This document shows, piece by piece, positions 1 to 64,000 of a stretch of 64,000 nt of DNA. Source of the DNA: an uncultured Gammaproteobacteria bacterium (GTDB lineage Bacteria; Patescibacteriota; Microgenomatia; UBA8517). Made by a program: the position numbers and the translations under genes. Under the pieces are notes generated by a model. The model worked only from the letters and a program-made list of their open reading frames with translations, had not been told where the DNA came from and did no database searches. The stretch is taken from the NCBI GenBank assembly GCA_964583105.1, contig CAZOUV010000001.1, positions 1,617 through 65,616 of the forward strand, written 5' to 3'. Numbering within the stretch: the stretch's first letter is position 1; every line of letters starts with the position of its first letter.

Positions 1-597
1 ATGTCCCCAAATTCCGATTTTATTTATGTTTCCCGTTATACTTTTGTTGTTTTTCCCCAATCCTTCATTTAATGCAGAAAGAGAGGAAAGAAGGGTAAGT
101 GCTGTTAGGTGTGTTTGGAACCTGTCCTCAAAAAGTACTGCTGATGAACTTGCGGATTCTCCATAACCCAAAAAATCCGGAGCCAAGGTAATAAATCCGT
201 TTTTTGCAAGAACTCTTGCCGAAGGTTGACTACCCCCTCCCGATTTATAATTTTCTTTTGGTACATAACCCCTAAACATGACAATTATGGGATAATCACC
301 CTCTTTTTTTGGAATATTAGCAAGACCGCTTACCTTAAGCATATTTGTGCTTTCGGGTTTTTCTGGGACATTGAAATAAAATATCCTAGATATATAATCT
401 TGGGTTTCTTCTTTTATTTCACCAAAGGTAATTTCCGATTCGGGAAATTTTGTATTTTTCAAATTTTCAAATGTGTATTTAAGAAGAGGTAACACCTTTT
501 CTTTTGGAGTTTGTCTACCTTTTACAAACAAAAATGAAACTATTCCTCCGACAATAAAAAATATTATTGATATTATTACAATAATTGCCTTTTTCAT
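1..597 (-). CDS. alpha/beta-hydrolase (dienelactone hydrolase / S9 peptidase-like), partial. The start codon is at 595-597 and the gene runs off the window start.
   Basis: Minus-strand translation starts MKKAIIVIISIIFF (signal/TM). It contains GDYPIIVMFRGYV, LAPDFLGYGES and a GIWGH nucleophile-elbow-like GxSxG context at the window edge. Not in the ORF track because it is truncated. Confidence 0.5.
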   Translation of the reverse strand, partial: MKKAIIVIISIIFFIVGGIVSFLFVKGRQTPKEKVLPLLKYTFENLKNTKFPESEITFGEIKEETQDYISRIFYFNVPEKPESTNMLKVSGLANIPKKEGDYPIIVMFRGYVPKENYKSGGGSQPSARVLAKNGFITLAPDFLGYGESASSSAVLFEDRFQTHLTALTLLSSLSALNEGLGKNNKSITGNINKIGIWGH

Positions 598-713
598 TAC
601 GATTAAAATTAATTTTACTCTATTTAAAAGGAGTATACTTAATACTTACCTTGATATTAAATAAACCCCTATTTCATCTTGGCAGTTTTTTAGTAAAGGT
701 CTATACAAAACTC

Positions 714-1331
714 ATGTTTAATATGAGTATTCTTTTTCATTTCCCGATCCCAAGAGGTGCAAAAATTATTGTTGCTAATCATCCCACAACCAGCGATCCT
801 TTTATTCTTACATCTTTTTCAAACGGTTATGCAAGTGTTTTAATTAAGGATATTCTTTTTGATGTTCCCATATTTGGAAGATATTTAAAATGGTCCGGAC
901 ATATACCCGTAAGTGGAATCAAGGGAAAATTAGCTTTTGACAGAGCACTAAGACTCTTAAAAGAGGGTGTAACAATAATAATTTTTATAGAAGGCAATTT
1001 AAGTAACCTATTAAATAAACTCAATAAACCAAAAACAGGTGCAGTAAGGCTTGCACTTGCCTCAAATCTTCCCATAATTCCCGTAGGGATAAGTGTCAAA
1101 AAGGATAATATTAAAAACATAAAATCAGTAATTAAGGGTATAACCGAGTGGGGTAGATGGTATCTTAAAGGGCCTTATGCAGTAACCATCGGAAGTCCTT
1201 TAAACATAAAAGGAAATATTCAAAATAAAGGGTATGTCCGTAACGTGTCATTGTGGCTTTCCCAAAAAATTTCGATATTAGTTAAAGAAAGTGAAGCAAG
1301 AATTAGAAAACTTAAAGTTATTAAGTCTTGA
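714..1331 (+). CDS. 1-acyl-sn-glycerol-3-phosphate acyltransferase family protein (PlsC-like)
   Basis: The VANHPTTSDP motif matches the acyltransferase NHxxxxD/HX4D box and EGN matches the FPEG-like box. The track start at 585 overlaps the divergent upstream gene start; ATG at 714 (MFNMSILFHFPIPRG) is preferred. Confidence 0.6.
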   Translation: MFNMSILFHFPIPRGAKIIVANHPTTSDPFILTSFSNGYASVLIKDILFDVPIFGRYLKWSGHIPVSGIKGKLAFDRALRLLKEGVTIIIFIEGNLSNLLNKLNKPKTGAVRLALASNLPIIPVGISVKKDNIKNIKSVIKGITEWGRWYLKGPYAVTIGSPLNIKGNIQNKGYVRNVSLWLSQKISILVKESEARIRKLKVIKS

Positions 1332-1557
1332 GGTTTCCCGCAATTCTTTTTTTGCGTTCCTCTTCCCGTTTTAACTGTTCGTCTTTGATAAATACTCTTT
1401 TTTTGGCTTCATTTGAAAGAACTTTCTCAACTTGTTTTTGACAATCTTTGTCGGGGCATGACATTTCTCTGTAATAGACATATGAAGTACCCACCTTTTC
1501 TTTTCGGGTTTTGATACACACCCTCTCTTTGCCGCAACGGCTGCATTTATTACTCAT
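1321..1557 (-). CDS. small zinc-ribbon protein (CxxC...CxxxxC), hypothetical
   Basis: 78 aa with a CSRCGKERVC ... CPDKDC Cys pattern and a Lys/Arg/Glu-rich tail. Confidence 0.4.
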   Translation of the reverse strand: MSNKCSRCGKERVCIKTRKEKVGTSYVYYREMSCPDKDCQKQVEKVLSNEAKKRVFIKDEQLKREEERKKRIAGNLKT

Positions 1558-1585
1558 ATTTATTTAAACTGTGGGCAGTTTGTTT

Positions 1586-1969
1586 TTACCACCTTCCTCC
1601 CCCACCTCTTGAAAAACCTCCTCTTCCGCCACCACGTCTGTCTCCTCCTCCAAACCCACCTCTTCCTCCTCCGAATCCACCACGCCTGTCTCCTCCAAAA
1701 TCTCTTCTGGGTGGTCTGTCTTCAAGGGGTCGAGCTTCCTGAACCACAATCTTTCTTCCTTCAAGTTCAGTGTCATTAAGTTCTTTAATTGCTTTATCTG
1801 CATCTTCATCGTTTTCATATTCCACAAATCCAAAACCTTTGCTTTTTTGTGTGAATTTATCAACGATAATCTTTGCAGAAGTAACCTTACCTATTTTTCC
1901 GAACAAGTCGGAAAAAGTAGTATCAGTTAAACTCCAAGGAATTCCGCCTACAAATAATCTTTTTGCCAT
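1586..1969 (-). CDS. RRM-type RNA-binding protein with a Gly/Arg-rich C-terminal tail
   Basis: LFVGGIPWSLTDTTFSDLF (RNP2-like) and KGFGFVEY (RNP1) motifs are present. The C-terminus is an RGG/GGRGG repeat. Confidence 0.85.
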   Translation of the reverse strand: MAKRLFVGGIPWSLTDTTFSDLFGKIGKVTSAKIIVDKFTQKSKGFGFVEYENDEDADKAIKELNDTELEGRKIVVQEARPLEDRPPRRDFGGDRRGGFGGGRGGFGGGDRRGGGRGGFSRGGGGRW

Positions 1970-2046
1970 TCTTTACTCACCACCTATCTTTTTCGATGTT
2001 TAAAGAAGGCAATTTACCTCGCCCTAAACGTATCGAATTTCAACTT

Positions 2047-2090
2047 AAAGCTATTATATCATGAATTGCGTCAGGATTCAGGTTATGATT
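2047..2090 (+). repeat. degenerate or internally deleted copy of the array junction repeat (left boundary?)
   Basis: aagctatt...gaattgc-gtcaggattcaggtt matches the ends of the repeat (gaagctatttt...attgc / gtcaggaacttcttcaggtt) but lacks the central aggggctggtaaactat. Confidence 0.3.
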
Positions 2091-2135
2091 TGTTTTAATG
2101 GATTTGGATCAATACAAATATTGTAAAATAAGATA

Positions 2136-3548
2136 GTGTCAAACCTGGAAGCTAAAAATAATACGACTTATCTCTCTATTCCAGATGTAATAAAAACATA
2201 CAATGTGTTTTTGACGCATGCTTTTATCGAGGGAGACCTGATGACATCGAAAACAAGCCACAATCCGTGGGATAAGAAATTGGATATTCTTTATGCATTT
2301 TCACCGTTAATATGCTGCAGTTCTTTTCGCCCGAATCACCATGAAGAATCGTTACTTGGAAAGGCGGGTGTATTAATAAACGACGGAGAAATCCAAGCGG
2401 CCTTCAATGCCGATATAACATCCTCTCCCGTAGGTATTAATAAGCGTAAATACAGGTACGAGCCGGATAGTTTGGATGTGGCGATTAAAACACGCAGTAC
2501 CGGTTGGTATAACGAAATTATTATTGATGATTGTAAAATTGCAGGTCTTTACATGAATATTACACATTTATTACACCACAATCTCAAACCGGAACAGCGC
2601 GGGGAGTTTATCCAAAAAATGAAAGATAAATCAAAAGAGTATAGCTTGCCGGTTTATGCAATAGAAAATGAAAGGGTTGTTTTACTGGGGAATTTTTTTG
2701 ATTTTGAAGGATTGGGCCAGATCATAAATTATGTAAGAGCGGAAGAAAGTTTGACAATATCCCCTTCACAATTACTAGACAACAAAAATATTAAATTAGA
2801 CCAAGAACGCATAGAGGAATTACGGTTGAAATTGGTTTCAGAACACGCCTTTAATCTCTCTGAAAGTAGGGAACAATTTCCGCTTCTTTCTGCTTATTCT
2901 ACTTTTGTAGGAGGAAGATTGAACTATATCTATAATTCTATTTGTAACAACAAGTTGAGCTTCGAAACGAAGCCTGAGATTTACGACAACATTGACAAAA
3001 ACGGAAGTGTTCCTTCTGGTGCCCATATTGAAATAATGTTAAATATTACAGACCCTTTTCTTGGATTTACGGCAAGAATTTTTAAATACAATGGAGAGAT
3101 ATATATAGATAAAATAACTTATTTCTATGAACACATAGCCCAGAAACCACGGTACCACTCACCGGAAAGAATTAAAGGATATCAGGATGATCGGTATGGA
3201 CTATTAGATAGATTGATTGGTGCATGGATTGATGGTGGCAGAGAAAGCCGTGTTTTATTGGGTTACCCCGAAGAAAAGTTTATTGGAAGTATTTCTGACG
3301 TTTTTAATATATATAAAGGTTTGAATAACAAGGAGTGGGGTGAATTACTGAACTACTATATAGTTGGTTTGGTTTCCCAGGCAAAAAAATGTGGAGATTC
3401 GGGTTTTGTGGAAAGGATTCTCAGTTTGAATTTACCGATAAATACGGATGAAATTTTAAAAAACATTCAAAAATTGGAGAAATCCGACGGAAGTATTAAC
3501 TATTCTTATATTGTCGATTTGCTCATTGAAAATAATTTATCAAAATGA
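2136..3548 (+). CDS. hypothetical protein (470 aa), first unit of the repeat-delimited array
   Basis: Long ORF with a GTG start. No motif recognised. Locally higher GC and different codon usage than the neighbouring housekeeping genes. Confidence 0.5.
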   Translation: MSNLEAKNNTTYLSIPDVIKTYNVFLTHAFIEGDLMTSKTSHNPWDKKLDILYAFSPLICCSSFRPNHHEESLLGKAGVLINDGEIQAAFNADITSSPVGINKRKYRYEPDSLDVAIKTRSTGWYNEIIIDDCKIAGLYMNITHLLHHNLKPEQRGEFIQKMKDKSKEYSLPVYAIENERVVLLGNFFDFEGLGQIINYVRAEESLTISPSQLLDNKNIKLDQERIEELRLKLVSEHAFNLSESREQFPLLSAYSTFVGGRLNYIYNSICNNKLSFETKPEIYDNIDKNGSVPSGAHIEIMLNITDPFLGFTARIFKYNGEIYIDKITYFYEHIAQKPRYHSPERIKGYQDDRYGLLDRLIGAWIDGGRESRVLLGYPEEKFIGSISDVFNIYKGLNNKEWGELLNYYIVGLVSQAKKCGDSGFVERILSLNLPINTDEILKNIQKLEKSDGSINYSYIVDLLIENNLSK

Positions 3549-3568
3549 CGTTTTTGTCTAACACAAAA

Positions 3569-3874
3569 TTATTTGGTTTTTGATTCCAGGGGTGATAAAT
3601 AATCTGCAATTTCGCGAATGGTTTTGGTATTGACCCCACCCATTTTTTGATCATTTAGGATATTTATCTTTTCATCAAACTCTTGATTATCCGGTCTTAT
3701 ATTTAACTCATCTAGTTGACTTAACACCTTTTTTAAAGTTGGAAGAGTGTTTATCGAATCAAAACCTCTTCCTGCCATCACAGCATCTATATTATCTGCG
3801 ACCTTGCGTGCAAGATTTGCTGTTTTACTACGCCATTCATCAAGTGTTAAAGGAGTTGTATTTTCTTCATTCAT
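3569..3874 (-). CDS. hypothetical protein (101 aa)
   Basis: ORF convergent with 2136-3548. No motif recognised. Confidence 0.35.
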   Translation of the reverse strand: MNEENTTPLTLDEWRSKTANLARKVADNIDAVMAGRGFDSINTLPTLKKVLSQLDELNIRPDNQEFDEKINILNDQKMGGVNTKTIREIADYLSPLESKTK

Positions 3875-3921
3875 TCCCTAATTATTTATGACACTGCCGT
3901 GAAGTAAATATTTATACAATA

Positions 3922-3960
3922 TTTAACAAGGGTCTAGCAAACTACGTCAGGAACTTCTTT
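3922..3960 (+). repeat. array junction repeat copy 1 (divergent)
   Basis: caagggtctagcaaactacgtcaggaacttcttt versus the consensus gcaggggctggtaaactatgtcaggaacttctt. Confidence 0.6.
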
Positions 3961-3986
3961 TGGTGTAAATACTTTAAAATTTGTTA

Positions 3987-4331
3987 TTAAAATTTTTTGC
4001 TATCCCAAGCGGGTATGTCTCTCATCTCACTTTTATATATCTGTTTTTTTAAGTTCCTCAGAGCGCTCTTTTCAATTTCTCCTGCCCTTGATGACGATAC
4101 TCCAATCTTGGAAGCAGTTTCCTCTAAAGTTAATCCATCAAAGAAGCGGTATTGCAAGACCTTTTGATACCTTTCTCTTAAATTTGGCAGGAGCTTCTCC
4201 AAAGTTGCTCTATTTTCTGCCTGGATGAGTTCATCCTCTGAGCTTGCATCTAATATCCCAACAGCTTCAGAAAGTGAAGACCATCCAGCTTCTTCCTCGC
4301 GACAGGCTAAATACTCTTTATCTTCAGACAC
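3987..4331 (-). CDS. sigma-70 family region-4-like fragment (stand-alone C-terminal DNA-binding domain)
   Basis: RYQKVLQYRFFDGLTLEETASKIGVSSSRAGEIEKSALRNLKK matches the sigma-70 r4.2 HTH. There is no region 2. GTG start. Confidence 0.5.
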   Translation of the reverse strand: MSEDKEYLACREEEAGWSSLSEAVGILDASSEDELIQAENRATLEKLLPNLRERYQKVLQYRFFDGLTLEETASKIGVSSSRAGEIEKSALRNLKKQIYKSEMRDIPAWDSKKF

Positions 4332-4349
4332 AATATGATTATATCATCC

Positions 4350-4392
4350 GAAGCTATTTTGCAGGGGCTGGTAAACTATGTAAGGAGCTTCT
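4350..4392 (+). repeat. array junction repeat copy 2
   Basis: gaagctattttgcaggggctggtaaactatgtaaggagcttct. Confidence 0.8.
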
Positions 4393-4396
4393 ATTT

Positions 4397-4948
4397 TTAG
4401 ATAAATGTTACTATTACAGTCCAAATTGACATTGTTGCAAATGCCCATTTCTCCATAAGGGCATTTTTTATTTTATATTTGTTGTGCAGATAAAATAGAC
4501 CCAAATAATAGAAAATGGGGATAAATATTGAAATTAGTTTAAAAGTTAAGTTGCTAATCGATAAACTTATAAGTATTGTTGAAAAAGGGTTTGCTAAAAA
4601 GTAATACTCTGCAAGACATTTATGAATTTTGGGATAGCTTTGTTCTGAAAATATTGCCACTAGGATTGACGCTATTGCCGTACTGACGTATATAAGTATT
4701 CCAATATTCAGGTGGTTTTGCCATAATTTACGCAGTAGATAATATGAAAATAAAAGCTGAAAGAATCCGCCAATTATTAGACCAATATTAATAATAATTT
4801 TGAGTTTTTTGTTATTTGTAGCATGGGTAATTGTCTGTTTTCTACTATTGATACCGGCAGAAATGCTTGGGGTGACCACAAAAACCCAAGCGAAAAACAT
4901 TGCCAATAAACCCGAATATTTCATAAGCACAGTTTTATTGTATAACAA
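4397..4948 (-). CDS. integral membrane protein, hypothetical (about 5 TM)
   Basis: Hydrophobic segments run throughout. No motif recognised. Confidence 0.45.
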   Translation of the reverse strand: MLYNKTVLMKYSGLLAMFFAWVFVVTPSISAGINSRKQTITHATNNKKLKIIINIGLIIGGFFQLLFSYYLLRKLWQNHLNIGILIYVSTAIASILVAIFSEQSYPKIHKCLAEYYFLANPFSTILISLSISNLTFKLISIFIPIFYYLGLFYLHNKYKIKNALMEKWAFATMSIWTVIVTFI

Positions 4949-5015
4949 TGCAAATAGAACATGTTCGGAGGTTAAAGTAGGGAGTGATTGAAGATTTTCG
5001 AACTATTAAATCGCT

Positions 5016-5050
5016 TCAGTTGGTAAAATATACTGAGGACGTTTATCTAG
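5016..5050 (+). repeat. degenerate junction repeat copy (2b)
   Basis: cttcagttggtaaaatatactgaggacgtttatct retains the ctggtaaactatgtcaggaac core in weak form. Confidence 0.3.
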
Positions 5051-5229
5051 CGAGCTTTGGGTATCTACAGATTGACAGTCTGAGGCTAGAAAGGTAGAAT
5101 TACCTTAATGGATAGAAATTGTCCCATTATAAATCAGTCAGCCACCCTTGTTAAAAACAAGGTGAATTGTGCTGGTTTTGTAATGGAAATCAATAAGAAC
5201 TAAACAAAAAATAAATAGATTAAGTAAAA

Positions 5230-5253
5230 CCAGCCACAAAGGGCTGGTTTTTT
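5230..5253 (+). terminator. intrinsic terminator-like hairpin plus T-run, 19 bp upstream of the MFS gene start
   Basis: CCAGCC-acaaag-GGCTGG followed by TTTTTT. Confidence 0.5.
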
Positions 5254-5271
5254 AGTTTTAGAAATAGCATT

Positions 5272-6480
5272 ATGAATAAAATAGTGAACATAATAAAAAA
5301 CAACGTAAATAATACCATCTGGAGGTATTACGCTTTTACCTTCTTAAAGGATTTGTCGTTTTTTTCGGCTGTTTTGGTACCCTTTTTTACAGAGTGGGGT
5401 CATATTTCTTTGTTTCAGGTACAAATTCTCCAGTCGTGGTTTATGTTCTGGTTTTTTATTTTGGAAATTCCCACAGGAGCTGTGGCGGATTACATTGGCA
5501 GAAAACATTCAATGGCCATTGGGGCTTTGATGGTTGCGATTGCGGCCATAGTTTACGGCAGCGTTCCTCGGTTTGAGGTATTTCTTTTAGGAGAGTTTTT
5601 GTTTGCGGCGGCAATGTCCTTTGTCTCGGGCGCGGATGAAGCCCTTTTATATGATTCTCTAAAAGAAGCCGGAAGGGAAAATGAAAGGAAGAAGATTTTC
5701 GGAAGGGCAAATTCTTTTCATTTGTTGGGTATGTTTATCGCTGCACCCATTGGTTCTTTTATTGCCTCAAAATTTGGACTAAACGTACCAATGCTTATTT
5801 CTTCAGGTTCATTTTTGTTGGCAGCTTTAGTTGCTTGGAGTATAAAAGAGCCTCTTATTCATCAAGCAAAATCTGAATCAAGACGGTATCTTGATATTGT
5901 AAAAACAGGCTTTTTCTTTCTCCGTAATCATAAAATATTGAGATTATTAGCCTTGGATGCGATAGTTGTAGCCTCTTCTTCCTATTTTGTTATTTGGCTG
6001 TATCAGCCGCTTTTGAGAAGTGTGGGTGTTGGTATTTTCTATCTAGGAATTATACACGCCACCTTGGTTTTATCAGAGATTTTAATATCAACCAATTTTG
6101 AGAGGCTAATTAAACTATTTGGGTCTGATAAAAGGTATTTAAAAATTAGTATGATAATTGTTGTATTATCTTTTTTGCTTGTGGCAATTTGGCCGAACAT
6201 AATAACGATTTCAATTTTGATTATTTTTGGAGGAGGATTTGGTTTAACAAGATTGCCACTAATGTCATCTTATATGAATAAATTTATTCCCTCTGAACAA
6301 AGGGCAACGGTTCTTTCGTCAATTTCTATGTTTCGTAGATTTGGATTAGTACTACTTAATCCTTTGATAGGTTTTACAGCTGACCACTCATTAAGATTAG
6401 CTGCTTTAGTTGTTGGCCTACTTCCATTGGTATTATTTGCTTTTTCACCAATAGAGCAAGAAATGTTGGATGAAAACTGA
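5272..6480 (+). CDS. MFS transporter
   Basis: 402 aa with about 12 TM segments. GRKHSMAIGA resembles the MFS loop 2-3 motif (GxxxDrxGrR-like). Confidence 0.75.
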   Translation: MNKIVNIIKNNVNNTIWRYYAFTFLKDLSFFSAVLVPFFTEWGHISLFQVQILQSWFMFWFFILEIPTGAVADYIGRKHSMAIGALMVAIAAIVYGSVPRFEVFLLGEFLFAAAMSFVSGADEALLYDSLKEAGRENERKKIFGRANSFHLLGMFIAAPIGSFIASKFGLNVPMLISSGSFLLAALVAWSIKEPLIHQAKSESRRYLDIVKTGFFFLRNHKILRLLALDAIVVASSSYFVIWLYQPLLRSVGVGIFYLGIIHATLVLSEILISTNFERLIKLFGSDKRYLKISMIIVVLSFLLVAIWPNIITISILIIFGGGFGLTRLPLMSSYMNKFIPSEQRATVLSSISMFRRFGLVLLNPLIGFTADHSLRLAALVVGLLPLVLFAFSPIEQEMLDEN

Positions 6481-6523
6481 AGCTGTTTTGTGGAGTTGGT
6501 AAACTATATTCGGAACTTATTTT
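6481..6523 (+). repeat. array junction repeat copy 3
   Basis: agctgttttgtggagttggtaaactatattcggaacttatttt. It starts 1 nt after the MFS stop. Confidence 0.7.
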
Positions 6524-6576
6524 GTCGACAATACTTGAGTAGTGGTGAATAAGGTATAATTACTTTACAATTTTTT

Positions 6577-7401
6577 ATGGAAAGTACACAAGTAAATGAT
6601 GTTTTTATTCCAAAAGATCAATGCGCATCCACCGTTTCTTTAATTCAATCTGTAAAGCAAAATATTGAAATTGAAAAAGGACTAAAACCGTGGTGGTATT
6701 TTCAATTAGATGAATTGTCTGGTGCGTTAAATAGACTTAAGCAGAATCAGGGTGTAAAGATTGGCGATTTTTCTACTCAAGACGAGATAAAGGCAATGCT
6801 ACACCCGCGTGATGTTGGTGAAGCCATAAAAGGCGTAATGAGTGGAAAGATGGAATATCACGCATGGACACAGTCATGTTTTGTTCAATTTGGTTCAAAA
6901 AAATTACCTACCAATAAAGATGAAGCTGCTGATCAGTTACGAGTAAATTCTTGGTGGATAGGAAATAATCAAGGAGTAAGTGAAGAAATGACCAAAGGAT
7001 TACTGGCTATATCTAAATTATATACAGAAGATTTTCCTCAACAGGCTAATGTTAAATTTTCAAACGATCCGGAGAAAAAACAATTTAATATGAAGAAACT
7101 GGTTGATTTTGGTAGGCAATTGTTCGGGTGGGATAAAGAGACCACATCTATAGAATTTCAAAAAGTATATTGGGATGTTTCGGAAAGAAAGCCAATTTTT
7201 ATGCCGATATTTACAATTAGAATCTCAAAAACATTGGATGAAAAGTGTAAATTTACAATATTTGGAACAGATCCCTATAGGTCGGAAGATAAAAGAACAT
7301 ACTATTTTGAAAACCCTTCTGATGGAGAAAATATTATTAAGGAAATTGAAAAATCGATTGATTTAATCTCCAAACAGCAAAATAAATATAGGAAAAATTA
7401 A
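6577..7401 (+). CDS. hypothetical protein (274 aa)
   Basis: ORF with no motif recognised. Confidence 0.45.
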   Translation: MESTQVNDVFIPKDQCASTVSLIQSVKQNIEIEKGLKPWWYFQLDELSGALNRLKQNQGVKIGDFSTQDEIKAMLHPRDVGEAIKGVMSGKMEYHAWTQSCFVQFGSKKLPTNKDEAADQLRVNSWWIGNNQGVSEEMTKGLLAISKLYTEDFPQQANVKFSNDPEKKQFNMKKLVDFGRQLFGWDKETTSIEFQKVYWDVSERKPIFMPIFTIRISKTLDEKCKFTIFGTDPYRSEDKRTYYFENPSDGENIIKEIEKSIDLISKQQNKYRKN

Positions 7402-7426
7402 ACGGTTTTGTGATACAATCGACCCA

Positions 7427-7732
7427 ATGAGCAACGAAATGGTGTATTTATCAATAAAGACCGATTTGGAATATATTGACCTAAACGGTCACCTCAGGAT
7501 TATTGAAAGGCTTTCTGGGATGGTAGACAGAATAGAGTTGGCAAAAAATATGAAGGTTTTCTCCCAAAAAGCAAAGGAACAAGGTTTACGACCTGGAGAA
7601 ACAAATATTAAAAATATTCTTAGTTCTGATCAGAAGGCTTGTTTGAATACTTTGATGCCACACGGAAATATTCCCCCCGAAACCCTCTCGGAGAATATTA
7701 CCTTTTCGGCAATAACTCCCATCAGTAGATGA
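7427..7732 (+). CDS. hypothetical protein (101 aa)
   Basis: ORF 26 bp after the previous gene, in the same cassette-like unit. Confidence 0.35.
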   Translation: MSNEMVYLSIKTDLEYIDLNGHLRIIERLSGMVDRIELAKNMKVFSQKAKEQGLRPGETNIKNILSSDQKACLNTLMPHGNIPPETLSENITFSAITPISR

Positions 7733-7773
7733 AGATAGGCTATAAACGTATAGTTAACAAACATATCATTTGA

Positions 7774-7830
7774 ATTTATTTTGCAGGGCCAGTAAACTAT
7801 GTCAGGAACTTCTTCAGATCTGAATTTCCA
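7774..7830 (+). repeat. array junction repeat copy 4 (extended form)
   Basis: atttattttgcagggccagtaaactatgtcaggaacttcttcagatctgaatttcca. Homology to copy 8 continues to about 7860. Confidence 0.8.
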
Positions 7831-7846
7831 TGAGTTGCTGTAAAAT

Positions 7847-8383
7847 GTGAATATGTTAAATAAATTACTTTTTTTACAAGCTGGCAAACAGACACTGGTT
7901 ACCAATGAAATAAAAAATATTGCATCTTCAGCTAGAGGGAGTTCTCGCGACAAAATTAAGAAAATAATGTCCGTAGTGAACTCATTAAAACATGTTGGAT
8001 TTGATGAGAAATTCTTTAGGAAAAGGACTGCCTCACAAATAATAAAAGACGGTTTTACTACTGGTTGTACAGATTCTGATATCGCATTTGTGACTTTGTC
8101 CAGAGCCTGTGGTTTGCCCACAAAATATGTGGAGACTATTGGCAAAGATTGGTTAAAAAGTGGTAGCGAAACTTCAATAAAAGGTCATCAGTATGCACAG
8201 ATTTGGATTAAGGAGGATAAAAAATGGATTTGGGTTGATCCAATAGGTAATAGAATTGATACTCCTTCCCCGGACATGGAAGGACGGATAATCTTTAAAG
8301 TTGGTTTAGACAGTTGGGATATTGGTATAACAGATTTTAAAACCCTTCAAGAATTGTTCTTGAAGTTTAGAAAAAATATTTGA
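7847..8383 (+). CDS. transglutaminase-like cysteine peptidase superfamily protein
   Basis: GCTDSDIAFVTLSRACGLPTKYV is a TGase-core Cys context. Downstream are GHQYAQIW (His) and WVDP (Asp). The track start is GTG 7847; ATG 7853 is an alternative. Confidence 0.5.
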   Translation: MNMLNKLLFLQAGKQTLVTNEIKNIASSARGSSRDKIKKIMSVVNSLKHVGFDEKFFRKRTASQIIKDGFTTGCTDSDIAFVTLSRACGLPTKYVETIGKDWLKSGSETSIKGHQYAQIWIKEDKKWIWVDPIGNRIDTPSPDMEGRIIFKVGLDSWDIGITDFKTLQELFLKFRKNI

Positions 8384-8384
8384 C

Positions 8385-8427
8385 GCTATTTTGCAGGGGC
8401 TGGTAAACTATGTCAGGAACTTTTTTG
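8385..8427 (+). repeat. array junction repeat copy 5
   Basis: gctattttgcaggggctggtaaactatgtcaggaactttttt. It begins 2 nt after the stop. Confidence 0.85.
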
Positions 8428-8487
8428 ATATGGTTTATTAATACAAGTTATATTAATAATAAGCAAGAATTGCTATAGTTTAACTAT

Positions 8488-9180
8488 ATGCGGCATTGGT
8501 TAAGGTGGTTTTTTCTGATTTTCGGATTTGCGGTTTTGGCAACGGCATACTACTTGTTTCCTCCCTCTTTTTACCTTCCACATAAAATTCCCGTACTCAT
8601 TTTGCCAATAGAATCAAAATATGACAATATTGCGAATATTATGCCCATGGGTGAAAAAATAGCCCATCCTGATAAATATGGACATCCAGGTATTGACTTC
8701 GGTTTTATGACAATAGATGAAGATAGATATATTCCCTATGTTGCAGCCATGGATGGAGTAATTAGTAAAGTTAAAATATACCTAAATAATGAAGAGAAGG
8801 ATGTAAAAATAAAACCATTAAGTAAAAACATGGCAGACATTGTAATTAAAAACGGACCATATCAAGTTGTCTATGGTTCAATGGACGGTGACACTATTCC
8901 TGCAAATATTAAAGTGGGTGCCAAGATTAAGCAGGGAGATATTGTGGGTTATGGAAACTTTATGTATAAAGGAACAGAACCAGGAACTAAAAGTGAAATG
9001 ATACATTGGGAGTTTGGGTCAACATCACCCCTTATAGACCGTTTTTGCCCTTTAACGTATTTTACTGAAGAATCGAGGGTAAGAATAGAAAAAATTTGGT
9101 TTCAAACAGAAGATACTCAAATAAAATCTCAATATCCACTGATATGTAACGGAGTATACGAAAATAAGGTTGAAAGATAA
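8488..9180 (+). CDS. M23/LytM-like metallopeptidase (tentative), N-terminal TM anchor
   Basis: YGHPGIDFG matches HxxxD and MIHWEFG matches the HxH region. N-terminal hydrophobic helix. Confidence 0.4.
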   Translation: MRHWLRWFFLIFGFAVLATAYYLFPPSFYLPHKIPVLILPIESKYDNIANIMPMGEKIAHPDKYGHPGIDFGFMTIDEDRYIPYVAAMDGVISKVKIYLNNEEKDVKIKPLSKNMADIVIKNGPYQVVYGSMDGDTIPANIKVGAKIKQGDIVGYGNFMYKGTEPGTKSEMIHWEFGSTSPLIDRFCPLTYFTEESRVRIEKIWFQTEDTQIKSQYPLICNGVYENKVER

Positions 9181-9207
9181 GACTTCTATGAATTAGTTAT
9201 TGTTTTT

Positions 9208-9253
9208 GAAGCTATTTTGCAGGGGCTAGTAAACTATGTAAGGAACTTCTTTT
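9208..9253 (+). repeat. array junction repeat copy 6
   Basis: gaagctattttgcaggggctagtaaactatgtaaggaacttctttt. Confidence 0.85.
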
Positions 9254-9286
9254 GCTTTAGTTTTGAGTCTGAGATAAAATTCGGTT

Positions 9287-9622
9287 ATGGCAACATTTGA
9301 CGATTTCCAAAAGCTAGACATAAGAGTGGGGAAAATAATTGAAGTTGAGGATTTTCCTGAAGCCAAGAAGCCGGCTTATATCTTAACAATTAACCTGGGA
9401 GACGAAATTGGGATTAAAAAGTCATCTGTCCAAATTGTCAGTTTGTACAAGAAGGAAGACTTGGGCGGAAAGTTAGTTCTTTGTGTGGTAAATTTTCCCC
9501 CAAAGCAAATTGGACCCTTCTATTCAGAAGTTTTAACCCTAGGGATTCCAGATAAAGAGGGGAATTGTATATTGATTACTCCAGATATTAAAACTGCTGT
9601 TATTGGCGGGAGACTCTATTAA
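9287..9622 (+). CDS. tRNA-binding domain protein (CsaA/YgjH, EMAP/Trbp111-like OB fold)
   Basis: LDIRVGKIIEVEDFPEAKKPAYILTINLGDE ... KLVLCVVNFPPKQIGPFYSEVLTLG is the typical CsaA architecture. Confidence 0.75.
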   Translation: MATFDDFQKLDIRVGKIIEVEDFPEAKKPAYILTINLGDEIGIKKSSVQIVSLYKKEDLGGKLVLCVVNFPPKQIGPFYSEVLTLGIPDKEGNCILITPDIKTAVIGGRLY

Positions 9623-9627
9623 CCTTC

Positions 9628-9672
9628 GAGGCTAAATTGCAGGGGCTAGTAAACTATGTCAGGAAGTTCTTT
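9628..9672 (+). repeat. array junction repeat copy 7
   Basis: gaggctaaattgcaggggctagtaaactatgtcaggaagttcttt. It starts 6 nt after the stop. Confidence 0.85.
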
Positions 9673-9740
9673 GGGTATTACGAGACCTCTTTTTTCGGAG
9701 TTGAAAACAGAAGCTGCAAAGATTAAAATCCTTTCCAGGG

Positions 9741-10004
9741 GTGATTAAAACAATGGAAACCAACAAACAACCAAAAGACATTCCTTTCAAATTGGCTTTA
9801 GAAAACACAGTTAAAGAGTTTGGTGAAAGTGGAGAAGTTAGACCTGAAACAGCCGCAGAAATGACGCAGCAGATTATAAAACAGATAGGTATTCAGGAGA
9901 CCGACATGCCTGCAGTGGAAGAAGCATTGAAAGAGCACTATTACACCTTGAGATATGAAGAATATCGTAATGCAGCTATGTCAGTATTGGGAGATAAAGG
10001 TTAA
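9741..10004 (+). CDS. hypothetical protein (87 aa)
   Basis: Acidic small ORF with no motif recognised. Confidence 0.35.
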   Translation: MIKTMETNKQPKDIPFKLALENTVKEFGESGEVRPETAAEMTQQIIKQIGIQETDMPAVEEALKEHYYTLRYEEYRNAAMSVLGDKG

Positions 10005-10029
10005 CAAATTAGCTCATTAATAAACCTTT

Positions 10030-10090
10030 GAAGCTAAATTGCAGGGGCTAGTAAACTATATAGGGAACTTCTTCAGGTTTGAATTTCCCC
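10030..10090 (+). repeat. array junction repeat copy 8 (extended form)
   Basis: gaagctaaattgcaggggctagtaaactatatagggaacttcttcaggtttgaatttcccc. Homology to copy 4 continues toward the next start codon. Confidence 0.85.
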
Positions 10091-10112
10091 AAATTAATGT
10101 AGAATATGTTTA

Positions 10113-10853
10113 ATGTGCACTTTAGCAGCCAAGAGAATAAAGAATGGGTGGTTTTTAATAAAAACGAGAGACCCCGTGCCGTGGATGAGAATAGACGATG
10201 AGATAAAGTTGTTTGATTCAAAACAAGACAAATATAAGAAGTTACTTATTCAAAATCCCGACCCCAAGGAAGATGGTTATTATGGGGGAATAAACGAAAA
10301 GGGAGTCGCTTTTACAGCAACATTTGTTCCTGTAGCCGAAAATCAGGTTTCGTATATAAGAAGACCATATGTTAGGCTTATCTTGGATGCTTCCTCCGCA
10401 AAGGATGCGATAGAAATAATTAAGTCTTTTAATCCCAAAATAGGCGGCAATTTTTTTGTTGCTGATAAAAATGAATGCTACGAAGTTGAAGGTTCTCCCG
10501 AAGAATACTCAGTTACGAAAGTCGATAAACCTCAAGCTAAAACAAATCATTTTACGCATTTGCCGTACCAGAATGTACAAATGAAAATGCCTTGGTACAA
10601 AAAGTGGACATTTAACAGGCTAGAAAGGGCTCAAGAATTAATTGATAAAGCAGAAAACCTTGAGGATTTGGAGAACATACTTAAGGATAGGAAGAATGCC
10701 GATTCGAAAACTGCAATTTGTATGATAAAAGGTGAATCGGATTACAATCCTCCAACTGCGTCAGCGTTTGTTTTTGATACTGCGAATAGTACAGCATATT
10801 ATTGTCAAGGCAGTCCACTAGAATCTCCATTTAACAAGTTCAGCGCCCTTTGA
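10113..10853 (+). CDS. Ntn-hydrolase-like protein with an N-terminal Cys nucleophile (C45/C59 acyltransferase/peptidase-like), tentative
   Basis: It begins MCT... (Cys2 after iMet removal), typical of the choloylglycine hydrolase / acyl-CoA:6-APA acyltransferase fold. YYGGINEKGVAFTA and ICMIKGESDYNPPTASAFVFD are also present. Confidence 0.45.
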   Translation: MCTLAAKRIKNGWFLIKTRDPVPWMRIDDEIKLFDSKQDKYKKLLIQNPDPKEDGYYGGINEKGVAFTATFVPVAENQVSYIRRPYVRLILDASSAKDAIEIIKSFNPKIGGNFFVADKNECYEVEGSPEEYSVTKVDKPQAKTNHFTHLPYQNVQMKMPWYKKWTFNRLERAQELIDKAENLEDLENILKDRKNADSKTAICMIKGESDYNPPTASAFVFDTANSTAYYCQGSPLESPFNKFSAL

Positions 10854-10869
10854 AGCTAAATTGCAGGGG
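10852..10869 (+). repeat. truncated junction repeat copy 9, overlapping the stop codon of the previous gene
   Basis: gaagctaaattgcagggg, then it diverges into a tRNA-3'-like sequence. Confidence 0.7.
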
Positions 10870-10954
10870 TGCAGGGAATCGAACCTTATGGGAATCGTTA
10901 ATTTTTTCTATGCCTCGAAAAATGGATTAAATTAAACTACAATAACTTCTACCC

Positions 10955-11563
10955 ATGTTTGATGAAGTCATATTTGATCTTGAAACGAAAAGTTTTTTTG
11001 TTGAGGATGGAAAGTTCGACCCCTCCCGTTTTGGTGTTTCTGTTCTTTCTTTATATCATAGGAAGCTTGATGAAAGTTTTAATGAAATTAAAGGTGAGAT
11101 ATTAAGTTTTTGGGAGAAAGACTTTTCTAATATGTGGAAGATATTTGAAAACGCAAACAGAATAGTAGGTTTTAATTCCCTGTCTTTTGATGTTCCTGCT
11201 CTTTCGCCGTATTCTCCTAAAGGTTTTTCAAAGCTTCCCCATTTTGATATTTTGGATGAGATTAAAAAGGCTACGGGACATAAAACTTCACTTCATAAAA
11301 TTGCAAAAGCTACTTTGGGAGTACAAAAAACAGACACAGGGGAAAACGCAGTTATCTATTGGGAAAAGGGAGACAAAAAAAGCCTAGAATTATTAAAAAA
11401 ATACTGTGAAGATGATGTAAGAATAACCAAAGACATATATGATTATGTTTTAAAAAATAAAATATTGAAGTTTACCGATTATTGGAATAATCCTCGGGAA
11501 ATTGAAATGGATTTTTCCTATAAGTTAGAAAAGGATGATTCTCCCCAAGCTACTTTGTTTTAG
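10955..11563 (+). CDS. DEDD-family 3'-5' exonuclease (DnaQ-like)
   Basis: Exo I FDLET, Exo II IVGFNSLSFDVPAL, Exo III YCEDDVRITKDIYDYV. Confidence 0.7.
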   Translation: MFDEVIFDLETKSFFVEDGKFDPSRFGVSVLSLYHRKLDESFNEIKGEILSFWEKDFSNMWKIFENANRIVGFNSLSFDVPALSPYSPKGFSKLPHFDILDEIKKATGHKTSLHKIAKATLGVQKTDTGENAVIYWEKGDKKSLELLKKYCEDDVRITKDIYDYVLKNKILKFTDYWNNPREIEMDFSYKLEKDDSPQATLF

Positions 11564-11590
11564 GATATACTCAAGGTATAATACATAGCC

Positions 11591-12652
11591 GTGCTTGCAA
11601 AAATTTCAAAATTATTGTTTTCAGGAAAAAGAAAGTTTGTAACCATAGCGGTATCGGTGCTTCTTTCTTTTATTTTTTTCAGGAAACCTCAAATAAAAGT
11701 TGAAACTACAAAAGTTCAAAGGGGAGATATTGTTGAATCAATTTCAGCCTCGGGGGAAGTTGATGCCAACGAGAAAGCAGATCTTACATTTCAGGGTTCC
11801 GGAAGACTTTCCTGGGTAGGGGTAAAGGAAGGGGATTTGGTTAAAAAATATCAGGCAATTGCAAAACTTGATACTCTGGTTCTAAATGCCACTTATCAAC
11901 AGGCAATTAATACATATAAATCATATGAAGCCGCCGCTCAAAAGGCCGAAGAAGATGTAAAAGGCCACTCCTCCGACGAAACATACGCACAGAAATCAAC
12001 CAGAATGGCTGCCCAGGTTGCGCGCGACAATGCGTATGATGCAATGAGGGCGGCCGAACAGAACCTTAAGTTTGCGACAATTACAGCTCCTTTTGATGGA
12101 ATTATTACTTCTGCAAATCCTGCATATGCAGGTTCCAATGTAACTTACTTAAATGCTATTTATTCAATAGTTAATCCCGAGACTTTTTATTTTTCAACTG
12201 AAGTTGGGGAATCCGAAATATCAAAAATTAAAGAGGGCCAGAAAGTGGTTATTTCATTAGATGCATATCCCGAAGAGATATTTGAAAGCACGGTTAAATC
12301 AATCGGAATTGCAAGCGTTGTAACTTCAACCGGGGGAACGGCATATAAAGTAGAAATTATCTTGCCTAAAAAAGAAGGTGTGGAATTTAGACTTGGTATG
12401 AATGGAAATTCCGAAATTGTGGTAGATATTTACAGCGACACATTATTTGTTCCCACCGATGCGGTTGTCGAAGAAGACAGCGGGAATTATGTTTGGGTTG
12501 TTAACGGCGGAGGAAGTATTAAAAAAGTTGAGGTTGTTATAGGAGCATCATCCTTGGAAAGAAGTGAAGTTAAAGAAGGTGTTAGTGAAGGTGATATTGT
12601 CATAGTTACTCCCCCAACCAATCTCAAAAATGGCATTAAAATCAGTTATTGA
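11591..12652 (+). CDS. efflux periplasmic adaptor / membrane fusion protein (MacA/HlyD family)
   Basis: N-terminal TM, biotinyl-lipoyl-like hairpin (ITAPFDGIIT), coiled-coil region, beta-barrel C-terminus. Confidence 0.8.
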   Translation: MLAKISKLLFSGKRKFVTIAVSVLLSFIFFRKPQIKVETTKVQRGDIVESISASGEVDANEKADLTFQGSGRLSWVGVKEGDLVKKYQAIAKLDTLVLNATYQQAINTYKSYEAAAQKAEEDVKGHSSDETYAQKSTRMAAQVARDNAYDAMRAAEQNLKFATITAPFDGIITSANPAYAGSNVTYLNAIYSIVNPETFYFSTEVGESEISKIKEGQKVVISLDAYPEEIFESTVKSIGIASVVTSTGGTAYKVEIILPKKEGVEFRLGMNGNSEIVVDIYSDTLFVPTDAVVEEDSGNYVWVVNGGGSIKKVEVVIGASSLERSEVKEGVSEGDIVIVTPPTNLKNGIKISY

Positions 12653-13319
12653 TCTTAAAGAGGTATCCAAGAAATACTTAATGGGTGAGGAGGAATTCTA
12701 TGCTCTCAAAGACGTATCTTTAAAAATAAATAAGGGAGAATTTGTGGCAATAATTGGGCCTTCGGGGTCGGGAAAGTCAACATTAATGCACGTAATAGGG
12801 CTTCTCGATAAACCCACATCGGGAGAAGTATTTTTGGAAGGAGAAGAAGTTCACAATTTAACTGAAGTGGAACAGGCGGAATTGAGAAACAAGCACATAG
12901 GATTTATTTTTCAGGTATTTAATTTACTACCCAGAACCTCGGCTCTTGAGAATGTTGAAATGCCTCTTATTTATTCGGGTGTTGTTAAAAGTGAAAGAGA
13001 TAAAAGGGCAATTAAAGCCCTTCAAGTTGTGGGTCTTGGAGAAAAACTTCAAAATAAGCCCTCTCAGCTTTCGGGAGGCCAGCAACAGAGAGTGGCAATT
13101 GCAAGAGCTCTTATTAATAACCCGAGTATAATCTTGGCGGATGAACCAACCGGAAATTTGGACAGCAAATCCGGTGAAGAAATACTTTCTTTGCTTGATA
13201 AATTGAATAAAGAGGGAAATACCATTGTTGTGGTTACACACGATTTGGATATTGCAAAGCGTGCAAAAAGAATTATTTCGATTAAGGACGGAGAGATAGT
13301 CAGCGATAAAAAAGAATAA
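12630..13319 (+). CDS. ABC transporter ATP-binding protein (MacB/LolD-like)
   Basis: Walker [11 protein letters not shown]-loop, signature LSGGQQQRV, Walker [12 protein letters not shown]. Confidence 0.9.
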
Positions 13320-13321
13320 AT

Positions 13322-14521
13322 ATGGATTTATCAGAAATTTTTAAGCTTTCTTTAAGAAGTATTACTCGGAATAAAACTAGATCTGTTCTTACTATGCTTG
13401 GAATTATCATCGGTGTTTCATCCGTCATTTTACTGGTTTCTTTAGGTCAAGGGCTTCAGGATTTTGTAACCGGACAATTTGAGAAGCTTGGTTCAAATAT
13501 TATTTATGTAATTCCAGGAAAAATTGGAGCAGGGGGATTTGGTGGAGGACCGCCAAGTTTTACCGCAAGTAAATTAACCCTTAAGCAGGCAGCGGGTATT
13601 GCTAAATTGGGGGGTGCTGTTTCCGATGCGGGAGGCGGAACACAATCGATTTCACCAATTAAATATAAGGGAAAAAGCATGTACGGAACGATAGTTGGGG
13701 GAACCGGAAATTATATGAAACTTCATGCAATATCGGTAAGCTCCGGAAGAACCATGACCGAAACTGACGTAAAACTGGGAAGGAAGGTTGTGGTAATTGG
13801 TAAAGACGTTGTGAATAAACTTTTCGGCCAATTAAACCCGATAGGTAAAAAAATAATCGTAGGCAATCAAACCCTTACGGTGATTGGGATCTTCAGTGAT
13901 TTGGGGTCGGTAGGTTCATTGGGTGGAGGAAACGATCATTCTTTTGTTCCAATAACCATTGCTTCAAAAATATTCGGAAGCGAAAATTTACAAACAATCT
14001 CGGTCAAGGCTATAAGCAAGGAAGATATTCCCATGGCAATAAAGCAGGTTAAGAAATACCTCTTAAAAGAGCTTACGGATGATGATTTTTCGGTGATGGA
14101 TTCTTCAAGTCTTCTTTCAACAATTAATCAAATTCTTGGGGTATTAACTGCAGCATTGGGGGGAATTGCTGCAATATCGCTTGTTGTGGGAGGAGTGGGA
14201 ATCATGAACATCATGCTTGTAACGGTTACCGAAAGGACGAAAGAAATAGGATTAAGAAAAGCGGTAGGGGCAAAACCCAAAGACATTCTTATACAGTTTA
14301 TTATCGAAGCTGTTGTTCTTTCACTTTTGGGAGGAGTAATCGGAATTTTAATAGGAACGGGGGGAGCTGCAGTTATGAACAGTTTTTTCCCCACGTCGGT
14401 ATCTTTCTGGTCGGTTTCTTTAGCATTTGGGGTATCCGCACTTGTGGGAATTATTTTTGGAGTAGCTCCTGCATTAAAAGCCTCGCGTCTTAACCCTATA
14501 GATGCTCTTAGATATGAATAA
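13322..14521 (+). CDS. ABC transporter permease, FtsX-like/MacB-type
   Basis: MacB periplasmic core domain, then 3 C-terminal TM helices with the FtsX signature region ([14 protein letters not shown]). Confidence 0.85.
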
Positions 14522-14581
14522 ATAGATTATAAAAAGCTTGCCAAATTTGTTTTAGGGTGCTATATATCAGTTACTAGGGTT

Positions 14582-14860
14582 ATGAAATTAACAATGATAG
14601 GGCAACAGCCATTTAAAAGGGAATATGGAGGGAAACAACTTTGTGTGCAGGTTGTTCCATTGGGCTTAAGTGAATTACGGAGGATTTTGGGAGAGGCTCC
14701 AGTGGGTGATATTTTTCCATCAATTGGAGAAATGAATTTTGGAGGTACTGTTTCTGTTGGACGTGAGGGTAGGAGAGTTACAATAGAAGTTGATAAAATT
14801 GATTCTAGGGTCAAAATCGGAGATAAGGTTTTTGTTAGTTACATGGGTGAGAAAGACTAA
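14582..14860 (+). CDS. hypothetical small protein (92 aa)
   Basis: Preferred over the overlapping antisense 84-aa ORF on composition grounds only. Confidence 0.3.
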   Translation: MKLTMIGQQPFKREYGGKQLCVQVVPLGLSELRRILGEAPVGDIFPSIGEMNFGGTVSVGREGRRVTIEVDKIDSRVKIGDKVFVSYMGEKD

Positions 14861-14867
14861 GAGTTAC

Positions 14868-15215
14868 TTATTGGATAATTTTTGGAAGAAAAATAAAGGA
14901 TCCAATTAATACTGCAACTATTGCAGATATTAAAACTCCAGCAGCAGCCACATCTTTTGCAATTTTTGCTTTTTCTTGTTTTTCCGGACTTACAATATCT
15001 ACAATCTGTTCAAGTGATGTGTTTATAAATTCAAGTATTAGTACAAGTCCTATGGTAATTATAAGAATTGCCCATTCGATAGAAGAAAGTTTTAAAATAA
15101 TTCCTAAAATAATTGCAATGACCATCAAGACAAAGTGAACCCTCATATTTTTTTCACTTTGAAAAGCTTCTTTAATTCCATCGATGGCGTATTTAAAACT
15201 TTTTATGATATCCAT
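14868..15215 (-). CDS. dgkA: diacylglycerol / undecaprenol kinase (DgkA family)
   Basis: EFINTSLEQIVD matches the DAGK ExxNTaiE motif. Three TM helices. 115 aa. Confidence 0.8.
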   Translation of the reverse strand: MDIIKSFKYAIDGIKEAFQSEKNMRVHFVLMVIAIILGIILKLSSIEWAILIITIGLVLILEFINTSLEQIVDIVSPEKQEKAKIAKDVAAAGVLISAIVAVLIGSFIFLPKIIQ

Positions 15216-15247
15216 GTTTATGGTTTATAATTAATGATTATATAACA

Positions 15248-15715
15248 ATGTGGGAAAAGTATATTATTGAGTTTTTTGCTAGTTACTTTTTATGGCTGAT
15301 GTTTTTTGGAATTTTTATTCTTTGGGCATATGACGGAAAGGTTCATAAAGCTCAAGCCCTTCATGCTTTATTTGCCGGTACCTTAGCTTGGGTTATTGCC
15401 TGGACAATAAAATCTGTTTTTCCCACCCATAGGCCTTTTGAACTTAACGGCAAAGAGGTTTTTGTAGTAATTCCTTTGACAAATGGAGGATTTCCTTCGG
15501 GGCACACAGCAGCTGCATTTGCAATTGCAGTAACCATCTGGAATCACGACAAGAAAATGGGAATAATCTATGTTCTTTCCGCAGTTTTGGTTGGTATTTC
15601 AAGGGTTCTTGCCAATGTTCACTATCCGGTTGATATTATTGCGGGAAGTCTTCTTGGAATATTAACTTCACAAGTGGTTCGAAAAATTCATTTTAGGAAG
15701 TTTTTTAAAAAATAA
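15248..15715 (+). CDS. PAP2-family phosphatase (undecaprenyl-diphosphatase/PgpB-like)
   Basis: PAP2 motifs are present: RP (FPTHRPF), PSGH, and SRxxxxxHxxxD (SRVLANVHYPVDI). Confidence 0.8.
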   Translation: MWEKYIIEFFASYFLWLMFFGIFILWAYDGKVHKAQALHALFAGTLAWVIAWTIKSVFPTHRPFELNGKEVFVVIPLTNGGFPSGHTAAAFAIAVTIWNHDKKMGIIYVLSAVLVGISRVLANVHYPVDIIAGSLLGILTSQVVRKIHFRKFFKK

Positions 15716-15773
15716 TACTTGCTTTTTAGCAGAGTAAGTTATAGACTGCTAATACTTTATTTAATTTTATATT

Positions 15774-18134
15774 ATGAAGGCAGATGATAAATTAACAAGA
15801 CAGGTTCCGATTGTTCCAATCAGAGGATCGGTTGTTTTTCCGCATTCCGACACCCTTCTTTCTTTCACCAGAAAAAAATCCGTTATGGCCATTAATTCCG
15901 CTTTTCAGCAGGACAGGGTTGTTGCAATTTTTACCCAGAAGGACGCAAAAACTCAGGATCCTTCCAAAGAAGATCTTTACCCGATAGGAACTGTTGCAAC
16001 AATTACACAAATGATGGCAACAGATAACGAAATTCACTCTCTCATCAGGGGTCAGGCAAGAATCCGTTTGGAAGATATTATTTCCCACGAACCTTATTTG
16101 ATTGGGAAAATCGTGGAGATACCCGAAGATAGGGATAACTCAAGCGAAGTTATCGCCCTGTCCTCCCAGCTTTCAGATCTTTTTAAGAAGGCGATTAATT
16201 TAGGCAAGCAGGTTGAAGTTGTAACTGTGATGAAGCTCATATCCGGTGAGATTTCTCCGGTTGAGGTTGTTGATCAGATTGCCGCGGTTTTGGATATCAG
16301 AACCGAGGAAAAGCAAAAGATCTTGGAAATTTTTTCTCTTAAATCGAGGATGAAAAAAGTACTTGAACTTCTTGCTAATGAAATTAATTCCTTGGATTTG
16401 GAAAAAACAATATCCGTAAAAACCCAGAAAAGGTTTGAGGAATCAATGAGAAAAAACATTTTAAGGGAGAAAAAAAGAACTATCGAAAAGGAGCTTGGCG
16501 AAGCAAACGACGAGGAGCTTTCCGAAGATGAGATTGGAGAATATAAAGCCAAAATCAAAAAATCCGGCATGTTAGGAGAAATAAAGAATAAAGCCCAAAA
16601 AGAGCTTAAAAGACTTTCGCAAATGTCTCCCCATAATCCAGAAACAGGCTATTTAAGAAATTACTTGGATTGGCTTTGCGATATGCCGTGGGATAAGGCT
16701 TCTTCCAACAATGTTTCAATTAAGGAAGCGGCAAAAATTTTGGAAGATAGGCATTACGGAATGCAAAAGGCAAAAGAAAGAATATTGGAATTTCTTTCGG
16801 TAATGAAATTAAAAAATAAGCTCAAAGATAAAGGGGAAAGCCAGCCCACAATCCTTTGTTTTATAGGGCCTCCCGGGGTAGGAAAAACATCAATCGGAAA
16901 ATCAATTGCGGAAGCCCTAAACAGAAAGTTTGTCAGGATTTCTTTAGGGGGAATCAGGGATGAGGCGGAAATAAGAGGCCACAGAAGAACTTATGTTGGT
17001 GCTCTTCCCGGAAGAATAATACAAGGAATTAAAAACGCAGGAACAAAAAACCCCGTTTTTATGCTTGATGAAATAGATAAAGTGGGAAATGATTTCAGAG
17101 GAGATCCGTCATCCGCACTTTTGGAAGCATTGGATCCTGAACAGAACAAAGAATTTTCGGATCACTACTTGGAAGTTCCCTTCGATTTATCCAAGGTGAT
17201 GTTTATCTGTACCGGAAATGTTTTGGATACAATCCCTTCGGCTTTAAGAGACAGGCTTGAGATAATCACCTTTCCGGGTTATACCAGTGAGGAGAAATTT
17301 AATATTGCCCAAAAGTTTATCTGGCCAAAACAAACCAAGCTTCATGCTATTTCCAAAACAAAAATATCCGAGAAAGCTTTAAGGAAAGCGATAGACAGAT
17401 ATACCAGAGAATCCGGAGTAAGAGATCTTGAAAGAAACTTAGCATCCGTTTGCAGAAAAGTTGCAAGACTTACCGCTGAGGGTAAAAAACATCCCGTAAA
17501 AGTAGACGTTGAAGATGTGAGGAAATATTTGGGACCGGAAAAGTTTTCTTCAATAATTGCCGAAAAAGGCGATGAAGTAGGAATGTCTACAGGTCTTGCA
17601 GTAACTTCTGCAGGAGGAGAGATTCTGTTTATAGAAGTTTCATTGATGCCCGGAAAAGGAATGTTGACTTTAACCGGACAATTGGGAGATGTAATGAAAG
17701 AATCGGCAAAAGCAGCATTTACATGGACAAGATCGCATTACAAAGAACTTGGATTAAAGCCGGATTTTGCAGGAAAGTTGGATGTTCACATCCATGTTCC
17801 CGAAGGAGCAGTTCCCAAAGACGGGCCTTCCGCAGGAGTTGCAATTACCACAGCACTGGTTTCTGCATTAACAAAAATTCCTGTTAAAAGAGATGTGGGA
17901 ATGACAGGAGAGGTAACGCTTAGGGGGAGAGTTTTGGAAATAGGAGGAGTAAAGGAAAAAGTAATTGCGGGACATCGTGCGGGGCTAAAAACAATCATTT
18001 TACCCAAAGACAATAAAAAAGATATGGAAGATATCCCAGCAAATGTAAAGAAAGATATTAAATTTGTATTTGCGGAGAGTGTGGATCAGGTTCTTTCCAC
18101 GGCTTTAAAAGCGAAGCCCAAAATGCTAAAATAA
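15774..18134 (+). CDS. lon: ATP-dependent Lon protease
   Basis: LON N-terminal domain, AAA+ Walker A GPPGVGKTS, S16 protease domain with DGPSAGVA and Lys. Confidence 0.95.
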   Translation: MKADDKLTRQVPIVPIRGSVVFPHSDTLLSFTRKKSVMAINSAFQQDRVVAIFTQKDAKTQDPSKEDLYPIGTVATITQMMATDNEIHSLIRGQARIRLEDIISHEPYLIGKIVEIPEDRDNSSEVIALSSQLSDLFKKAINLGKQVEVVTVMKLISGEISPVEVVDQIAAVLDIRTEEKQKILEIFSLKSRMKKVLELLANEINSLDLEKTISVKTQKRFEESMRKNILREKKRTIEKELGEANDEELSEDEIGEYKAKIKKSGMLGEIKNKAQKELKRLSQMSPHNPETGYLRNYLDWLCDMPWDKASSNNVSIKEAAKILEDRHYGMQKAKERILEFLSVMKLKNKLKDKGESQPTILCFIGPPGVGKTSIGKSIAEALNRKFVRISLGGIRDEAEIRGHRRTYVGALPGRIIQGIKNAGTKNPVFMLDEIDKVGNDFRGDPSSALLEALDPEQNKEFSDHYLEVPFDLSKVMFICTGNVLDTIPSALRDRLEIITFPGYTSEEKFNIAQKFIWPKQTKLHAISKTKISEKALRKAIDRYTRESGVRDLERNLASVCRKVARLTAEGKKHPVKVDVEDVRKYLGPEKFSSIIAEKGDEVGMSTGLAVTSAGGEILFIEVSLMPGKGMLTLTGQLGDVMKESAKAAFTWTRSHYKELGLKPDFAGKLDVHIHVPEGAVPKDGPSAGVAITTALVSALTKIPVKRDVGMTGEVTLRGRVLEIGGVKEKVIAGHRAGLKTIILPKDNKKDMEDIPANVKKDIKFVFAESVDQVLSTALKAKPKMLK

Positions 18135-18142
18135 AGCCTCAA

Positions 18143-18216
18143 GTCGCCATCATCTAACGGTTTAGGATATCAGGTTCTCATCCTGAAAATTGAGGGTTCG
18201 AATCCCTCTGGCGACA
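18143..18216 (+). tRNA. tRNA, anticodon read as CTC (Glu); 74 nt without an encoded CCA
   Basis: Acceptor GTCGCCA/TGGCGAC, T-arm GAGGG-TTCGAAT-CCCTC, anticodon stem TCAGG/CCTGA with loop TTCTCAT. The D-arm is slightly atypical. Confidence 0.7.
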
Positions 18217-18223
18217 CAGCCAA

Positions 18224-18922
18224 TCATTCTTTTGGAGCTTTTCCGTAAATTGTAATGGTGGTTCCCTCGTCTTCTTTACTTGCATAGGTTGTGTTTGCAA
18301 GTACTTTGGGATTTGTCCAATAGTAAAGAGTTTCGGCATCCGCAGTTCTCATATTTACACATCCGTGGCTCATGGGATGGCCGAAGTTTTCATGCCAGTA
18401 TGTTCCATGAAGGCCAAAACCCCTGCTTTGAGCAATCTGATCGTTATAGAAGTACATTACGTAGGGAACATTGGGAAGGTAGTAATACGTGTTTGTATTT
18501 GGATTTCCTCCTGACATTTTTGTGTACTTGAGTTTTATCCAGATTTTAAAATCTCCGGTTGGAGTTGGATACCACTTGCCGCTTGAAACAGGAAAGGTAT
18601 AGATAAGCCGATTATCTTCATATGCGTACAGGGTTTGTGTACTTAAATCAACATAAATGTGCTTGTTTTCTTCACCCGTATATTCTGCAAGAACATGTTT
18701 CTGGTTATTTAATATTTCTTCCGGAACAGATACTAATTTTCCAAGATATCTGCCTTCAAATATTTCTTCGTATTTTCCTGACAAATCCTCGGTACAGGTT
18801 ATGGAATTGGCGCATGGGTTTTTTTTAAGACTTTGGGGAATAAAAACCGCGGCAAACGAAAGAATCAGAAAAACGGAAAGAAAGGTAATAAAAGAATTTT
18901 TATTTCGGTAGGATTTTTTCAT
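18224..18922 (-). CDS. L,D-transpeptidase (YkuD family), secreted/membrane-anchored
   Basis: GFGLHGTYWHENFGHPMSHGCVNM contains the catalytic H...C motif. N-terminal signal/TM. Confidence 0.8.
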   Translation of the reverse strand: MKKSYRNKNSFITFLSVFLILSFAAVFIPQSLKKNPCANSITCTEDLSGKYEEIFEGRYLGKLVSVPEEILNNQKHVLAEYTGEENKHIYVDLSTQTLYAYEDNRLIYTFPVSSGKWYPTPTGDFKIWIKLKYTKMSGGNPNTNTYYYLPNVPYVMYFYNDQIAQSRGFGLHGTYWHENFGHPMSHGCVNMRTADAETLYYWTNPKVLANTTYASKEDEGTTITIYGKAPKE

Positions 18923-19052
18923 TTATATATTAAGATTATGCGTAATTTAAGGGAATGTAAATAAGAAGCTTTCTATATCCTATAGATTTGACTTTTAGCT
19001 TCAGTTTTGATAGTATTGCCCAATTGTTCTTCCGAAAGGAGGAACTATTTTT

Positions 19053-19700
19053 TTGAATATGTTTGCGTCAACCGTACTGGCTTTGAGCCTGATTTCGATC
19101 CTCCCCAGCTTTATTTCGGGGGGAGATTTATATATGGCCAGCCACGAAATGAGCCTGGAAAATAGATACGGAGATACATATGTCAATAATGTATTTAAAG
19201 ACAACATTCTTCTTACCTTAAGGTATATGGAAGGTTCGGTTACCGAAGCGGGAAATATTTCTTGGGAAGCTGTTCAAAAACCATTTAGGTACGAGATGAT
19301 TCTTAAACCGGATGAGATATTTGCCTTTCATGACACGGTTTTACCTGAATACGATGGAAGCGTGGATAAAACCACAAATGCTCATTTTAACTATCAGGAC
19401 GGATTTAAAAGCGATGGATATCTTTATGGTGATGGAGTATGCCACCTAGCCTCTCTTATCTATTGGGTTGCCAAAGATGCCGGTCTTGAGGCTGTTTCTC
19501 CAATCAATCATGATTTTGCCGGGATTCCCGAAGTTCCAAAAGAATATGGAGTTTCCATATCTTTCAGGCCGAATGAAACAAAGAGAAGTTCTCTGCAAAA
19601 TTTGTATATAACAAACAATAAAGAAATACCCATCAGCTTTATTTTTGAATATGATGGAAAGGATCTTAGAGTAGGAGTAAAAGAAGCTGAATTGATATAG
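19053..19700 (+). CDS. VanW-like protein, secreted
   Basis: GDGVCHLASLIYWVAKDAGLEAV resembles the VanW GGGVCQ-STTLYNAA core. N-terminal signal peptide. Confidence 0.5.
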   Translation: MNMFASTVLALSLISILPSFISGGDLYMASHEMSLENRYGDTYVNNVFKDNILLTLRYMEGSVTEAGNISWEAVQKPFRYEMILKPDEIFAFHDTVLPEYDGSVDKTTNAHFNYQDGFKSDGYLYGDGVCHLASLIYWVAKDAGLEAVSPINHDFAGIPEVPKEYGVSISFRPNETKRSSLQNLYITNNKEIPISFIFEYDGKDLRVGVKEAELI

Positions 19701-19710
19701 TTTGACTTCC

Positions 19711-19739
19711 TTGACAGGGAGATATTCAAAGAATACAAT
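19711..19739 (+). promoter_or_regulatory. sigma-70-type promoter for greA
   Basis: TTGACA-N17-TACAAT consensus, about 60 bp upstream of the greA ATG. Confidence 0.6.
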
Positions 19740-19800
19740 TCTCAAAGTAGTTTAATCTCTCCGACTAAAAAAGAAGGGGAGTATTTTTTTCCTTACAAAT

Positions 19801-20262
19801 ATGGCAAAAGTAATACAAATGACAAAAATAGGCATTGAAGCTCTAAAGCAAGAGCTTGATATTCTGGTGAAAACAAAAAGACCGAAGCTTGTTGAAAGGC
19901 TTGCCTTTGCAAGAGGAGAAGGTGACTTGTCTGAAAACAGCGATTATCAGTCGGCCCGCGAAGAGCTTGATTTTATGGATGGAAGAATTTCGGAAATTGA
20001 AGAAGTATTAAAAAACGCTTCGATTGTGACAACCAACGGAAAAAACGGGGATATAGGAGTAGGGACAAAAATAACGGTTAAATTTAACGGTCAAAAGCTT
20101 GTTTTTGAAATGGTGGGAGAGTGGGAAGCGGATCCCGTAAACAAAAAGATTTCACCGGATTCTCCTTTAGGAAAAGCATTGTTTGGTAAAAAAGCGGGAG
20201 ACAAAGCCGAAGTGGAAGCTCCTGCGGGAAATATAACCTACGAAATTCTTGCGATTGAATAA
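19801..20262 (+). CDS. greA: transcription elongation factor GreA
   Basis: N-terminal coiled-coil with acidic tip (EGDLSENSDYQ), C-terminal FKBP-like domain. 153 aa. Confidence 0.9.
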   Translation: MAKVIQMTKIGIEALKQELDILVKTKRPKLVERLAFARGEGDLSENSDYQSAREELDFMDGRISEIEEVLKNASIVTTNGKNGDIGVGTKITVKFNGQKLVFEMVGEWEADPVNKKISPDSPLGKALFGKKAGDKAEVEAPAGNITYEILAIE

Positions 20263-20295
20263 ACTTCTTCTTAAGGCTACAATTAGCTTCAGGGT

Positions 20296-21870
20296 ATGCA
20301 TTGGGCAGATAAAATAGCACAAGAAATTATTGCATCGGGAAAATACAGGCCTTACTGGGTTGATGATATGAAGACTTTGTCGGGTTATGCCCACGTTGGT
20401 TCAATCCGCGGACCACTTATTCATGATTTAATTTTTAAAGTTCTTAAAACCGAAGGAAGGGAAACTACTTATACTTTTGTTTTCAACGATTTTGATGCTA
20501 TAGATAGCTTATCTTCGGAGTTAAAAAAAAACTTCTCCAAATATATGGGAGTACCTCTTAGGATTGCGCCATCTCCCATTGAAGGTTTTTCAAGTTTTGC
20601 AGAGTGTTTTAATCATAATTTTATGAAAGCTTTTGAAGTTTTGGGTATTAAGCCTAAATTCCTATCCTCGTGGGATATGTATCATCAGGGAAAATTTGAT
20701 GAAGTAATTAAAATTGCACTTGATAATTCCGAGGTTATTCAAGACATATACAAAAAAGTAAGCGGCAGCCAGAAAAAAGAAATGGGCTGGCTTCCTTTTC
20801 AGGTTGTTTGCGAAAAATGCGGAAAGTTAAGCACTACCCGGGTTTTTGCATGGGACGGAAAAGAAGTTTCTTATAAGTGTGAACCCAATATGGTAACTTG
20901 GGCTCAAGGGTGCGGTCATGAAGGGAAAATTAGTCCTTTTGGTGGAACAGGAAAATTACCTTGGAAGGTCGACTGGCCTGCTCATTGGAAAGTTTTGGGT
21001 GTTACCATTGAGGGTGCCGGAAAAGATCTTGCATCTAAGGGTGGTGCCTATGATATTGCTTTTGAGATTTCGGAGAAGGTTTTTAAACACTCTAAACCTT
21101 ACCGACTTCCCTATGAACATTTTTTGATAGGGGGAAGGAAGATGTCGAGTTCAAAAGGAATTGGTTTAAAGGCAAATGAATGGGTTCAGATTGTTCCTCC
21201 GGAACTTAGCAGATTTTTATTCGTCAAAACCAATTTTAGAGAAGCTATCGAATTTAATCCCTTTGGAACAATGGCAATTCCTGATCTTTTTGATGAGTAT
21301 GACAGGTGTTGGGAGGCATATGACAAAGGGGGAGACGAAAAACTTGCAAGGACATATGAGCTGTCTCAGATAAATAAAGTTCCGGAAAAAGAAAAAGGGT
21401 TTTTTGCTCCAAGATTTAGAGATATTGCAAATTACCTGTCTCAAGGATTTTCTTTGGATGAAATGGTAGGTAAATTAAACGAGATTAAGAAAGGAAAAAT
21501 TGATGATTCCGAAATGGGAATTATTGAAGAAAGGGTAAAATATGCAAAAATTTGGCTTGAAAAATATGCACCCGATGAATTCCGATTTGAAATGACCGAG
21601 AAAGTTCCTGAAGAAGCCAAAAAACTAACGGAAGATCAAAAGAAATATCTGAAGGGAGTTATTAAACTATTCAATGAAGAAGAAACTGCCGAATCCCTGC
21701 AGATTTCTTTATATGAATTGTCAAAGCAATTAGATATTCCTACCAAAGATGCTTTTGCTGCAATATATACCATATTTATTGGAAAAACACATGGTCCTCG
21801 TGCGGGAATGCTTCTTTCAAAATTCGGAAAAGAAAAAGTTATTGAAAGGATTTTGGAAGTAGCAAAATGA
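20296..21870 (+). CDS. lysK: lysyl-tRNA synthetase, class I (LysK-type)
   Basis: HVGS (HIGH-like) near the N-terminus and KMSSSKG (KMSKS). Length and architecture match the archaeal-type class I LysRS, not the class II LysS. Confidence 0.8.
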   Translation: MHWADKIAQEIIASGKYRPYWVDDMKTLSGYAHVGSIRGPLIHDLIFKVLKTEGRETTYTFVFNDFDAIDSLSSELKKNFSKYMGVPLRIAPSPIEGFSSFAECFNHNFMKAFEVLGIKPKFLSSWDMYHQGKFDEVIKIALDNSEVIQDIYKKVSGSQKKEMGWLPFQVVCEKCGKLSTTRVFAWDGKEVSYKCEPNMVTWAQGCGHEGKISPFGGTGKLPWKVDWPAHWKVLGVTIEGAGKDLASKGGAYDIAFEISEKVFKHSKPYRLPYEHFLIGGRKMSSSKGIGLKANEWVQIVPPELSRFLFVKTNFREAIEFNPFGTMAIPDLFDEYDRCWEAYDKGGDEKLARTYELSQINKVPEKEKGFFAPRFRDIANYLSQGFSLDEMVGKLNEIKKGKIDDSEMGIIEERVKYAKIWLEKYAPDEFRFEMTEKVPEEAKKLTEDQKKYLKGVIKLFNEEETAESLQISLYELSKQLDIPTKDAFAAIYTIFIGKTHGPRAGMLLSKFGKEKVIERILEVAK

Positions 21871-22433
21871 TAACCAAGGTAGAGGCGTTAGAACTTCTTC
21901 ATGCCAACATGCAGTCCGTTAATTTAAGAAAGCATTGCTATGCGGTCAGTGCCGCAATGAAAGCTTTGGCAAAACACTTTAGAGAAGATGAAGAAAAATG
22001 GGAAGTTGTGGGAATTTTACATGATGCTGATTATGAAAAGACAAAAGATGCTCCTGAAAAACACACGGTTTTGACAATTGAATGGTTAAGGGAAAAGAGA
22101 GTTAACGACAAAGAAATTATTGATGCAATTATCTCCCATAATTACTCTCATACCGGAGGAAGTCCCCCTAAAAATAATCTTGAATGGTCGCTTTATTGCT
22201 CAGATGAACTTACGGGATTTATTGTTGCGGTAACTTTGGTAAGACCGGAGAAGAAATTATCGTCGGTTACGGTTGAAAATGTTCTAAGTAAGTGGAATCA
22301 AAAAGCTTTTGCGGCGGGAGTTAAAAGAGAGCAGATAGAAATGTGCCAAGAGAAGTTGGGTATTAAGCTTGAAGATTTTATTAAAATTATCCTTTCTGCA
22401 ATGCAGGAAATTTCCGGTGAATTAGGATTATGA
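21867..22433 (+). CDS. HD-domain phosphohydrolase
   Basis: H...HD motif (LRKHCYAV ... GILHDADYEK). Confidence 0.65.
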   Translation: MITKVEALELLHANMQSVNLRKHCYAVSAAMKALAKHFREDEEKWEVVGILHDADYEKTKDAPEKHTVLTIEWLREKRVNDKEIIDAIISHNYSHTGGSPPKNNLEWSLYCSDELTGFIVAVTLVRPEKKLSSVTVENVLSKWNQKAFAAGVKREQIEMCQEKLGIKLEDFIKIILSAMQEISGELGL

Positions 22434-23044
22434 AAAATACGGATTACACAGAATTTGAAGCTAAGTTTTATCCAGTAGATAAGGAAGAATATAGAAAAAA
22501 GCTTATTAGGATTGGAGCTAGGCTAACTATTCCGGAGCGAAAAATGGTTAGGATTGTTGCAGATAGGAGAATAAATCCTGTTTTAAATAGCGGAAAGTAT
22601 ATTAGAGTCAGGGACGAGGGTAATACGGTAAGATTAAGTGTCAAATTTATGGCTGAGGCAACGGGTATAATGAGTGATCAAAAAGAAATAGATGTGGAGG
22701 TAAGTGATTTTGAAAAAACTAAAAAGATTATTGAAAATTGCGGTATTAAGTTTAATAGGAAACAAGAAAATTCAAGAGAAGAGTGGTCCTACAAAGGTGC
22801 GCAAATAACTATCGATTCATGGCCAGGACTTGATCCTTTTTCGGAAATTGAGGCAGGAAGTGAGAGTGGAGTTAAAAAAATAGTAGAAGAATTGGGATTT
22901 GACTGGAACAAAAAAATTATTGTTCCTGCAGCCGACGTCTATGCTATGGTTTATAGAATGAACATAGAGGATGTTCTGGAAAAAATCAGTAATATCACTT
23001 TCGAAAACAATCCCTTTAAAGATTTAAGAAAATATCAGATATAA
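22430..23044 (+). CDS. CYTH-domain (triphosphate tunnel metalloenzyme) protein
   Basis: N-terminal EFEAKF (ExExK) signature. Its start overlaps the HD gene stop (ATGA). Confidence 0.6.
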   Translation: MKNTDYTEFEAKFYPVDKEEYRKKLIRIGARLTIPERKMVRIVADRRINPVLNSGKYIRVRDEGNTVRLSVKFMAEATGIMSDQKEIDVEVSDFEKTKKIIENCGIKFNRKQENSREEWSYKGAQITIDSWPGLDPFSEIEAGSESGVKKIVEELGFDWNKKIIVPAADVYAMVYRMNIEDVLEKISNITFENNPFKDLRKYQI

Positions 23045-23057
23045 TGTATATGGAATC

Positions 23058-24341
23058 ATGCTTGATATAAATTACATTAGAGAAAATACCGAAAAGGTTA
23101 AAAAAACCACTTCTTCAAAACAAATGGATTCTTTATTGGTTGATGAAGTTTTGAAACTAGACTTAAAAAGAAGAGCACTTCTTAAAGAAACTGAAGAGCT
23201 AAGAGCGGAAAGAAATATTGCCTCAAAAAATAAAGATATTGAAAAAGGTAAGGACATTAAAGTCAGGCTGCAGAGATTGGAAGATGAATATAGGGAGATT
23301 GACAAGAAATATAAAGAAGTTCTTTGGCAAATACCCAATGTGGTTTCCGAAGACACTTTTTTTGGAAAAGATGAAACGGAAAATAAAATTGTTCGGAAAT
23401 GGGGAACGCCACGCAAATTTTCCTTTGAGCCAAAAGACCATCTTAGTTTGGGTGTGAATTTGGGAATAATCGATACCGAAAAAGCATCAAAGGTTTCCGG
23501 TTCAAGATTTGGGTATCTTAAAGGGGATCTTGCCTTGATGCAGTTTGCTTTGATCCAGTTTGGTTTAAGTGTGCTTACGGATGAAAAAATCTTAAAAGAA
23601 ATTGCAGGTAGTATTGATAAAGATTATTCATCCAAAACTTTTATTCCGGTCGTCCCCCCCGTTTTTATCAAACCGGATGTTTTTGAAAAAATGGCCAGGC
23701 TTAATCCCAAGGAGGAACGGTACTATATTCCCACAGACGACATATTTCTTATAGGAAGTGCTGAACACACTCTTGGACCTATGCACATGGATGAAACCTT
23801 AAACGAAAATGATCTGCCAATAAGATATGTAGGCTATTCCACTTCATTTAGAAGAGAGGCCGGTTCCTACGGAAAAGATACCAGGGGAATATTAAGAGTT
23901 CATCAGTTTGATAAATTGGAAATAGAAAGCTTTACCACAAAAGAAAATTCAATTAAAGAACAGGATTTTATAATCGCAATTCAAGAATATTTGATGCAAA
24001 AACTTGAAATTCCGTATCAGGTTGTTTCGATTTGTACTGGAGATATGGGAAATCCCGATTACAGGCAAACGGATATTGAATCGTGGATGCCCGGGGAAGG
24101 AAAATACAGAGAAACACACACATCTGATTTAATGACTGATTATCAGGCCAGAAGATTAAATACAAAAGTTAAAAGATCAAATGCTGAAAATGAGTTTGTT
24201 CATATGAATGATGCAACTGTTTTTGCAATTGGAAGAACAATAATTGCAATAATTGAAAATTATCAAAATGAAGACGGTTCAATAACAATTCCCAAAGTTC
24301 TTCAGAAATGGATGGGTAAGGAGAAAATCACAAAAAAATAA
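23058..24341 (+). CDS. serS: seryl-tRNA synthetase
   Basis: N-terminal coiled-coil arm and class II core motifs (FRRE, GRTIIAIIENYQ). Confidence 0.95.
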   Translation: MLDINYIRENTEKVKKTTSSKQMDSLLVDEVLKLDLKRRALLKETEELRAERNIASKNKDIEKGKDIKVRLQRLEDEYREIDKKYKEVLWQIPNVVSEDTFFGKDETENKIVRKWGTPRKFSFEPKDHLSLGVNLGIIDTEKASKVSGSRFGYLKGDLALMQFALIQFGLSVLTDEKILKEIAGSIDKDYSSKTFIPVVPPVFIKPDVFEKMARLNPKEERYYIPTDDIFLIGSAEHTLGPMHMDETLNENDLPIRYVGYSTSFRREAGSYGKDTRGILRVHQFDKLEIESFTTKENSIKEQDFIIAIQEYLMQKLEIPYQVVSICTGDMGNPDYRQTDIESWMPGEGKYRETHTSDLMTDYQARRLNTKVKRSNAENEFVHMNDATVFAIGRTIIAIIENYQNEDGSITIPKVLQKWMGKEKITKK

Positions 24342-24356
24342 GAATATAATTAATTT

Positions 24357-26177
24357 GTGAAAGGATTTAAGAAAGCAACATCTTCATTTAAAGAGATTAT
24401 CTTTAATCTTAAAAGGATGATTTCTTTATCGTGGAATACCGATAAGGTATTAACTTCAGGATATTATGGTACAGCCGGTTTATCCGCTATCTTTCCGATT
24501 ATTGCCAGTTTTATTTACAAACTATTTATTGATAATACGATTGCCAGTTTAGGGATTAAACCTTCAATACCTATTATATTAATTGTTATTTTGGGGTCTC
24601 GGTATATATCAAACTGGATTTGGGATTTTGTTTCATGGGGGTTAAAAGAAACCTATTTTGATTATTTACTGAGATATAAACTGCAGAACAAACTGAATAA
24701 TTTATTTTGCAAAAAATTGTCACATATAGATATTCAGCATTTGGAAGATTCTGAAACACAAGATCTAATTAATAAAGCCAAGGATACCCTGACATGGCGG
24801 CCTCAAGATTTTTTAAGAGGATTTTCATATCTTTTTACCAATTTAATTGCTTACGCTTCCTCTTTCCTATTGTTGTCTGGCTATAACTGGTATCTGCCAT
24901 TTATTATTTCAGTTTTTGGTTTACCCCGACTTTATCTGAGAGCAAAGATGGGAAGATTGCAGTGGTCTATTTGGGGCAGCAGTACCCCGGAAGCTAGAAA
25001 ACTTTGGTATTTACAGTGGTTATTAACACAAAAGAATTCGATTATTGAATCAAAGATTTTTCAATCATCCAACTCCTTAATTAAACAAAGTCTTAATATT
25101 CAGTCGGAATTGTATGAGAAAAACAAAAAACCCGTTAGAGATTTTATTAAAGTAGCTTCCCTTCCTCAGTTTTTTGAGATGTTTGTGATTTTTGGTTTTG
25201 CTTTTGCCAAACTGCCCATGGTTCTTAATGGTCAGATGTCTGTAGGAGATTTTTCCTTTTTTGTAGATATGCTTGACCGTGTTGTTAATTCTGTAGCCGG
25301 TATGGTAGGAAATCTTGGTTGGATGTATGAAAATAATTTATATGTTAACCATTTTTTTGAAGTTATGAATCTTCCAAAAATGGTTGAAAAACCGACACAT
25401 CCAGTAAAAGTATCAAAAGAGATTTCTCCACCGGAAATAGAATTTAAAAATGTCAGCTTTTCTTACCCCAAATCCAAAAAGAAAGTGATTAAAAATTTGA
25501 GTTTTAAAATAGGATCTGGTGAGAACGTAGCTTTGGTAGGGAAAAATGGAGCTGGAAAAACAACGATTGTAAAGCTTTTATGCAGATTTTACGATGTAGC
25601 CTCCGGTGAAATATTGATTAATGGAATTAACATAAAACAATTGGACATAGAAGATTGGTATAAATATTTAGGTACATTATTCCAAGAATTTATTAAATAT
25701 GATTTTACTGTTAAAGAAAATATTACTCTCGGAAATTTAGATAATTACAGCGATATTAAAATGTTGGCTGCAGCTAAAAAAAGCGGTGCCGACAAATTTA
25801 TCGAAGAACTTCCGAAAAAATACGATCAATTATTGGGTAAGCAGTTTGAAGGAGGAATTGAACTTTCTATAGGCCAATGGCAGAAAATCGCAATTGCCCG
25901 TGCTTTTTATGAAAGCCCTCCAATATTGATTTTAGACGAACCGACGAGCGCCATAGATGCTGAGGCGGAATATCAGATTTTTAAAAATTTAGCTCAGGAA
26001 TATAAAAATAAAAGTCTGTTACTTATTTCCCACAGATTTTCAACCGTTAGGAATGCGGACAGAATTATAGTTATTGATGACGGTGAAATTGCGGAAGAAG
26101 GATCTCATCGGGAATTGATGGACAAAAACGGAAAATATTCCAGCATGTTTAATAAACAGGCAATCGGATATAAATAA
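24357..26177 (+). CDS. ABC exporter, fused permease + ATPase (MsbA/type I exporter-like)
   Basis: 6-TM N-terminal domain, Walker A GKNGAGKTT, signature LSIGQWQKIAIARA, Walker B ILILDEPTSAID. GTG start. Confidence 0.85.
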   Translation: MKGFKKATSSFKEIIFNLKRMISLSWNTDKVLTSGYYGTAGLSAIFPIIASFIYKLFIDNTIASLGIKPSIPIILIVILGSRYISNWIWDFVSWGLKETYFDYLLRYKLQNKLNNLFCKKLSHIDIQHLEDSETQDLINKAKDTLTWRPQDFLRGFSYLFTNLIAYASSFLLLSGYNWYLPFIISVFGLPRLYLRAKMGRLQWSIWGSSTPEARKLWYLQWLLTQKNSIIESKIFQSSNSLIKQSLNIQSELYEKNKKPVRDFIKVASLPQFFEMFVIFGFAFAKLPMVLNGQMSVGDFSFFVDMLDRVVNSVAGMVGNLGWMYENNLYVNHFFEVMNLPKMVEKPTHPVKVSKEISPPEIEFKNVSFSYPKSKKKVIKNLSFKIGSGENVALVGKNGAGKTTIVKLLCRFYDVASGEILINGINIKQLDIEDWYKYLGTLFQEFIKYDFTVKENITLGNLDNYSDIKMLAAAKKSGADKFIEELPKKYDQLLGKQFEGGIELSIGQWQKIAIARAFYESPPILILDEPTSAIDAEAEYQIFKNLAQEYKNKSLLLISHRFSTVRNADRIIVIDDGEIAEEGSHRELMDKNGKYSSMFNKQAIGYK

Positions 26178-26212
26178 ACTTCATGCAAATATTAAGGTCA
26201 ACAATTTTAAAG

Positions 26213-27373
26213 TCAATTTTTTTTGGTATAGTAGATTTTATCTTTTAGTTTTTCAGGAAGGTAACTTTCATTATCATATTTCTCATATCCTTTTCCGTAG
26301 CCTACCTCTTCCATGAGTTTTGTTACGGGATTTCTAATTTTTAAAGGAACAGGAAGATTGCCAAAAGTATTTACATCTTTTAAAGCTTTCATATAGGCCT
26401 CATATACGCCTCTATCTTTTTTGGCCGTAGCAAGGTAGACAACTCCTGCTGCCAAATTTTCCTGACATTCGGGGTAGCCTATGGTGTTACAGGCTTGAAA
26501 AACCGCATTAGCAACAACGAGAGCTGTGGGAGAAGCCACATCTTCCGAAGCAAAGACAACCATTCTTCGGGCAATATATAAAGGATCCTGCCCTGCAGCA
26601 ACCATACGGGCAAGGTAGTAAAGAGCACTATCTACATCCGATGCCCTCATGCTTTTGATAAATGCAGAAATTACATTGTAGAAATCTTCTCCTCTTTTAT
26701 CGAATGTATATTGCCTTCTTTGTAGTGCAGTTTCCAAATCCGGAATTTTTATGGTTGGTGTTTTAACAAGATTAGATGCAATTTCAAGTACGTTAAGCAT
26801 CACCCTTGCATCTCCGTTTGAAGCTTCCAGAAGAAATTCCAAAGAATCTTTATTTAATTTCTTTTTGGTGTGTCTTAAGGCCTTGGTCAAAATTTTTGTT
26901 AAATTTTTCTGGGAAAGTTGATTTAAAATTAAAACCCTGCACCTTGAAAGAAGCGGTCCTATTACTTCAAAGGAGGGGTTTTCAGTAGTTGCTCCTATAA
27001 GGATAATGTTCCCTTTTTCAACATAGGGAAGAAGCTTATCCTGTTGGGCTTTATTGAAACGGTGTATCTCATCCAAAAACACAATAGGGGAATTTTTGGC
27101 AGCAACCATTACTTTTTGAATATCTGTAATTTTAGTGTTAACCGCAGAAAATTCAAAATATTCTCTCTTAAGAGTATTGGCAATTATTCTTGCAAGGGTT
27201 GTTTTTCCTGATCCCGGAGGTCCCCAGAAAATTAATGATGGGAAAAAATTGCTTTCTTTTTGATTAACAAGAAGTTTATTAATAATTCCTTCTTTCCCCA
27301 CAAGATTTTCCTGACCCACAAAATTTTTTAAAGTTTTAGGCCTTAAAAGTTCCGGAAGAGGAATATTTGTCAT
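26213..27373 (-). CDS. rarA: replication-associated recombination protein A (RarA/MgsA AAA+ ATPase)
   Basis: Walker A GPPGSGKTTLARIIA, Walker B FLDEIHRFNKAQQD, MgsA C-terminal domains. Confidence 0.9.
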   Translation of the reverse strand: MTNIPLPELLRPKTLKNFVGQENLVGKEGIINKLLVNQKESNFFPSLIFWGPPGSGKTTLARIIANTLKREYFEFSAVNTKITDIQKVMVAAKNSPIVFLDEIHRFNKAQQDKLLPYVEKGNIILIGATTENPSFEVIGPLLSRCRVLILNQLSQKNLTKILTKALRHTKKKLNKDSLEFLLEASNGDARVMLNVLEIASNLVKTPTIKIPDLETALQRRQYTFDKRGEDFYNVISAFIKSMRASDVDSALYYLARMVAAGQDPLYIARRMVVFASEDVASPTALVVANAVFQACNTIGYPECQENLAAGVVYLATAKKDRGVYEAYMKALKDVNTFGNLPVPLKIRNPVTKLMEEVGYGKGYEKYDNESYLPEKLKDKIYYTKKN

Positions 27374-27414
27374 TGAGACATTCTAAACCAAATTTAAACC
27401 GAAATAAACTACCT

Positions 27415-27603
27415 TTAATTTGGTTTTTGAATTATGGTTTCGGGATCATTTATATCTAGTGTTTCTTCAAAATTTTCAATATCTTTTTTGACTGCACGTT
27501 GAACAATTATTTTTGTACCAGCTTCACTAATAATTCTATTTCTCGTTCTCTCTATTGCCTTTCTTGAAATATTTTTTATTCCATCGTCATGTTTTTTTTC
27601 CAT
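27415..27603 (-). CDS. hypothetical small basic protein (62 aa)
   Basis: ORF only. Confidence 0.25.
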   Translation of the reverse strand: MEKKHDDGIKNISRKAIERTRNRIISEAGTKIIVQRAVKKDIENFEETLDINDPETIIQKPN

Positions 27604-27628
27604 TCCTGAATTATACTTTAGCTGACTT

Positions 27629-28231
27629 ATGTTAGGAACAAGAATTTTGGAAGAAAGAAAATCAGAAATTAATAACTATGTCAAAGTTGTAAGAAGTTTA
27701 GGATACGGAACATATATACAAGTTAATAGCCTAACTCAATCGGGGGGAGTGGTTGAATCAATTTGGAAAGAAACGTTAAGAAAAATTAGAAAAGAAAAAA
27801 TAAACAAAGTTCTTATTTTGGGTTTGGGAGGAGGAACTGTGGCAAAACTAGTAAAAAAATACTGGCCAGAATCAAAGATTACAGGAGTCGAAATAGATCC
27901 CATAATGATTGAACTAGGTAAGAAGTACTTGGGATTAAAAAATGTAGAGATAATCATTCAGGATGCTTACGAATTTATTAAAAAAAATAAGGAAAAATAT
28001 GATTTGGTAATTGTCGATTTGTATATCGGAGATGAATTTCCAAAAAAATTTGAAAAAGAAAGTTTTTTAAAACTCCTAACTAAAAATAAATTAGTTATAT
28101 TTAACAGACTTTATTACAGAGATAAGAGGAAAGAATCGGTTAAATTTGGAAACAAACTGGAAAATATTTTTTCTAAAATTGAATGGTTTTATCCTCAGGC
28201 TAATTTGATGCTTCTCTGCTACAATATGTAG
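27629..28231 (+). CDS. class I SAM-dependent methyltransferase / spermidine-synthase-like protein
   Basis: VLILGLGGGTVAKLV (motif I), ITGVEIDPIMIELGKKY, YDLVIVDLY. This matches the SpeE-like fold. Confidence 0.55.
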   Translation: MLGTRILEERKSEINNYVKVVRSLGYGTYIQVNSLTQSGGVVESIWKETLRKIRKEKINKVLILGLGGGTVAKLVKKYWPESKITGVEIDPIMIELGKKYLGLKNVEIIIQDAYEFIKKNKEKYDLVIVDLYIGDEFPKKFEKESFLKLLTKNKLVIFNRLYYRDKRKESVKFGNKLENIFSKIEWFYPQANLMLLCYNM

Positions 28232-28237
28232 GTAATC

Positions 28238-30889
28238 ATGTTTAAATTTTTTTCAAACCTTTTGGATCTTAACAAAAGGGAAATAGACAGGCTTTCCAAA
28301 ATTGTCGAAAAGATAAATTCTCAGGAGCCTAAAATAAAAAAACTTAAAGACAAAGAATTTAAAGAAAAAACTTTGGAATTTAAAAAAAGAATAGAAAAAG
28401 GGGAATCACAAGATTCAATCCTGCCTGAAGCTTTTGCTTTGGTAAGAGAAGCTTCTTTAAGAGTTTTGGGAATGCGTCCTTTTGATGTTCAGATGATGGC
28501 TGCAACATCCCTTTTTGAAGGAAAAGTTGCTGAACAGCGAACTGGTGAAGGAAAAACTCTTTCCGCCGTTGCCCCTCTTTACTTAAGGGCTTTAAAGGGA
28601 ATGGGTTCTCATTTGGTTACGGTTAACGATTATCTTGCAAGGCTTGGTGCAGGATGGAATGGACCTGTTTTTGATTTTCTTGGTATGAGTGTTGGTGTAA
28701 TTATCCAAGAAAACAAATCTTTCATTTTTGATCCTAAATTTACAGATAACAGTCACGGAGATGAAAGACTTTCCCATCTTAAGCCATGCGAAAGAAAGAT
28801 TTCATATCAGGCAGATATTACTTACGGAACCAACAATGAATACGGTTTTGATTATTTAAGGGACAACATGGTTCAGGGTTTGGATGAAATGGTCCAAAGA
28901 GGACACTACTTTGCAATTGTTGATGAGGTTGATTCCATTTTAATAGATGAAGCTCGTACTCCTCTTATTATTTCTGCTCCCGATACCGAACCTACAGATA
29001 AATATTACAAATTTGCCCAGCTTGTGGATAAGCTTAACTCCGATACTGATTTCAAGATTGATGAAAAAGCAAAAAGTGCATCATTAACGGAACACGGAAT
29101 CGCAAAAGTTGAAAAAATTCTTGGAGTATCGAATTTATATGAAAAAGATTTTGAATCCATTCACCATATAGAAAATGCCCTTCGTGCTAGAAGTCTTTAT
29201 TTAAGAGATAAAGACTATGTTGTCAAAGATAATCAGGTAACTATAGTTGATGAGTTTACTGGAAGATTAATGGTTGGACGACGTTGGTCAGACGGTCTTC
29301 ATCAGGCGGTTGAAGCAAAAGAAAATGTTGCTATTCAGCAAGAATCAAAAACCTTAGCAACAATTTCGTTTCAGAACTACTTCAGGATGTACAAACATCT
29401 TTCGGGGATGACCGGAACTGCGGCAACCGAGGCGGAAGAATTCAAAAAAATTTACAACTTGGATGTTGTGGTTGTTCCCACCCATAGACCCATGGTAAGG
29501 AAGGATAATTCGGATTCGATTTATAAAACACTAAGAGGTAAATATGGGGCCATAGTTTCCGAAATCGAGGAAATGCATAAAAAAGGCCAGCCGGTTTTGG
29601 TTGGAACTACCTCAATTGAGAAAAACGAAATAATTTCGGAATACTTAAAAAGAAGAAAAATTCCTCATAACGTTTTAAATGCTAAAAACCACGAAAGGGA
29701 AGCTTCAATTATCTCCGAAGCGGGTGAAGTTGGGGCAGTAACTGTTGCAACCAATATGGCAGGTCGAGGTGTCGATATTGTTTTGGGAGGAGCAAGACCA
29801 ACGGATAAAAAAGATTTCAAAAGATGGCAGGAAAAACACGAAAAAGTAGTTAAGGCAGGGGGACTTCATGTTATAGGAACCGAAAGACACGAATCCCGAA
29901 GAATAGATAATCAGTTAAGAGGAAGATCAGGAAGACAGGGGGATCCAGGTTCCTCAAGATTTTATCTTTCTCTGGAGGATGATTTGATGAGAATTTTCGG
30001 AGGAGAACAAATAGGAACGCTTATGGATAGACTGAAGCTTCCCGAAGATCAACCTATTCAAAACATTCTTATTTCAAAAGCAATTGAACAAGCTCAAGTT
30101 AAGGTAGAAGGATTTCATTTTGATATAAGAAAAAGGCTTGTGGAATTTGATGATGTTGCTAATCAACAAAGGGACATTATCTATAAATTAAGAAGAAAGG
30201 TTTTGGAACTTAAGGACCTGAAGGAAGAGGTGCTTGCAAGAATTAAAGAAAGACTTGCAAGATTTGTGGAAAATCAGGAGGTACTTGATACCGAAACAAC
30301 AATTGCCAATCTTTTAGAGGTTGTTCCTTTTGACGAAGGATCTATCAGAAACATAAAAACACAATTGACAAACATAAAAGAAAAGGAAGAAACAAAAAAT
30401 TTTCTTTATAAGGTATTGGATGATGTTCATAGAACAAGAGAAGGACAGGTTGGGGAAGAAATTATGAGACAGATCGAAAAGTATGCCTATTTGGGTTCAA
30501 TTGACCGTCTTTGGATGGACCATATTGACCATATTGACGATTTAAGGGAAGGTGTTGAACTTAGGGCTTACGGACAAAGGGATCCTTTGGTTGAATTTAA
30601 AAACGAGGCATATTCTCTTTTTGAAAACTTAGTAGATAGAATTAATCAGGAGTTATCAAGAAGATTATTTAGAATCGGAGTAAATATTCCTAAACCTGAA
30701 ATTCCTTTGTCTCAAGCAAGAGAAAACATAGACAAAAGCGATGCAACCGGGCTTTCGGGAAATGCGGATACCACTGCGTTAGCCGGAGAACCCGCCTTTC
30801 CTAAAAAAAGTAAGTTGGGAAGAAATGACCCTTGTCCTTGTGGAAGCGGAAAAAAATATAAACATTGCCATTATCCGCAGTATGGTTAA
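28238..30889 (+). CDS. secA: preprotein translocase ATPase SecA
   Basis: DEAD motor domains and the C-terminal Zn finger CPCGSGKKYKHCH. 883 aa. Confidence 0.95.
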   Translation: MFKFFSNLLDLNKREIDRLSKIVEKINSQEPKIKKLKDKEFKEKTLEFKKRIEKGESQDSILPEAFALVREASLRVLGMRPFDVQMMAATSLFEGKVAEQRTGEGKTLSAVAPLYLRALKGMGSHLVTVNDYLARLGAGWNGPVFDFLGMSVGVIIQENKSFIFDPKFTDNSHGDERLSHLKPCERKISYQADITYGTNNEYGFDYLRDNMVQGLDEMVQRGHYFAIVDEVDSILIDEARTPLIISAPDTEPTDKYYKFAQLVDKLNSDTDFKIDEKAKSASLTEHGIAKVEKILGVSNLYEKDFESIHHIENALRARSLYLRDKDYVVKDNQVTIVDEFTGRLMVGRRWSDGLHQAVEAKENVAIQQESKTLATISFQNYFRMYKHLSGMTGTAATEAEEFKKIYNLDVVVVPTHRPMVRKDNSDSIYKTLRGKYGAIVSEIEEMHKKGQPVLVGTTSIEKNEIISEYLKRRKIPHNVLNAKNHEREASIISEAGEVGAVTVATNMAGRGVDIVLGGARPTDKKDFKRWQEKHEKVVKAGGLHVIGTERHESRRIDNQLRGRSGRQGDPGSSRFYLSLEDDLMRIFGGEQIGTLMDRLKLPEDQPIQNILISKAIEQAQVKVEGFHFDIRKRLVEFDDVANQQRDIIYKLRRKVLELKDLKEEVLARIKERLARFVENQEVLDTETTIANLLEVVPFDEGSIRNIKTQLTNIKEKEETKNFLYKVLDDVHRTREGQVGEEIMRQIEKYAYLGSIDRLWMDHIDHIDDLREGVELRAYGQRDPLVEFKNEAYSLFENLVDRINQELSRRLFRIGVNIPKPEIPLSQARENIDKSDATGLSGNADTTALAGEPAFPKKSKLGRNDPCPCGSGKKYKHCHYPQYG

Positions 30890-30890
30890 A

Positions 30891-31326
30891 AGTTATGTCA
30901 GAATCAAAAATTGAGTCAATTCATACTGAAAAAAAGAAAATAACACCTGAAATATTAGGAATTGAAGCACAGTTTGATCGTATTTACCGTGGCGATTATG
31001 TTTATGGTAGAAATACGCTTCAAGCCAGGGATTATTTGTTAAAACACTTAAACGTTATTGAAAAAGATTTGAAAAGTGATAATGATGGAAGTTGTTCTCT
31101 TCGAATGATGGAAATGATTTTAGATCCGGATTATCCGCATGAACTGGATCCATTTTATCGTCAGGAAGTTGCGAATTTTGTAGATGATCATTTTGAGGAT
31201 ATTGCTAAAAGAATTACACCAAATGGCCTGAATGAAAAAAACATGAATAGTGAAACAGCCAGAGCTCTTCGAGTATTGACTAGTACCCTAAGTGTGCTGA
31301 GGGAAAAAGTGATTTGGTTACAATAA
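30891..31326 (+). CDS. hypothetical protein (145 aa), first gene of a 2-gene insertion after secA
   Basis: ATG immediately after the secA stop. No motif recognised. The codon choice looks different from its neighbours. Confidence 0.4.
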
Positions 31327-32342
31327 AGTATTTAGAGTTGTTTGATAAGAATAAGGAAATTATGATAAAAGAGTTTAAAGAACAACAAATGTTCAGCAGA
31401 CCCTTAGCAACATTTTTGTTTTATGAGTGGTCATTTTACCCCCCAGAAAAGAGTAAAAATACCGATAAACTAGTCAAAGAATTATTGTTTTATGATGGTG
31501 TGAAAGAATCTAAAGTTAGAGGTTTGTTTGATAAACTCCAGGAATATCGGCCAAATCTGATTCGTATCTTAGTTAAGGAAGAGCTTGAAAAGTACATTGA
31601 CGATGACGAAATTAGAGAAGATTGGGTCTCATCGCTTGAGGGTTATCAATATCATCGTTTTCCTAAAAGTCTTAACAGTATCGAGGTTTATAGTATGTTA
31701 GAAACCTGTAGACAGATTGAAGCAGTTGTTCCTAAAGGATGTGAACGTTTGAATAAACTTTTTGGCATAACCCATATTGCTCGATACCCCCATGAGATGT
31801 TACTTGAACAATTAAATGATTGGGATAATTATGATGACAGTCCATATGGAGTGATTGTTAGTGCTTGGGATGATTGGAATAATGCTTTTGCTCATGCTGG
31901 TGGTTCGGATCCTGACTTAAACGGTCATTTTGGGATTAATAGACATCTTTATCTTGATCTAAAGAAATTAGGGTATAAATTTCGAGCTATTGAAGTGAAA
32001 AATAAAGAAGAATTCATAACTCGCCAGCTATTTTTAGGAGAACATTTTGCTCAAGCAGGTAAGTTTCAGTTTCTCCACATTGCTGCTCACGGTTCACCCG
32101 AGGGTATACATTTAGGGAGAGGGGAAAATGATAAGGTTCGAACGGAAGATATTCGGCTATTAATGAAAGATCTTGCTCCACTCTACATTCCTCATATGGA
32201 GACTGTTTTTAAATCTTGCTCAACTGGGACGAAATTAGGTTTCGCCAGCAAATGGGCCAGTCTTGGCTCAGATATTTGTGCGGTTGCCCCAGACCAAAAC
32301 GGTAGTATCAAGAGTATATACCCATTAATGAGGGGGGGGTAA
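31314..32342 (+). CDS. hypothetical protein with a C-terminal caspase/CHAT-like His...Cys dyad (putative peptidase)
   Basis: FLHIAAHGSPEGIHLG (SHG-like His), then about 50 aa later ETVFKSCSTG (SACxTG-like Cys). The spacing fits caspase-fold C14/CHAT proteins. The gene ends in a G8 homopolymer. Confidence 0.4.
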   Translation: MVTIKYLELFDKNKEIMIKEFKEQQMFSRPLATFLFYEWSFYPPEKSKNTDKLVKELLFYDGVKESKVRGLFDKLQEYRPNLIRILVKEELEKYIDDDEIREDWVSSLEGYQYHRFPKSLNSIEVYSMLETCRQIEAVVPKGCERLNKLFGITHIARYPHEMLLEQLNDWDNYDDSPYGVIVSAWDDWNNAFAHAGGSDPDLNGHFGINRHLYLDLKKLGYKFRAIEVKNKEEFITRQLFLGEHFAQAGKFQFLHIAAHGSPEGIHLGRGENDKVRTEDIRLLMKDLAPLYIPHMETVFKSCSTGTKLGFASKWASLGSDICAVAPDQNGSIKSIYPLMRGG

Positions 32343-32453
32343 CCTAGTTGGTTTTAATGTTAAATACTTCAACATTGAAAAAAATATAAATGCAGTTAGG
32401 TTTCCCCAATTTGAGTGATTGTCTAGTAGAAACGAACTTATGTAGCAGTCTAT

Positions 32454-32816
32454 TTGACAAGTGTTTCAAACATTGTCATTATTTCTAATATGGATGAATT
32501 AAAGATTGAAGATATAAATATTGGAACCGGGACAGAAGCCGTAAGCGGAAAGATGGTTACGGTCAATTATTCGGGGACTTTGGAAAACGGAAAGAAATTC
32601 GACAGTTCATATGATAGAGGTATTCCTTTTTCTTTTAATCTCGGTGCATCTGAAGTAATTGCTGGATGGGATCAGGGAGTTGTTGGTATGAAAGTTGGAG
32701 GAAAAAGAAAACTTATGATTCCGGCTTCATTGGGATACGGATCTTCAGGGGCAGGAGAAGTGATTCCTCCGGGAGCTACTTTAATTTTTGAAATAGAACT
32801 TCTTAAGGTAGAATAG
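32454..32816 (+). CDS. FKBP-type peptidyl-prolyl cis-trans isomerase
   Basis: VTVNYSGTLENGKKFDSSYDRGIPFSFNLG...GATLIFEIELLKV is the canonical FKBP domain. Confidence 0.85.
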   Translation: MTSVSNIVIISNMDELKIEDINIGTGTEAVSGKMVTVNYSGTLENGKKFDSSYDRGIPFSFNLGASEVIAGWDQGVVGMKVGGKRKLMIPASLGYGSSGAGEVIPPGATLIFEIELLKVE

Positions 32817-32818
32817 TT

Positions 32819-33535
32819 TTGATGAATACACTTCAAAATTTAAAGAAAGATCTTCGGAAGTTTGAAAGACCTACTAAAGCAAAAATTTTGACCAGATTTT
32901 TTAAGACCGGAAAAGGCGAGTATGCTGAAGGGGACAGTTTTCTTGGTCTTAAAACGGATGAGACGAAGTTTGTTTCAAAAAAATATAAAGATCTCAACTA
33001 TAAAGATTTAAAAACTTTGTTACTTTCCAAAATTCATGAAGAAAGAATGACTGCGATTATGATTATGGTTGAGAGATTTAAGAAGGGAGATTTTAAGACA
33101 AAAGAAGAGGTTTATGATTTTTATTGTAAAAATCTTTTGGGAATAAACAACTGGGATTTGGTTGATGTAAGTTGCCCGCATATTATTGGCGGATATCTTT
33201 TTATTTCGAAAAAATCAAGAAAAACTCTTTATGATTTAGCCCGATCCGACAATTTATGGTTAAAAAGAATTTCCATTATGTCTTCTTTTTATTTTATAAG
33301 GGAAAATGATTTTGAAGACAGCTTAAAAATATCCAAGATCCTTTTAAGGGATAAACATGATTTAATCCATAAAGCGGTAGGATGGATGTTAAGGGAAATC
33401 GGAAAAAGAGATATGGATGTTGAAGAAAAATTTTTAAGAGCTCATTATAAAAAAATGCCAAGAACCACGTTGAGGTATGCTATTGAAAAATTTCCGGAAA
33501 GTTTAAGAATAAAATATCTGCATTCAAAAATTTAA
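32819..33535 (+). CDS. DNA alkylation repair protein (AlkD/AlkC HEAT-like repeat family)
   Basis: The length and the N-terminal pattern (LRKFERPTKAKILTRFFKTGKGEYAEGDSFLG) are typical of the family. Confidence 0.65.
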   Translation: MMNTLQNLKKDLRKFERPTKAKILTRFFKTGKGEYAEGDSFLGLKTDETKFVSKKYKDLNYKDLKTLLLSKIHEERMTAIMIMVERFKKGDFKTKEEVYDFYCKNLLGINNWDLVDVSCPHIIGGYLFISKKSRKTLYDLARSDNLWLKRISIMSSFYFIRENDFEDSLKISKILLRDKHDLIHKAVGWMLREIGKRDMDVEEKFLRAHYKKMPRTTLRYAIEKFPESLRIKYLHSKI

Positions 33536-33537
33536 AT

Positions 33538-34074
33538 ATGATTAAAGCAGTTGCTTTCGATTTAGCAAGAGTATTTATAGATGTTAAAAATATACCATTG
33601 TCTTCTGTGGAAAAGTTGCTTTTAATGACTTTCGATTACAAAGTCGGAGATGAATTGTTTTGGGATTGGGCAGAAAAAGAAACGGGGATTCAAAGAAAAA
33701 AACTTGAAGAAATATCCCGAAATACTATAAATAAGATATATAGGGTAAGGGAACCGGATATTTTCGAAAAGTTGCCAAAATTGAAGTTTGCAACAGCATC
33801 CAACCACATATCGATGATCAAAGATTGGCTAAAAAAAGAAAACGTCTATGATAAGTTTTTTTGTCACGTAATTTCGCAAGACATTCATTTTATGAAACCC
33901 TCTTTCGAGTTTTATAAAATTTTAATTGAAAAGTTGGCAGAAAAACCCGAAGAGATTCTATTCGTTGACGATAAAGAGGAAAATGTTGAAGGAGCTAAAG
34001 AAGCAGGTCTTAAAACTCTTTTATATGATGGACAAATACCCCTGTCTGAAAGTATATTAAAAGTAATTAAATGA
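33538..34074 (+). CDS. HAD-superfamily hydrolase-like protein
   Basis: N-terminal AFDLARVF (degenerate motif I) and C-terminal ILFVDDKEENVEGAKEAG (motifs III/IV). Confidence 0.5.
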   Translation: MIKAVAFDLARVFIDVKNIPLSSVEKLLLMTFDYKVGDELFWDWAEKETGIQRKKLEEISRNTINKIYRVREPDIFEKLPKLKFATASNHISMIKDWLKKENVYDKFFCHVISQDIHFMKPSFEFYKILIEKLAEKPEEILFVDDKEENVEGAKEAGLKTLLYDGQIPLSESILKVIK

Positions 34075-34604
34075 AAGATAAAATTAAAAAGATAATCGGT
34101 TTAATTTTTGCCGTTATTCTAAGTGTCGTAATTTTTATATTTAGGGACAAACTTGTCGATTTTGAAAGTTACGGATATTTGGGAATTTTTGTAATAAGTG
34201 TTTTGGGCAATGCGACCATTATTCTTCCTGTTCCCGTTATATTAACTGCGTTTTTGGGTGGGGGGATATTTAATCCTATTTTGGTAGGACTGGTTTCCTC
34301 TTTTGGAGCAACAATAGGAGAACTTACCGGATATGTTGCGGGAAGAAGCGGGAGAGTTGTAATCGAGAATAATCCAAAATTTGCAAAAATTGAAAAGTGG
34401 ATGACAAAATACGGTCTTTGGACAATATTTGTATTAGCCGTTATACCCAATCCCGCTTTTGATCTTGCCGGAATCGTATCGGGTGCAACCAAGATTCCCG
34501 TATGGAAATATTTTTTGGTTACCTGGGCCGGAAAGTTTATTAAATTTATGGGTTTTGCTCTTCTGGGATCGGGGTCTTCCGGTTTGATTGACAGATTTAC
34601 CTAA
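34071..34604 (+). CDS. DedA/TVP38 (VTT domain) membrane protein
   Basis: GNATIILPVPVILTAFLGG ... GATIGELTGYVAGR resembles the DedA core. Confidence 0.65.
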   Translation: MKDKIKKIIGLIFAVILSVVIFIFRDKLVDFESYGYLGIFVISVLGNATIILPVPVILTAFLGGGIFNPILVGLVSSFGATIGELTGYVAGRSGRVVIENNPKFAKIEKWMTKYGLWTIFVLAVIPNPAFDLAGIVSGATKIPVWKYFLVTWAGKFIKFMGFALLGSGSSGLIDRFT

Positions 34605-34607
34605 TCA

Positions 34608-35690
34608 ATGGGAAAAAGAATCTTTAAAAGCAGGTTTGGTGAAATTAAACTTCCCGCCTTTTTCCCCGATGCAACCAGGGGAGTTGTTAAAACGTTGGAT
34701 TTTGAAGATGTAGAAAAAACTAAAACCCCTGGAGTTTTGGTTAATACCTTCCATCTATGGCAAGGACTTAACTCAAAAGTTTTAAATAAATTTGGAAATA
34801 TATCTAGGTTTATGTGTTGGTATGGTGCAACCGTTTCTGATTCTGGAGGATTTCAGGTAATGTCCTTAATTAAAAAGGGAAAAGTTGCGGGAAAAATTAG
34901 AGACGAGGGTCTAATTATTTATTCGGGGAAAAACAGGAAAGTTGTTTTTTCTCCTGAAGAATCAATTCGTTTCCAAATAAAATTGGGAACGGATATGGTA
35001 ATTGTTCTCGATGATTTTACCGATCCAAAATCTTCATATAAAGAAGCCAAAGAGTCGGTTGAAAGAACCATACTTTGGGCAAGAAGATCAAAGAAAGAAT
35101 TTGAAACATTAACTAAAGGGAAAAATATAAAACCATATATTTTAGGGGTTGTTCAGGGGGGAGAATATTTGGATTTAAGGGAATATTGTACAAAAGAATT
35201 GGTAAAGATAGGTTTTGACGGATTAGGTTGGGGAGGATGGCCCTTTGATGAAAAAGGGAAAATAAATTATGCATCAGCCGAAGTAATTTCCCAAAATACT
35301 CCCGATAATTATTTTCTCCATGGACTCGGAATAGGTAAACCTGACGATATCGTTAAATGCACCTTATTGGGATTTAATATTTTTGATTGTGTAATTCCTA
35401 CAAGAGATGCAAGACATGGAAGATTATTTATTTTTAATGCAAGTTCGAAGGAAAAAATTAATTTAAAAGAAAAAAAATTCTACTCTGTTTTTAATGCGGA
35501 TAAAGAAATAAATACTTTTGATAATTTACCCGTAAGTAAAATTTGTGATTGTTTGCTATGTAAAAAATACTCGAGAGGATATCTAAGACATTTGTTTAAA
35601 ATTGGAGATACAACTGCAATGAGACTTTCTTCAATTCACAACCTTCGTTTTTATTCGATGTTGATGGAAAAAATTCAATCGATTAAATAA
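34608..35690 (+). CDS. tgt: queuine tRNA-ribosyltransferase
   Basis: TIM-barrel TGT motifs (FFPDATRG, DSGGFQVMSL, VVQGG) and the Zn site CDCLLCKKYSRGYLRHL. Confidence 0.9.
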   Translation: MGKRIFKSRFGEIKLPAFFPDATRGVVKTLDFEDVEKTKTPGVLVNTFHLWQGLNSKVLNKFGNISRFMCWYGATVSDSGGFQVMSLIKKGKVAGKIRDEGLIIYSGKNRKVVFSPEESIRFQIKLGTDMVIVLDDFTDPKSSYKEAKESVERTILWARRSKKEFETLTKGKNIKPYILGVVQGGEYLDLREYCTKELVKIGFDGLGWGGWPFDEKGKINYASAEVISQNTPDNYFLHGLGIGKPDDIVKCTLLGFNIFDCVIPTRDARHGRLFIFNASSKEKINLKEKKFYSVFNADKEINTFDNLPVSKICDCLLCKKYSRGYLRHLFKIGDTTAMRLSSIHNLRFYSMLMEKIQSIK

Positions 35691-35706
35691 ATAAAATAAT
35701 TTGCTA

Positions 35707-35736
35707 TTGACAAACTAAATACGAAGTGGTTATACT
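35707..35736 (+). promoter_or_regulatory. sigma-70-type promoter (TTGACA-N18-TATACT)
   Basis: It lies inside the ORF-track start (35726) of the next gene. The true start is therefore ATG 35747. Confidence 0.5.
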
Positions 35737-35746
35737 CTTGGCCACA

Positions 35747-36388
35747 ATGGAAGAAAACCAAAATCCTGAGGTTCAGCAAACTCAGCAGGTTGTAGAAACT
35801 CCTCAGGAAAACGTTTCTTTTGCACCTGTTTCTGCAAAACCAAAATCAAAAGGGAAAGTAAAAACTTTTCTTGGGATTTTTATTCTTGTAATTTTTATAG
35901 TCGGAGGATTTTTAATATTTAAGGACAGTGGTGAAAAAACCCCAGAAGTAGAAGGGACTTTTGAAGAAAGCGAAGAGGAGGTAGTTGTCTCTTCACCAAC
36001 TCCAACTTCTGAACCTGCTGATAAAGAGGAAGTTACAATTTCAATTCAAAATGGAACAGGAATTGTAGGAGAAGCGGCATATATAAGGGATATTCTTAAG
36101 GTTGCAGGCTTTTCTGTTTTTAAAATAGGAAATGCGGATACAACGGATAATATTACGACAAAAGTAACTTATTTAAGTTCTCTTTCGGAAACCACCAAAG
36201 ACGAAATAACAGAAAAACTTGAGAGTGTTTACAAAGAAGTAACAGTTGCAAATTCTTCAACCCAAACAGACGAAGTAGTAGTTGTAACCGGTTTGAGAAA
36301 AGGATCAACTGCAAAACCTTCTGCAACTTCCACACCCACAGCATCCTCTTCCGCTACTCCTTCTGCAAGTCCTACGGCTACACCTTAA
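35747..36388 (+). CDS. membrane-anchored LytR_C-like (LytR/CpsA/Psr C-terminal domain) protein with a Ser/Thr/Pro-rich tail
   Basis: TM helix, then VTISIQNGTGIVGEAAYIRDILKVAGFSV...KVTYL, typical of the LytR_C domain. Confidence 0.45.
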   Translation: MEENQNPEVQQTQQVVETPQENVSFAPVSAKPKSKGKVKTFLGIFILVIFIVGGFLIFKDSGEKTPEVEGTFEESEEEVVVSSPTPTSEPADKEEVTISIQNGTGIVGEAAYIRDILKVAGFSVFKIGNADTTDNITTKVTYLSSLSETTKDEITEKLESVYKEVTVANSSTQTDEVVVVTGLRKGSTAKPSATSTPTASSSATPSASPTATP

Positions 36389-36809
36389 GTCTATAGCTTC
36401 TGACGATTCTTTTTCCGTTTGCAAGATATATTGTTATTACAAATTTTGCGTTGGTAATTCCTGTATCATATCTGCAAGCTCCTTTAGAACAGCTTCCGAA
36501 AATGATGTCTCTGGTTGCACTTCCTACGGATGTATCTGTTATGGACCCGGATGCGCCTTGCATGGTTCCTTTTGTTTGATAACTTAAAAAATAATCCACC
36601 TTACTTGCTGCCTGAAGATTGTTAAGAGTTACAATTATTCCCAATCTATCTCCTCTGAATTTAACTGACGAGGTAACGGATGATGATTGTGAGGCAACTA
36701 CCGGTTTAGTGCTTCTCAAAAATGGCAAAACCTTTTTTGCAAAAGCAGGTTTTGTTTGCACGATAAAAAGTAAAAAAATAATTAATAAGATATATCTTAT
36801 TTTTTTCAT
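36378..36809 (-). CDS. secreted hypothetical protein (signal peptide)
   Basis: N-terminal MKKIRYILLIIFLLFIVQTKPAFA signal. Confidence 0.4.
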   Translation of the reverse strand: MKKIRYILLIIFLLFIVQTKPAFAKKVLPFLRSTKPVVASQSSSVTSSVKFRGDRLGIIVTLNNLQAASKVDYFLSYQTKGTMQGASGSITDTSVGSATRDIIFGSCSKGACRYDTGITNAKFVITIYLANGKRIVRSYRLKV

Positions 36810-36857
36810 GCAGCTTATTTCATGATATATTTAAAGTAGTCAAATCTCAATCATTTA

Positions 36858-37454
36858 ATGGATAAAAAATTGCAAATATTTATAGGTATAGCAGTTTTAA
36901 TTTTGGCTGCAGCAGTTGGCTATTATGTTGTTGTTTTTAAAAACAAGGCAGATATGACCAAACAAGCCGGCATTCTTGAAACTAGGGTAAATGAGGAGGT
37001 TGTGAAGGCGGATTTGGAATACAAAGATGCTGCGGGTTTTTCTTTTATGTACCCCAAATCTTTGGAAGCCGAGGATATTACTCCAGATGAAGATTCCTAT
37101 TACAGTAAAGTGAGACTTTCAAAAATTGGGAGTGAATTGTCAGTTATTGTTAAAGATGAAACCGAAAAAACGGTTGATGAATATATTTTGTCAAATGATT
37201 ATTTTAAAAACGCGGTTTTGGTGGGAGCTATCAATTTAGCCAAAATTCCGGCCAAACAATATGAAATTGAAGGAAAGTTAATTACTCTGGCAATTAAAGA
37301 CGGCATACTTTATTTGATAGAAGGTAAAAAGGATGCCGGATTTTGGGAAGAAACTCAGGATTTGATTATTTCCACTTTTTCTTTTGGATTTGAGGAGACA
37401 AGTAGATCTTCAGACAACAATACAACATACGAATCCGAAATAATTGTGGAGTAG
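36858..37454 (+). CDS. membrane-anchored hypothetical protein
   Basis: N-terminal TM. No motif recognised. Confidence 0.4.
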   Translation: MDKKLQIFIGIAVLILAAAVGYYVVVFKNKADMTKQAGILETRVNEEVVKADLEYKDAAGFSFMYPKSLEAEDITPDEDSYYSKVRLSKIGSELSVIVKDETEKTVDEYILSNDYFKNAVLVGAINLAKIPAKQYEIEGKLITLAIKDGILYLIEGKKDAGFWEETQDLIISTFSFGFEETSRSSDNNTTYESEIIVE

Positions 37455-37472
37455 ATAGTATAATAGTATTAA

Positions 37473-37937
37473 ATGAACCCTGCTCAATTTATTTCCAAAA
37501 ATTTGGATTTTAATTTAGGTAAACTTTCTTTTTCTCCTTCGTATCTTCAGGCGGGAATTATAGTGATTTTAATTTTTGTTCTTGTATTAATGCTGGCTCA
37601 GATTCGAAGACATTACGTAAATTGGTCTTTTAAGGGAGCTTTATTTGGAGTCTTTTTTGGTTTTCTTCTGGCTCTTATTTTGGAGGGTTTTTTAATTATT
37701 GGTGGAAAAACCGCAATTACTCAGGTTTTAGGTTGGAAAAATGCTCCCAAACCTGTGGCAAATCTGCTTGAAGCAGGAAGAGGAGAACTGATAAAAGTTT
37801 TAGGAGAGCAGACAGAAATTACCATTCCCGATGCCGTTGCAAAATTAAATCCCACATTTGATGATGCGATTATCTTTTTTCAGAGCTTGAATCCGACCGA
37901 GGCTCAGAAAATTAAAAACTTCATTTGCAAACCCTAG
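37473..37937 (+). CDS. hypothetical membrane protein (2 TM)
   Basis: ORF with two hydrophobic helices. Confidence 0.4.
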   Translation: MNPAQFISKNLDFNLGKLSFSPSYLQAGIIVILIFVLVLMLAQIRRHYVNWSFKGALFGVFFGFLLALILEGFLIIGGKTAITQVLGWKNAPKPVANLLEAGRGELIKVLGEQTEITIPDAVAKLNPTFDDAIIFFQSLNPTEAQKIKNFICKP

Positions 37938-37956
37938 TTTTTGTTATACTTGACCC

Positions 37957-39030
37957 ATGCAGGATATAAAAGAAAGAATAAACAATCTTTTTTCAAGACT
38001 CGAGAAATTAAAAGAAGCCTTTAATTTAATTGAAAAAAGGAAACAAATAGAAATTCTTGAAGCAGAATCTTCAAAGCCTGATTTATGGAACGATCAGGAA
38101 AAAGCAAAAAAAGTTTTAAGGGAACTTTCGGATTTGAAAAAAGAACTTTCGGAAATAGATGACTTAACGGGTACAATTTCAACACTCAAAGAACTTAACG
38201 ATCAAAATTCTGTTACTTCAGATTTAGAAAAGGAAGTTGTAGCTGCGGAGAAAAAATTGCATGAATTTGAACTTAAATCTTTTCTTTCGGGAGAATATGA
38301 TCAAACAGGTGCGGTAATGGCAATTCATGCCGGTCAGGGAGGCACTGAGGCGATGGATTGGACAAGCATGCTTTTTAGGATGTACCTTCGTTTTTGCGAG
38401 AGACGTGGTTGGCCAACTCAGATTTTAGATTCAACCAATGGGGAAGAAGCCGGAATTAAAAGTATTACATTCGGTGTTGAAGGGTCCTATGCTTACGGTT
38501 ATCTTAAAAAAGAGGCGGGAACCCATAGACTTGTAAGACAATCTCCATTTAATGCTGACAAATTAAGACAAACGTCCTTTGCGCTTGTTGAAGTATTACC
38601 GGAGTTGGGGGATAGCGATCTTCCGGATATTGAAATAAAGGAGGAAGATTTGGAATGGGGTTTTTTCAGGTCTTCTTCCAAAGGGGGGCAGAATGTACAG
38701 AAAGTTTCAACAGCGGTAAGACTTGTGCATAAACCGACAGGTATTGTAGTAACAGCACAAAATGAAAGATTTCAGGAGCAAAACAGAAAGATTGCGCTGG
38801 GACTTTTAAGAGGTAAACTATGGCTTTTAAAGAAGGTTGAAGCGGAAAATACCAAAAAGGGTTTAAAGGGTGATTATAGACCTGCTTCGTGGGGTACACA
38901 AATAAGATCATACGTACTTCATCCATATAAAATGGTTAAGGATTTAAGGACTAATGTGGAAACCGGAAACCCCGAAAGTGTTTTAGACGGAGAAATCGAA
39001 GAATTTATTGAAGCGGAATTAAAAAATTAA
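37957..39030 (+). CDS. prfB: peptide chain release factor 2, uninterrupted ORF
   Basis: SPF tripeptide (RQSPFNA) and GGQ motif. There is no internal in-frame stop or +1 frameshift site. Confidence 0.9.
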   Translation: MQDIKERINNLFSRLEKLKEAFNLIEKRKQIEILEAESSKPDLWNDQEKAKKVLRELSDLKKELSEIDDLTGTISTLKELNDQNSVTSDLEKEVVAAEKKLHEFELKSFLSGEYDQTGAVMAIHAGQGGTEAMDWTSMLFRMYLRFCERRGWPTQILDSTNGEEAGIKSITFGVEGSYAYGYLKKEAGTHRLVRQSPFNADKLRQTSFALVEVLPELGDSDLPDIEIKEEDLEWGFFRSSSKGGQNVQKVSTAVRLVHKPTGIVVTAQNERFQEQNRKIALGLLRGKLWLLKKVEAENTKKGLKGDYRPASWGTQIRSYVLHPYKMVKDLRTNVETGNPESVLDGEIEEFIEAELKN

Positions 39031-39085
39031 TTATTAAATCAGCCAGTAGACTGACAATTGACTTGTGTGCTATATTGTTTCTGCA

Positions 39086-39538
39086 ATGGATACAAATTCT
39101 CAGTACCAGTCACAAAATCCTGTTTCAACTATTGTTAAAAAGTTTCCCGCGGGCGGATTTAAGAAGTTTTGGCCATACATTTTAGGATCATTTCTTGTTG
39201 TTTTATTAGGAGTTGGGGCTGGATGGTTACTTACCAAAAATAAAGGATCAGCTGCAGTCGCTCCCGGTGCTAAAAATACGGCCAACGTAGCAGGAATTAA
39301 TGATACATCCACATTTAAAGACGAAGCAGAGGGTTTATTGGAGGAGGGTGGAATTTCGGGTGAAGGCCAATATCACCTTACCCGTTCGGGAGGGGTTTCC
39401 CAGACGGTTTACCTTACTTCAACATCCGTTGATTTAAGTATTTTTGTGGGGAAAAAGGTAAAGGTTTGGGGACAGACCCTTTCGGCTCGCAAAGCAGGCT
39501 GGCTAATGGATGTAGGTAAAATTCAGGTAGTCGAATAA
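39086..39538 (+). CDS. hypothetical membrane-anchored protein
   Basis: The track start is GTG 39065. A TG-extended -10 (tgctatatt) sits just upstream of ATG 39086, so 39086 is preferred (possibly leaderless). Confidence 0.35.
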   Translation: MDTNSQYQSQNPVSTIVKKFPAGGFKKFWPYILGSFLVVLLGVGAGWLLTKNKGSAAVAPGAKNTANVAGINDTSTFKDEAEGLLEEGGISGEGQYHLTRSGGVSQTVYLTSTSVDLSIFVGKKVKVWGQTLSARKAGWLMDVGKIQVVE

Positions 39539-39560
39539 TTCTTCATCTGCTACACTTAGG

Positions 39561-40217
39561 TTGATGATTAAATTCGAAAAAGTAACCAAGGCTTACGGTG
39601 ATGTTTGTGCTTTAAAAGATGCTTCATTTGAGATTAAAGATGGAGAATTTGTTTTTTTAACAGGTGCGACAGGTGCAGGAAAAACGACAATTATTAAACT
39701 GATAATTTCTGAGATATCTCCAAATCAGGGAAAAATATATTTTCAGGGAAACGATATTGCAAAAATATCCGAGAAAGACCTTCCCAAACTTAGACAAAAA
39801 ATCGGATGTGTTTTCCAAGATTTTAAACTTCTTAACGAAAAAACGGTTTATGAAAATATTGAGATAGCCCTTGCAGTTTTAGAAATTCCCGAATCGAAAT
39901 GGAAAGACAGAATTGAAAAAGTTTTAAAAACCGTAGGACTTGAAGAGAGAAAAAACCTCTTTCCTTCACAACTTTCGGGGGGAGAAATTCAAAGAGTATC
40001 ATTGGCAAGGGCATTGGTTGTAAATCCAGATCTTATACTCGCAGATGAGCCCACCGGAAATCTTGATTGGAAAAAAGCGGGCGAAATAATTGATCTTTTA
40101 GACGAGATTAATAAACAGGGAAAAACTGTTGTTGTTGTAATTCATAATGAGGAAATAGTAAAAAGGATGAAAAAAAGGGTAATTAAGCTTGTAGATGGTA
40201 AAATAATTAAAGAATGA
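39561..40217 (+). CDS. ftsE: cell-division ABC ATPase FtsE
   Basis: Walker A GATGAGKTT, signature LSGGEIQRV, Walker [12 protein letters not shown]. 218 aa. Confidence 0.9.
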   Translation: MMIKFEKVTKAYGDVCALKDASFEIKDGEFVFLTGATGAGKTTIIKLIISEISPNQGKIYFQGNDIAKISEKDLPKLRQKIGCVFQDFKLLNEKTVYENIEIALAVLEIPESKWKDRIEKVLKTVGLEERKNLFPSQLSGGEIQRVSLARALVVNPDLILADEPTGNLDWKKAGEIIDLLDEINKQGKTVVVVIHNEEIVKRMKKRVIKLVDGKIIKE

Positions 40218-41128
40218 ATTTCCATACCAAATCGGCAATAACTTCAATTAAAAGGTTTCCCTTTCAGTCTATTGCCGCAATTTTTCTTTTAACAATTACA
40301 TTTTTAGTGGTTACCGTTCTTTCAGTTGTTGCCTATTCATCAAGCAAAGTCATTAAGTATTTTGAGACAAGACCTCAGGTAATTGCTTTTTTAAAAGACA
40401 GTTCAACAACAGAAACAATATCGGCCCTTCAACATAAACTTCAGGAGGATGTAAGAGTAAAAGAAGTAAAATATGTTTCCAAAGAGGAAGCCCTTTCAAT
40501 ATATAAAGATGCGACTGTTGACAATCCTTTGCTGGGGGAACTTGTAAACCCATCTATTTTTCCTGCAAGTTTGGAATTTTCTTTAAGCGATTTATCAAAT
40601 GCTCAGGAGCTTATTACGGAAGTTAAAGAAGAGGCAATTGTTGATTCGGTTGGTTTTACAGCAAGTTTGGGAGGAGAAAAGTCACTGGATGATGCAGTGG
40701 AGCGCTTAAAAAACATTACTATGTATCTTAAGATTGGAGGGGGTATCTTTGCACTTCTTTTATTGGGGACTTCATTTTTGGTTTTGGTTGTTACATTGGG
40801 AATGAGAATTGCTTCAAGGAAAGAAGAGGTTGAAATACTTAATTTAATAGGTGCCAAAAAAAGTTTTATTAAAAAACCTATTGTAACAGAATCAATAATT
40901 TATGCGGTTTCCGGTGTTTTGATGGGATGGCTAATCACAGTAATTATTATTCTCTATCTAGCTCCCTCGATAATTTCCTATTTTGGTGAAATTCCAGTTC
41001 TTCCCCGCGCACCTTTGATGTTTCTTTCTCTTTTTGGAATTATTCTTCTGGGAGAGCTTGTTGTGGGAATTTTGTTGGCCAGTCTTGGAAGCAATTTAGC
41101 TCTTTCCAGGACAAGCCGCAAAAAATGA
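40214..41128 (+). CDS. ftsX: cell-division permease FtsX
   Basis: TM1, a large extracellular domain, then 3 TM helices at the C-terminus. Overlaps ftsE by 4 nt. Confidence 0.85.
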   Translation: MNFHTKSAITSIKRFPFQSIAAIFLLTITFLVVTVLSVVAYSSSKVIKYFETRPQVIAFLKDSSTTETISALQHKLQEDVRVKEVKYVSKEEALSIYKDATVDNPLLGELVNPSIFPASLEFSLSDLSNAQELITEVKEEAIVDSVGFTASLGGEKSLDDAVERLKNITMYLKIGGGIFALLLLGTSFLVLVVTLGMRIASRKEEVEILNLIGAKKSFIKKPIVTESIIYAVSGVLMGWLITVIIILYLAPSIISYFGEIPVLPRAPLMFLSLFGIILLGELVVGILLASLGSNLALSRTSRKK

Positions 41129-42291
41129 AAACTTTGATTAAAAAATTCCCTGTTTTTCTGATTTTCTGTGCTATTTTCCTCCCATTTTTATTGACAGGAT
41201 CAAGAGTCTCGGGTCAAACCTGCGGAAGCGTTGAAGACTGCGAAAAACTTATAGGAGAATATCAGAACCAAGTGACCAAACTGCAAAGTCAGGCAAATAC
41301 CCTTTCGAACCAGATTGCTCAGTTTAATGCCCAGATATCTTTGACATCATTAAAGATAAAACAGACTGAGGAAAAAATTTCTCTTTTAGGGGGAAGAATA
41401 GATCAATTGGAGGTTTCTCTTGACGACTTAACCAGAGCATTTGCTTCAAGAGTGGTAGAAACATATAAATTGGCAAAAACCGGAAATACGTTGTTTTTTC
41501 TTCTAACATCGAATAATTTAAATGAAGCAGTTTCCAGATTTCACTACCTTCAGCTTGTTCAAAAGGAAGACGGAAATTTTCTTCAGAGGCTTCAGGCTGC
41601 CCAAATAAGCTACAAGACTCAAAAAACGGATCAGGAAGAGCTGCAGAAAGAATTGCAAAAAGAAAAAGCAACACTTAATGCACAAAAAGTTGCTAAGGCA
41701 AATTTACTTTCCGCAACCAAAAATGATGAAGCAAAATATCAATCATTGATTTCTTCGGCTAGAGCACAGCTTTCGGCATTCAGAAGCTACGTAACCCGTC
41801 AGGGAGGGGCAAGTATTCTTTCGAATCAGACAAAATGTGATGGATGGGGTTGTTACTATAACCAAAGAGATGCTCTTTGGGGTAATATCAGTTTGGGAGG
41901 ATCTTCATATACAGTTGCTGAATACGGCTGTTTGGTTACTTCCGTTTCAATGATTGCGAGTCATTACGGAAAAAGTATAAAACCCAACGACATAGCGGTT
42001 AATTCAAGTTATTTTGTTCCCGGAACGGGTTATCTCTATCATTCTGTTTCAGGAATGCCGTTTAGCTTAAGCACAGTATCTAAAAGTATTCTTGATTCGG
42101 AACTTTCAGCAGGAAGGCCGGTTATTGCAGGTCTTTACGGGGGTCCCGACCATTTTATAGTTATATTAAAAAAAGAAGGAGATTCTTATATTATGCATGA
42201 TCCTTTTTTGGAAAACGGTTCAAACAGAAAACTTACGGATAAATATAATGTATCTGATATTACCAGTTTAAGGTTGGTTCAATTCAATTGA
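41125..42291 (+). CDS. PcsB-like peptidoglycan hydrolase: N-terminal coiled-coil + C-terminal cysteine peptidase (CHAP/C39-like)
   Basis: Signal peptide and heptad-rich coiled-coil (residues about 40-220). C-terminal GCLVTSVSMIASHYG Cys context and HDPF His. Translationally coupled to ftsX. Confidence 0.55.
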   Translation: MKTLIKKFPVFLIFCAIFLPFLLTGSRVSGQTCGSVEDCEKLIGEYQNQVTKLQSQANTLSNQIAQFNAQISLTSLKIKQTEEKISLLGGRIDQLEVSLDDLTRAFASRVVETYKLAKTGNTLFFLLTSNNLNEAVSRFHYLQLVQKEDGNFLQRLQAAQISYKTQKTDQEELQKELQKEKATLNAQKVAKANLLSATKNDEAKYQSLISSARAQLSAFRSYVTRQGGASILSNQTKCDGWGCYYNQRDALWGNISLGGSSYTVAEYGCLVTSVSMIASHYGKSIKPNDIAVNSSYFVPGTGYLYHSVSGMPFSLSTVSKSILDSELSAGRPVIAGLYGGPDHFIVILKKEGDSYIMHDPFLENGSNRKLTDKYNVSDITSLRLVQFN

Positions 42292-43097
42292 AAAAAGCAT
42301 TTAGTTATTTGATTTTTGCATGTTTATTTTTGTTTGTTTTTGCTTCCGAAATTAAATCTGCGGCTAAAATTACGATATCGAACCCTGTTGTTTCAAGTGA
42401 TGAAGTAACAATTCAGGTATATATTGAAGACTTAACATCGAAAAATTATCTTCAGGGGATGTTTACAAAATCGACTTCCAATCCATCATATTTTGGTTAT
42501 ACGCAGAATAATATAGGTGATTGGTATAAATATGTGGGAGATCCAGAAAAAACAGAAATTCAATCGACGTTTTTTTCTTTTACTCCCCAAGATGCCAGCT
42601 GGTCTGGTCAATTAAAAATTAAGAATGATACTGCGGATCCGGACTATACCGGACCCGGTGACTATTTTCTTAGAGTAAGACGTTATACTGGAGAGTCTTC
42701 TTCTGGACCAACAGGAGATCCCTCAAACGATATAGTAGTTCAACTTAGTTTTGTTCTACCTACTCCAACTCCCACAGAGACTCCGATTCCGACAACTGCT
42801 CCAACTGTAACTCCAACAATAAATCCTACACCTACCCCAACAAAAACATCCACACCAGCCCCTTCAAAAACCCCGTCACCAAGACCAACTTTGGATTCGG
42901 TGGCAGTAGAAACATCGGAAAGTTTAGTTCTTGGTTTAAGGGATACTATTTTTACCCCTGAGGCTTCACCTGAAGATGAAGATGTTGAAGAAAAGAAATT
43001 TCCTGTATTTCCGGTTATACTGATAGTTACCGGTTTTTTGTGTATTGTAGGTGCTGTATTTTTCTTTATTAAGAATAATGTTAAAAAAGATATTTAA
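42288..43097 (+). CDS. secreted Pro/Thr-rich surface protein with a C-terminal TM + basic tail
   Basis: Signal peptide, globular domain, (PT)n linker, C-terminal hydrophobic helix + KNNVKKDI. Confidence 0.45.
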   Translation: MKKAFSYLIFACLFLFVFASEIKSAAKITISNPVVSSDEVTIQVYIEDLTSKNYLQGMFTKSTSNPSYFGYTQNNIGDWYKYVGDPEKTEIQSTFFSFTPQDASWSGQLKIKNDTADPDYTGPGDYFLRVRRYTGESSSGPTGDPSNDIVVQLSFVLPTPTPTETPIPTTAPTVTPTINPTPTPTKTSTPAPSKTPSPRPTLDSVAVETSESLVLGLRDTIFTPEASPEDEDVEEKKFPVFPVILIVTGFLCIVGAVFFFIKNNVKKDI

Positions 43098-43440
43098 ATA
43101 TTGGTTTCCGGTACTGTTTTGGGCTTTAATAATATTTTCCTTTTCATCTTTTTCGACAACATCAACATCCGATATTTATTGGCAGGATTTTATAGTCAAA
43201 AAAACTGCACACATGGTTGAGTATGGTATTTTGGCCCTTCTTCTCTATAGGGCTTTTAGGGGTTATAAACTTAATAAAACAAGGGCTGTGATTTTATCGA
43301 TTTTACTTGCAGGAATTTATGGAGTAAGTGATGAGTTTCATCAGTCTTTTACTCCGGGCAGAGAACCGCACATAAGAGATGTTGCTTTTGATACAATAGG
43401 AGCAAGTTTGGCAATGCTTGTAATATGGAAAAAATTTTAA
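43078..43440 (+). CDS. VanZ-like membrane protein
   Basis: GVSDEFHQSFTPGREPHIRDVAFDTIGA resembles the VanZ DExxQxxxPxR motif. 3-4 TM. Confidence 0.55.
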   Translation: MLKKIFKYWFPVLFWALIIFSFSSFSTTSTSDIYWQDFIVKKTAHMVEYGILALLLYRAFRGYKLNKTRAVILSILLAGIYGVSDEFHQSFTPGREPHIRDVAFDTIGASLAMLVIWKKF

Positions 43441-44405
43441 TAACAGGAGGGGCAGGCTACATAGGTTCCTTTATGGCAAGACACCTTAGGCAGAAAGGTT
43501 TTGAAGTAGTTATTGTCGACAACCTATCTCAGGGACACAAAGAAGCGGTTCAGGGGTTTGATTTAAGAGTAATGGATTTAGTTAAAGAGTCCCAAAAGGT
43601 GAATGAACTATTTGAGAAAGAGAAGTTTTCTGGAGTTATACATATGGCATCTTTTATTCAGATGGGAGAATCTTTTATAAATCCCTCCAAATACTTTCAG
43701 AACAATTTGATAGCCGCCTTAAATGTAATGGACGCGATGGTCAAGAATAAAGTATCCAATTTTATTCTTTCTTCTTCAGCCGGAGTATACGGAAATCCAG
43801 AAAGTCTGCCGATTAAGGAAGATGACAAAAAGGAACCCCTCAACCCATATGGAGAAACAAAATACATGATTGAAAGAATGCTTGATTGTTATGACAAGGC
43901 ATATGGACTTAAATTTATGGCCATAAGATATTTTAATGCAGCAGGAGCCGCACTGGATGGCTCAATTGGTGAAGATCATCCTCAGGAAAGTCACCTAATA
44001 CCCTTAATTATTAAAGCAGGTTTAAAAAAGGAGAAGTTTACAATTTTCGGAAACGATTATAAAACTAAAGACGGAACATGTATTAGGGACTATATTCATG
44101 TTTTGGATCTTGTAGAAACACATGAGCTGGCCTTAAAAAAGTTACTTAATGGAGCAGAGAGCAATTTCTATAATGCGGGTGTGGGAAAAGGATATTCCAA
44201 TAACGAAATAATTGAAACGGTAAGAAAAGTTACTGGTCTTTCAATAGAAGTTGAATACGGGCCGAGGAGAAAAGGTGATGCGGATTCCCTTTACGCCTCT
44301 AATGAAAAGATAAAGAAAGAATTGGGATGGGAACCTAAATATGACATTGAAAAGATAGTGGAAACTGCCTACCTGTGGCACAAAAAACACCCAGAGGGAT
44401 ATTAA
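43425..44405 (+). CDS. galE: UDP-glucose 4-epimerase
   Basis: TGGAGYIGS Rossmann motif, the YxxxK catalytic pair (YGETKYMIE), and GalE length. Confidence 0.9.
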   Translation: MEKILITGGAGYIGSFMARHLRQKGFEVVIVDNLSQGHKEAVQGFDLRVMDLVKESQKVNELFEKEKFSGVIHMASFIQMGESFINPSKYFQNNLIAALNVMDAMVKNKVSNFILSSSAGVYGNPESLPIKEDDKKEPLNPYGETKYMIERMLDCYDKAYGLKFMAIRYFNAAGAALDGSIGEDHPQESHLIPLIIKAGLKKEKFTIFGNDYKTKDGTCIRDYIHVLDLVETHELALKKLLNGAESNFYNAGVGKGYSNNEIIETVRKVTGLSIEVEYGPRRKGDADSLYASNEKIKKELGWEPKYDIEKIVETAYLWHKKHPEGY

Positions 44406-44448
44406 ACATAGCACCCCTTTTCCTTTAAGGACCATATTTTGGGGAAAT

Positions 44449-45126
44449 GTGCATCCTATAATCTACTTCTTGACAAATCCTATAATCGGTTTTAGAATAG
44501 TCCAGTTCATGAGAAAGTATATTACACCGTTGGTTTTAATAAACGTCCTTTTGGTCGTTTTTGCCTTTGTGCTTTTTACATCTAAATCTCCAAATATTGT
44601 TATTGCTGGTACATGCAAAACTGAAAATGCTGAATGTGATATCAATGATAGTAATAAAATTTGTTGCCCAGGTTTAGTTTGTATGGATCACGGTGTTCCT
44701 TCAGATAATGGTAAGTGCGAATTGGCTTCTTCCCCAACAGCAACACCGACAGCAACACCAACGGCTACACCTACAGCTACTCCGACTGGTAGACCTACAC
44801 CTACTCCTACTATAGAACCTACGGTAACACCTACTCCGGAGGAAAGTTCCACTCCTACGCCGGAATCTAGTGCCACGCCAACACCCTCTGCATCAAATCC
44901 TCCTTCCTGTGGAGAAAATGAACATCTAGATGCAAGTGGAACAAAATGTGTAAGCTTTAGTGTTCCCGGAGTTCCCGAATCATCTTCCGGAACAGGAGGA
45001 CAGGTATTGGGTGCTTCTACAATGGCAGGAACGGGTGTTGTTGAAGATACTATCTTTAATTTGATTTTTATCTTCGGAGCTGGTCTTACAGCCTTAGGTT
45101 TAAGAAAGTTCAGAACCGCTATATAA
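44449..45126 (+). CDS. secreted Cys-rich / (PTAT)n-repeat protein with a C-terminal sorting-signal-like tail
   Basis: N-terminal TM/signal, a Cys-rich module, PTAT repeats, and the C-terminus ...STMAGTG-VVEDTIF-[hydrophobic 17 aa]-RKFRTAI. Confidence 0.5.
   Translation: MHPIIYFLTNPIIGFRIVQFMRKYITPLVLINVLLVVFAFVLFTSKSPNIVIAGTCKTENAECDINDSNKICCPGLVCMDHGVPSDNGKCELASSPTATPTATPTATPTATPTGRPTPTPTIEPTVTPTPEESSTPTPESSATPTPSASNPPSCGENEHLDASGTKCVSFSVPGVPESSSGTGGQVLGASTMAGTGVVEDTIFNLIFIFGAGLTALGLRKFRTAI
44734..44790 (+). repeat. 12-bp tandem repeat encoding (PTAT)n
   Basis: ccaacagcaacaccgacagcaacaccaacggctacacctacagctactccgact. Confidence 0.7.
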
Positions 45127-45132
45127 TAGTGG

Positions 45133-45702
45133 TTGATGAAAAAAATCTTCAGTAAGCTAATTCAAGCCTATAGACAGGAAAAACAGGGTTCTATCTTGCT
45201 TATTTCCGGTATATTTCTTCTTTCTGTATTTTCCTTATGGCGTTTCCATCAGGCAAGAATTTTATCCTTTAATGCCAAAGAAGTTTCGGAAGTAGTTTTG
45301 TCAACCGGTATAAAACCGGTGTATATAAAAAGTTATCCTGTAGGGGTAGATATAGGAGTAAAAGAGACTGTTATTAGAGATGGGGTTTGGGTAATTCAGC
45401 CTAATCATGCAAGCTATCTTCTAACCTCGGCAGGAATAGGTGATAAAGGGAATATGATTATTTACGGACATAATAAAGATGATATCTTAGGTCCCGTAAG
45501 ATATATTCAGATCGGAGCAAAAATTGAGATTGAAGGAAGTGACGGCAATACCTACTTTTATGATGTTGTAAAAACAGATACGGTAGACCCCGATAATTTA
45601 AACTACATTTTGCCCAAAAATGAAGAAACATTAACCCTTTACACCTGCAGTGGTTTTTTAGACTCAAAAAGGTTTATAGTTATAGCTAAAAGAACCATTT
45701 AA
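45133..45702 (+). CDS. sortase family transpeptidase
   Basis: N-terminal TM, His in IYGHN, TLTLYTCSG (TLxTC catalytic Cys), Arg in KRFIV. Confidence 0.75.
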   Translation: MMKKIFSKLIQAYRQEKQGSILLISGIFLLSVFSLWRFHQARILSFNAKEVSEVVLSTGIKPVYIKSYPVGVDIGVKETVIRDGVWVIQPNHASYLLTSAGIGDKGNMIIYGHNKDDILGPVRYIQIGAKIEIEGSDGNTYFYDVVKTDTVDPDNLNYILPKNEETLTLYTCSGFLDSKRFIVIAKRTI

Positions 45703-45749
45703 TTTCAGTATATCTTCGCAAAAGGCAAAAAAAGAGTTAATATGAATGG

Positions 45750-46673
45750 ATGAAATTTATTCATAGAATTGCCCATGTGGTTTTTCCCAGAGAATCGAAT
45801 AATCACAAAGCAAAGATTCTTCATAATTCCAGTCTTACCCTAATTACATTTGCTTTTATTCTCTATCAGCTTATTATTTCTTTTGTTCCTCGTTTTGCTC
45901 CAAATATTTTAGGGTTTGCTGCAAATATTTCTCCAGATGAAGTTGTTAGGCTTACCAATGAAAAAAGGTCCCAGGCGGGACTTCCGGCACTTACATTGAA
46001 CATGACACTTTCCCAGGCTGCGCAAGCTAAAGGGGCGGATATGCTTAATAAAGGCTACTGGTCTCATGTAGCACCTGATGGAACCCAACCATGGTCTTTT
46101 TTTACCAATTTCGGCTATAAATATCGCTATGCCGGAGAGAACTTGGCCAGAGATTTTTCTTCTCCCTCCGCTGCAGTTGAAGCTTGGATGAATTCTGCTT
46201 CACATAGGGAAAATCTTCTTTCCTCAAAGTATAAAGAAATTGGAATTGGAGTAATTGAAGGAAATCTGGCGGGAGTAGATACAACAATTATAGTTCAGTT
46301 TTTCGGCACAAAGTATGCGGATAGTATTCCAGCCGCTCCTATTGCAGAGGCCAAAGCGGTTAGTGCTACAGCAACAGCAAAACCTGCAGTACCAGCTGCC
46401 ACACCCGCAGTTGTAATAGTAAAAACCCCTATTCCGACTCCGACACCTACCCCTCCGACGGTTGAAGCAAAAGTTTTAGTTTCGCCGTTTAATGTAACTA
46501 AATCGGTATCTTTGGGGATTGTGGGAGTTTTACTATTGGTTTTGATTGTCGATGGGTTTTTGGTTTCCAAAAGAAGAATTGCCAGAATTGCAGGAAGAAC
46601 CTTTGCTCATATTGCCTTTTTAGGAATGATACTGGCAATTGTATTAATACTTAAGGCAGGACAAATAATATGA
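45750..46673 (+). CDS. CAP/SCP/PR-1 domain protein with a PT-rich linker and C-terminal TM anchor
   Basis: GYWSHVAPDG ... YAGENLA ... AVEAWMNSASHRENLL are CAP motifs. Confidence 0.75.
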   Translation: MKFIHRIAHVVFPRESNNHKAKILHNSSLTLITFAFILYQLIISFVPRFAPNILGFAANISPDEVVRLTNEKRSQAGLPALTLNMTLSQAAQAKGADMLNKGYWSHVAPDGTQPWSFFTNFGYKYRYAGENLARDFSSPSAAVEAWMNSASHRENLLSSKYKEIGIGVIEGNLAGVDTTIIVQFFGTKYADSIPAAPIAEAKAVSATATAKPAVPAATPAVVIVKTPIPTPTPTPPTVEAKVLVSPFNVTKSVSLGIVGVLLLVLIVDGFLVSKRRIARIAGRTFAHIAFLGMILAIVLILKAGQII

Positions 46674-46930
46674 AAGGAATGTCTAAACACTTACCGCACT
46701 ATTTTGCACTTTTTGGTATTTTGGTGGTTGGAATAATCGGATTTGCTGTTTTTTCCTACGACAGGATATTTCAAATGATCGTGGCGGTATCTGTTGCAGT
46801 AGCCTATGTTATTTGGGGTTTGGTACATCATTCTATTCACAGAGACCTTTATTTTTCGGTTATTTTGGAATATCTGGCAGTTGCTGCCTTGGGGCTTGTC
46901 ATGGTCTTTTCGTTGATTCTAAGAACCTAA
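46670..46930 (+). CDS. small membrane protein (2 TM), hypothetical
   Basis: ORF overlaps the previous stop. Confidence 0.35.
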   Translation: MKGMSKHLPHYFALFGILVVGIIGFAVFSYDRIFQMIVAVSVAVAYVIWGLVHHSIHRDLYFSVILEYLAVAALGLVMVFSLILRT

Positions 46931-46952
46931 TTTTGTATACTTGTAGCTACCT

Positions 46953-47849
46953 TTGATGAAAAAAGTCACAAAAGCAGTCATCCCCGCAGCAGGCTTTGGT
47001 ACCCGTTTTTTGCCTCAAACCAAGGCTATGCCTAAAGAGATGCTTCCGATCGTGGATAAGCCTATTATTCAATATATAGTTGAAGAGCTGGTTGATGCCG
47101 GAATTAAGGATATTATTATCGTTACGGGATATCATAAAAGGCTGATTGAGGATCATTTTGATTTTCCCAATAAAGACCTCATAGAAAACCTTGAAAATGG
47201 AGGGGAGAAAAAAAAGCCACTTCTCGAAGAAATTAAGCATATTTCGGAACTTGCCAATTTTATTTATGTAAGGCAAAAGGGACCATATGGAAACGGTACT
47301 CCACTTTTGAACGTAAAGCATATTGTTGGAGATGAACCATTTATCTATACATGGAGCGATGATTTTATCGTAGCTGAGCCATCAAGATTTAAACAACTGA
47401 TTGCTGCATATGAAAAATATGGCTGTAGCTCACTGGGGTCAATTGCGGCCACAAGGGACGAAGATTATGATAGATATGGTTTTGCGGGAGGAAAAGAAAT
47501 TGATCCTGGGGTAATTGATGTTGAAACAATCATTGAGAAACCAGGAAAAGAAAATGCTCCCTCGAATTTGGCCAATGTTTCGGGATATTTATTTACACCC
47601 GATATATTTGAATATATTGATCAGGCCCTGGCGGAATTGAAGGAAAATGAGGAGTTTTACTATAACAAGGCACTTGATTTAATGCTTAAAAACGGAAAAA
47701 AGATTGTTGCTGTTGAAATTAAAGGAGGTAAATATTACGATACCGGAAATAAAATGGAATATATGAAGACCGTTGTTGAATTTGCCCTTAAGCACCCCGG
47801 GCTTAACGGGGAGTTTAAAAAATACCTTGCCTCTCTTAAGCTTGAATAA
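46953..47849 (+). CDS. galU: UTP--glucose-1-phosphate uridylyltransferase
   Basis: KAVIPAAGFGTRFLPQTKAMPKEMLPIVDKPIIQY is the N-terminal signature. Confidence 0.9.
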   Translation: MMKKVTKAVIPAAGFGTRFLPQTKAMPKEMLPIVDKPIIQYIVEELVDAGIKDIIIVTGYHKRLIEDHFDFPNKDLIENLENGGEKKKPLLEEIKHISELANFIYVRQKGPYGNGTPLLNVKHIVGDEPFIYTWSDDFIVAEPSRFKQLIAAYEKYGCSSLGSIAATRDEDYDRYGFAGGKEIDPGVIDVETIIEKPGKENAPSNLANVSGYLFTPDIFEYIDQALAELKENEEFYYNKALDLMLKNGKKIVAVEIKGGKYYDTGNKMEYMKTVVEFALKHPGLNGEFKKYLASLKLE

Positions 47850-47858
47850 TATTTAAAA

Positions 47859-48341
47859 ATGTTTAACAGTCCCACTAAGGGTGAATTGACCGTAGAAGAG
47901 GTAATTGGTGATGTTTCAAATTTTGTCAAAGCGGAACCAGGAAGTTATTACAGACTGGTTATAGGAACGGATTCTCAGGTTAAATCAATTAACGGAAAGA
48001 CCCAAATTGATTATATTACCGCGGTTGTTGTTCACAGAAAAGGTCGTGGGGCAAAATACTATTGGAAAAAAGAAAAAAAATATAAAGCACCAGTTTTGAG
48101 GGATAAAATATATACCGAGACTTTACTTTCTCTTTCATGCGCTCAGGAGATGGTACCTTTACTTCGAAAAGCCGTAACTCCAGTTAAATACGATTTTGAA
48201 ATTCATATAGATGTTGGTCCCATAGGTCCCACAAGAGACATGATCAAAGAAGTTGTGGGAATGGTTAACGGCAACGGATTTGTGGCCAAGACAAAGCCTG
48301 AAAGTTGGGGAGCATCAAGCGTTGCAGATAAACATACTTAG
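47859..48341 (+). CDS. hypothetical protein, possibly DUF458/RNase-H-like fold
   Basis: Weak recollection of a YkuK-like pattern (LVIGTDSQ...). Not secure. Confidence 0.35.
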   Translation: MFNSPTKGELTVEEVIGDVSNFVKAEPGSYYRLVIGTDSQVKSINGKTQIDYITAVVVHRKGRGAKYYWKKEKKYKAPVLRDKIYTETLLSLSCAQEMVPLLRKAVTPVKYDFEIHIDVGPIGPTRDMIKEVVGMVNGNGFVAKTKPESWGASSVADKHT

Positions 48342-48443
48342 TACCGATAGTAATTGACCAACCCCTCTATAAATATTTTATTAGTAAAAAAATTACACGG
48401 GCTTGAGATTGATGAAAGAGGCGCTATAATTAGAGTTGTTTTT

Positions 48444-49526
48444 ATGAAGGCAATTATACCTACGGGAGGAATGGGAACGAGAATGCAGCCGATGAGTTTT
48501 TATGTAAATAAACATTTTCTCCCCGTTGCCAACAAACCTCTCATTTTTTATCCTATTGAAACAATTGCAGCATCCGGTATTAAAGATGTTTTGATTACTT
48601 ATAATCCCGGAGGTTTAGATCTTGTTAAGAAGTTCTTGGGAGACGGAAGTACGTGGGGTCTTAAATTTACATACGTTGTTCAGGAGAATCCTCGCGGTGG
48701 ACTTGCTGATATTATTAGGGTTTGCGAAAAAGATCTTAAGGGAGACGTTTTTTTGCTTCATTTGGGAGATAACATTTTTACCGAGGGGATAGAGGAGTTT
48801 GTTAAATATTTTCTTGATGAAAAACCTAACGGGATGGTGACTATGCTTAAGTGCAAGGACAACTCCAGACTTGGAGTCCCTGTATTTAATAAAAAAGGTG
48901 AACTGGTTGATTATTTGGAAAAACCACAAAAACCTCCCAATCGATATGCAATTCCCGGATTATACTTTTTTGATAATAACGTATTTAAATGTTTTGACGG
49001 TAAAGATAAAATTACTCCTTCGGAACGCGGAGAGCTAGAAATAAAATCTCCTTATATGTGGTTGATAAAACATGGCTACAAGGTTGAAGTAAAGGAGTAT
49101 AAAGGCAAATGGCTTGATCCCGGAAAGTTTGATGATTGGATAGATTCGAATCAATATCTTTTAGATAAAACAGTAGAATCGAAAATTGAAAGTGAGATTG
49201 ATGAAGATTCCGATATCAGTGGAAGGGTATATATCGGGGAAGGTTGTACTATAAGAAATGCCGAGATTCGGGGACCCGTATCTATTAAAAATAATTCTTC
49301 GATAATTGATTCCTATATAGGTCCTTATACCTCAATAGACGAGGGTTGTATGATAGAAAAATCCAGAATAGAAAACTGTGTTCTTATGAATAATGTAAAA
49401 ATTTATAAAGTTAAACAACAAATAGACAACAGCCTTATTGGTCCCGAAGCTTCCATTTCTTCAACAAACGGACGACATTCATGTTTGGAATTCTTTATTG
49501 GAGAGAAAGCGGATATCAAACTTTAG
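48444..49526 (+). CDS. rmlA: sugar-1-phosphate nucleotidyltransferase (RmlA-like) fused to a C-terminal left-handed beta-helix domain
   Basis: MKAIIPTGGMGTRMQPMSFYVNKHFLPV matches the G1P thymidylyltransferase motif. Hexapeptide-like repeats (IGEGCTIRNAEIRGPVSI...) at the C-terminus. ATG 48444 is preferred over the track start 48354. Confidence 0.8.
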   Translation: MKAIIPTGGMGTRMQPMSFYVNKHFLPVANKPLIFYPIETIAASGIKDVLITYNPGGLDLVKKFLGDGSTWGLKFTYVVQENPRGGLADIIRVCEKDLKGDVFLLHLGDNIFTEGIEEFVKYFLDEKPNGMVTMLKCKDNSRLGVPVFNKKGELVDYLEKPQKPPNRYAIPGLYFFDNNVFKCFDGKDKITPSERGELEIKSPYMWLIKHGYKVEVKEYKGKWLDPGKFDDWIDSNQYLLDKTVESKIESEIDEDSDISGRVYIGEGCTIRNAEIRGPVSIKNNSSIIDSYIGPYTSIDEGCMIEKSRIENCVLMNNVKIYKVKQQIDNSLIGPEASISSTNGRHSCLEFFIGEKADIKL

Positions 49527-49529
49527 TTT

Positions 49530-50537
49530 ATGCATCTTCTTGTAACAGGTGGAGCCGGATTTATAGGATCAAACTTTATTAGATATTGGCTTAAAAATCA
49601 TCCTCAGGATAAAATAAATAACTTGGACAAATTAACATATGCGGGACATATGTCATCAATCAAGGATTTTGAAAATAATAAAAATTACACTTTTATCAAG
49701 GGAGATATTTGTGATCAAAATGCGGTTGAAAAGGCAATGGATGGTGTGGACTGGGCTGTTCACTTTGCTGCCGAAAGCCACGTTGACAGATCAATTGTAG
49801 GCCCTCAGGTATTTCTTCAGACTAATGTTATAGGAACACAGGTTTTACTTGATGCAGCAGTTAAACATAACGTAAAAAAGTTTCATCATGTTTCGACGGA
49901 TGAGGTTTTTGGAGAGCTTTCTTTGGATCCTGAAGAAAAATTCCACGAAAATACTTTGTATAATCCCCGCAGTCCTTATTCTGCATCTAAAGCAGGATCT
50001 GACCATTTGGTAAGATCGTATTTTTATACATACGGTCTTCCCATAACAATTACCAACTGTTCCAATAATTACGGACCATACCAAGATCCCGAGAAATTTA
50101 TACCCCGCGCAATAACCAATTTAATCGAAGGTGAAAAAATTCCTTTGTACGGGGACGGAAAATATGTCAGGGACTGGCTTTTTGTTGAAGATCATATAAG
50201 GGCAATAGAGATTGTCTTGGAAAAAGGAAAAGTCGGTGATACTTATTTGGTTGGAGGGCTTAGCCAAGATATAAATCATCTGGAAGTAACCAAAAAACTT
50301 CTTAACATTTTTGGAAAGAACGAAGACGGTATTAAGTTTGTCAAAGACAGAAAAGGACATGACAGAAGATATGCTGTTAACTGGACTAAAATCAATAAAG
50401 AGCTTGGTTGGAAACCAAATTTTGGTTTTGACGAATGGCTTGCAAAAACCGTAGACTGGTATAAAGAAAACGAATGGTGGTGGAAGCCGCTAAAGACGGA
50501 ATCGGAAAAACTATACGAAAAAACCGGACAAAAATGA
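49530..50537 (+). CDS. rmlB: dTDP-glucose 4,6-dehydratase
   Basis: TGGAGFIGSNF, catalytic TDE and YxxxK (YSASKAGSD). Confidence 0.95.
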   Translation: MHLLVTGGAGFIGSNFIRYWLKNHPQDKINNLDKLTYAGHMSSIKDFENNKNYTFIKGDICDQNAVEKAMDGVDWAVHFAAESHVDRSIVGPQVFLQTNVIGTQVLLDAAVKHNVKKFHHVSTDEVFGELSLDPEEKFHENTLYNPRSPYSASKAGSDHLVRSYFYTYGLPITITNCSNNYGPYQDPEKFIPRAITNLIEGEKIPLYGDGKYVRDWLFVEDHIRAIEIVLEKGKVGDTYLVGGLSQDINHLEVTKKLLNIFGKNEDGIKFVKDRKGHDRRYAVNWTKINKELGWKPNFGFDEWLAKTVDWYKENEWWWKPLKTESEKLYEKTGQK

Positions 50538-51091
50538 AAGACGAAAATTATATTACAAAAACTTCTATTGAAGGTCTTTATATTGTTGAAAGGCCGATAT
50601 TTTCCGACAACCGTGGTTTTTTCAGAGAAGTCTTTAGACTCAACGACCTTGAAAAGGAAACCGGAATAGAATTTAAAATAGTTCAATCTAACCATTCGCG
50701 TTCGGTTCCTGGTGTTATCAGGGCTCTTCATGCGGAAAACTGGAACAAACTGATTTATCCCTTAACGGGGAAAGCTTTTTCGGCAATTGTTGATATAAGG
50801 CCAGATTCCCCGACATTCGGAAAGTACGAAACTTTTGAGTTCGACGGCGCTAAGCCTAAAGCCATCTTTGTATCTAAAGGGCTTGCCAATTCGGTTTGTG
50901 CTCTTGAAGATGAACCTGTGGATTATCTTTATTTTGTTGATGCCTACTACGACGGAAAAGATACTAGAGCTATTGCATGGGACGATCCGGATTTAAACAT
51001 AAAGTGGCCGGTTAAAAATCCCACAATTTCGGAAAGAGACAGAGGTAACCCCAGATTAAGAGATATGTTTCCCGAAAAATTTAATAAGTGA
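50534..51091 (+). CDS. rmlC: dTDP-4-dehydrorhamnose 3,5-epimerase
   Basis: Cupin fold motifs (RGFFRE, LHAENW, YFVDAYYDGKD). Start ATG 50534 overlaps the rmlB stop (ATGA). The track start 50474 is an in-frame upstream extension. Confidence 0.9.
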   Translation: MKDENYITKTSIEGLYIVERPIFSDNRGFFREVFRLNDLEKETGIEFKIVQSNHSRSVPGVIRALHAENWNKLIYPLTGKAFSAIVDIRPDSPTFGKYETFEFDGAKPKAIFVSKGLANSVCALEDEPVDYLYFVDAYYDGKDTRAIAWDDPDLNIKWPVKNPTISERDRGNPRLRDMFPEKFNK

Positions 51092-51125
51092 TATTTGGTG
51101 TTGAAGCTAAAATTTTTATAATTTA

Positions 51126-52037
51126 ATGAAAAAAATTTATATATCGGGATCCAGAGGAATGGTTGGTTCCAGATATATGGAATTACTGCCAAAAAATTTA
51201 CTTCCCCTTACTCCGGAAATTGATATTTTGGATATTACTAATAGGAAATCAGTAAATGCATTTTTTGATAATGAGAAACCGGATATTACTCTTCACTTTG
51301 CTGCTTTTACGGATGTTGGTGCAGCCGAAAACCAAAGGGGAGATGAAAAAGGATCCTGCTGGAAGATTAATGTAGAAGGGTCGGCAAACATTGCCGAGGC
51401 TTGTAAGAAACATAATTCTCATTTGATACATATTTCAACGGATTATTGTTTTTCGGGATTAAAGGAAGACCCCGGTCCGTATCCGGAAAGACACCCCCTT
51501 GAAAAAGATGAAAAAAAGTTGACATGGTATGGATTTACGAAAAAGGAAGCGGAAAAGGGGGTTACAAAAATTTTGGGAGACAACTTTTCGATTTTAAGAC
51601 TAATATATCCGGTTAGAGGAAAGTTTGATGCTAAACTTGATTACATCAGAAAACCCCTTTCTCTGTTTGACCAAGGGAATCTCTATCCTCTTTTTTATGA
51701 TCAACAGGTTTCAATTACCTATGTTGACGAAGCATGTTTGGCTATAAATAAAATAATTGAAGAAAAGGCATTCGGTATTTTTCACGCAAGCACTCCGGAC
51801 ACAACAACACCCTATCACCTTATTGGTTATGTAATTGAGAAAGTAAGAGGTAAAAAGGATGTGGTCAAAAAATCTTCGCTTGATGATTTTTTAAGGACGG
51901 TTGATAATCCCGCCAGATACCCTAAATTTGGTGGTTTAAAAGTAGAAGAAACCGAAAAGGGATTAAATATGAAATTCAGTTCATGGAAAGAGGTTGTTAA
52001 AAAATTGATTTTCCAGGGTTTAGGAAAAAATTCTTAA
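51126..52037 (+). CDS. rmlD: dTDP-4-dehydrorhamnose reductase
   Basis: N-terminal Rossmann fold (YISGSRGMVGS), YxxxK (YGFTKKEAEK), and its operon position after rmlABC. Confidence 0.75.
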   Translation: MKKIYISGSRGMVGSRYMELLPKNLLPLTPEIDILDITNRKSVNAFFDNEKPDITLHFAAFTDVGAAENQRGDEKGSCWKINVEGSANIAEACKKHNSHLIHISTDYCFSGLKEDPGPYPERHPLEKDEKKLTWYGFTKKEAEKGVTKILGDNFSILRLIYPVRGKFDAKLDYIRKPLSLFDQGNLYPLFYDQQVSITYVDEACLAINKIIEEKAFGIFHASTPDTTTPYHLIGYVIEKVRGKKDVVKKSSLDDFLRTVDNPARYPKFGGLKVEETEKGLNMKFSSWKEVVKKLIFQGLGKNS

Positions 52038-53281
52038 AGACACTCACGCATGAGCTTTCTGGCAAATTTTTTATGTTCGTCTCCAATTTTTTGTGCAACC
52101 GCTTCTAACCAATCAGGATATGATTCTTGAATGTACTTAAAGCCGTTCTTCCATTTTAGTTGTGTTTCGGGATTAAGTTCTTCCCAGACCATGGCAAGCA
52201 CATTCCAAGACCGAAGAAAATTTTTTGAACCGGAAACTTGGCGCAGTGTATCTTTTATAATTGCTTCAGCGGGAAGCTCTGAATAATTCATTGTATCTAC
52301 GCCAGACGTTACTATTTTAACAAGCTTGTCTACTTGCATCGTCTTAATGGTCATAAGTTCCCGAATCAATGGAAACATATGATCATCCTTGCTGTAGTGA
52401 GAATTTCCGAAGTTTGACCCTGCATACATCAACGCATGCTCCAAAATAGTTGGAGGAGTATTTTTTCCTTCTCTTACTTCCGGGGAAAAAAGTGTCCTTA
52501 ATTTCTCCCTGTTGATTTCAAAAAATCCTTCTTTTCCTTCAAGGTCGTATCCTCCCGTCTCGGCAGCGTCGGCATAAGCGGCAAAAGTTCTTGCCACTAA
52601 AATATTTCCGTTATTTTCAAGTCTATCGGAAAATCTGGTAATGATAGGGGCAAGTCCACAGGGTTTATTATCATCATTTGGATAGAATATGTCGTACCAG
52701 TAAGGCTGTCTCTCATTTTTTTTGGGGTCAAAAGGTTCCTTGACGGAAATTGGTTTCAGATAGTGTGTGTGCGCTGCAATTGCATATGCGGTTAGTTTTT
52801 TAAGGTTTTCTTCCAGTAAATCTCCGGAATTTTGAAAAAAAATATAGGCTCCAACTTCAGCGTGTCCATTTATGTACTTAGTGTCTTCATATCGTCTTAC
52901 CACGGAGTTTCCTATGTCGTGATATATAGATCCCAGAACACAAGCATTAATATCCGATTGCGAAAAACCGTTTTTGACAAAAGAATCTCCTGTAGCGAAA
53001 GCCAGACCATGTAATGAATCCCTTCTTATATGATTTACGTCGTGTCCCGGAGATGTATTAGCAATTAAATTTTCAAATCTGGTGAAAAGATTCTCTAGGG
53101 TTTCGGAATTTGTTTCCATTTTTCTTTTGTCTGCTTCGTGGCATGTATTTAAATATCCCTCTTTGTTTCCAACCTCACTTCTTAGTGTGTCGATAAATTC
53201 CGTGATCTCTTTTTGTTTTTCGGCCGATGAATAATAATCCCTGTTTTCGATAGGAGATGGATGAAGTAATTCGTTTGACAT
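52034..53281 (-). CDS. HD-domain protein (415 aa), hypothetical phosphohydrolase
   Basis: VNHIRRD ... GSIYHDIGN (H...HD) ... AAHTHY. Confidence 0.45.
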   Translation of the reverse strand: MSNELLHPSPIENRDYYSSAEKQKEITEFIDTLRSEVGNKEGYLNTCHEADKRKMETNSETLENLFTRFENLIANTSPGHDVNHIRRDSLHGLAFATGDSFVKNGFSQSDINACVLGSIYHDIGNSVVRRYEDTKYINGHAEVGAYIFFQNSGDLLEENLKKLTAYAIAAHTHYLKPISVKEPFDPKKNERQPYWYDIFYPNDDNKPCGLAPIITRFSDRLENNGNILVARTFAAYADAAETGGYDLEGKEGFFEINREKLRTLFSPEVREGKNTPPTILEHALMYAGSNFGNSHYSKDDHMFPLIRELMTIKTMQVDKLVKIVTSGVDTMNYSELPAEAIIKDTLRQVSGSKNFLRSWNVLAMVWEELNPETQLKWKNGFKYIQESYPDWLEAVAQKIGDEHKKFARKLMRECL

Positions 53282-53284
53282 ATT

Positions 53285-53944
53285 CTAATTGTATATTTTA
53301 ACATGAGAGTTATATTTTTTTCTCCACCCGAATATTTCCTTGTGGTTCCCCGAAAGAAGTATTTTGGGAACAGACCAACCTTTATATTTTTCAGGTCTTG
53401 TATATTGGGGATATTCGATATACCCCGGTTTTGAATGAGACTCTTCAACTATTGATTCTTCTTTTCCGACAACCCCCGGGATTAGTCTTACTATTGAATC
53501 AGTAAGAACCATGGCGGGAAGCTCTCCTCCCGTAAGAACATAATCTCCGATTGAAATTACCTCATCCACTAAATGTTCGTGGATCCTGTGATCAACCCCT
53601 TCGTAATGACCGGCAATTAGAATCAAATGTGGAAGTTTACTTAAGTTTCTTGATTTTTCCTGATTAAATTTTTCTCCTCCCGCATCAAGAAGTATTGTTT
53701 TGGAATTACTTGTTTTCAATTCCTCTAAAGCCTTATCAATAACATCAACTCTCATTATCATTCCCGGACCTCCTCCATAGGGCCTATCATCTACGGTACG
53801 TCTATCATCCAGTCCCCATTTTCTTAAGTCATGAATATTTATTTCAACAATTTTTTTGTCCCTCGCTCTTTTAATAATAGATTCCGCAAAAGGACTCTCG
53901 AACATTTTGGGAAAAAGGGTCAAAATATCAATTTTCATAAACAA
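53285..53944 (-). CDS. trmD: tRNA (guanine37-N1)-methyltransferase
   Basis: MKIDILTLFP... and DDRPYGGGPGMIM are the SPOUT TrmD signature. Confidence 0.9.
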   Translation of the reverse strand: MFMKIDILTLFPKMFESPFAESIIKRARDKKIVEINIHDLRKWGLDDRRTVDDRPYGGGPGMIMRVDVIDKALEELKTSNSKTILLDAGGEKFNQEKSRNLSKLPHLILIAGHYEGVDHRIHEHLVDEVISIGDYVLTGGELPAMVLTDSIVRLIPGVVGKEESIVEESHSKPGYIEYPQYTRPEKYKGWSVPKILLSGNHKEIFGWRKKYNSHVKIYN

Positions 53945-54003
53945 ACCTATTTTAACAGTTTAGATAGTGATTTTGATAGACTAAACTGCTAAAGTAGCTA
54001 TAT

Positions 54004-55152
54004 ATGGATAAAGTTGTAATTGTTATGCCCGCCTATAACGAAGCGGAAAATATGGGGCCGATGATCACTGAACTTTTTGAAAATGTTTTCCCTAAAATAA
54101 CCGGGGCCGAAATGAATCTTTTGGTGGTTGATGATTTCTCTCCCGATAAGACGGGGGATATTGTTAAGAAATATCAGGATAAATACAAAAATCTTCATCT
54201 TCTGCAAAAGGAGAAGGAGGGTTTGGGATGGGCATATGTTAAAGGGTTTAGATATGCTATGGAAAAACTCCATGCGGATGCGGTAATGGAAATGGATGCG
54301 GATTTTCAGCATCCTCCCAGATTTGTTATTCCCATGGTTCAGGCATATTTGGACGGAGCGGATTATGTTATCGGATCCCGTTATATTAAGGGAGGTTCTG
54401 TTCCCAAAAATTGGGAGACCTTCAGAAAACTTGTTTCCTATTTTGGGAACATGTTTATTCGTATTGTTCTTGTAAAACCCAAACTTCATGATTTGACAAC
54501 GGGTTTTAGATTAACCAGGGTAAAAGGAGTTCTTGACACAATCGATTTGGAAAATTTGATGGAGCTTAGGAGATTTTCCCATAAAGTTGACTTGTTTTAT
54601 CAAACCACTAAACGGGCAAAAAAGATTGTTGAAGTTCCTTTGGAATTTGCTTCAAGAACCAAAGAAAAATCCAAATTCAATACCAAAGAAACAATATCTA
54701 CTTTTAAGGTAGCAATAATTTTAGGGATTAAGGATAAGATAAGGTTTATTAAATTTGGGATAGTAGGCTTTACTGGTTTTGTTGTTAATTATTTAGGGCT
54801 GGAACTTTTAAAGAGAGTTGGTCTTTCCACATATTTTTCAACTCTTTTGGCAACAGAAGCCGCAATTATTTCTAATTTTATTTTTAACAATATCTGGACG
54901 TTTAAGGATAAAACGATAACTAAAGTAGCAGATATCATTCCTCAATTTTTGAAGTTCAATGTTTCTTCGCTTTTTGCCGTAATTGTTCAGCCCTTAATTG
55001 TTACAGCTGCTACTAAAATATTTACAGACAGTTCAAGTATCCGTTTTTTTGCCTTGGTATTTGCACTGATTGTTATTGTCATTCCATATAATTACATTGT
55101 TTATAACCTCTTTATCTGGAAAACATGGAAAGCCCCCTGGAAGAAGAAATAA
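54004..55152 (+). CDS. GT2 polyprenyl-phosphate sugar synthase (Dpm1/ArnC-like) fused to a C-terminal GtrA-like 4-TM domain
   Basis: VIVMPAYNEAENMG, VVDDFSPDKT, EMDADFQHPP (the DxD/D-rich GT2 motifs), and C-terminal TM helices. Confidence 0.8.
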   Translation: MDKVVIVMPAYNEAENMGPMITELFENVFPKITGAEMNLLVVDDFSPDKTGDIVKKYQDKYKNLHLLQKEKEGLGWAYVKGFRYAMEKLHADAVMEMDADFQHPPRFVIPMVQAYLDGADYVIGSRYIKGGSVPKNWETFRKLVSYFGNMFIRIVLVKPKLHDLTTGFRLTRVKGVLDTIDLENLMELRRFSHKVDLFYQTTKRAKKIVEVPLEFASRTKEKSKFNTKETISTFKVAIILGIKDKIRFIKFGIVGFTGFVVNYLGLELLKRVGLSTYFSTLLATEAAIISNFIFNNIWTFKDKTITKVADIIPQFLKFNVSSLFAVIVQPLIVTAATKIFTDSSSIRFFALVFALIVIVIPYNYIVYNLFIWKTWKAPWKKK

Positions 55153-55158
55153 TACTTC

Positions 55159-56313
55159 CTAAAGAAACGGAGCCCAGTTTGATATCGGCATGGTGTTTTG
55201 GGAAATGTAGGCAAGGGAAAAAAGAAAAATAGGAATTACAATTACCCCAAAAACTATTTTAAATTCTTTGGTGATCAGAGTATCCGAATAGGCTTTAATT
55301 AAAAAAGGAACAACAGGAAGAGCGTATCTTAAAATATCTCTGTGGGCAACAAACAAAATCGAAAGAATAAATATTCCACTAAATAGATAAAGTACATAAT
55401 CCTTTTGTTTAATAAGTTTAATTACTCCAAATATTCCCAAAAGGTAAATAAATATTATTTCTTCGAGCCAAAAAGTTCCTACCCAAGAAGAGGAGTAGTT
55501 AAAAACCGAAAACGGCGGAAACATCAGATGAATATTGTCTCCCGAATGGAAATATGCCCAAAAGTCTTTCAGCTGAATTCCAAAAAGAAGAAAAACCAAA
55601 GAAAGCGACAGCGGAATAAACAGAATTGGCCAGTACTTTTTAATTTCATCAAACCTAAATGCTGCTTTACTCTTAAGAATTAGGGGTTTAACCATCGGTA
55701 TTAAAATTGCCAGAACATATGCTGCAAAAAGAAGGATTCCTGGAGGTTTTGCTAGTTGTGCAAAAGCGCCCCAAAGTCCTGCCGAGAAGTATTTTTTCTT
55801 TTGAAAATAATAGAGGGACGCAATAATTCCTGCAATAAATAAAGGTTCTGCGGAACCTACGGATTTTACAATCAGCCAGCGGGCGGGGAAAACTGAGAAA
55901 ACAAGGGTCAAAAACAGAGAATCTGCTTCAGAATGATACTGTTTTATAAATTTATAGAAAAAGTAGCTGGCGAGAAAAGCTCCTACAGAGGTCGTAAAAA
56001 GCATTGCATACGGAAATCCTAAAACTATGGAAAATATTCTAATGAGGGTAGGAAACAAGGGGAAATGTGCTGCGTAATATTCAAGAGGAAGTGGAAATTG
56101 AAAGTTCCATTTAATAAATTCGGGATTATAGAAGCTTTTGGCAATTGCAAGATAGACGGGTCCGTCATAGTTGGAAACGATTGTTGCCATTCCTGTCTGC
56201 GGAAGCGGAATTCCCCAAAAACTTTTAAGTCTTGCAAAAAAAGGAAGCCAAACCAAAAGCGTGGGAATAAGCGATATTGCAAAAATCAGAATAATCCCTT
56301 GAATCTTTTTCAT
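55159..56313 (-). CDS. polytopic membrane protein, possible GT-C-type glycosyltransferase
   Basis: About 10-12 TM helices. No soluble domain. Confidence 0.4.
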   Translation of the reverse strand: MKKIQGIILIFAISLIPTLLVWLPFFARLKSFWGIPLPQTGMATIVSNYDGPVYLAIAKSFYNPEFIKWNFQFPLPLEYYAAHFPLFPTLIRIFSIVLGFPYAMLFTTSVGAFLASYFFYKFIKQYHSEADSLFLTLVFSVFPARWLIVKSVGSAEPLFIAGIIASLYYFQKKKYFSAGLWGAFAQLAKPPGILLFAAYVLAILIPMVKPLILKSKAAFRFDEIKKYWPILFIPLSLSLVFLLFGIQLKDFWAYFHSGDNIHLMFPPFSVFNYSSSWVGTFWLEEIIFIYLLGIFGVIKLIKQKDYVLYLFSGIFILSILFVAHRDILRYALPVVPFLIKAYSDTLITKEFKIVFGVIVIPIFLFSLAYISQNTMPISNWAPFL

Positions 56314-56343
56314 TAAGTCTATTATATGCTAGACTTTGCCTGT

Positions 56344-57045
56344 ATGGCAAAAATAGGATCTCTTTCGGTTTTTTTACCCGCTTTTAACGAGGAAAAAAAC
56401 ATCGAAAAAACCGTATTATCGGTAAAAAACATTCTTTCCGGGGTTGCTGTAACTTGGGAAATTATTATAGTTAATGACGGCTCCCAAGATAAAACGGGAG
56501 AAATTGCCGAAAATTTGACTAAAAACGACTCAAGGATAAAAGTTATCAGCCATGAAAGTAATCTTGGTTACGGTGCTTCATTAAAAAGCGGCTTTTACAA
56601 TTCAAAATATCCTTGGATTGCATTTATCGATTCCGACGGACAATTTGATTTTTCCGAGATAAGTTCATTTATCGAAAAACAAAAAGAAACCCAGGCGGAC
56701 TTGGTAATAGGCTACTACAAAAAAAGAAAAGTTTCCTTTTTTAAGGTGATTACCAGTAAGGCATGGGAACTTCTGGTTTATCTTCTTTTTGGTTTAAAGG
56801 TAAAGGATATCGATTGCGGTTTTAAACTTGTTTCAAAAAGAGTTATTGAAAAAATTCCCAAACTGGAATCCGAAAGAGGAGCTTTTATCAGCAGCGAATT
56901 TCTGATTAAAGCGAAAAAGACTGGTTTTAAAATCGTTGAAATTCCCGTTACCCATTATCCGGCAACAAGAGTTGGAACAGGTAGAAAATTAAACGTGATT
57001 ATTAAAAGTTTTTCGGATCTGATAAAACTATGGAGAAAATTGTAA
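56344..57045 (+). CDS. GT2 glycosyltransferase (Dpm1/dolichyl-phosphate glucosyltransferase-like)
   Basis: LSVFLPAFNEEKNI, IVNDGSQDKT, FIDSDGQFD. ATG 56344 is preferred to the track start. Confidence 0.8.
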   Translation: MAKIGSLSVFLPAFNEEKNIEKTVLSVKNILSGVAVTWEIIIVNDGSQDKTGEIAENLTKNDSRIKVISHESNLGYGASLKSGFYNSKYPWIAFIDSDGQFDFSEISSFIEKQKETQADLVIGYYKKRKVSFFKVITSKAWELLVYLLFGLKVKDIDCGFKLVSKRVIEKIPKLESERGAFISSEFLIKAKKTGFKIVEIPVTHYPATRVGTGRKLNVIIKSFSDLIKLWRKL

Positions 57046-58553
57046 ATTGGCTAAAGAAAAATAAAACGGAGTTCTCCCTTTTGATAATTATAGTTTTATT
57101 GGGGGGATTTCTGCGTCTTTACAGAATCGGCGAATATATGACATTTTTGGGTGATGAAGGAAGAGACGCAATTGTGGTAAGCAGGCTTTTAAAATACTTC
57201 GACATAATTTTGGTAGGTCCCGGAACTTCAATTGGAAATATGTACCTTGGACCCCTTTACTATTACATGATGGCTCTTCCCCTTTTTCTTGCAAATTTTT
57301 CTCCAGTGGGCCCTGCCGTAATGGTTGCCTTTTTAGGTCTTGCAACGGTTGCACTTATCTGGTGGGTTGGTAGAGAATGGTTCGGAAAAATTGCAGCAAT
57401 TACTGCCGCCCTTTTATATGCAATATCCCCAACCGTAATAATATATTCGCGATCTTCATGGAATCCTAACATAATGCCTTTTTTTGCACTCCTTTCGATT
57501 TATTCTATCTGGAAGGTTTGGAAGGATGAAAAATTCAACTGGCTTATTGTTTTGGGAATTTCTTTTGCTTTTGTTCTTCAATCCCACTATTTGGGCTTAA
57601 TTCTTATTCCGGTACTTATTTTGTTTTGGATTTTGGAGTATCTGAAAATTAAAAATAACAAGCTTCATTTAAAAAAATATTTGACAAAAACATTTTTAGG
57701 TTTTTTGCTGTTTTTTCTTTTGATGAGTCCTTTGCTTATTTTTGATGCGCGTCACGCGTGGAGAAACTTTTCCGCAATGCAAAGTTTTTTTACTTCCAAT
57801 CAGTCCGACCTTTCCATATCTCCCTTAAGTGCGGTTTTTAAAATAGGTCCGATATTTGAAAATGCCACAACAAGACTTCTTTCCGCGAGAAACGAAGCCG
57901 TCGGAAGTATTTTATTTTTATTATTAACATGTTTTGTTATTTGGATAATTGCAAAATGGAAAAAGCTTGATTTAAAAATCCGCCTTCCTTTTATGATGCT
58001 TTTTATCTGGCTGGGTTTTTCCTTTTTGGGTTTGGGGTTTTATAAAAAAGAGATATACGATCACTATCTTGGATTTTTGTTTCCGGCACCTTTTCTTTTA
58101 GCTGCAGCAATGTTGCAGCTTTTGATTAACAATAAAAAAGGTAAAGCTGTAGCTTTTTTAATGTTTTCTTTCTTGGTAATTTTTAATTTATTAAATACTC
58201 CAATTCGTCATTCTCCGAATTTTCAGATGCAAAGAAGTATGCATATTGCAGAGTTTATTAAAGAAAAAAGTGCAGGTGAAAGGTTTAATATTGCTACAAT
58301 TTCCGAAACCGGAAACCGCGACGTTTATCAGTACTTTCTCGAGTTATGGGGAGCAGAAGTGGTCGATACGGATCCTAGTGCTGTTAACTTTACTGTTACG
58401 GATCAGCTATTTGTTGTTTGCGAAATGCCAAAGGAAAAGTGCGATCCGACACATAACCCTTCGGCATGGATTACCGGTTTTGGCTGGACTAAAATAGTAG
58501 ATGAGTGGGAAGTTTGGGGAACAAATGTTTATAAACTGGGTCATGCCAATTGA
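57030..58553 (+). CDS. GT-C membrane glycosyltransferase, ArnT/PMT (GT39/GT83)-like, paralog 1
   Basis: About 11 TM. First-loop acidic motif FLGDEGRDA. C-terminal soluble domain. Confidence 0.65.
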   Translation: MEKIVNWLKKNKTEFSLLIIIVLLGGFLRLYRIGEYMTFLGDEGRDAIVVSRLLKYFDIILVGPGTSIGNMYLGPLYYYMMALPLFLANFSPVGPAVMVAFLGLATVALIWWVGREWFGKIAAITAALLYAISPTVIIYSRSSWNPNIMPFFALLSIYSIWKVWKDEKFNWLIVLGISFAFVLQSHYLGLILIPVLILFWILEYLKIKNNKLHLKKYLTKTFLGFLLFFLLMSPLLIFDARHAWRNFSAMQSFFTSNQSDLSISPLSAVFKIGPIFENATTRLLSARNEAVGSILFLLLTCFVIWIIAKWKKLDLKIRLPFMMLFIWLGFSFLGLGFYKKEIYDHYLGFLFPAPFLLAAAMLQLLINNKKGKAVAFLMFSFLVIFNLLNTPIRHSPNFQMQRSMHIAEFIKEKSAGERFNIATISETGNRDVYQYFLELWGAEVVDTDPSAVNFTVTDQLFVVCEMPKEKCDPTHNPSAWITGFGWTKIVDEWEVWGTNVYKLGHAN

Positions 58554-59551
58554 ATATGAATTATCAAGAATCACTGAAACTACTTGAGCTGATTAAAAAA
58601 TCAAAAAGGATTTTGATTAATTGCCATTACAAGTCAGATCCCGATGGAGTGGGGAGTGCATTGGCAATTTACCTTGCTTTAAAAAAGATCGGGGATTTTG
58701 AAATTTCACTTATTTCTCCAAGTGTTGCCCCCAAAAATTTAAATTATCTTAATGGCTTTTCGGATATAAAAAAAGTTGATTACAAAAGTTTTGATTTCTC
58801 AAAATATGACCTTTGGATTATTCCGGATGCAGCCAACTTCTGGCAGATTTCGGGAATACAAGATTTTAAGAGGCCGGAAATATCCATGATTAATTTTGAT
58901 CATCATGAGACTAATGAAGTAGATATTCAAAATAAAATTATCGAAAAAGGGCTTAGTTCAGTTTGCGAACTTTTATATAAGGTTTTTGAAGATTGGCAGA
59001 TTGATTTTGATAAAAGCATTGCCGAAGCTCTTCTTTCCGGAATCATCGGAGATACCGGAGTTTTCAGGTTTACCAATGTAACCACAAGGACTTTGGATAT
59101 TGCAAGAAAATTGATGGATTTGGGAGCTGATAAAAACATGATTGTTTCGAAAACCTACGGATCGATACCTTTTGACGAAATGAAGTTTTGGGGCAAAGTA
59201 ATAGAGTCAATGAAAAAGGAAGATGAATTTAATTTTGTCTGGGTTGCAATTAATTTGGAAGAGTACGAGAAGTATGGCAGACCTACCGATGCCAAAAGCT
59301 CTGCGGCATCGAATTTTGCAGGAATTGTAGATGAGACCGATTTTGGAATAATTATGGTTGAGGAAAAGAAGGATTTTGTAACCTGCAGTTTCAGATCACG
59401 TGGGGACTTTGATATTTCCCCGATTGCTCAGGAATTGGGAGGTGGAGGACATAAAGAAGCAGCAGGAGCAAGAATAGTTGGACTTTCCTTTGAGAATGCC
59501 GTAGAAAAAGTTTTGGATGTTGCCAAAAAACATGCTAAAAAAACTTCTTAA
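58550..59551 (+). CDS. DHH/DHHA1 phosphoesterase (NrnA-like)
   Basis: DHH motif (INFDHHETN) and DHHA1 GGGGHKEAAGA. Confidence 0.8.
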   Translation: MNMNYQESLKLLELIKKSKRILINCHYKSDPDGVGSALAIYLALKKIGDFEISLISPSVAPKNLNYLNGFSDIKKVDYKSFDFSKYDLWIIPDAANFWQISGIQDFKRPEISMINFDHHETNEVDIQNKIIEKGLSSVCELLYKVFEDWQIDFDKSIAEALLSGIIGDTGVFRFTNVTTRTLDIARKLMDLGADKNMIVSKTYGSIPFDEMKFWGKVIESMKKEDEFNFVWVAINLEEYEKYGRPTDAKSSAASNFAGIVDETDFGIIMVEEKKDFVTCSFRSRGDFDISPIAQELGGGGHKEAAGARIVGLSFENAVEKVLDVAKKHAKKTS

Positions 59552-61040
59552 GGAAATTTCGGATCATAAACTGACATATCTTTCCCTTTTTATCATTCTT
59601 GGCTTGGGACTTTTTTTAAGAGTTTATAATATTGAAAGATTATTGGGTTTTCATTTCGATCAAGGAAGAGACGCATTAATCATCTGGGATCTTTGGCATT
59701 CGGGAGATGTTCCGTTTATAGGACCCACTACAGGAATTGCCGGAATTTTCAGAGGACCTTTTTATTATTATCTGATCGCACCTTTTTATTTACTGGGTAG
59801 AGGAAATCCTGTTTGGCCGTCTGTCTTTCTTTCTCTGACAACCGTTATTGCGTCTTTGTTGATGTATTATTTGGGCTATAAAATTCAAAATAGGATTACC
59901 GGATTAATTGCCGCTCTTTTATCTTCTCTATCCTTTAACATAGTTGCCGCTTCACGCTGGCTTTCAAATCCTACACCAATGCTTTTTTTAAGTGTTCTAT
60001 TTGTCTGGATGCTGATTTTGATTGTTGAGAAAAAAGTTTGGGCATGGATTCCCGCAATTTTCATTGCCTCAATTTCATTGTTTCATTTCGGTTCAGCGGG
60101 GGAAGTGTTTTATTTTCCTGCACTTTTAATAATATTATTTTGGCAGAGAAAAAAATTACCAAACAAAAAAATTATAATATTATCCATATTATCGTTTTTA
60201 ATCAGTGTTTTGCCGCTAATTGCATTCGACATCAAAAATAAAGGAATTCTCTCAGGAAATATAGGTAAGTTTTTGATCACAGATAAAAGTTTTTCACTTC
60301 CTTCTTGGGCAATGGTTTTTGAAAAAATATACTTTTACTACAATACTTTTACCAACAAGATATTTAACGCAAGGTATTACTTGGAAAAAACAGTATTAAG
60401 TACCGTCCTGATTTTATTTGTTTATCATTTTAAGAATCTTTTTAAGAAAAACGGCGTAAAGGTTTTGGCTATTCTTTTATCGTCGGTTTGTCTGGGATTG
60501 ATATTTTTTCAGGGCAATTTTGGAAATATCTATGACTATTATTTGACAGGATACTATCTTCCCTTTCTCCTTCTTTTTTCTATAGTTTTGGGGTATCTTG
60601 TAAGGTTTAAATTGGGAACTATCTTTGTTGTATATTTTATTTATTTATTTATGACCAATAATTTCGATGTTTTGCATTTTAAATACTGGGACAAATCCCA
60701 AGGACCGAATAGTATCGGATTTATCAATCAAAAAGAAGTTGTCAGGTGGATATATCAAGACGCCGGAGAGAACATCTTTAATGTAGATGTTTATGTTCCT
60801 CCCGTAATTTCCTACTCCTATGATTATTTGCTGAAATGGTTGCCAACAACGGACGAATACAAAAGCTATGATGGTAAAAAGGTTGATGAAAACGTTTCCC
60901 TTCTATATACGCTTTACGAATCCGATTCCGATCATCAGGAAAGACTGGATAGCTGGCTTTTAAGACAGAAAAAAATAGGAAAGGTTATTGACGAATTTAA
61001 ATCCGGTTCGATTACCGTCCAAAGAAGATTGAGGTTATGA
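59517..61040 (+). CDS. GT-C membrane glycosyltransferase, ArnT/PMT-like, paralog 2
   Basis: Same topology as paralog 1. Motif FHFDQGRDA. Confidence 0.65.
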   Translation: MLPKNMLKKLLKEISDHKLTYLSLFIILGLGLFLRVYNIERLLGFHFDQGRDALIIWDLWHSGDVPFIGPTTGIAGIFRGPFYYYLIAPFYLLGRGNPVWPSVFLSLTTVIASLLMYYLGYKIQNRITGLIAALLSSLSFNIVAASRWLSNPTPMLFLSVLFVWMLILIVEKKVWAWIPAIFIASISLFHFGSAGEVFYFPALLIILFWQRKKLPNKKIIILSILSFLISVLPLIAFDIKNKGILSGNIGKFLITDKSFSLPSWAMVFEKIYFYYNTFTNKIFNARYYLEKTVLSTVLILFVYHFKNLFKKNGVKVLAILLSSVCLGLIFFQGNFGNIYDYYLTGYYLPFLLLFSIVLGYLVRFKLGTIFVVYFIYLFMTNNFDVLHFKYWDKSQGPNSIGFINQKEVVRWIYQDAGENIFNVDVYVPPVISYSYDYLLKWLPTTDEYKSYDGKKVDENVSLLYTLYESDSDHQERLDSWLLRQKKIGKVIDEFKSGSITVQRRLRL

Positions 61041-62521
61041 AAAATAGATTAAAAAATTTTATTAAAAATAACTGGATTTTAATTTTAATTTTATTAATAG
61101 GTCTTGCTTTCAGAATTTATAAACCCCTTCAGCTTTATATGTACGGACACGATCAGGATTTGGCAGGATGGATAGTAAAAGATATCTTGATAAACAAGCA
61201 TTTAAGGCTTATAGGACAGGAAACATCTTCTCAGGGGGTATTTATAGGACCACTTTTTTATTATTTGCAGATACCTTTTTATCTTTTAACCAGAATGGAT
61301 TCTTGGGGAACATTAATTTTAGTTACTCTGCTGGGTTTATTTTCTATATTTTCTTTTTATTTTTGTTTTTCAAAGATCTTTGGGAGAAAAGCAGGTTTGA
61401 TATCCGCTTTTCTCTATGCAATCGGAGTCTATTTTATTTTTACGGATAGGGAAGTCGTTCCCACCATGCCGGTCCACCTTTGGGCCGTCTGGTTTTTTTA
61501 CGGACTTCACCTTCTTTTAAAAGGGAAAAGCGGGGCATATATTCTTTTGGGAATTCTTCTTGGACTTGCTTGGAATATTAATTTGGCCCTGGTTATTCTT
61601 ACTCCACTGATTTTGCTGGCACAGTATCTTTCCAAGAAAAACTTGAATTTTAAACATATAGCTATCGGAATAATTTTATTTGTAGTTACTTTTTCCCCTT
61701 TTTTGGTTTTTGAGTTAAGGCATTCATTCAGACAGACAAGAGCTATTGTAACGTCTCTTACGACAAGTAAAGATTATGTTCAGGGAACAAGCAGGGGAAT
61801 ACATAAATTAAACCGCGTATATCAAATTGTAAAGAAAAATACTTCCGCAGTTATCTGGGGAAGATTTAGTAAAATAGGTTATTCATTGACACTATTTATT
61901 CTTCTCGGAATTTACATTTTCCTTCTAAAGAAAAAGATAATCCAAAAAAACATGGGAATAATAATGACTGCTTGGCTACTTATCTATGTAATCTTTTTTA
62001 CATTAAATTCGATTAACATTTCCGAGTATTACCTTAACGGAATGAATGTTGTCTGGATCGCAATTCTTTCCTTGTTTATCAATTATCTTTTAAATAAAAA
62101 ATATTGGGGATATTTGGTAATTTTTATAATTGCAGTATCAAACTTGAGAGAGTTTGTTTTAAGGCCTATTAATAGAAGCGGATATTTGGAAAGAAAGGCA
62201 ATTGTTGAATATATCGATTCGGATGCAAAACTACATAACTATCCCTGCATTTCTGTCTCATACATAACCTCTCCAGGAAATAATTTGGGATACAGATGTT
62301 TTTTCTGGCTTAATAAAATGCATGTTAATCAGCCGAAATCGGGAAGCCCTGTTTATTCAATAGTTTTTCCTCATAGCATGGTAGATAGAATAGATAAGGA
62401 CTTTGGAGCTTTGGGTTTGATTTTGCCGGATTACAAAAAGTATACTGAAAGTCAGGTTAAAGATAGCTGTCAGGGAGCAAATTCGAATTTAGTTGATCCT
62501 ATGGGCGGCTATACAAAGTAA
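61037..62521 (+). CDS. GT-C membrane glycosyltransferase, ArnT/PMT-like, paralog 3
   Basis: Same topology. Motif YGHDQDLAG. Overlaps the previous stop. Confidence 0.6.
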   Translation: MKNRLKNFIKNNWILILILLIGLAFRIYKPLQLYMYGHDQDLAGWIVKDILINKHLRLIGQETSSQGVFIGPLFYYLQIPFYLLTRMDSWGTLILVTLLGLFSIFSFYFCFSKIFGRKAGLISAFLYAIGVYFIFTDREVVPTMPVHLWAVWFFYGLHLLLKGKSGAYILLGILLGLAWNINLALVILTPLILLAQYLSKKNLNFKHIAIGIILFVVTFSPFLVFELRHSFRQTRAIVTSLTTSKDYVQGTSRGIHKLNRVYQIVKKNTSAVIWGRFSKIGYSLTLFILLGIYIFLLKKKIIQKNMGIIMTAWLLIYVIFFTLNSINISEYYLNGMNVVWIAILSLFINYLLNKKYWGYLVIFIIAVSNLREFVLRPINRSGYLERKAIVEYIDSDAKLHNYPCISVSYITSPGNNLGYRCFFWLNKMHVNQPKSGSPVYSIVFPHSMVDRIDKDFGALGLILPDYKKYTESQVKDSCQGANSNLVDPMGGYTK

Positions 62522-62522
62522 T

Positions 62523-63266
62523 ATGCAAAAATTATCAATTGTAATTCCTGCCTACAATGAAGAAAGAACCATTAAAAACGGTTCCCTACAGGATGTTTGG
62601 AATTATCTAAATAAACAAAACTACAATTGGGAAATAATTGTTGTGGATGATGCATCCACCGATAGAACCCTATCTCTTTCTAAAGATTTTGCTAAAAGTC
62701 ACAAGGGTATTACTGTTCTTCCGGAACCACATAGAGGAAAAGGGGGAACGGTTATTGCGGGAATGCTAAAGGCTTCGGGAGATATCGTGATTTTTGCGGA
62801 TATGGATCAGGCAACCCCGATTAATCAGGTAGAAAAGTTACTGCCCAAATTTAACCAGGGCTTTGATATTGTCATAGGATCAAGGTCGGGAAGAGAAGGA
62901 GCACCTTTAATAAGAAAGGCCATGGCTTATGGTTTTTCCCTTCTTAGAACAATAGTTCTTAGGCTTCCGTATAGAGATACACAGTGCGGATTCAAAGCAT
63001 TTAAAAAAGATGCCGCAAGAAGTATTTTTGACAAGATGAGGGTTGTTAATGAAAAAATCCTGGAGGGAGGAGCTTCTGTTTCGGCGGGATTTGATTTGGA
63101 GGTTTTATATATTGCAAGAAAATTGGGATATAAAGTTGCGGAAGTAGAAGTTGAGTGGCACCACAAGCAAACTGAAAGAATAAACCCCATCAAAGATTCC
63201 TATGAAGGTTTAAGAGATCTTTTAAAAGTAAGGTTTAACGCTTTATTTGGAAAGTACGGTGTATAA
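62523..63266 (+). CDS. GT2 glycosyltransferase (Dpm1-like polyprenyl-phosphate sugar synthase)
   Basis: LSIVIPAYNEERTI, VVDDASTDRT, FADMDQATP. ATG 62523 is preferred. Confidence 0.8.
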   Translation: MQKLSIVIPAYNEERTIKNGSLQDVWNYLNKQNYNWEIIVVDDASTDRTLSLSKDFAKSHKGITVLPEPHRGKGGTVIAGMLKASGDIVIFADMDQATPINQVEKLLPKFNQGFDIVIGSRSGREGAPLIRKAMAYGFSLLRTIVLRLPYRDTQCGFKAFKKDAARSIFDKMRVVNEKILEGGASVSAGFDLEVLYIARKLGYKVAEVEVEWHHKQTERINPIKDSYEGLRDLLKVRFNALFGKYGV

Positions 63267-63273
63267 TTAGCTT

Positions 63274-63579
63274 GTGAATATTAAAAAAGCGGGACTAATT
63301 CAAGCGTTGGGAGTGACAATATACTGTTCTTTAGTAGGTCTTCTTTTTTGGCAGGGAAACCGACTTTTTCCCAAGGTTAATCAATATTTTGCTCCGGTTA
63401 TGATGCTTCTTCTTTTAAGCTTCTCGGTTCTTATTTGCGGACTTATCGTATTTTATAAACCCTACAGACTATTTTTTGATGGAAAGAAAAAAGACGCAAT
63501 AAACTTGGTTCTTAATACATCAATTTTTTTGTTTGTTTTTCTATTTGTTTTCTTTCTTCTAATGATTGTTTTTAAGTAG
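63274..63579 (+). CDS. small membrane protein (3 TM), hypothetical
   Basis: ORF only. GtrA-like size. Confidence 0.35.
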   Translation: MNIKKAGLIQALGVTIYCSLVGLLFWQGNRLFPKVNQYFAPVMMLLLLSFSVLICGLIVFYKPYRLFFDGKKKDAINLVLNTSIFLFVFLFVFFLLMIVFK

Positions 63580-63638
63580 GAGTTTGTAAATTATACAGAC
63601 AAGATCCTTATAGTTCTTTGTGTTAGAATCGTGGTATT

Positions 63639-64000
63639 GTGAATAGAGAAATTCTTTTTGCTACAACAAATCCACACAAGAAGGAACGATTTCAAGCATA
63701 TTTTAATACATTAGGACTTACTGTTATCAGTTTTTCAGATATTCAAAACAATGTGGAGATAATGGAAGACGGTAGGACTCCGGAAGAAAATGCTCTTATA
63801 AAAGCTAAGGCTGGTTATAGATTGACAAAGATGCCAACCTTTGGTGTTGACTATTGGCTTTATATAGAAGGATTCCCCAAAGAAATTCAACCCGGGCCAT
63901 ATGTGAGAAGAATTTTTGTTGATGGAAATAAAAAAAGAGTGGAAGCAAGCGATGGTGAAATGCTTAAATATTATATTGAAAAAATTGAGGCCTTAGGGGG
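63639..64000 (+). CDS. non-canonical purine NTP pyrophosphatase (RdgB/Ham1 family), partial; it runs off the window end
   Basis: GTG start. ILFATTNPHKKERF matches the Ham1 (L)ATxNxxK motif. Confidence 0.55.
   Translation, partial: MNREILFATTNPHKKERFQAYFNTLGLTVISFSDIQNNVEIMEDGRTPEENALIKAKAGYRLTKMPTFGVDYWLYIEGFPKEIQPGPYVRRIFVDGNKKRVEASDGEMLKYYIEKIEALG

What the first reader, a model, noticed from the sequence alone, without database searches (positions are those of the whole stretch)
2047..10891. Cassette-like accessory array: about ten co-oriented ~40-60 bp direct repeats, each sitting immediately after a stop codon and separating unrelated small genes
Seen directly: GAAGCTAWWTTGCAGGGGCTRGTAAACTATGTCAGGAACTTCTT, or divergent versions of it, recurs at 3922, 4350, 5016 (weak), 6481, 7774, 8385, 9208, 9628, 10030 and 10852. 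The copies seen are all in the same orientation and confined to these 9 kb. Each copy starts 0-25 bp after the stop of the in-array gene it follows; the convergent pair 2136-3548/3569-3874 shares one repeat. The units between repeats are 0.4-1.7 kb and hold 1-2 ORFs. The ORFs are functionally unrelated: large unknown, sigma r4 fragment, membrane protein, MFS, unknowns, transglutaminase-like, M23-like, CsaA, Ntn-hydrolase. Gene orientation flips while repeat orientation does not. The base composition of several units looks foreign. This is the architecture of an integron / CALIN cassette array (a gene followed by an attC-like site, repeated). However, the repeat has no obvious internal dyad symmetry (no R''/L''-L'/R' pairing, no GTTRRRY core) and no tyrosine recombinase is in the window. 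It may therefore be a non-canonical, undescribed cassette-capture system.
Basis: partly seen in the sequence, partly recalled or inferred. Interest (0 to 1): 0.9.

Follow-up and report, generated by a model that had tools for sequence, protein, structure and literature searches.

The report
tRNA-Trp-anchored gene cassette array
A run of about ten single-gene units in an ultra-small (Patescibacteria/Microgenomates) bacterium is separated by a conserved ~50-bp site whose 7-bp core matches the 3' end of the tRNA-Trp gene; it looks like an integron-style gene-capture array that uses a tRNA gene as its docking point, with no recombinase found nearby.

Summary
The repeats are real, co-oriented and confined to window 2.0-10.9 kb. 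They are not attC sites: they have no hairpin, no covariation and no Rfam match. No recombinase was found among about 60 ORFs tested across the 64 kb.

Each site has three parts. A weakly conserved left arm (YTGARGCTAWWTT) is followed by the core GCAGGGG and a strongly conserved right arm (CTAGTAAACTATGTNAGGAACTTCTTT). The core is the reverse complement of the last 7 nt of tRNA-Trp(CCA).

The same site occurs in 33 non-redundant sequences, the window included (Patescibacteria genomes and metagenome contigs), 109 sites in all. Orientation is never mixed within a locus. On six of seven contigs carrying tRNA-Trp, plus an eighth holding a truncated copy, the array ends in a left arm and core fused to the tRNA 3' end. 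In the window only a 23-nt tRNA-Trp remnant is left.

Inter-site units have a median length of 624 bp and usually hold one ORF, on either strand. Cassette content differs between genomes. One cassette is shared with another array in a different context, with homology ending at the sites. Site quality decays away from the tRNA end.

Best reading: cassettes were inserted serially at tRNA-Trp by an unidentified recombinase encoded elsewhere. This is inferred, not shown.

The parts
2040..2085 (+). Possible strongly decayed site at the distal limit of the array
   Evidence: By eye: TTAAAGCTATT...GTCAGGA..TTCAGGTT matches the left arm, part of the right arm and the extended right flank of copies 7767 and 10026. 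Not detected by nhmmer.
2136..3874 (.). Unit 1: 470-aa ORF (2136-3548, +) and 101-aa ORF (3569-3874, -), both of unknown function
   Evidence: no Pfam family or PDB sequence relative at significant level.
3929..3961 (+). Site, right part only (model positions 20-52)
   Evidence: nhmmer E=9.6e-7. The sequence to its left is unrelated to the left arm.
3987..4331 (-). Unit 2: 114-aa protein with a sigma-70 region 4 domain
   Evidence: Pfam PF04545, E=6e-12.
4345..4394 (+). Full site
   Evidence: nhmmer E=4.9e-16.
4397..4948 (-). Unit 3: 183-aa DUF998 membrane protein
   Evidence: Pfam PF06197.
4965..5047 (+). Variant-subfamily site: left arm and core-like GTAGGGAGTGAT, then a different right arm
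   Evidence: 75-78% identical over 83-84 nt to L019 1111-1193 and L021 720-803. Alignment A4.
5272..6480 (+). Unit 4: 402-aa MFS transporter; its stop codon lies in the left arm of the next site
   Evidence: Pfam PF07690, E=2e-25; sequence.
6478..6522 (+). Divergent site
   Evidence: nhmmer E=4.5e-4.
6577..7732 (+). Unit 5: 274-aa and 101-aa ORFs, function unknown
7767..7815 (+). Full site with a 1-nt deletion in the core
   Evidence: nhmmer E=3.9e-13.
7847..8383 (+). Unit 6: 178-aa transglutaminase-like protein
   Evidence: Pfam PF01841.
8378..8426 (+). Full site
   Evidence: nhmmer E=2.4e-16.
8488..9180 (+). Unit 7: 230-aa protein with only a weak M23 peptidase similarity
   Evidence: Pfam PF01551, E=0.023, below the curated cut-off.
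9205..9253 (+). Full site, the best match in the window
   Evidence: nhmmer E=6.3e-18.
9287..9622 (+). Unit 8: 111-aa tRNA-binding-domain (CsaA-like) protein
   Evidence: Pfam PF01588.
9624..9672 (+). Full site
   Evidence: nhmmer E=9.5e-17.
9741..10004 (+). Unit 9: 87-aa ORF, function unknown
10026..10074 (+). Full site
   Evidence: nhmmer E=8e-17.
10113..10853 (+). Unit 10: 246-aa Ntn-hydrolase (AAT family). The same cassette occurs in L002 in a different array context.
   Evidence: Pfam PF03417. blastn 79.6% over 823 nt, window 10019-10840 against L002 1883-2705.
10847..10869 (+). Terminal junction: left arm plus the GCAGGGG core only
10863..10885 (-). 23-nt remnant of the 3' end of tRNA-Trp (T-loop, T-stem 3' strand, acceptor 3' strand, discriminator). 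No intact tRNA is present here.
   Evidence: Alignment with six intact tRNA-Trp genes. ARAGORN and Rfam find only tRNA-Glu at 18143 in the window.

Best explanation
Window 2.0-10.9 kb is a tandem array of about ten small gene cassettes. It was probably built by repeated site-specific insertion of circular one- or two-gene units at the 3' end of the tRNA-Trp(CCA) gene.

**Site anatomy.** Each inter-cassette site has three parts:
- a left arm, YTGARGCTAWWTT, which is the sequence found immediately 3' of tRNA-Trp in array-bearing genomes;
- a 7-bp core, GCAGGGG, the reverse complement of the tRNA's last 5 acceptor-stem bases, the discriminator G and the next C;
- a 26-nt right arm, CTAGTAAACTATGTNAGGAACTTCTTT, which sits where the tRNA body sits at the terminal junction.

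**Proposed mechanism.** A recombinase not encoded at the array would exchange strands within or next to the 7-bp core. The partners would be a cassette's site and the tRNA-proximal junction. The new cassette would land next to the tRNA and push older cassettes distally, where their sites decay. A tyrosine type is my guess, from the 7-bp overlap-sized core. In functional terms tRNA-Trp plays the attI role and the 50-bp sites play the attC role, but as plain double-stranded sites.

**Expression.** Cassettes sit in either orientation. They may carry their own expression signals, since recurrent promoter-like motifs lie at cassette edges. This is not statistically supported.

**Shown:** site anatomy, fusion to tRNA-Trp in relatives, co-orientation, cassette size and content, variable content between genomes, a shared cassette with homology ending at the sites, and the polarity of site decay.

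**Inferred:** circular intermediates, the crossover position, and the existence and type of the recombinase.

**Special feature of the window.** This array has been separated from an intact tRNA-Trp, and only a 23-nt 3' remnant is left.
For: **Anchoring to tRNA-Trp.** In L001, L002, L006, L012, L019, L025 and L029 (its tRNA cut at the contig end) the array ends in left arm plus GCAGGGG fused to tRNA-Trp, which reads into the array. The window ends the same way, but only 23 nt of the tRNA remain.

**Array statistics.** There are 109 sites in 33 loci and never a mixed orientation. The 75 inter-site units have a median of 624 bp; 59 hold exactly one ORF, and the median coding fraction is 90%.

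**Site conservation.** Per-column conservation is 80-99% from GCAGGGG through the right arm, across contigs with GC 0.29-0.44. The left arm is only 50-60% conserved. Conservation starts sharply at GCAGGGG in sites whose left side is unrelated.

**Cassette mobility.**
- The Ntn-hydrolase cassette is shared between the window and L002. Homology covers exactly one unit plus its upstream site, and the neighbouring cassettes differ.
- A P-II-like cassette is present in both arrays of one single-cell genome and in L022 and L027.

**Polarity.** Site scores fall from the tRNA-proximal to the distal end: pooled Spearman -0.34, p=0.004; window -0.81.

**Link between trailer and arrays.** A Woesebacteria genome without an array has a tRNA-Trp ending GCCCTGC and an unrelated trailer. 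The L-type trailer therefore goes with arrays.

**Location.** The array sits inside the otherwise conserved rpmG - tRNA-Trp - secE - nusG cluster.
Against: **No recombinase found.**
- None in the 64-kb window.
- None in the roughly +/-10 kb examined around four further regions. Only one of these, the single-cell genome's second array, carries the sites.
- None among the ORFs tested in the 35 array-bearing loci.
- No protein family recurs next to arrays.

**No intermediates.** No circular cassette contig was found, and no copy of the site was found on viral contigs.

**Site features.** The site has no clear pair of inverted recombinase-binding arms around the core.

**Arrays away from tRNA-Trp.** Some arrays, or ends of arrays, are not at tRNA-Trp:
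- the window itself;
- L005;
- the second array of the single-cell genome, which ends in a truncated site 130 nt from tRNA-His.

**Relatives without sites.** The equivalent loci in relatives L060 and L062 hold 11-12 kb of other genes with no sites. The system may therefore be extinct in many lineages.
Confidence: 0.6

Rival explanations
1. The array is debris from serial integration and decay of ordinary integrase-carrying elements at tRNA-Trp (prophages, tycheposon-like or other islands). Each visit would leave an att repeat and a cargo gene.
For: Tandem integration at tRNA genes with repeated partial-tRNA att sites, and degenerate remnants within islands, is documented for tycheposons (10.1101/2020.12.28.424599, read). 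The 23-nt tRNA remnant in the window resembles the longer identity segments used by classical tRNA-targeting integrases. Distal sites are decayed.
Against: Units are uniformly small (10th-90th percentile 399-1143 bp), 90% coding and mostly hold one intact ORF. No integrase fragments or replication genes were seen in the units examined. ORFs abut the sites, and in three window units the stop codon lies inside the site. The repeat carries only 7 nt of the tRNA plus a highly conserved 26-nt non-tRNA arm. That arm is not what decay of diverse elements would leave.
Confidence: 0.15
2. The repeat is a shared intergenic expression or punctuation module (promoter, terminator, RNA-processing or protein-binding insulator) derived from the tRNA-Trp trailer. 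Units would be shuffled by homologous recombination between the repeats, for example after DNA uptake, not by a dedicated recombinase.
For: The minus strand of the site carries a CTGACA-16/17-CAAAAT promoter-like match. Minus-strand cassette genes start about 10-25 nt from the left arm, behind a TGATATAMT motif. Several plus-strand genes follow a TTGAAT motif just after the right arm. No recombinase was found anywhere.
Against: Promoter-like matches in the region are not enriched over shuffles (34 against 32.8). Genes lie on either strand relative to a site whose orientation never flips (49:39). The sites have no hairpin or covariation. Homologous recombination does not explain the sharp conservation edge at a 7-bp core identical to the tRNA end, nor the polarity of decay.
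Confidence: 0.13
3. It is a true integron cassette array lacking its integrase (CALIN), with unusually short attC sites.
For: Cassette size and single-ORF content resemble integron cassettes. The sites are homogeneous, as in sedentary chromosomal integrons (my own knowledge).
Against: No stable fold on either strand (z-scores -1.7 to +1.3). The consensus fold is -0.78 kcal/mol with zero covarying pairs. No R''/L''-L'/R' pairing or GTTRRRY box is present. ORF orientation is unbiased. No IntI was found. The array is anchored to a tRNA gene, not to an attI site.
Confidence: 0.03
4. It is a REP/MITE-like dispersed intergenic repeat that happens to be clustered here.
For: It is short, intergenic and AT-rich.
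Against: There are no copies outside the array in 64 kb. In the species-representative genome collection the pattern hits only arrays, on four contigs of three genome records. Orientation is always the same within a locus. There are no terminal inverted repeats or target duplications.
Confidence: 0.03

Closest known systems
Integrons / CALINs (IntI, attI, attC cassette arrays)
   Same: Arrays of many small, mostly single-ORF units separated by co-oriented recombination-type sites. ORFs run up to or into the site. There is one fixed docking end, with a gradient consistent with newest cassettes proximal and older ones distal. Cassettes are shared between arrays. An array without an adjacent integrase matches the CALIN description.
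   Different: Sites are about 50-bp plain sequences with no attC hairpin or extrahelical-base architecture. Sequence, not structure, is conserved across hosts. The docking site is the 3' end of tRNA-Trp, not attI. No IntI was found. Cassette ORFs sit on either strand in near-equal numbers, and there is no common Pc-style orientation.
tRNA-targeted integrative elements in tandem (tycheposons of Prochlorococcus, 10.1101/2020.12.28.424599; accretion of integrase-less CIMEs next to ICEs, from my own knowledge)
   Same: Integration at the 3' end of a tRNA gene that stays intact. The att sequence is repeated between successive elements. New arrivals push older ones into the island. Remnants degenerate.
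   Different: Those elements are kilobases to tens of kilobases long and carry (or once carried) their own integrase and often replication genes. A genome holds one or two of them. Here units are 0.3-1.7 kb, with 10 to more than 18 in a row and none with an integrase. The repeat shares only 7 nt with the tRNA.
SCC composite islands at the 3' end of rlmH in staphylococci (my own knowledge)
   Same: Tandem elements separated by short direct repeats at the 3' end of a conserved gene. Some members lack the recombinase and depend on one supplied in trans.
   Different: Serine (Ccr) recombinases are present in the island. Elements are much larger. The target is a protein-coding gene.
pdif / Xer-dependent modules and IMEX elements (my own knowledge)
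   Same: Small gene modules bounded by short sites and moved by a recombinase encoded elsewhere in the genome.
   Different: Those sites are 28-bp XerC/XerD sites (11-6-11). In pdif modules they alternate in orientation. I found no such 11-6-11 architecture in this site by inspection.

Membership tests
Integron / CALIN | attC sites: imperfect palindromes (R''-L''...L'-R') that fold as single strands, with a conserved GTTRRRY box | tested here: not met
   Eleven single-strand folds gave z-scores from -1.7 to +1.3. RNAalifold on 18 sites gave -0.78 kcal/mol, 4 invariant pairs and 0 compensatory changes. No GTTRRRY or RYYYAAC box by inspection. The IntegronFinder attC model itself was not available.
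Integron / CALIN | IntI tyrosine recombinase adjacent to attI (complete integron) | tested here: not met
   No Phage_integrase or other recombinase Pfam family in about 60 window ORFs or in the annotated flanks of related arrays.
Integron / CALIN | Array of at least two co-oriented sites separating small cassettes | tested here: met
   10 sites in the window; 109 sites in 33 loci, never mixed in orientation; median unit 624 bp.
Integron / CALIN | Cassette ORFs co-oriented with the sites and mostly promoterless | tested here: not met
   49 ORFs lie on the site strand and 39 on the opposite strand. Promoter status was not testable.
tRNA-targeting integrative element / genomic island | Insertion at the 3' end of a tRNA gene, with the tRNA 3' segment repeated at the element boundaries | tested here: met
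   The core GCAGGGG equals the last 7 nt of tRNA-Trp, and the terminal junction is fused to intact tRNA-Trp in six related loci (a seventh, L029, is cut at the contig end). In the window only a 23-nt remnant is present.
tRNA-targeting integrative element / genomic island | The element encodes its own integrase (tyrosine or large serine) | tested here: not met
   No recombinase was found in the cassettes examined.
REP / MITE-type dispersed repeat | Many solitary copies dispersed in intergenic regions, in both orientations, often with terminal inverted repeats | tested here: not met
   No copy outside the array in 64 kb. Exact-pattern hits in the genome collection occur only in arrays.
Xer/dif-type modules | 28-bp site with two 11-bp partly palindromic arms around a 6-bp spacer | tested here: inconclusive
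   No 11-6-11 arrangement was found by inspection of the 33 conserved bases. Only a GTAAACT heptamer resembles a Firmicutes dif arm as I recall it. No Xer gene is in the window, and the host dif site is unknown.
Known RNA families (Rfam 15) | Match to a curated covariance model | tested here: not met
   No match at gathering threshold in the window or in loci L001-L005 other than tRNAs. No match at E<=1 in window 7700-10950.

The most novel reading that the evidence does not exclude
Microgenomates (Candidate Phyla Radiation) bacteria have their own integron-like gene-capture platform. tRNA-Trp acts as the fixed docking site. About 50-bp double-stranded sites with a 7-bp tRNA-derived core act as cassette ends. 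An unlinked, possibly new recombinase family moves one-gene cassettes between genomes. This would be a second, independently evolved cassette system alongside integrons, and a main route of gene flux in organisms with almost no known mobile elements.
Probability: 0.4. Interest if true: 0.9.

Novelty: new variant of a known kind. Interest (0 to 1): 0.78.

Why it matters
Integrons are the only well-described system that stockpiles single-gene cassettes at a fixed site. A system with the same logic but different sites, a tRNA docking point and no linked integrase would show that this solution evolved more than once.

It would also give a concrete handle on horizontal gene transfer in ultra-small, host-dependent CPR bacteria, whose accessory gene pool and its turnover are poorly understood. 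One single-cell genome carries at least 29 sites in two arrays spanning about 20 kb. If CPR genomes are about 1 Mb, as I recall, that is a sizeable share of the genome.

The 33-nt conserved segment is also a ready-made probe. It can be used to mine cassettes from metagenomes and to fish for the recombinase.

Tried and rejected
- **attC-like structure.** Single-sequence folds of both strands and a consensus fold of 18 sites show no structure.
- **Rfam.** Gathering and E-value modes gave nothing but tRNAs.
- **An intact tRNA at the array end in the window.** ARAGORN and Rfam find none; only a 23-nt remnant is there.
- **The repeat as a promoter.** Consensus matches exist on both strands, but promoter-like sites are not enriched over shuffles. 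The fixed site orientation does not follow gene orientation.
- **Recombinase hunt.**
  - Pfam on about 60 window ORFs and 20 ORFs of related loci.
  - Precomputed Pfam for +/-10 kb around five further regions.
The only hit, window 31314-32342 against XerD at E=0.012, aligns outside the catalytic motifs and is spurious.
  - All-vs-all clustering for a protein that recurs with arrays found none.
  - PDB sequence search of the two largest unknown cassette proteins found nothing.
- **Source contig of the window.** Exact-protein look-ups found nothing, or only contigs of about 1.2-1.5 kb.
- **Viral origin.** Three scans of IMG/VR gave 0 true hits; the 7 hits of a 17-mer are chance matches.
- **Circular cassette contigs.** No terminal overlaps in any fetched contig.
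- **A different repeat family at the same locus in array-less relatives.** None in L042, L060 or L062.
- **IS200/IS605-type or IS91-type single-strand transposition.** Rejected on anatomy: no subterminal hairpins.
- **Literature.** Seven full-text searches found no description of such arrays in Patescibacteria or Microgenomates.

Full report
**1.

The motif recurs far above chance: 5 matches at <=3 mismatches against 0 in 100 shuffles. I built a 52-position profile from 16 full copies and ran it with nhmmer. It finds + strand sites at 3929, 4345, 6478, 7767, 8378, 9205, 9624, 10026 and 10847. It finds nothing significant elsewhere in the 64 kb on either strand.

It belongs to a variant subfamily that is 75-78% identical to stretches in two metagenome contigs.

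Some details need correcting:
- For + strand genes the site follows the stop codon. In three cases the TGA inside the site's left arm is the stop codon.
- For - strand genes the site abuts the start codon.
- GC content of the units (0.31-0.40) is not different from the flanks.
- About 60 window ORFs have no recombinase or transposase domain.

**2. Anatomy of the site**

I aligned 93 sites from the window and related loci. The strongly conserved part is GCAGGGG CTAGTAAACTATGTNAGGAACTTCTTT, at 80-99% per column. The left arm YTGARGCTAWWTT is only 50-60% conserved. In many sites it is replaced by unrelated sequence, and conservation then starts sharply at GCAGGGG.

Neither strand folds better than shuffled sequence. 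The consensus fold is -0.78 kcal/mol with no covariation. Rfam has no match. The sites are therefore not attC-like.

**3. The anchor is tRNA-Trp**

A scan of one genome per species for the motif hit only Patescibacteria. The hits were a single-cell genome (SAG AM-312-A20) with two arrays, the PFL142 MAG, and a 4.5-kb contig labelled Ignavibacteriaceae. That contig is identical to a JGI metagenome contig and carries Patescibacteria-type genes. A metagenome scan added 30 contigs.

Seven non-redundant contigs carry a tRNA-Trp(CCA) gene, and an eighth (L029) carries one cut off by the contig end. In six of the seven and in L029, the array lies directly 3' of the gene and the tRNA reads into the array. 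The last site there is left arm plus GCAGGGG fused to the tRNA body. In L017 the sites lie downstream of the tRNA but no fused junction is recognisable. GCAGGGG is the reverse complement of the tRNA's last five acceptor-stem bases, the discriminator G and the next C. The left arm is the tRNA's 3' trailer.

A Woesebacteria genome without an array has a different tRNA end (GCCCTGC) and an unrelated trailer. The arrays interrupt the conserved rpmG - tRNA-Trp - secE - nusG cluster.

In the window, the terminal junction at 10847-10869 is followed by only 23 nt of the tRNA-Trp 3' end, to 10885. After that comes unrelated sequence and an RNase-H-fold gene. No intact tRNA-Trp is in the window. This array has been separated from its tRNA by a rearrangement, an insertion or a misassembly that I cannot resolve.

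**4. Properties across arrays**

| Property | Result |
|---|---|
| Sites and sequences (the window included) | 109 sites in 33 |
| Mixed orientation within a locus | never |
| Inter-site units | 75; median 624 bp; 10th-90th percentile 399-1143 bp |
| Units with exactly one ORF of >=50 aa | 59 of 75 |
| Median coding fraction | 90% |
| ORF strand relative to the site | 49 same, 39 opposite |

In L008 nearly all ORFs are on the opposite strand, and in the window most are on the same strand.

Cassette products are miscellaneous small enzymes and membrane proteins. They include MFS transporters, NUDIX, HAD and HD-domain proteins, methyltransferases, a radical-SAM protein, an Ntn hydrolase, a CsaA-like protein, a P-II-like protein, a sigma region-4 protein and many unknowns. 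No protein family recurs next to arrays.

**5. Evidence that units move as units**

- The window's last cassette (Ntn hydrolase) is 79.6% identical over 823 nt to a cassette in L002. The homology covers exactly the upstream site and the unit (window 10019-10840). Neighbours differ on both sides, and L002 has one more cassette before its tRNA-Trp.
- A rare right-arm variant (TATAT for TATGT) and the downstream flank travel with that cassette.
- A P-II-like cassette occurs in both arrays of the single-cell genome, with an identical left arm and different right-hand neighbours. It also occurs in L022 and L027.
- Site quality declines from the tRNA-proximal to the distal end: pooled rho -0.34, p=0.004; 9 of 12 arrays negative; window -0.81. 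This is what insertion at the tRNA junction followed by ageing of displaced cassettes would produce.

**6. Mechanism**

The best-supported reading is serial site-specific insertion of circular cassettes at the tRNA-proximal junction. Strand exchange would occur in or next to the 7-bp core, which is the size of a tyrosine-recombinase overlap region. An enzyme encoded elsewhere in the genome or on a transient element would catalyse it.

The recombinase, the circles and the crossover point are all inferred. I found no recombinase in any of these places:
- the window;
- the roughly +/-10 kb of sequence around the second array of the single-cell genome;
- three other long regions, which turned out to lack the sites;
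- the ORFs of the fetched loci, using a weak probe panel.

No viral contig carries the site, and no circular contig was seen.

Rivals remain open. One is debris of larger integrase-bearing elements. The other is a shared expression or punctuation module shuffled by homologous recombination. Both fit the compact, intact, orientation-free units and the sharp 7-bp edge less well.

**7. Complications**

- Arrays also exist away from tRNA-Trp. The single-cell genome has a second array of 11 sites that ends in a truncated site (GCAGGGGCTAGTAAC) 130 nt from tRNA-His.
- The equivalent loci in two relatives with 600-kb contigs hold 11-12 kb of other genes but no sites. This points to loss or decay of sites in many lineages.
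- At least three right-arm subfamilies share the left arm plus GCAGGGRCTRGT.
- Several sites carry insertions of about 22-27 nt just after CTAGTAA.

**8. Comparison and novelty**

The system works like an integron: a fixed docking end, small cassettes and co-oriented sites. It fails the integron membership tests on attC structure, IntI and orientation bias. It shares tRNA 3'-end targeting and tandem accretion with tycheposons and similar islands. It differs in having 10 to more than 18 integrase-less units of 0.3-1.7 kb in a row.

Seven full-text searches found no description of it. I rate it a new variant of a known kind. There is a fair chance that it is an independent cassette-capture system with an undescribed recombinase.

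Noticed in passing
window 10863-10960: Only the last 23 nt of tRNA-Trp are present at the array end. The sequence GGGAATCG then recurs 10 nt further on, and no intact tRNA-Trp is in the 64 kb. The array has been cut off from its tRNA by a rearrangement, an insertion or an assembly join.
   Followed up: partly
L001 2050-2124 and 7336-7413; L003 3176-3234: Three sites in the single-cell genome carry the same ~27-nt insertion after GTAAAYT (AAAATGGTGAGCCCAGCCGAACCAC). Its reverse complement (..GGTTCGGCTGGGCTCACCA) looks like the 3' end of another tRNA with CCA. L003 4308-4379 has a different ~22-nt insertion at nearly the same place. This may mark a second breakpoint or target inside the site.
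   Followed up: no
L038 6629-13523 (SAG AM-312-A20 NODE_4): The same genome has a second array of 11 sites. It is not at tRNA-Trp and ends in a site truncated after GCAGGGGCTAGTAAC, 130 nt from tRNA-His. A variant-type site (GGGAACTAGTAGACGAAGTTCGAGCCTTTTAC) lies about 35-40 nt before the first standard site.
   Followed up: partly
left edges of sites next to minus-strand cassette genes, e.g. window 4332-4350, L001 495-520, many in L008: A recurrent motif GTATATCAYCTGAGGC lies at these edges. On the gene strand it reads TGATATAMT, an extended -10-like motif, with the start codon 8-15 nt further on. This suggests very short or leaderless 5' ends. Several plus-strand cassettes instead have TTGAAT just after the right arm (window 7818-7835, 10077-10095; L002, L012, L021).
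   Followed up: partly
right arm of the site, e.g. window 9235-9243, L001 and L003 copies: The variable position in ACTATGTNAGG gives ATG-TAA or ATG-TAG (start-stop) in many copies, and ATG-TCA-GGA-ACT-TCT... (a short ORF) in others. I do not know whether this matters.
   Followed up: no
L002 (JALNWB010000245.1): This 4.5-kb contig is binned as Ignavibacteriaceae. It is identical to JGI contig Ga0172379_10037233 (L026). It carries the Patescibacteria-type site, a cassette 80% identical to the window's, and the same tRNA-Trp. It is probably a binning error.
   Followed up: partly
L006 2949-3185 and 5127-5387; L019 2159-2395; L035 5196-5432: A 78-86-aa coiled-coil protein is the most recurrent cassette gene. 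It is always followed by the same non-standard left side (AGCRCATTTCTTTTTGG) before GCAGGGG, and it occurs twice in one array. Its function is unknown.
   Followed up: no
L042 10001-10330; L060 9803-10129; L062 10001-10327: The P-II-like gene that is a cassette in the single-cell genome sits 0.4-1.8 kb downstream of tRNA-Trp in L042 and L060. In L062 it lies in the locus syntenic with that genome's second array. None of these three genomes has recognisable sites, so these may be fossil arrays.
   Followed up: partly
window 1586-1969 (-): A 127-aa RRM-domain protein whose gene carries a 24-nt-period CCTCC-rich repeat (1602-1708). An identical protein is found on two short Logan contigs (SRR14492171 and SRR14492173), the only trace of the window's organism in the look-up collection.
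   Followed up: no
window 31314-32342 (+): A 342-aa ORF with no Pfam family. A weak phmmer hit to XerD is spurious. The C-terminal HIAAHGSPEG...C pattern is reminiscent of caspase/CHAT-type proteases (my impression only).
   Followed up: no
L019 4890-5441 (-): A partial ORF next to tRNA-Tyr has a PD-(D/E)xK-like motif (RPDYYLPDFDTYVEVK). It may be a free-standing homing-type endonuclease. It was not seen at other arrays.
   Followed up: no

Follow-up and report, generated by a model that had tools for sequence, protein, structure and literature searches.

One gene rather than two: a probable caspase-fold protease gene of Patescibacteria, apparently broken by frameshifts, downstream of secA

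The stretch of DNA considered here, referred to as the window, is 64,000 nucleotides long and contains two overlapping open reading frames on the forward strand, immediately downstream of secA. The question that they raise is whether they are two genes in their own right, acquired together, or something else. An earlier note, made from the sequence alone, described them as a two-gene insertion encoding a caspase/CHAT-like protein, of a kind often found as the effector in anti-phage and abortive-infection systems. The two frames are indeed present in the sequence, at coordinates slightly different from those that were given (Table 1), and the ATG of the first lies 5 nt beyond the secA stop codon. 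The reading that we favor, and regard as probable, is that positions 30895-32418 represent one gene, belonging to a large undescribed family of caspase-fold proteins of about 500 amino acids in the CPR/Patescibacteria, and that this gene has been turned OFF or crippled by recent slips.

Homology to intact relatives indicates that the supposed two genes are fragments of one ancestral gene, read in turn in frames 1, 0, and 1. The relative P0002, of 481 amino acids, is colinear with all three of these window frames, and in a tblastn comparison its residues 25-116 match fragment 1. The same frame of gene 1 is matched, at E 2.9e-25, by a profile made from the first 150 amino acids of intact close relatives. 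Fragment 1 is thus the helical N-terminal part of the ancestral protein; the idea that gene 1 encodes an antitoxin, an immunity protein, or a partner was rejected, since it corresponds to the N-terminus of the same protein. Fragment 2 contains the remainder of the helical domain together with the caspase-fold domain, and terminates at a premature TAA (32340-42) right after a run of eight G. Beyond this point, the DNA that was previously taken for about 110 bp of non-coding sequence before the FKBP gene holds, at 32341-32415, an out-of-frame C-terminus that is still homologous to that of the relatives and is followed by its own stop codon. A profile of the C-termini of close relatives matches 32332-32415 at E 9.8e-4, in first rank among 2981 six-frame fragments of the window, and fragment 3 is again the top match with the broad family profile (E 0.8). 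All 149 of the other family representatives run at least 14 residues (median 26) past the position of the window's stop. Fragment 3 is, then, the displaced C-terminus, harboring the last two beta strands. For annotation, the locus is an example of one gene wrongly divided into a pair of "hypothetical proteins" and a spacer.

At the first junction, relatives read TLxxL-G(N/F/P)(A/S)D..(E/A)KYL in one frame, whereas the window has TLSVL (frame 1) separated by the shift from SDLVTIKYLELF (frame 0); with A6 in place of A5, a single frame would read ...LREKSDLVTIKYLELF... across the site. At the second, G7 in place of G8 would allow the frame to read ...PLMRGGNLVGFNVKY..., and at this position the orthologues have RPGG, encoded by mixed codons without a homopolymer. 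The two changes together, A6 and G7, restore a protein of 507 amino acids that aligns end to end with P0002, P0005, P0006 (the L006 protein), and P0007; intact orthologues of related genomes are 481-494 amino acids long. Apart from the two frameshifts, there are no in-frame stops in the window gene, and its product departs from the family at 14 of the 51 conserved sites, in comparison with 17-20 in intact close relatives. If this is a pseudogene, it must have become one very recently. Between 31314 and the annotated ATG of fragment 2, the frame-0 codons have not decayed, which points either to a recent shift or to continued translation of this stretch. The earlier note had correctly seen that the G8 run abuts the stop codon, but had placed it at 32330-32337, two nucleotides upstream of its actual position.

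Table 1. Features of the locus, in window coordinates
Feature	Position	Strand	Description
Fragment 1 ("gene 1")	30895 (ATG) or 30865 (TTG)..31326	+	143 aa, frame 1
First frameshift	31300..31311	+	AGGGAAAAAGTG; A5 run 31304-31308; frame 1 to 0, equivalent to a 1-nt deletion
Frame-0 codons 5' of the annotated ATG (VTIKYLELFDKNKEI)	31314 (TTG)..31361	+	Still similar to intact orthologues, e.g., L006 SEKYLEFLEDNKDAI
Fragment 2 ("gene 2", NCBI-annotated product P0001)	31362 (ATG)..32342	+	326 aa, frame 0
Conserved C-terminal domain, ~220 aa	31674..32339	+	P0001 residues ~105-326; predicted clan CD-like alpha/beta; last two strands absent here
Asp171 codon	31872..31874	+	149/150 sequences; just past strand 1
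Glu211 codon	31992..31994	+	Invariant; on strand 2
His243-Gly244 codons	32088..32093	+	Putative catalytic His; 150/150; directly past strand 3
Ser285-Cys286-Ser287-Thr288-Gly289 codons	32214..32228	+	Putative catalytic Cys; 150/150; directly past strand 4
Second frameshift	32332..32339	+	G8; frame 0 to 1, equivalent to a 1-nt insertion
Fragment 3 (NLVGFNVKYFNIEKNINAVRFPQFE)	32341..32418	+	25 codons, frame 1, plus TGA stop (32416-18)

The family encompasses 2396 representatives (clusters at 50% identity) at E<=1e-3, and 738 of these at E<=1e-30. It is seen in the CPR/Patescibacteria, and the sources give its proteins no name beyond "hypothetical protein"; one such protein comes from a Patescibacteria genome. 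The window products are without a usable match in Pfam, NCBIfam, or PADLOC, and an NCBIfam scan of 10 typical members likewise gave no match; thousands of sequence clusters are still without a model in these three collections. A second word-index homology search, with the full-length alignment, returned just 2 proteins, and low-complexity N-termini dominated its output. The predicted architecture of the family is an all-helical repeat N-domain followed by a clan CD-like cysteine peptidase domain (caspase-hemoglobinase fold). A profile of the latter matches the window at E 2.8e-54 over the region given in Table 1, and detects no second copy of the catalytic domain in the window. Among 150 family representatives, Glu211, His243, Gly244, and Cys286 are invariant, and the putative catalytic dyad is provided by a His-Gly past strand 3 and a Ser-Cys-Ser-Thr-Gly past strand 4. 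The motifs FLHIAAHGS and FKSCSTG, on which the protease reading was originally built, are present, but their spacing is not the approximately 50 amino acids first reported, as His243 (32088-90) and Cys286 (32217-19) are 43 residues apart.

The AlphaFold models of P0002 and P0001 have pLDDT values of 90.5 and 91.0, respectively. In the P0002 model, the strand 363-369 is followed by H371-G372 and the strand 403-411 by C414, and in the P0001 model the strand 235-241 is followed by H243 and the strand 275-284 by C286, such that both predicted structures have the clan CD topology, in which the His follows strand 3 and the Cys strand 4. The clan CD motifs are found as well, with hydrophobic blocks preceding the HG and the Cys (FLHIAAHG, ETVFKSCSTG) and the His, Gly, and Cys present in 150 of 150 sequences. 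In a Foldseek search of the PDB, the best match is Tce1 (9qpe_G; E 9.4e-4, target TM 0.54, rmsd 4.5 A, 170 columns), followed by SAVED-CHAT (8tl0_D; E 1.2e-3); caspases 3, 6, 7, 8, 9, and 11 and CED-3 are found at probabilities of 0.9-1.0, making up dozens of caspase chains, along with TPR-CHAT (Csx29) and the legumain-like butelase. The leading matches are to clan CD enzymes and are of modest strength, at E ~1e-3 and target TM 0.35-0.54. At the level of sequence, no Pfam clan CD model reaches threshold, and a PDB search with the single protein gives only a chance match to botulinum toxin. The same search with the family profile finds designed helical repeats on the N-domain and leaves the catalytic domain unmatched, a BFVD fold search returns only a weak ascovirus caspase match, and an hhalign comparison between the family profile and human caspase-3 is not significant (probability 1.2%). 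The invariant His-Gly and Cys of the 150 representatives, the models, and the Foldseek matches support the assignment of the C-terminal domain, as predicted, to clan CD-like His/Cys proteases. The two findings that the earlier note named as grounds for giving up its protease reading, a fold that is not caspase-like and a His/Cys pair that is not conserved, were both looked for, and neither emerged.

Tce1 (PA0256) is an Hcp3-loaded effector of the Pseudomonas aeruginosa H3-T6SS, with an N-terminal extension and a His...Cys order on a helix-flanked central sheet, and this DUF4347 protein is presented in the literature as a putative cysteine protease resembling the CPD of TcdB (PMC13323088). The His...Cys order and the N-terminal extension are shared with the window product, of which Tce1 is the best structural match. 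DUF4347 (PF14252) is also the only recurrent Pfam match of the family, being found in 10 of 85 members at E<=0.1 (best E 1.8e-5), although P0015 scores 20.2 bits, below the 24.6-bit gathering cut-off, and the window protein itself is unmatched. In contrast to these similarities, the identity is ~11% and Tce1 is a secreted proteobacterial T6SS cargo, whereas the CPR family has a long helical-repeat N-domain and a housekeeping-operon setting. The comparison points to the window family as a distant sister of DUF4347 rather than a member.

With the caspases, metacaspases, and orthocaspases (MEROPS C14, clan CD), the family shares its fold class and the placement of HG after a hydrophobic strand 3 and of Cys after a hydrophobic strand 4. 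The distance from His121 to Cys163 in caspase-3, 42 residues, is close to the 43 of the window protein. The local family motif IIGGHGxxxSIxFG resembles the LLSHGEEGIIFG SHG region of caspase-3 in the non-significant hhalign alignment, and the SCSTG is similar to the metacaspase motif D-S-C-H-S-G. The family differs from caspases in that it is without QACxG, has TM values of 0.32-0.42 to them, and gives no Peptidase_C14 match at E<=0.1 in 85 members or the window protein. It also has the helical domain in front and, at the C-terminus, a conserved extension of three strands, and the invariant Glu211 as well as Asp171 may be without a direct caspase counterpart. The C80 CPDs offer a further comparison, as the Asp...His...Cys spacing of TcdB (D587-H653-C698) is similar to that of Asp171-His243-Cys286, and by analogy the C-terminal beta-strand extension could be akin to the CPD beta-flap of TcdA/TcdB and MARTX. 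The C80 CPDs are absent among the top 50 Foldseek matches, however, and there is no Peptidase_C80 HMM match; they are internal domains of giant secreted toxins, and of their traits of InsP6 dependence and autoprocessing there is no sign here.

The fold brings with it the suggestion of a role in defense, since it is caspase/CHAT-like and both SAVED-CHAT (CBASS-like) and TPR-CHAT are among the structural matches. In particular, an arrangement of helical repeats followed by a caspase-like protease recalls the TPR-CHAT protein Csx29 of type III-E CRISPR (8eey_B and 7y8t_B among the Foldseek matches). A gene with a Bro-N domain adjoins the orthologue in the related genome L001, and gene 2 shows a mildly atypical codon usage (z -2.3, against z -0.3 for gene 1). 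Enrichment is seen for CGT/CGA (42% vs 9% of Arg) and AGT (48% vs 15% of Ser) but not for CTT, which the earlier note had also named, and both GC and GC3 are normal for the genome. Nevertheless, a horizontally inserted two-gene defense module is very unlikely. The locus does not look like an insertion, as orthologues of what is one gene are found at the equivalent position behind secA in at least four related genomes, among them L001 and L006, where secA is followed by an intact orthologue of 481/482 amino acids, and L017, where the orthologue is split. Other members reside inside core operons (secY-adk-map-infA-rpsM and similar), on the same strand and with short gaps, so that the contexts of the family are those of housekeeping operons: secA, secY-map-infA, rplS, and dnaA. 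Across 13 family loci there is no conserved neighbor gene, and no CRISPR, SAVED, CHAT, cyclic-nucleotide, or other sensor partner is found at the family loci. A scan of viral contigs found no relatives. PADLOC gives only a 13.6-bit (E 0.013), 27-residue match to PDC-M04B for the window proteins and nothing for 10 typical members, the CHAT profile (PF12770) matches neither the window protein nor the family members scanned, and the global TM to Csx29 is 0.13-0.19. The proposal of an anti-phage or abortive-infection effector is not supported by these comparisons.

Granted a single gene, the frameshifts could be accounted for in several ways. They might be assembly or consensus errors at MAG homopolymers, in which case the organism carries A6, G7, and an intact gene of ~507 amino acids; both shifts do lie in homopolymers, the displaced segments have not decayed, and the metagenomic L016 is also off-frame at a poly-G tract, which could be a systematic poly-G artifact. 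We nonetheless think errors unlikely. The window is 94% coding with no other broken or split gene detected in it, the frame is kept at all 90 of its A/T runs of at least 7 nt, at a C7 within serS, and at the G7/C7 runs of L006 secA and L025, an error is improbable in a run of only five A, and the chance of two falling within the same 1.5 kb of 64 kb is about 2%. We infer that the frameshifts are biological. The first of them may alternatively be an evolved architecture, a functional gene fission in which the 143-amino-acid helical and the catalytic fragments are made separately and still work. Here L017, and L018 with the same sequence, are informative, as in them secA is followed by ORFs of 137 and 332 amino acids that overlap by 16 nt, with the same change from frame 1 to 0 and a complete C-terminus; moreover, the L013 gene is split into 287 + 247 amino acids. 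Such splits suggest that an N-terminal break may be tolerated, and that "crippled" may be too strong a word for what the first frameshift does. Gene 2 retains its conserved sites and has a plausible ribosome-binding site, a Shine-Dalgarno-like AAGGAA 4 nt 5' of ATG 31362, from which fragment 2 could be translated, unless it is coupled to fragment 1 through their 13-nt overlap; the fission as such is doubtful. The L017 gene also has a deletion, and its junction lies downstream of the window's by ~20-25 codons; the two events are therefore independent, and the view that the L017 split is the same event as the window's was rejected. L017 and L018 may themselves stem from the same reads, the closest relatives (L009, at 51% identity, and P0005) are unsplit, the break falls inside the helical domain rather than at a domain boundary, and the C-terminal truncation is left unexplained.

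The full-length protein could also be produced from the sequence as it stands by programmed ribosomal frameshifting, with a +1 shift at GGG-UAA-C aided in prfB style by an SD-like GAGG, and a -1 tRNA-Lys slip on GAA-AAA-G. The sequence AUG-AGG-GGG-GGG-UAA-C does have a slippery codon, a stop, and then C, with GAGG 3 nt 5' of the last GGG. In this it resembles the Escherichia coli prfB site, AGGGGG-UAU-CUU-UGA-C, and the shifted product is that of the G7 allele. This explanation is even so extremely improbable, for the prfB-type elements of the window are absent from the orthologues, which are in frame and have neither G-run nor stop, and the SD-like element is the G-run itself. The first site has no canonical X-XXY-YYZ heptamer, and folding reveals no excess or stimulatory RNA structure 3' of either site (z 0.47 for the first and -0.11 for the second). 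There is, finally, the possibility, raised in more general form in the earlier note, of a phase-variable or contingency gene, in which G7 is ON with a full C-terminus and G8 is OFF with a truncated one, such that the protease, or its regulatory C-terminal strands, would be switched. Switching by poly-G tracts within ORFs is classically known from Neisseria and Campylobacter (PMC5084427, PMC8355987). The G8, a homopolymer of the 7-8 nt or more that marks contingency loci when it sets the frame inside an ORF, is the exact point where the frame leaves that of all relatives, and, as in the poly-G/C loci of Neisseria, Campylobacter, Helicobacter, and Mycobacterium, a change of one base, here to G7, restores the conserved product. 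In L016, the two halves of the domain are in different frames (E 1e-21 and 2e-37) at a G7, positions 4700-4706 of Ga0209515_10006023, that lies elsewhere in the gene and where G8 would restore a conserved D-x-N-G-A-F motif; the genomes concerned have five G/C runs of at least 7 nt in 251 kb, and both of the out-of-frame ones are in this family. That much of the proposal stands, but switching as such we judge improbable. The tract is not conserved among the orthologues, and G/C runs of at least 7 nt are missing from 18 of 20 other family genes. Although the G8 is the longest G/C run of the window, 0.15-1.2 such runs are expected by chance, so that its presence is not surprising. The additional frameshift lies in an A5 run, which is too short for ready switching, and exact look-ups for five hypothetical alleles (G7, A6, and combinations) found none of them, in a collection with one contig of the organism. 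A housekeeping operon is also unlike the typical contingency loci, which are surface or restriction-modification genes, and the location of the tract at the extreme 3' end, again unlike those loci, means that the product is truncated rather than abolished. Among the literature records retrieved, no paper was found that links Patescibacteria with phase variation or homopolymeric tracts.

If we return to the favored reading of one gene broken by recent slips, the intact protein would be a cytoplasmic site-specific endopeptidase, in which the helical domain may bind or gate the substrate, and its gene would share a transcript with secA in this genome and with secY-map-ribosomal genes in others. 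The acidic residues Asp171 and Glu211 predict a preference of the enzyme for Arg/Lys at P1. Loss of 1 nt in the A-run would have split off the first 143 amino acids, and the gain from G7 to G8 would have ended the catalytic fragment 25 codons early, with the loss of two conserved C-terminal strands, to leave the gene in this genome OFF or crippled. Both displaced pieces are undecayed, which suggests recent slipped-strand mutations, and the G-tract would be the more mutable, and possibly reversible, of the two sites. Counting against a crippling truncation, the model of the truncated P0001 is nonetheless of high confidence.

Bacterial caspase-fold proteases have so far been studied mainly as defense or toxin effectors (CHAT, Tce1, toxin CPDs). 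The occurrence of this family in conserved housekeeping operons, and not in defense islands, suggests that organisms with minimal proteomes put the fold to a different, and possibly core, use. At its most speculative, and we would think it rather improbable, the family might be a CPR-wide caspase-fold protease of secA/secY-map/ribosomal operons that is toggled by poly-G slippage, with the window (G8) and L016 (G7) as two independent examples, both caught in the OFF state. Were this true, the protease would have a core role in maturing nascent or exported proteins or in controlling their quality, and no contingency-type switch would have been described before it in the Candidate Phyla Radiation. 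The recurrence of disruption raises the question of whether homopolymer slippage serves or harms CPR bacteria at this gene, which is broken in about 4 of the 21 lineages examined, in two of these at poly-G tracts.

The locus after secA is a frameshift-broken copy of a gene from a new, CPR-wide family of predicted caspase-fold proteases, and the two genes described in the earlier note are a single gene lying in three frames (Table). A word-index homology search found only three relatives, and the closest of these, P0002 (481 aa), extends further at both ends. In a tblastn comparison with the locus, P0002 is matched in three colinear pieces, whose frames (coordinate mod 3) are 1, 0, and 1. Rebuilding the gene in silico, by adding one A to the A5 run at 31304-08 and removing one G from a G8 run, gives a 507-aa protein. 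From one end to the other, it aligns with four intact relatives, P0002, P0005, P0007, and P0006 (identical to the gene of locus L006). The whole window, translated in six frames (2981 fragments), was also searched with two profiles of the intact close relatives. The profile of their first 150 residues matched the gene 1 frame (E 2.9e-25), and that of their C-terminal tail found its best match at 32332-32415 (E 9.8e-4), where the displaced tail NLVGFNVKYFNIEKNINAVRFPQFE (stop at 32416-18) fits the relatives' pattern GL[VIL]GF.V.Y....RYP.L. Every other member of the 150-sequence family alignment runs at least 14 residues (median 26) past the window's stop. Because of this and the tail match, the 110 bp before the FKBP gene, previously taken as non-coding, are mostly the displaced C-terminus, and the rest holds a sigma-70-like promoter for FKBP.

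Features of the protease locus and of the glycosyltransferase block in the window
Feature	Position	Strand	Remarks
ORF 1 (gene 1)	30865/30895-31326	+	likely start ATG 30895; 143 aa; 5 nt past secA stop
ORF 2 (gene 2)	31314-32342	+	NCBI start ATG 31362; 326 aa, P0001; overlaps ORF 1
tblastn piece 1			P0002 residues 25-116; frame of gene 1
tblastn piece 2			P0002 residues 150-452; frame of gene 2
tblastn piece 3			P0002 residues 452-461; downstream of G8
FKBP promoter, sigma-70-like	32454-32482		TTGACA-17-CATTAT, with TG; rated good
GT2 genes	56326-57045 and 62493-63266
PMT_2-type membrane mannosyltransferase-like genes	57030-58553 and 59517-61040

An AAGGAA site lies just 5' of the annotated gene 2 start. 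The unusual codon choice that had been reported is borne out in part: CGT/CGA and AGT are over-used, CTT is not, and both GC and GC3 lie in the usual range. The score for codon choice is z -0.3 in gene 1 and z -2.3 in gene 2.

Searching with HMMER and a profile built on the C-terminal 220 residues gave 2396 representatives, each standing for a 50% identity cluster, at E<=1e-3; 738 of these reached E<=1e-30. The typical member is around 520 aa long with the conserved domain at its C-terminus, and is recorded as a "hypothetical protein", the named hosts being Patescibacteria group bacterium and Candidatus Berkelbacteria bacterium. Both motifs pointed out earlier, FLHIAAHGS and FKSCSTG, could be confirmed; His243 is encoded at 32088-90, and Cys286 follows 43 residues later (32217-19). 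Across 150 sequences Glu211, His243, Gly244, and Cys286 are invariant, and Asp171, Arg141, Tyr142, Gly163, Thr288, and Gly289 are nearly so. The products of gene 1 and gene 2 have no match in Pfam, NCBIfam, or PADLOC, nor do 10 typical family members match any NCBIfam or PADLOC model. Among 85 members, DUF4347 alone of the Pfam families is matched repeatedly (10/85, best E 1.8e-5); P0015 scores 20.2 bits against its cut-off of 24.6 bits.

AlphaFold2 models built with the 150-sequence alignment reached a pLDDT of 90.5 (pTM 0.88) for the intact P0002 and 91.0 for the 326-aa window product. Residues 1-295 of P0002 are modeled as entirely helical, and the only PDB sequences that the profile picked up there were designed helical repeats. 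The C-terminal domain is predicted to run from strand 1 and a helix to strand 2, which bears the invariant Glu, and a further helix; strand 3 is followed by His-Gly and a helix, strand 4 by Cys and a helix, and strand 5 by three more strands. Such an order of elements, with His-Gly after strand 3 and Cys after strand 4, defines the caspase-hemoglobinase fold. Foldseek searches of the PDB with P0002 returned caspase-11, -3, -8, -7, -6, -9, and -4 together with Tce1, butelase, and Csx29; target TM was 0.33-0.52, E ranged from 1e-3 to 3e-2, and probabilities were close to 1. With the window product, the matches were Tce1 (E 9.4e-4, TM 0.54), SAVED-CHAT (E 1.2e-3), and caspases, CED-3 among them; some Rossmann-like folds came up at lower probability. 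Strand order and structural matches thus bear out the earlier guess of a caspase-like structure. Tce1 (PA0256) is a DUF4347 protein, a TcdB-CPD-like putative cysteine protease described in 2026 (PMC13323088; PMC8262886). An hhalign comparison of the family profile with the caspase-3 sequence was not significant; in it, LLSHGEEGIIFG near the catalytic His of caspase-3 aligns locally with the family's IIGGHGxxxSIxFG. We conclude that the family is probably a distinct one of clan CD kind, nearest to DUF4347; by profile it belongs neither to C14 nor to CHAT.

Contrary to the earlier proposal of an insertion, the gene has a fixed, syntenic place in its lineage. Orthologues keep the same place in L001, a 138-kb groundwater contig with the order methyltransferase, secA, 481-aa orthologue, three small genes, FKBP; in L006, where one small opposite-strand ORF separates secA from a 482-aa orthologue; and in L017, directly after secA. 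In L009 the orthologue lies 600 bp away from FKBP. The variable part is the DNA between gene and FKBP, since L001, the closest long syntenic contig, carries there (9478-11130) a gene with a Bro-N domain (264 aa) as well as two small ORFs, of 176 and 97-107 aa, none of which is present in the window. One of these small ORFs has a signal-peptide-like N-terminus. The window FKBP gene itself (32454-32816 with promoter, likely start ATG 32491) is very atypical in GC3, at 0.51 against 0.30 +/- 0.045 in 51 window genes (z +4.6), with a codon score of z -4.7, and is without the hydrophobic N-terminal stretch (about 50 aa) of its L001 orthologue (168 aa).

The genomic context speaks against the role in anti-phage defense that was first suggested. 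No neighbor is shared across 13 loci beyond the synteny of close relatives, no relatives were found in viral contigs, and on longer contigs the family gene (X) sits inside core operons, on the same strand and with short gaps. The orders include S5-L15-SecY-X-191 aa-Map-IF1-S13 (L021), SecY-Adk-Cmk-Map-X-IF1-S13-S11-S4-RpoA (L024), DnaA-X-ComEC (L025), and PBP2-513 aa-X-DprA-TopA (L023); X also follows L19 (L019) and lies near def and fmt (L008) or pilMNO (L022). In L021 (3712-6470) and L024 (654-5731) it is part of the spc/alpha ribosomal operon, where it precedes infA and comes directly behind secY or behind map. As these sites add to the secA linkage in the window lineage, the repeated placement by secA, secY, and map may point to a function connected with protein export or with (N-terminal) maturation.

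The two shifts could reflect assembly error, decay, or a switch. Both are located in homopolymers, the second being G8 at 32332-32339 with TAA immediately after, and the attention given to this run in the earlier note was well placed. It is the window's longest G/C run; as 0.15-1.2 such runs are expected from composition, its presence is by itself unremarkable. The assembly does not look error-prone: the window is 94% coding, both partners are complete and separate genes wherever else two genes overlap, and 90 A/T runs of at least 7 nt, as well as a C7 run inside serS, are in frame. The C7 run (23654-23660, in an unbroken 427-aa ORF at 23058-24341 whose L001 counterpart is a seryl-tRNA synthetase gene) provides a check, from within the window, on how accurately homopolymers were assembled. 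The gene has no in-frame stops, its displaced segments are still homologous to relatives, and, of 51 conserved sites, 14 deviate in it versus 17-20 in intact close relatives. Apart from the shifts it thus shows no other apparent decay in sequence, which leaves three readings of the shifts: recent, reversible, or artefactual. Orthologues encode the equivalent RPGG by mixed codons, so the G-run is a novelty of this lineage, and the arrangement for a prfB-like programmed +1 shift is not conserved. No RNA structure was found downstream of either shift site.

Disrupted copies occur in about 4 of 21 lineages. In L017 (4603-5999; same sequence in L018, 826-2216) the gene after secA is split into ORFs of 137 and 332 aa with a 16-nt overlap, at a nearby but different point from the window's and with the same frame change; unlike the window copy, it has lost about 20 internal codons and kept its C-terminus intact. 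The L013 gene (1129-2795) is split into 287 and 247 aa in different frames just 5' of the protease domain, the 60-nt gap containing A6 and A7 runs. In a distant member, L016 (Ga0209515_10006023, 4697-4710), frame is lost exactly at a G7 run, where G8 would bring back the conserved D-x-N-G-A-F motif (also given as DPGGAF); the domain halves lie in different frames (E 1e-21 and 2e-37). The 251 kb of window and loci hold five G/C runs of at least 7 nt, three in intact genes and two off-frame, both of the latter in the protease family. The pattern, on small numbers, fits a dispensable or costly gene repeatedly lost through slippage. Phase variation through the G tract can still be hypothesized, on equally small numbers; of 20 other family genes, 18 have no poly-G tract.

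As written, the locus could yield two products, a 143-aa helical fragment and a 326-aa fragment from ATG 31362. The latter keeps the full dyad and lacks the final two conserved strands (P0002 454-461 and 467-470); in its model the strand before these is lost too. The putative activity may thereby be lost or deregulated.

Elsewhere in the window, tRNA-Glu(CTC) at 18143-18217 is the sole RNA gene detected in the 64 kb. The two largest stretches without an ORF of at least 60 aa, 50538-51125 (588 bp) and 4949-5271 (323 bp), hold no Rfam family at gathering score. The block of glycosyltransferase genes at 54004-63266 is probably a cell-envelope glycosylation cluster.

What the first reader, a model, noticed from the sequence alone, without database searches (positions are those of the whole stretch)
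54004..63266. Three tandem pairs of Dpm1-like GT2 synthase + ArnT/PMT-like GT-C transferase, with an embedded DHH phosphoesterase
The GT2 genes at 54004 (with a GtrA-like flippase-type tail), 56344 and 62523 resemble polyprenyl-phosphate sugar synthases. The genes at 57030, 59517 and 61037 are three paralogous ~500-aa 11-TM GT-C enzymes with first-loop acidic motifs (DEGRDA, DQGRDA, HDQDLAG), typical of lipid-linked sugar to acceptor transferases (ArnT, PMT, AglB-like logic). A fourth polytopic protein (55159-56313) is encoded antisense. Together with the upstream nucleotide-sugar genes this is a large lipid-carrier-dependent surface glycosylation system with triplicated transferase specificity. 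It is unusual for a small genome and may glycosylate proteins such as the PT-rich surface proteins, pili or S-layer, or wall polymers.
Basis: partly seen in the sequence, partly recalled or inferred. Interest (0 to 1): 0.55.

Follow-up and report, generated by a model that had tools for sequence, protein, structure and literature searches.

The report
Lipid-linked surface glycosylation locus of Woesebacteria
This 9-kb stretch of a tiny-genome (CPR, Woesebacteria-type) bacterium encodes three enzymes that probably load sugars onto a membrane lipid and four membrane enzymes that probably pass those sugars to targets outside the cell; it is a known kind of system that is conserved across this lineage, and its targets are unknown.

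Summary
The genes are real and sit at the stated coordinates. There are three GT2 enzymes, three paralogous PMT_2-type GT-C proteins (24-25% identical to each other) and an NrnA-like DHH/DHHA1 gene. The "antisense polytopic protein" is a fourth GT-C-fold enzyme with no Pfam family. Predicted structures (pLDDT about 89) match only GT-C glycosyltransferases (AglB, PglB, STT3, ArnT, PMT, ALG, Emb/Aft, PimE).

GT2a aligns over its whole length with Pyrococcus Dol-P-mannose synthase (E 3e-45). It keeps 12 of the 13 substrate-contact residues I checked. GT2b and GTC1 are fused into one protein in some relatives.

The order TrmD(-), GT2a, TM4(-), GT2b, GTC1, DHH, GTC2, [GTC3], GT2c recurs in dozens of Woesebacteria/Microgenomates genomes, often downstream of rmlABCD. 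The locus is therefore typical of the lineage, not unusual for it. "Three tandem pairs" oversimplifies the layout.

[quoted passage not shown] Sugars (GT2a probably mannose), flippase and acceptors remain unknown. Candidate acceptors are PT-rich sortase substrates or a wall glycan. The DHH gene is probably a bystander.

Verdict: a new member of a known kind, of moderate interest.

The parts
54004..55152 (+). GT2a: polyprenyl-phosphate mannose synthase-like enzyme. It has a GT-A catalytic domain, interface helices and a C-terminal 4-helix GtrA/DPMS membrane domain.
   Evidence: Pfam PF00535 3e-28 and PF04138 2e-17. P. furiosus DPMS 5mlz matches at E 2.9e-45 over aa 3-332. The DADFQH motif and residues equivalent to E12, D39, R117, R131, S135, K178, R202 and K208 are conserved (with PMC5526996). 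It is adjacent to TM4 in 70 of 70 loci.
55159..56313 (-). TM4: fourth GT-C-fold glycosyltransferase ('Gpi18-like'), with no Pfam family. It is convergent with GT2a and divergent from the GT2b operon.
   Evidence: No Pfam hit even at E 10. Weak NCBIfam hit to a 'cell surface glycopolymer formation' family, 1e-6. Orthologs are 52-83% identical, and some are named Gpi18-like mannosyltransferase by JGI. AF2 model pLDDT 88.5, pTM 0.90. Foldseek finds only GT-C enzymes: STT3, PglB, AglB, ArnT (TM 0.50-0.56) and PimE (0.51/0.51). N48 and D50-G51-P52 are invariant in the first loop and Y49 nearly so.
56326..57045 (+). GT2b: soluble GT2, a probable polyprenyl-phosphate sugar synthase and partner of GTC1. 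The likely start is ATG 56344.
   Evidence: PF00535 3e-32. Best solved relatives are GtrB (1e-14), ArnC (5e-14) and DPMS (3e-13). It overlaps GTC1 by 16 nt. It is fused to GTC1 in P0022, P0067, P0068, P0078, P0086 and P0103, and in loci L001 and L045.
57030..58553 (+). GTC1: GT-C glycosyltransferase with about 11 TM helices, a D42-E43 motif in the first external loop, and a C-terminal alpha/beta domain (aa ~395-507) with nearly invariant C464 and C471.
   Evidence: PMT_2 1e-12 and PMT 3e-7. AF2 pLDDT 88.9, pTM 0.89. Foldseek: AglB E 2e-8; ArnT 5f15 TM 0.61/0.58; ALG12 0.57/0.60; Pmt4 0.55/0.56. Transporters reach only TM ~0.12 and probability ~0.1. More than 4,420 homologs.
58550..59551 (+). 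NrnA-like DHH/DHHA1 phosphoesterase. It is cytoplasmic with no TM helix, and is probably a housekeeping passenger.
   Evidence: DHH 4e-16 and DHHA1 2e-9. NCBIfam NrnA 1e-26 but 93.6 bits against a cut-off of 350. DHH and GGGGH motifs are visible in the sequence. It occupies this position in 46 of 58 loci. It is tandemly triplicated in L070.
59517..61040 (+). GTC2: paralogous GT-C glycosyltransferase (FDQGRDA motif).
   Evidence: PMT_2 2e-7. 25% identical to GTC1 over the full length, E 4e-29. Present in 48 of 58 loci.
61037..62521 (+). GTC3: paralogous GT-C glycosyltransferase (HDQDLAG motif). This is the variable member of the locus.
   Evidence: PMT_2 1e-9. 24-26% identical to GTC1 and GTC2. 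Present in 23 of 58 loci. Some loci instead carry a ~1,035-aa fusion of a PTPS_related membrane domain with PMT_2.
62493..63266 (+). GT2c: soluble GT2, a probable polyprenyl-phosphate sugar synthase. The likely start is ATG 62523.
   Evidence: PF00535 3e-29. Best solved relatives are DPMS (3e-17), ArnC (3e-15) and GtrB (2e-13). NCBIfam Dol-P-hexose transferase 9e-18. Present in 52 of 58 loci.
63274..63579 (+). 101-aa ORF with three hydrophobic helices directly after GT2c. Whether it belongs to the system is uncertain.
   Evidence: No Pfam or NCBIfam hit. Hydropathy predicts 3 TM helices. No similar ORF follows GT2c in the relatives.
46953..52037 (+). Upstream nucleotide-sugar supply: GalU-like (46953-47849), long-form RmlA (48354-49526), RmlB (49530-50537), RmlC (50474-51091) and RmlD (51126-52037). 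An unrelated RNaseH-like gene (47859-48341) lies among them.
   Evidence: Pfam. NCBIfam rmlA_long 326.6 bits against a cut-off of 320; RmlB 465.8 against 365; galU 264 against 327. RmlD lies upstream in 38 of 65 related loci.
43425..44405 (+). GalE UDP-glucose 4-epimerase (sugar supply).
   Evidence: NCBIfam TIGR01179 395.9 bits against a cut-off of 262.
44449..45702 (+). Speculative acceptor module: a Cys-rich, PT-rich protein with a C-terminal hydrophobic and basic tail (44449-45126), followed by a sortase (45133-45702).
   Evidence: Sequence. 77% Ser/Thr/Pro in a 30-aa window. Sortase PF04203 3e-16. Relatives carry PT-rich LAATG/LATTG-tailed ORFs upstream of their sortase.
42288..43097 (+). 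Speculative acceptor: a secreted protein with a PT-rich linker and a C-terminal TM anchor.
   Evidence: Sequence. 77% Ser/Thr/Pro in a 30-aa window. No Pfam or NCBIfam hit.

Best explanation
The region is a multi-component transmembrane glycosylation locus of a Woesebacteria-type CPR bacterium.

Proposed steps:
1. On the cytoplasmic face, three GT2 enzymes each transfer one sugar from a nucleotide sugar to polyprenyl (undecaprenyl-type) phosphate. GT2a most likely makes polyprenyl-P-mannose from GDP-mannose. GT2b and GT2c make other polyprenyl-P-hexoses; UDP-Glc and UDP-Gal are plausible donors because GalU-like and GalE genes lie nearby.
2. The lipid-linked sugars are flipped across the membrane by an unidentified flippase.
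3. On the outer face, four GT-C-fold enzymes (TM4, GTC1, GTC2, GTC3) each use a first-loop Asp (D42 in GTC1, D50 in TM4) to transfer the sugar to extracytoplasmic acceptors.

Shown here: the family and fold of every enzyme, the GT2b-GTC1 functional link through gene fusions, conservation of the DPMS substrate-contact residues in GT2a, and conservation of the locus across the lineage.

Inferred: the sugar identities, the topology (N-terminus inside, first loop and C-terminal domain outside), flipping, and the acceptors.

My best guess for the acceptors is more than one class. One class would be Ser/Thr in the PT-rich linkers of secreted or sortase-anchored proteins encoded nearby. The other would be a wall-associated, possibly rhamnose-containing, glycan.

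The DHH/DHHA1 gene is most likely an NrnA-type housekeeping phosphoesterase that travels with the operon. TrmD and an RNaseH-like gene do the same.
For: Pfam and NCBIfam assignments for all genes.

GT2 enzymes:
- GT2a matches P. furiosus DPMS over catalytic and membrane domains, E 2.9e-45. DADFQH, D39 (guanine contact), R117, R131, S135, K178, R202 and K208 are conserved (residue roles from PMC5526996).
- The best solved relatives of GT2b and GT2c are all polyprenyl-P-monosaccharide synthases: GtrB, ArnC and DPMS.

GT-C enzymes:
- GTC1 and TM4 models are confident.
- Their significant Foldseek matches are GT-C glycosyltransferases almost exclusively (the only others, for TM4, are the PIGU subunit of GPI transamidase); transporters appear only at noise level.
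- An Asp in the first loop is invariant across paralogs and orthologs.
- GTC2 and GTC3 are full-length paralogs of GTC1.

Genetic linkage:
- GT2b-GTC1 fusion proteins occur in relatives.
- Genes from 56326 to 63266 overlap or abut on one strand.
- The locus order is conserved: GTC1 in 56 of 58 loci, GT2c 52, GT2b 50, GTC2 48, and GT2a next to TM4 in 70 of 70.
- Orthologs are 47-66% identical against 24-28% for paralogs, so the paralogs are old and kept separately.

Precedent: Gram-positive systems with several GT2/GT-C pairs, many carrying PMT_2-type GT-C enzymes, include L. lactis CsdAB/CD/EF and B. subtilis CsbB/YfhO, YkoT/YkoS and YkcC/YkcB (PMC8035078).
Against: - No biochemical data exist for any CPR homolog; no paper was found.
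- No stand-alone GtrA- or Wzx-type flippase was found in the window or in 81 related loci.
- No GDP-mannose pathway gene lies in the 64-kb window, although GT2a looks GDP-mannose-specific.
- dTDP-rhamnose genes lie next door, but no evident rhamnosyltransferase is in the locus.
- GT2b and GT2c lack membrane segments. They could be ordinary GT2 enzymes acting on a lipid-linked oligosaccharide rather than monosaccharide-phosphate-lipid synthases.
- Conserved synteny in this lineage also includes unrelated genes (TrmD, RNaseH-like, DHH), so adjacency alone is weak evidence of function.
Confidence: 0.75

Rival explanations
1. A dedicated protein O-glycosylation system of the Ppm1/Pmt or streptococcal GtrB/PgtC2 type. 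Under this reading all the GT-C enzymes glycosylate Ser/Thr in PT-rich disordered linkers of secreted, sortase-anchored or membrane proteins, and each paralog serves a different protein class or sugar.
For: - PMT_2 and PMT hits, and a D-E motif in loop 1 of GTC1 as in PMTs.
- Three PT/ST-rich envelope proteins lie in the window, one directly upstream of a sortase.
- PT-rich LAATG/LATTG-tailed ORFs lie upstream of the sortase in relatives. In loci without rml genes the sortase module sits directly next to TrmD-GT2a.
- Precedents: actinobacterial Ppm1/Pmt (PMC5882110) and streptococcal glycosylation of S/T-rich disordered regions (PMC12041528).
Against: - No PMT_4TMC domain; GTC1 ends in a soluble alpha/beta domain as ArnT does.
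- No significant sequence match to solved PMTs (E 0.97). The best TM-scores among the Foldseek matches are to ArnT and ALG12 rather than to PMT.
- GTC2 and GTC3 have D-Q rather than D-E.
- Most characterised bacterial PMT_2-type GT-C enzymes decorate polymers, not proteins (PMC8035078).
- One distant TM4 relative carries a glycan-binding PA14 domain.
Confidence: 0.35
2. Decoration of a rhamnose-containing wall polysaccharide or a teichoic-acid-like polymer, as in GacI/GacL or CsdAB/CD/EF. The rml genes would supply the backbone sugar, and the GT2/GT-C sets would add side-chain sugars outside the membrane.
For: - rmlABCD lies directly upstream here, and RmlD lies upstream in 38 of 65 relatives.
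- The architecture is the same as in the systems tabulated in PMC8035078.
- TM4 has a weak NCBIfam hit to a 'cell surface glycopolymer formation' family.
- A PA14 fusion occurs in a TM4 relative.
Against: - The ORFs profiled in the 64-kb window include no backbone machinery: no priming phosphoglycosyltransferase, rhamnosyltransferase, ABC or Wzx exporter, or LCP ligase.
- About 40% of informative relatives lack rml genes next to the locus.
Confidence: 0.3
3. An extracytoplasmic assembly line rather than a decoration system. The four to six GT-C enzymes would act in sequence to build a lipoglycan or glycan from polyprenyl-P-sugars, as mycobacterial PimE, Mpt, Emb and Aft enzymes build LM, LAM and arabinogalactan.
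For: - Each locus carries many distinct, anciently diverged GT-C types; 2-5 lie downstream of TM4.
- The fold matches include PimE, AftA, AftB, AftD and Emb.
- TM4 is conserved in every locus compared, which would fit a core envelope role.
Against: - The fold matches to PimE, Emb and Aft are no better than those to OST or ArnT.
- No lipid anchor synthesis genes (for example PimA/PimB-like GT4) were seen.
- The number of GT-C genes varies between close relatives, which fits optional decorations better than an obligatory sequential pathway.
Confidence: 0.12
4. The ~500-aa polytopic proteins are transporters or other non-enzymatic membrane proteins.
For: Only the general fact that they are polytopic membrane proteins with weak family scores (PMT_2 E 1e-7 to 1e-12).
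Against: - All PMT_2 scores exceed Pfam's gathering cut-off.
- 43 GT-C structures rank ahead of the first transporter. Transporters (MFS, LtaA, GLUT1) reach only TM 0.10-0.14 and probability ~0.1.
- The first-loop Asp is invariant.
- Fusions to a GT2 domain occur in relatives.
Confidence: 0.02

Closest known systems
Multi-component (three-component) transmembrane glycosylation systems of Gram-positive bacteria, e.g. L. lactis CsdA/B, CsdC/D and CsdE/F with flippase CflA; B. subtilis CsbB/YfhO, YkoT/YkoS and YkcC/YkcB; S. pyogenes GacI/GacJ/GacK/GacL (PMC8035078)
   Same: - A GT-A (GT2) polyprenyl-P-sugar synthase works with a polytopic GT-C transferase that has an acidic motif in an external loop.
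- One organism carries several GT2/GT-C sets.
- Many of the GT-C enzymes carry PMT_2.
- Structure comparison gives the same top matches: AglB, PglB, STT3, ArnT and AftD.
- Soluble GT2 variants exist (GacI).
   Different: - No stand-alone GtrA or Wzx flippase is in or near the locus.
- All sets are clustered in one conserved locus rather than scattered.
- The ratio is four GT-C to three GT2.
- One GT2 is an archaeal-DPMS-type enzyme.
- The acceptor is unknown, and the host is a CPR bacterium with a genome of about 1 Mb.
Pyrococcus furiosus dolichyl-phosphate mannose synthase (PDB 5MLZ; PMC5526996)
   Same: GT2a aligns over the catalytic domain, interface helices and four-helix membrane domain (E 2.9e-45). 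It keeps DADxQH and the GDP-mannose and phosphate contacts.
   Different: - The host is bacterial, so the lipid is presumably undecaprenyl-type rather than dolichol.
- The F177 gate residue is His.
- Activity and sugar are untested.
- No GDP-mannose synthesis gene is in the window.
Actinobacterial Ppm1 / Pmt protein O-mannosylation (PMC5882110, PMC11727336)
   Same: - A polyprenyl-P-mannose synthase works with a PMT-family GT-C.
- GTC1 has a D-E motif in loop 1.
- PT-rich secreted proteins are plausible acceptors.
   Different: - GTC1-3 lack the PMT_4TMC C-terminal module and end in a soluble domain.
- They have no significant sequence match to solved PMTs.
- GTC2 and GTC3 have D-Q.
ArnC / ArnT lipid A aminoarabinose pathway (PDB 5F15, 9BHC)
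   Same: - ArnT gives the highest TM-score among the Foldseek matches for GTC1, 0.61/0.58, with the same architecture of a TM core plus a small C-terminal external domain.
- The GT2 enzymes match ArnC at 1e-14 to 1e-15.
   Different: - No ArnA, ArnB or ArnD genes are present.
- CPR bacteria of this type are not known to make lipid A (my own knowledge).
- Sequence identity is 12-13%.
Streptococcal GtrB/PgtC2 and Pgf (PgfS/PgfM1/PgfE/PgfM2) O-glycosylation of Ser/Thr-rich disordered regions (PMC12041528)
   Same: - A GT2 Und-P-sugar synthase works with GT-C enzymes that glycosylate S/T-rich extracytoplasmic tails.
- PgfS is the top NCBIfam hit for all three GT2 enzymes.
- The window encodes a membrane protein with an ST-rich C-terminal tail (35726-36388) and PT-rich surface proteins.
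   Different: The PgfS scores (69-82 bits) are far below the equivalog cut-off of 500. No glycoprotein evidence exists.
Mycobacterial PimE (GT87) and eukaryotic GPI mannosyltransferase I (PIG-M family; structure 9wno); eukaryotic PIG-V/Gpi18 (GT76) only through the JGI name
   Same: TM4 orthologs are labelled 'Gpi18-like mannosyltransferase' by JGI. Fold similarity to PimE is 0.51/0.51 and to GPI-MT-I 0.51/0.49. Size is similar (~380-400 aa). It lies next to a probable polyprenyl-P-mannose synthase.
   Different: - No Pfam family is matched.
- OST and ArnT structures match equally well.
- Neither donor nor acceptor has been tested.

Membership tests
Polyprenyl/dolichyl-phosphate mannose synthase, PfDPMS type (GT2) - GT2a | GT-A catalytic domain (PF00535) followed by a four-helix GtrA/DPMS membrane domain (PF04138) | tested here: met
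   3e-28 and 2e-17, both above gathering cut-offs; alignment to 5mlz runs through both domains.
Polyprenyl/dolichyl-phosphate mannose synthase, PfDPMS type (GT2) - GT2a | DADLQH metal and donor motif, plus donor and acceptor contacts E12, D39, R117, R131, S135, F177, K178, R202 and K208 | tested here: met
   with residue roles from PMC5526996. The motif reads DADFQH, and every listed residue is conserved except F177, which is His.
Polyprenyl/dolichyl-phosphate mannose synthase, PfDPMS type (GT2) - GT2a | Forms polyprenyl-P-mannose from GDP-mannose | not testable with these tools
   Needs an enzyme assay. No GDP-mannose pathway gene lies in the window.
Multi-component transmembrane glycosylation system | A GT-A polyprenyl-P-sugar synthase genetically linked to a GT-C transferase | tested here: met
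   GT2b and GTC1 overlap by 16 nt and are fused in relatives. GT2a and TM4 are adjacent in 70 of 70 loci.
Multi-component transmembrane glycosylation system | GT-C fold with a conserved Asp-containing motif in an extracytoplasmic loop | tested here: met
   Fold. D42 (GTC1-3) and D50 (TM4) are invariant. The external location is inferred from the K-rich N-terminus and the GT-C architecture; it was not measured.
Multi-component transmembrane glycosylation system | A GtrA- or Wzx-type flippase | tested here: inconclusive
   The only GtrA-like element is the membrane domain of GT2a. An HMM of that domain finds no stand-alone copy in the window or in 81 loci. A flippase could be encoded elsewhere in the genome.
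Multi-component transmembrane glycosylation system | A defined extracytoplasmic acceptor (teichoic acid, wall polysaccharide, O-antigen, protein) | not testable with these tools
   There are only circumstantial candidates: PT-rich proteins and rml genes.
Protein O-mannosyltransferase (PMT, GT39) - GTC1-3 | Match to PMT / PMT_2 profiles | tested here: met
   PMT_2 at 49, 31.9 and 39 bits (cut-off 26.1). PMT at 30.5 bits (cut-off 22.7), for GTC1 only.
Protein O-mannosyltransferase (PMT, GT39) - GTC1-3 | Asp-Glu motif in loop 1 | tested here: inconclusive
   GTC1 has D42-E43, with E43 nearly invariant in orthologs. GTC2 and GTC3 have D-Q.
Protein O-mannosyltransferase (PMT, GT39) - GTC1-3 | C-terminal four-TM module (PMT_4TMC) after the large external loop | tested here: not met
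   No PF16192 hit at E<=0.01. The model ends in a soluble alpha/beta domain, aa ~395-507.
Protein O-mannosyltransferase (PMT, GT39) - GTC1-3 | Significant sequence relationship to characterised PMTs | tested here: not met
   A profile of 56 sequences against PDB gives Pmt4 at E 0.97. The single sequence gives no hit at E<=1.
ArnT (GT83) - GTC1 | GT-C core plus a small C-terminal periplasmic domain | tested here: met
   ArnT 5f15 gives the highest TM-score among the Foldseek matches, 0.61/0.58. The C-terminal domain is in the model.
ArnT (GT83) - GTC1 | Arn pathway context (ArnA, ArnB, ArnD) and a lipid A acceptor | tested here: not met
   No such genes among the ORFs profiled in the 64-kb window or called or BLAST-matched in the related loci.
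NrnA (DHH/DHHA1 nanoRNase / pAp phosphatase) - 58550-59551 | DHH plus DHHA1 domains with DHH and GGGH motifs | tested here: met
   for the domains. The FDHH and GGGGH motifs are visible in the translation.
NrnA (DHH/DHHA1 nanoRNase / pAp phosphatase) - 58550-59551 | Reaches the NCBIfam equivalog score | tested here: not met
   93.6 bits against a cut-off of 350. It is a distant member, and its substrate is unknown.
GPI mannosyltransferases (PIG-V/Gpi18, GT76; GPI-MT-I) / PimE (GT87) - TM4 | Profile or fold match specific to these families | tested here: inconclusive
   No Pfam match. PimE and GPI-MT-I match at TM ~0.5, but OST and ArnT do so as well or better. The JGI label 'Gpi18-like' comes from that source's own annotation.

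The most novel reading that the evidence does not exclude
The locus could be a lineage-defining, self-contained extracytoplasmic glycan factory of Woesebacteria. Four to six anciently diverged GT-C enzymes, including a family unknown to Pfam (TM4), would build a surface glycan or glycoprotein coat entirely from polyprenyl-P-monosaccharides. One GT2 might make a polyprenyl-P-rhamnose donor from the adjacent dTDP-rhamnose pathway; as far as I know such a donor has not been described. The embedded DHH phosphoesterase, which is tandemly expanded in some relatives, would then be a working part, for example clearing nucleotide by-products, rather than a passenger.
Probability: 0.1. Interest if true: 0.65.

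Novelty: new member of a known kind. Interest (0 to 1): 0.38.

Why it matters
CPR/Patescibacteria are thought to live attached to other cells, and their surfaces are almost unstudied. This locus takes up about 1% of a genome of roughly 1 Mb and keeps the same order across dozens of Woesebacteria species. These reduced organisms therefore appear to invest steadily in lipid-linked surface glycosylation.

The locus offers concrete, testable parts:
- a DPMS-type synthase with intact active-site residues;
- a natural GT2-GT-C fusion;
- a well-conserved GT-C family with no Pfam model;
- nearby PT-rich sortase substrates as candidate acceptors.

It does not reveal a new mechanism. The enzyme kinds and the overall logic are already known from Firmicutes, Actinobacteria and Archaea.

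Tried and rejected
- PDB sequence searches with GTC1, with its 56-sequence profile and with the TM4 profile gave nothing significant.
The organism is therefore inferred from relatives.
- The promoter and terminator scan was no better than shuffled sequence: 35 found against 39.6 expected, and 15 against 11.5. One 11-of-12 promoter-like site lies just upstream of TM4 (56350-56321, minus strand).
- I looked for a stand-alone GtrA-like flippase using an HMM of the GT2a membrane domain and found none.
- I considered the 101-aa ORF after GT2c as a GacJ-like helper. It has no family hit and is not conserved after GT2c in relatives, so this is unsupported.
- I considered that the long TM4 relatives (674-749 aa) might be GT2 fusions. 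Their N-terminal extensions have no Pfam domain, so I rejected this.
- I considered that the ~640-aa RmlB proteins of relatives might be RmlA-RmlB fusions. The extra ~310 aa match neither NTP-transferase nor any Pfam family.
- Literature searches for GT39, PMT, ArnT or cell-envelope glycosylation in CPR, Patescibacteria, Woesebacteria or Microgenomates found no relevant study.
- The transporter reading was rejected on fold evidence.

Full report
**What is there**

Pfam assigns them as follows.

| Gene | Coordinates | Pfam result |
|---|---|---|
| GT2a | 54004-55152 (+) | Glycos_transf_2 (3e-28) plus GtrA_DPMS_TM (2e-17) |
| TM4 | 55159-56313 (-) | no hit (384 aa, polytopic) |
| GT2b | 56326-57045 (+) | Glycos_transf_2 (3e-32) |
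| GTC1 | 57030-58553 (+) | PMT_2 (1e-12), PMT (3e-7) |
| DHH gene | 58550-59551 (+) | DHH plus DHHA1 |
| GTC2 | 59517-61040 (+) | PMT_2 (2e-7) |
| GTC3 | 61037-62521 (+) | PMT_2 (1e-9) |
| GT2c | 62493-63266 (+) | Glycos_transf_2 (3e-29) |

They fit the length of the orthologs better than the upstream starts.

From 56326 to 63266 the genes overlap or abut on one strand. GT2b overlaps GTC1 by 16 nt, GTC1 overlaps DHH by 4 nt, DHH overlaps GTC2 by 35 nt, and GTC2 overlaps GTC3 by 4 nt. TM4 is convergent with GT2a and divergent from GT2b.

The three PMT_2 proteins are collinear, full-length paralogs. They are 24-25% identical, with E 2e-15 to 4e-29. The three GT2 enzymes are 25-28% identical. That Asp (D42 in GTC1) is invariant in a 56-sequence alignment that includes all three paralogs.

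**Are the polytopic proteins GT-C enzymes or transporters?**

Sequence searches of PDB gave nothing, so I modelled GTC1 and TM4 from ortholog alignments. Both models are confident: pLDDT 88.9 with pTM 0.89, and pLDDT 88.5 with pTM 0.90.

For GTC1, Foldseek against PDB returned about 40 matches with probability 1.00, and all are GT-C glycosyltransferases. They include AglB (E 2e-8), ArnT 5f15 (TM 0.61/0.58), ALG12 (0.57/0.60), PglB, STT3, Pmt4 (0.55/0.56), ALG9, AftB, AftD and Emb. The first transporters appear with TM ~0.12 and probability ~0.1.

TM4 gives the same picture, matching STT3, PglB, AglB and ArnT at TM 0.50-0.56, PimE at 0.51/0.51 and GPI-MT-I at 0.51/0.49. It is therefore a fourth GT-C-fold enzyme. 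It has no Pfam family even at E 10. Several orthologs are labelled 'Gpi18-like mannosyltransferase' by JGI.

A profile search of 1.84 billion representative proteins finds 1,730 relatives of TM4. Distant members keep the first-loop (Y/R)(W/Y)DGPxY motif, which corresponds to N48-Y49-D50-G51-P52 in the window protein. One distant member carries a C-terminal PA14 domain.

The GTC1 model has about 11 TM helices. It ends in a soluble alpha/beta domain (aa ~395-507) with two nearly invariant cysteines. With the Lys-rich N-terminus inside the cell, I infer that the first loop and this domain face outside.

**The GT2 enzymes**

GT2a matches Pyrococcus furiosus Dol-P-mannose synthase (5mlz) at E 2.9e-45 over residues 3-332, covering the catalytic, interface and membrane domains. 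The next solved relatives, GtrB and ArnC, reach only about 1e-7.

I mapped the residues described in the structure paper (PMC5526996) onto the alignment. The DADLQH motif reads DADFQH. The equivalents of E12, D39 (guanine contact), R117, R131, S135, K178, R202 and K208 are conserved. Only the gate residue F177 differs, and it is His. GT2a is therefore most likely a GDP-mannose:polyprenyl-phosphate mannosyltransferase.

Its 'GtrA-like tail' is the membrane domain that DPMS itself has. It is not evidence of a flippase.

GT2b and GT2c are soluble, at 239 and 257 aa. Their best solved relatives are all polyprenyl-P-monosaccharide synthases: GtrB, ArnC and DPMS, at 1e-13 to 3e-17. Their best NCBIfam hits are PgfS, ArnC, PpgS and a Dol-P-hexose transferase, all far below equivalog cut-offs. 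Their sugars cannot be assigned.

**Context and relatives**

The upstream genes are GalE (43425), a GalU-like gene (46953), long-form RmlA (48354), and RmlB, RmlC and RmlD (49530-52037). An HD-domain gene and trmD follow on the minus strand. The rest of the window holds housekeeping genes. I found no GDP-mannose pathway, polysaccharide export gene or LCP ligase.

GTC1 has more than 4,420 database homologs, and the best ones are 50-70% identical. Where named, they are called 'glycosyltransferase family 39' or 'ArnT-like' and come from Woesebacteria or Microgenomates. Six of the top 120 are GT2-GT-C fusion proteins of 717-739 aa. One of them lies on a contig with the same gene order as the window. 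This links GT2b and GTC1 functionally.

A scan of species-representative genomes found 430 that encode a TM4 relative. The best 80 are Woesebacteria, Microgenomates or Patescibacteria. Some of these records are titled 'uncultured Gammaproteobacteria', which I take to be mislabelling.

I annotated the 81 loci against the window proteins. The core order is TrmD(-), GT2a, TM4(-), GT2b, GTC1, DHH, GTC2, [GTC3], GT2c.

| Feature | Count |
|---|---|
| GT2a adjacent to TM4 | 70 of 70 |
| GTC1 present | 56 of 58 |
| GT2c present | 52 of 58 |
| GT2b present | 50 of 58 |
| GTC2 present | 48 of 58 |
| DHH present | 46 of 58 |
| GTC3 present | 23 of 58 |
| RmlD upstream | 38 of 65 |

The window's exact order is the commonest single pattern. 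Orthologs are 47-66% identical, against 24-28% for the paralogs, so the paralogs predate the divergence of these genomes.

The downstream end of the locus varies. In 33 of the 81 loci a further PMT_2-type GT-C ('GTC4', motif LPVFADEAIY[IV]RW) lies downstream, directly after GT2c in many of them. Some loci carry a ~1,035-aa fusion of a PTPS_related domain with PMT_2. Others carry an extra 298-aa GT2. The window has none of these. Its GT2c is followed by a 101-aa three-helix ORF and then a RdgB/HAM1-like gene.

The locus is therefore typical of the lineage rather than unusual. 'Three tandem pairs' does not describe its organisation.

**Mechanism**

1. GT2 enzymes make polyprenyl-P-sugars on the cytoplasmic face.
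2. The lipid-linked sugars are flipped across the membrane.
3. GT-C enzymes transfer the sugars to extracytoplasmic acceptors.

This is the logic reviewed for Gram-positive bacteria in PMC8035078. L. lactis has three GT2/GT-C pairs (CsdAB, CsdCD, CsdEF) that share one flippase. B. subtilis also has three pairs. Many of those GT-C enzymes carry PMT_2, and structure-based comparison returns the same top hits as here.

Families, folds, the fusion link and conservation were shown in this analysis. Sugar identity, topology, flipping and acceptors are inferred. No stand-alone GtrA-like protein was found in the window or in the related loci.

**Acceptors**

Two candidate classes have only circumstantial support.

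*PT-rich surface proteins.* The window encodes three candidates:
- 42288-43097 has a signal peptide, a PT-rich linker and a C-terminal anchor.
- 44449-45126 is Cys-rich and PT-rich with a hydrophobic, basic tail, and lies directly upstream of a sortase.
- 35726-36388 is a membrane protein with an ST-rich tail.

Relatives have PT-rich ORFs with LAATG- or LATTG-type tails upstream of their sortase. In loci without rml genes the sortase module sits next to TrmD-GT2a. This resembles actinobacterial Ppm1/Pmt (PMC5882110) and the streptococcal glycosylation of S/T-rich disordered regions (PMC12041528).

*A wall glycan.* The adjacent rml genes, the weak hit of TM4 to a 'glycopolymer formation' family and the PA14 fusion point this way. 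However, no backbone-synthesis genes are in the window.

A mycobacterial-style assembly line is possible but less likely. I cannot decide between these options.

**The DHH gene**

The DHH protein has intact DHH and GGGH motifs and no TM segment, and it is a distant NrnA relative (93.6 bits against a cut-off of 350). It occupies the same slot in 46 of 58 loci but is missing there in 12. Unrelated genes (trmD, an RNaseH-like gene) are equally syntenic. I therefore read it as a housekeeping passenger.

One observation does not fit that reading comfortably. L070 has three tandem, intact DHH paralogs that are 41-44% identical to each other, and L056 has two, in the same slot.

**Membership**

- GT2a meets every testable feature of PfDPMS-type synthases.
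- GTC1-3 should not be filed as true PMTs. They lack PMT_4TMC, have no significant match to solved PMTs, and two of the three lack the D-E motif.
- They should not be filed as ArnT either, because there is no Arn pathway context. They work like both families without being members.
- TM4 belongs to an unnamed GT-C family.

**Novelty**

No paper on these genes in CPR was found. The enzyme kinds and the overall logic are established. This is a new member of a known kind, of moderate interest for CPR surface biology.

Noticed in passing
L070:13464-16462 and L056:13339-15392 (coordinates on the reverse complement of the stored locus, i.e. in window gene orientation): The DHH/DHHA1 gene between GTC1 and GTC2 is tandemly triplicated in L070. 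The copies are 41-44% identical, all with DHH and GGGH motifs. It is duplicated in L056. This is odd for a housekeeping nanoRNase in a reduced genome.
   Followed up: partly
window 44449-45702; also 42288-43097 and 35726-36388: A PT-rich, Cys-rich protein with a C-terminal hydrophobic and basic tail lies directly upstream of a sortase. Two further envelope proteins have PT- or ST-rich segments. Relatives have LAATG/LATTG-tailed PT-rich ORFs upstream of their sortase. These may be variant sortase substrates and possible glycosylation targets.
   Followed up: partly
related loci, e.g. L039:18199-19785, L050:16050-19163, L020:16704-17600 (reverse-complement coordinates, as above): The downstream end of the locus varies between relatives. 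Variants include a further PMT_2-type GT-C ('GTC4', motif LPVFADEAIYIRW) after GT2c, a ~1,035-aa fusion of a PTPS_related membrane domain with PMT_2, and an extra 298-aa GT2. None of these is in the window.
   Followed up: partly
L021:2113-4029 and 14 other loci (reverse-complement coordinates, as above): RmlB is ~630-644 aa long in 15 relatives. The C-terminal extension of ~310 aa matches no Pfam family and neither NTP-transferase of the window.
   Followed up: partly
window 52034-53281 (-): A 415-aa HD-domain protein is inserted between rmlD and trmD. It has no NCBIfam match and is not found at this position in the relatives; only L006 has a homolog, and that lies elsewhere.
   Followed up: no
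Genome contigs records (e.g. L005, L007, L019, L024, L076): Many MAG records titled 'uncultured Gammaproteobacteria bacterium' carry this Woesebacteria-type locus with 52-63% identical TM4. The titles are almost certainly wrong taxonomic labels.
   Followed up: no
window 20296-21870: The lysyl-tRNA synthetase is of the class I type (PF01921, 2e-88). That type is usual in archaea and uncommon in bacteria.
   Followed up: no
window 39561-42291: FtsE-like ABC ATPase and FtsX genes are followed by a 388-aa protein with a C-terminal Peptidase_C39-like domain. It may be an FtsEX-controlled wall hydrolase analog.
   Followed up: no
P0386, P0306, P0312, P0372 (distant TM4-family members): Outside CPR the TM4 family occurs fused to a C-terminal PA14 glycan-binding domain (P0386). 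It also occurs with a ~300-aa N-terminal extension that has no Pfam match. The (Y/R)(W/Y)DGPxY motif is kept throughout.
   Followed up: partly
window 63274-63579: A 101-aa ORF with three hydrophobic helices follows GT2c directly. It has no family match and is not conserved at that position in relatives.
   Followed up: partly
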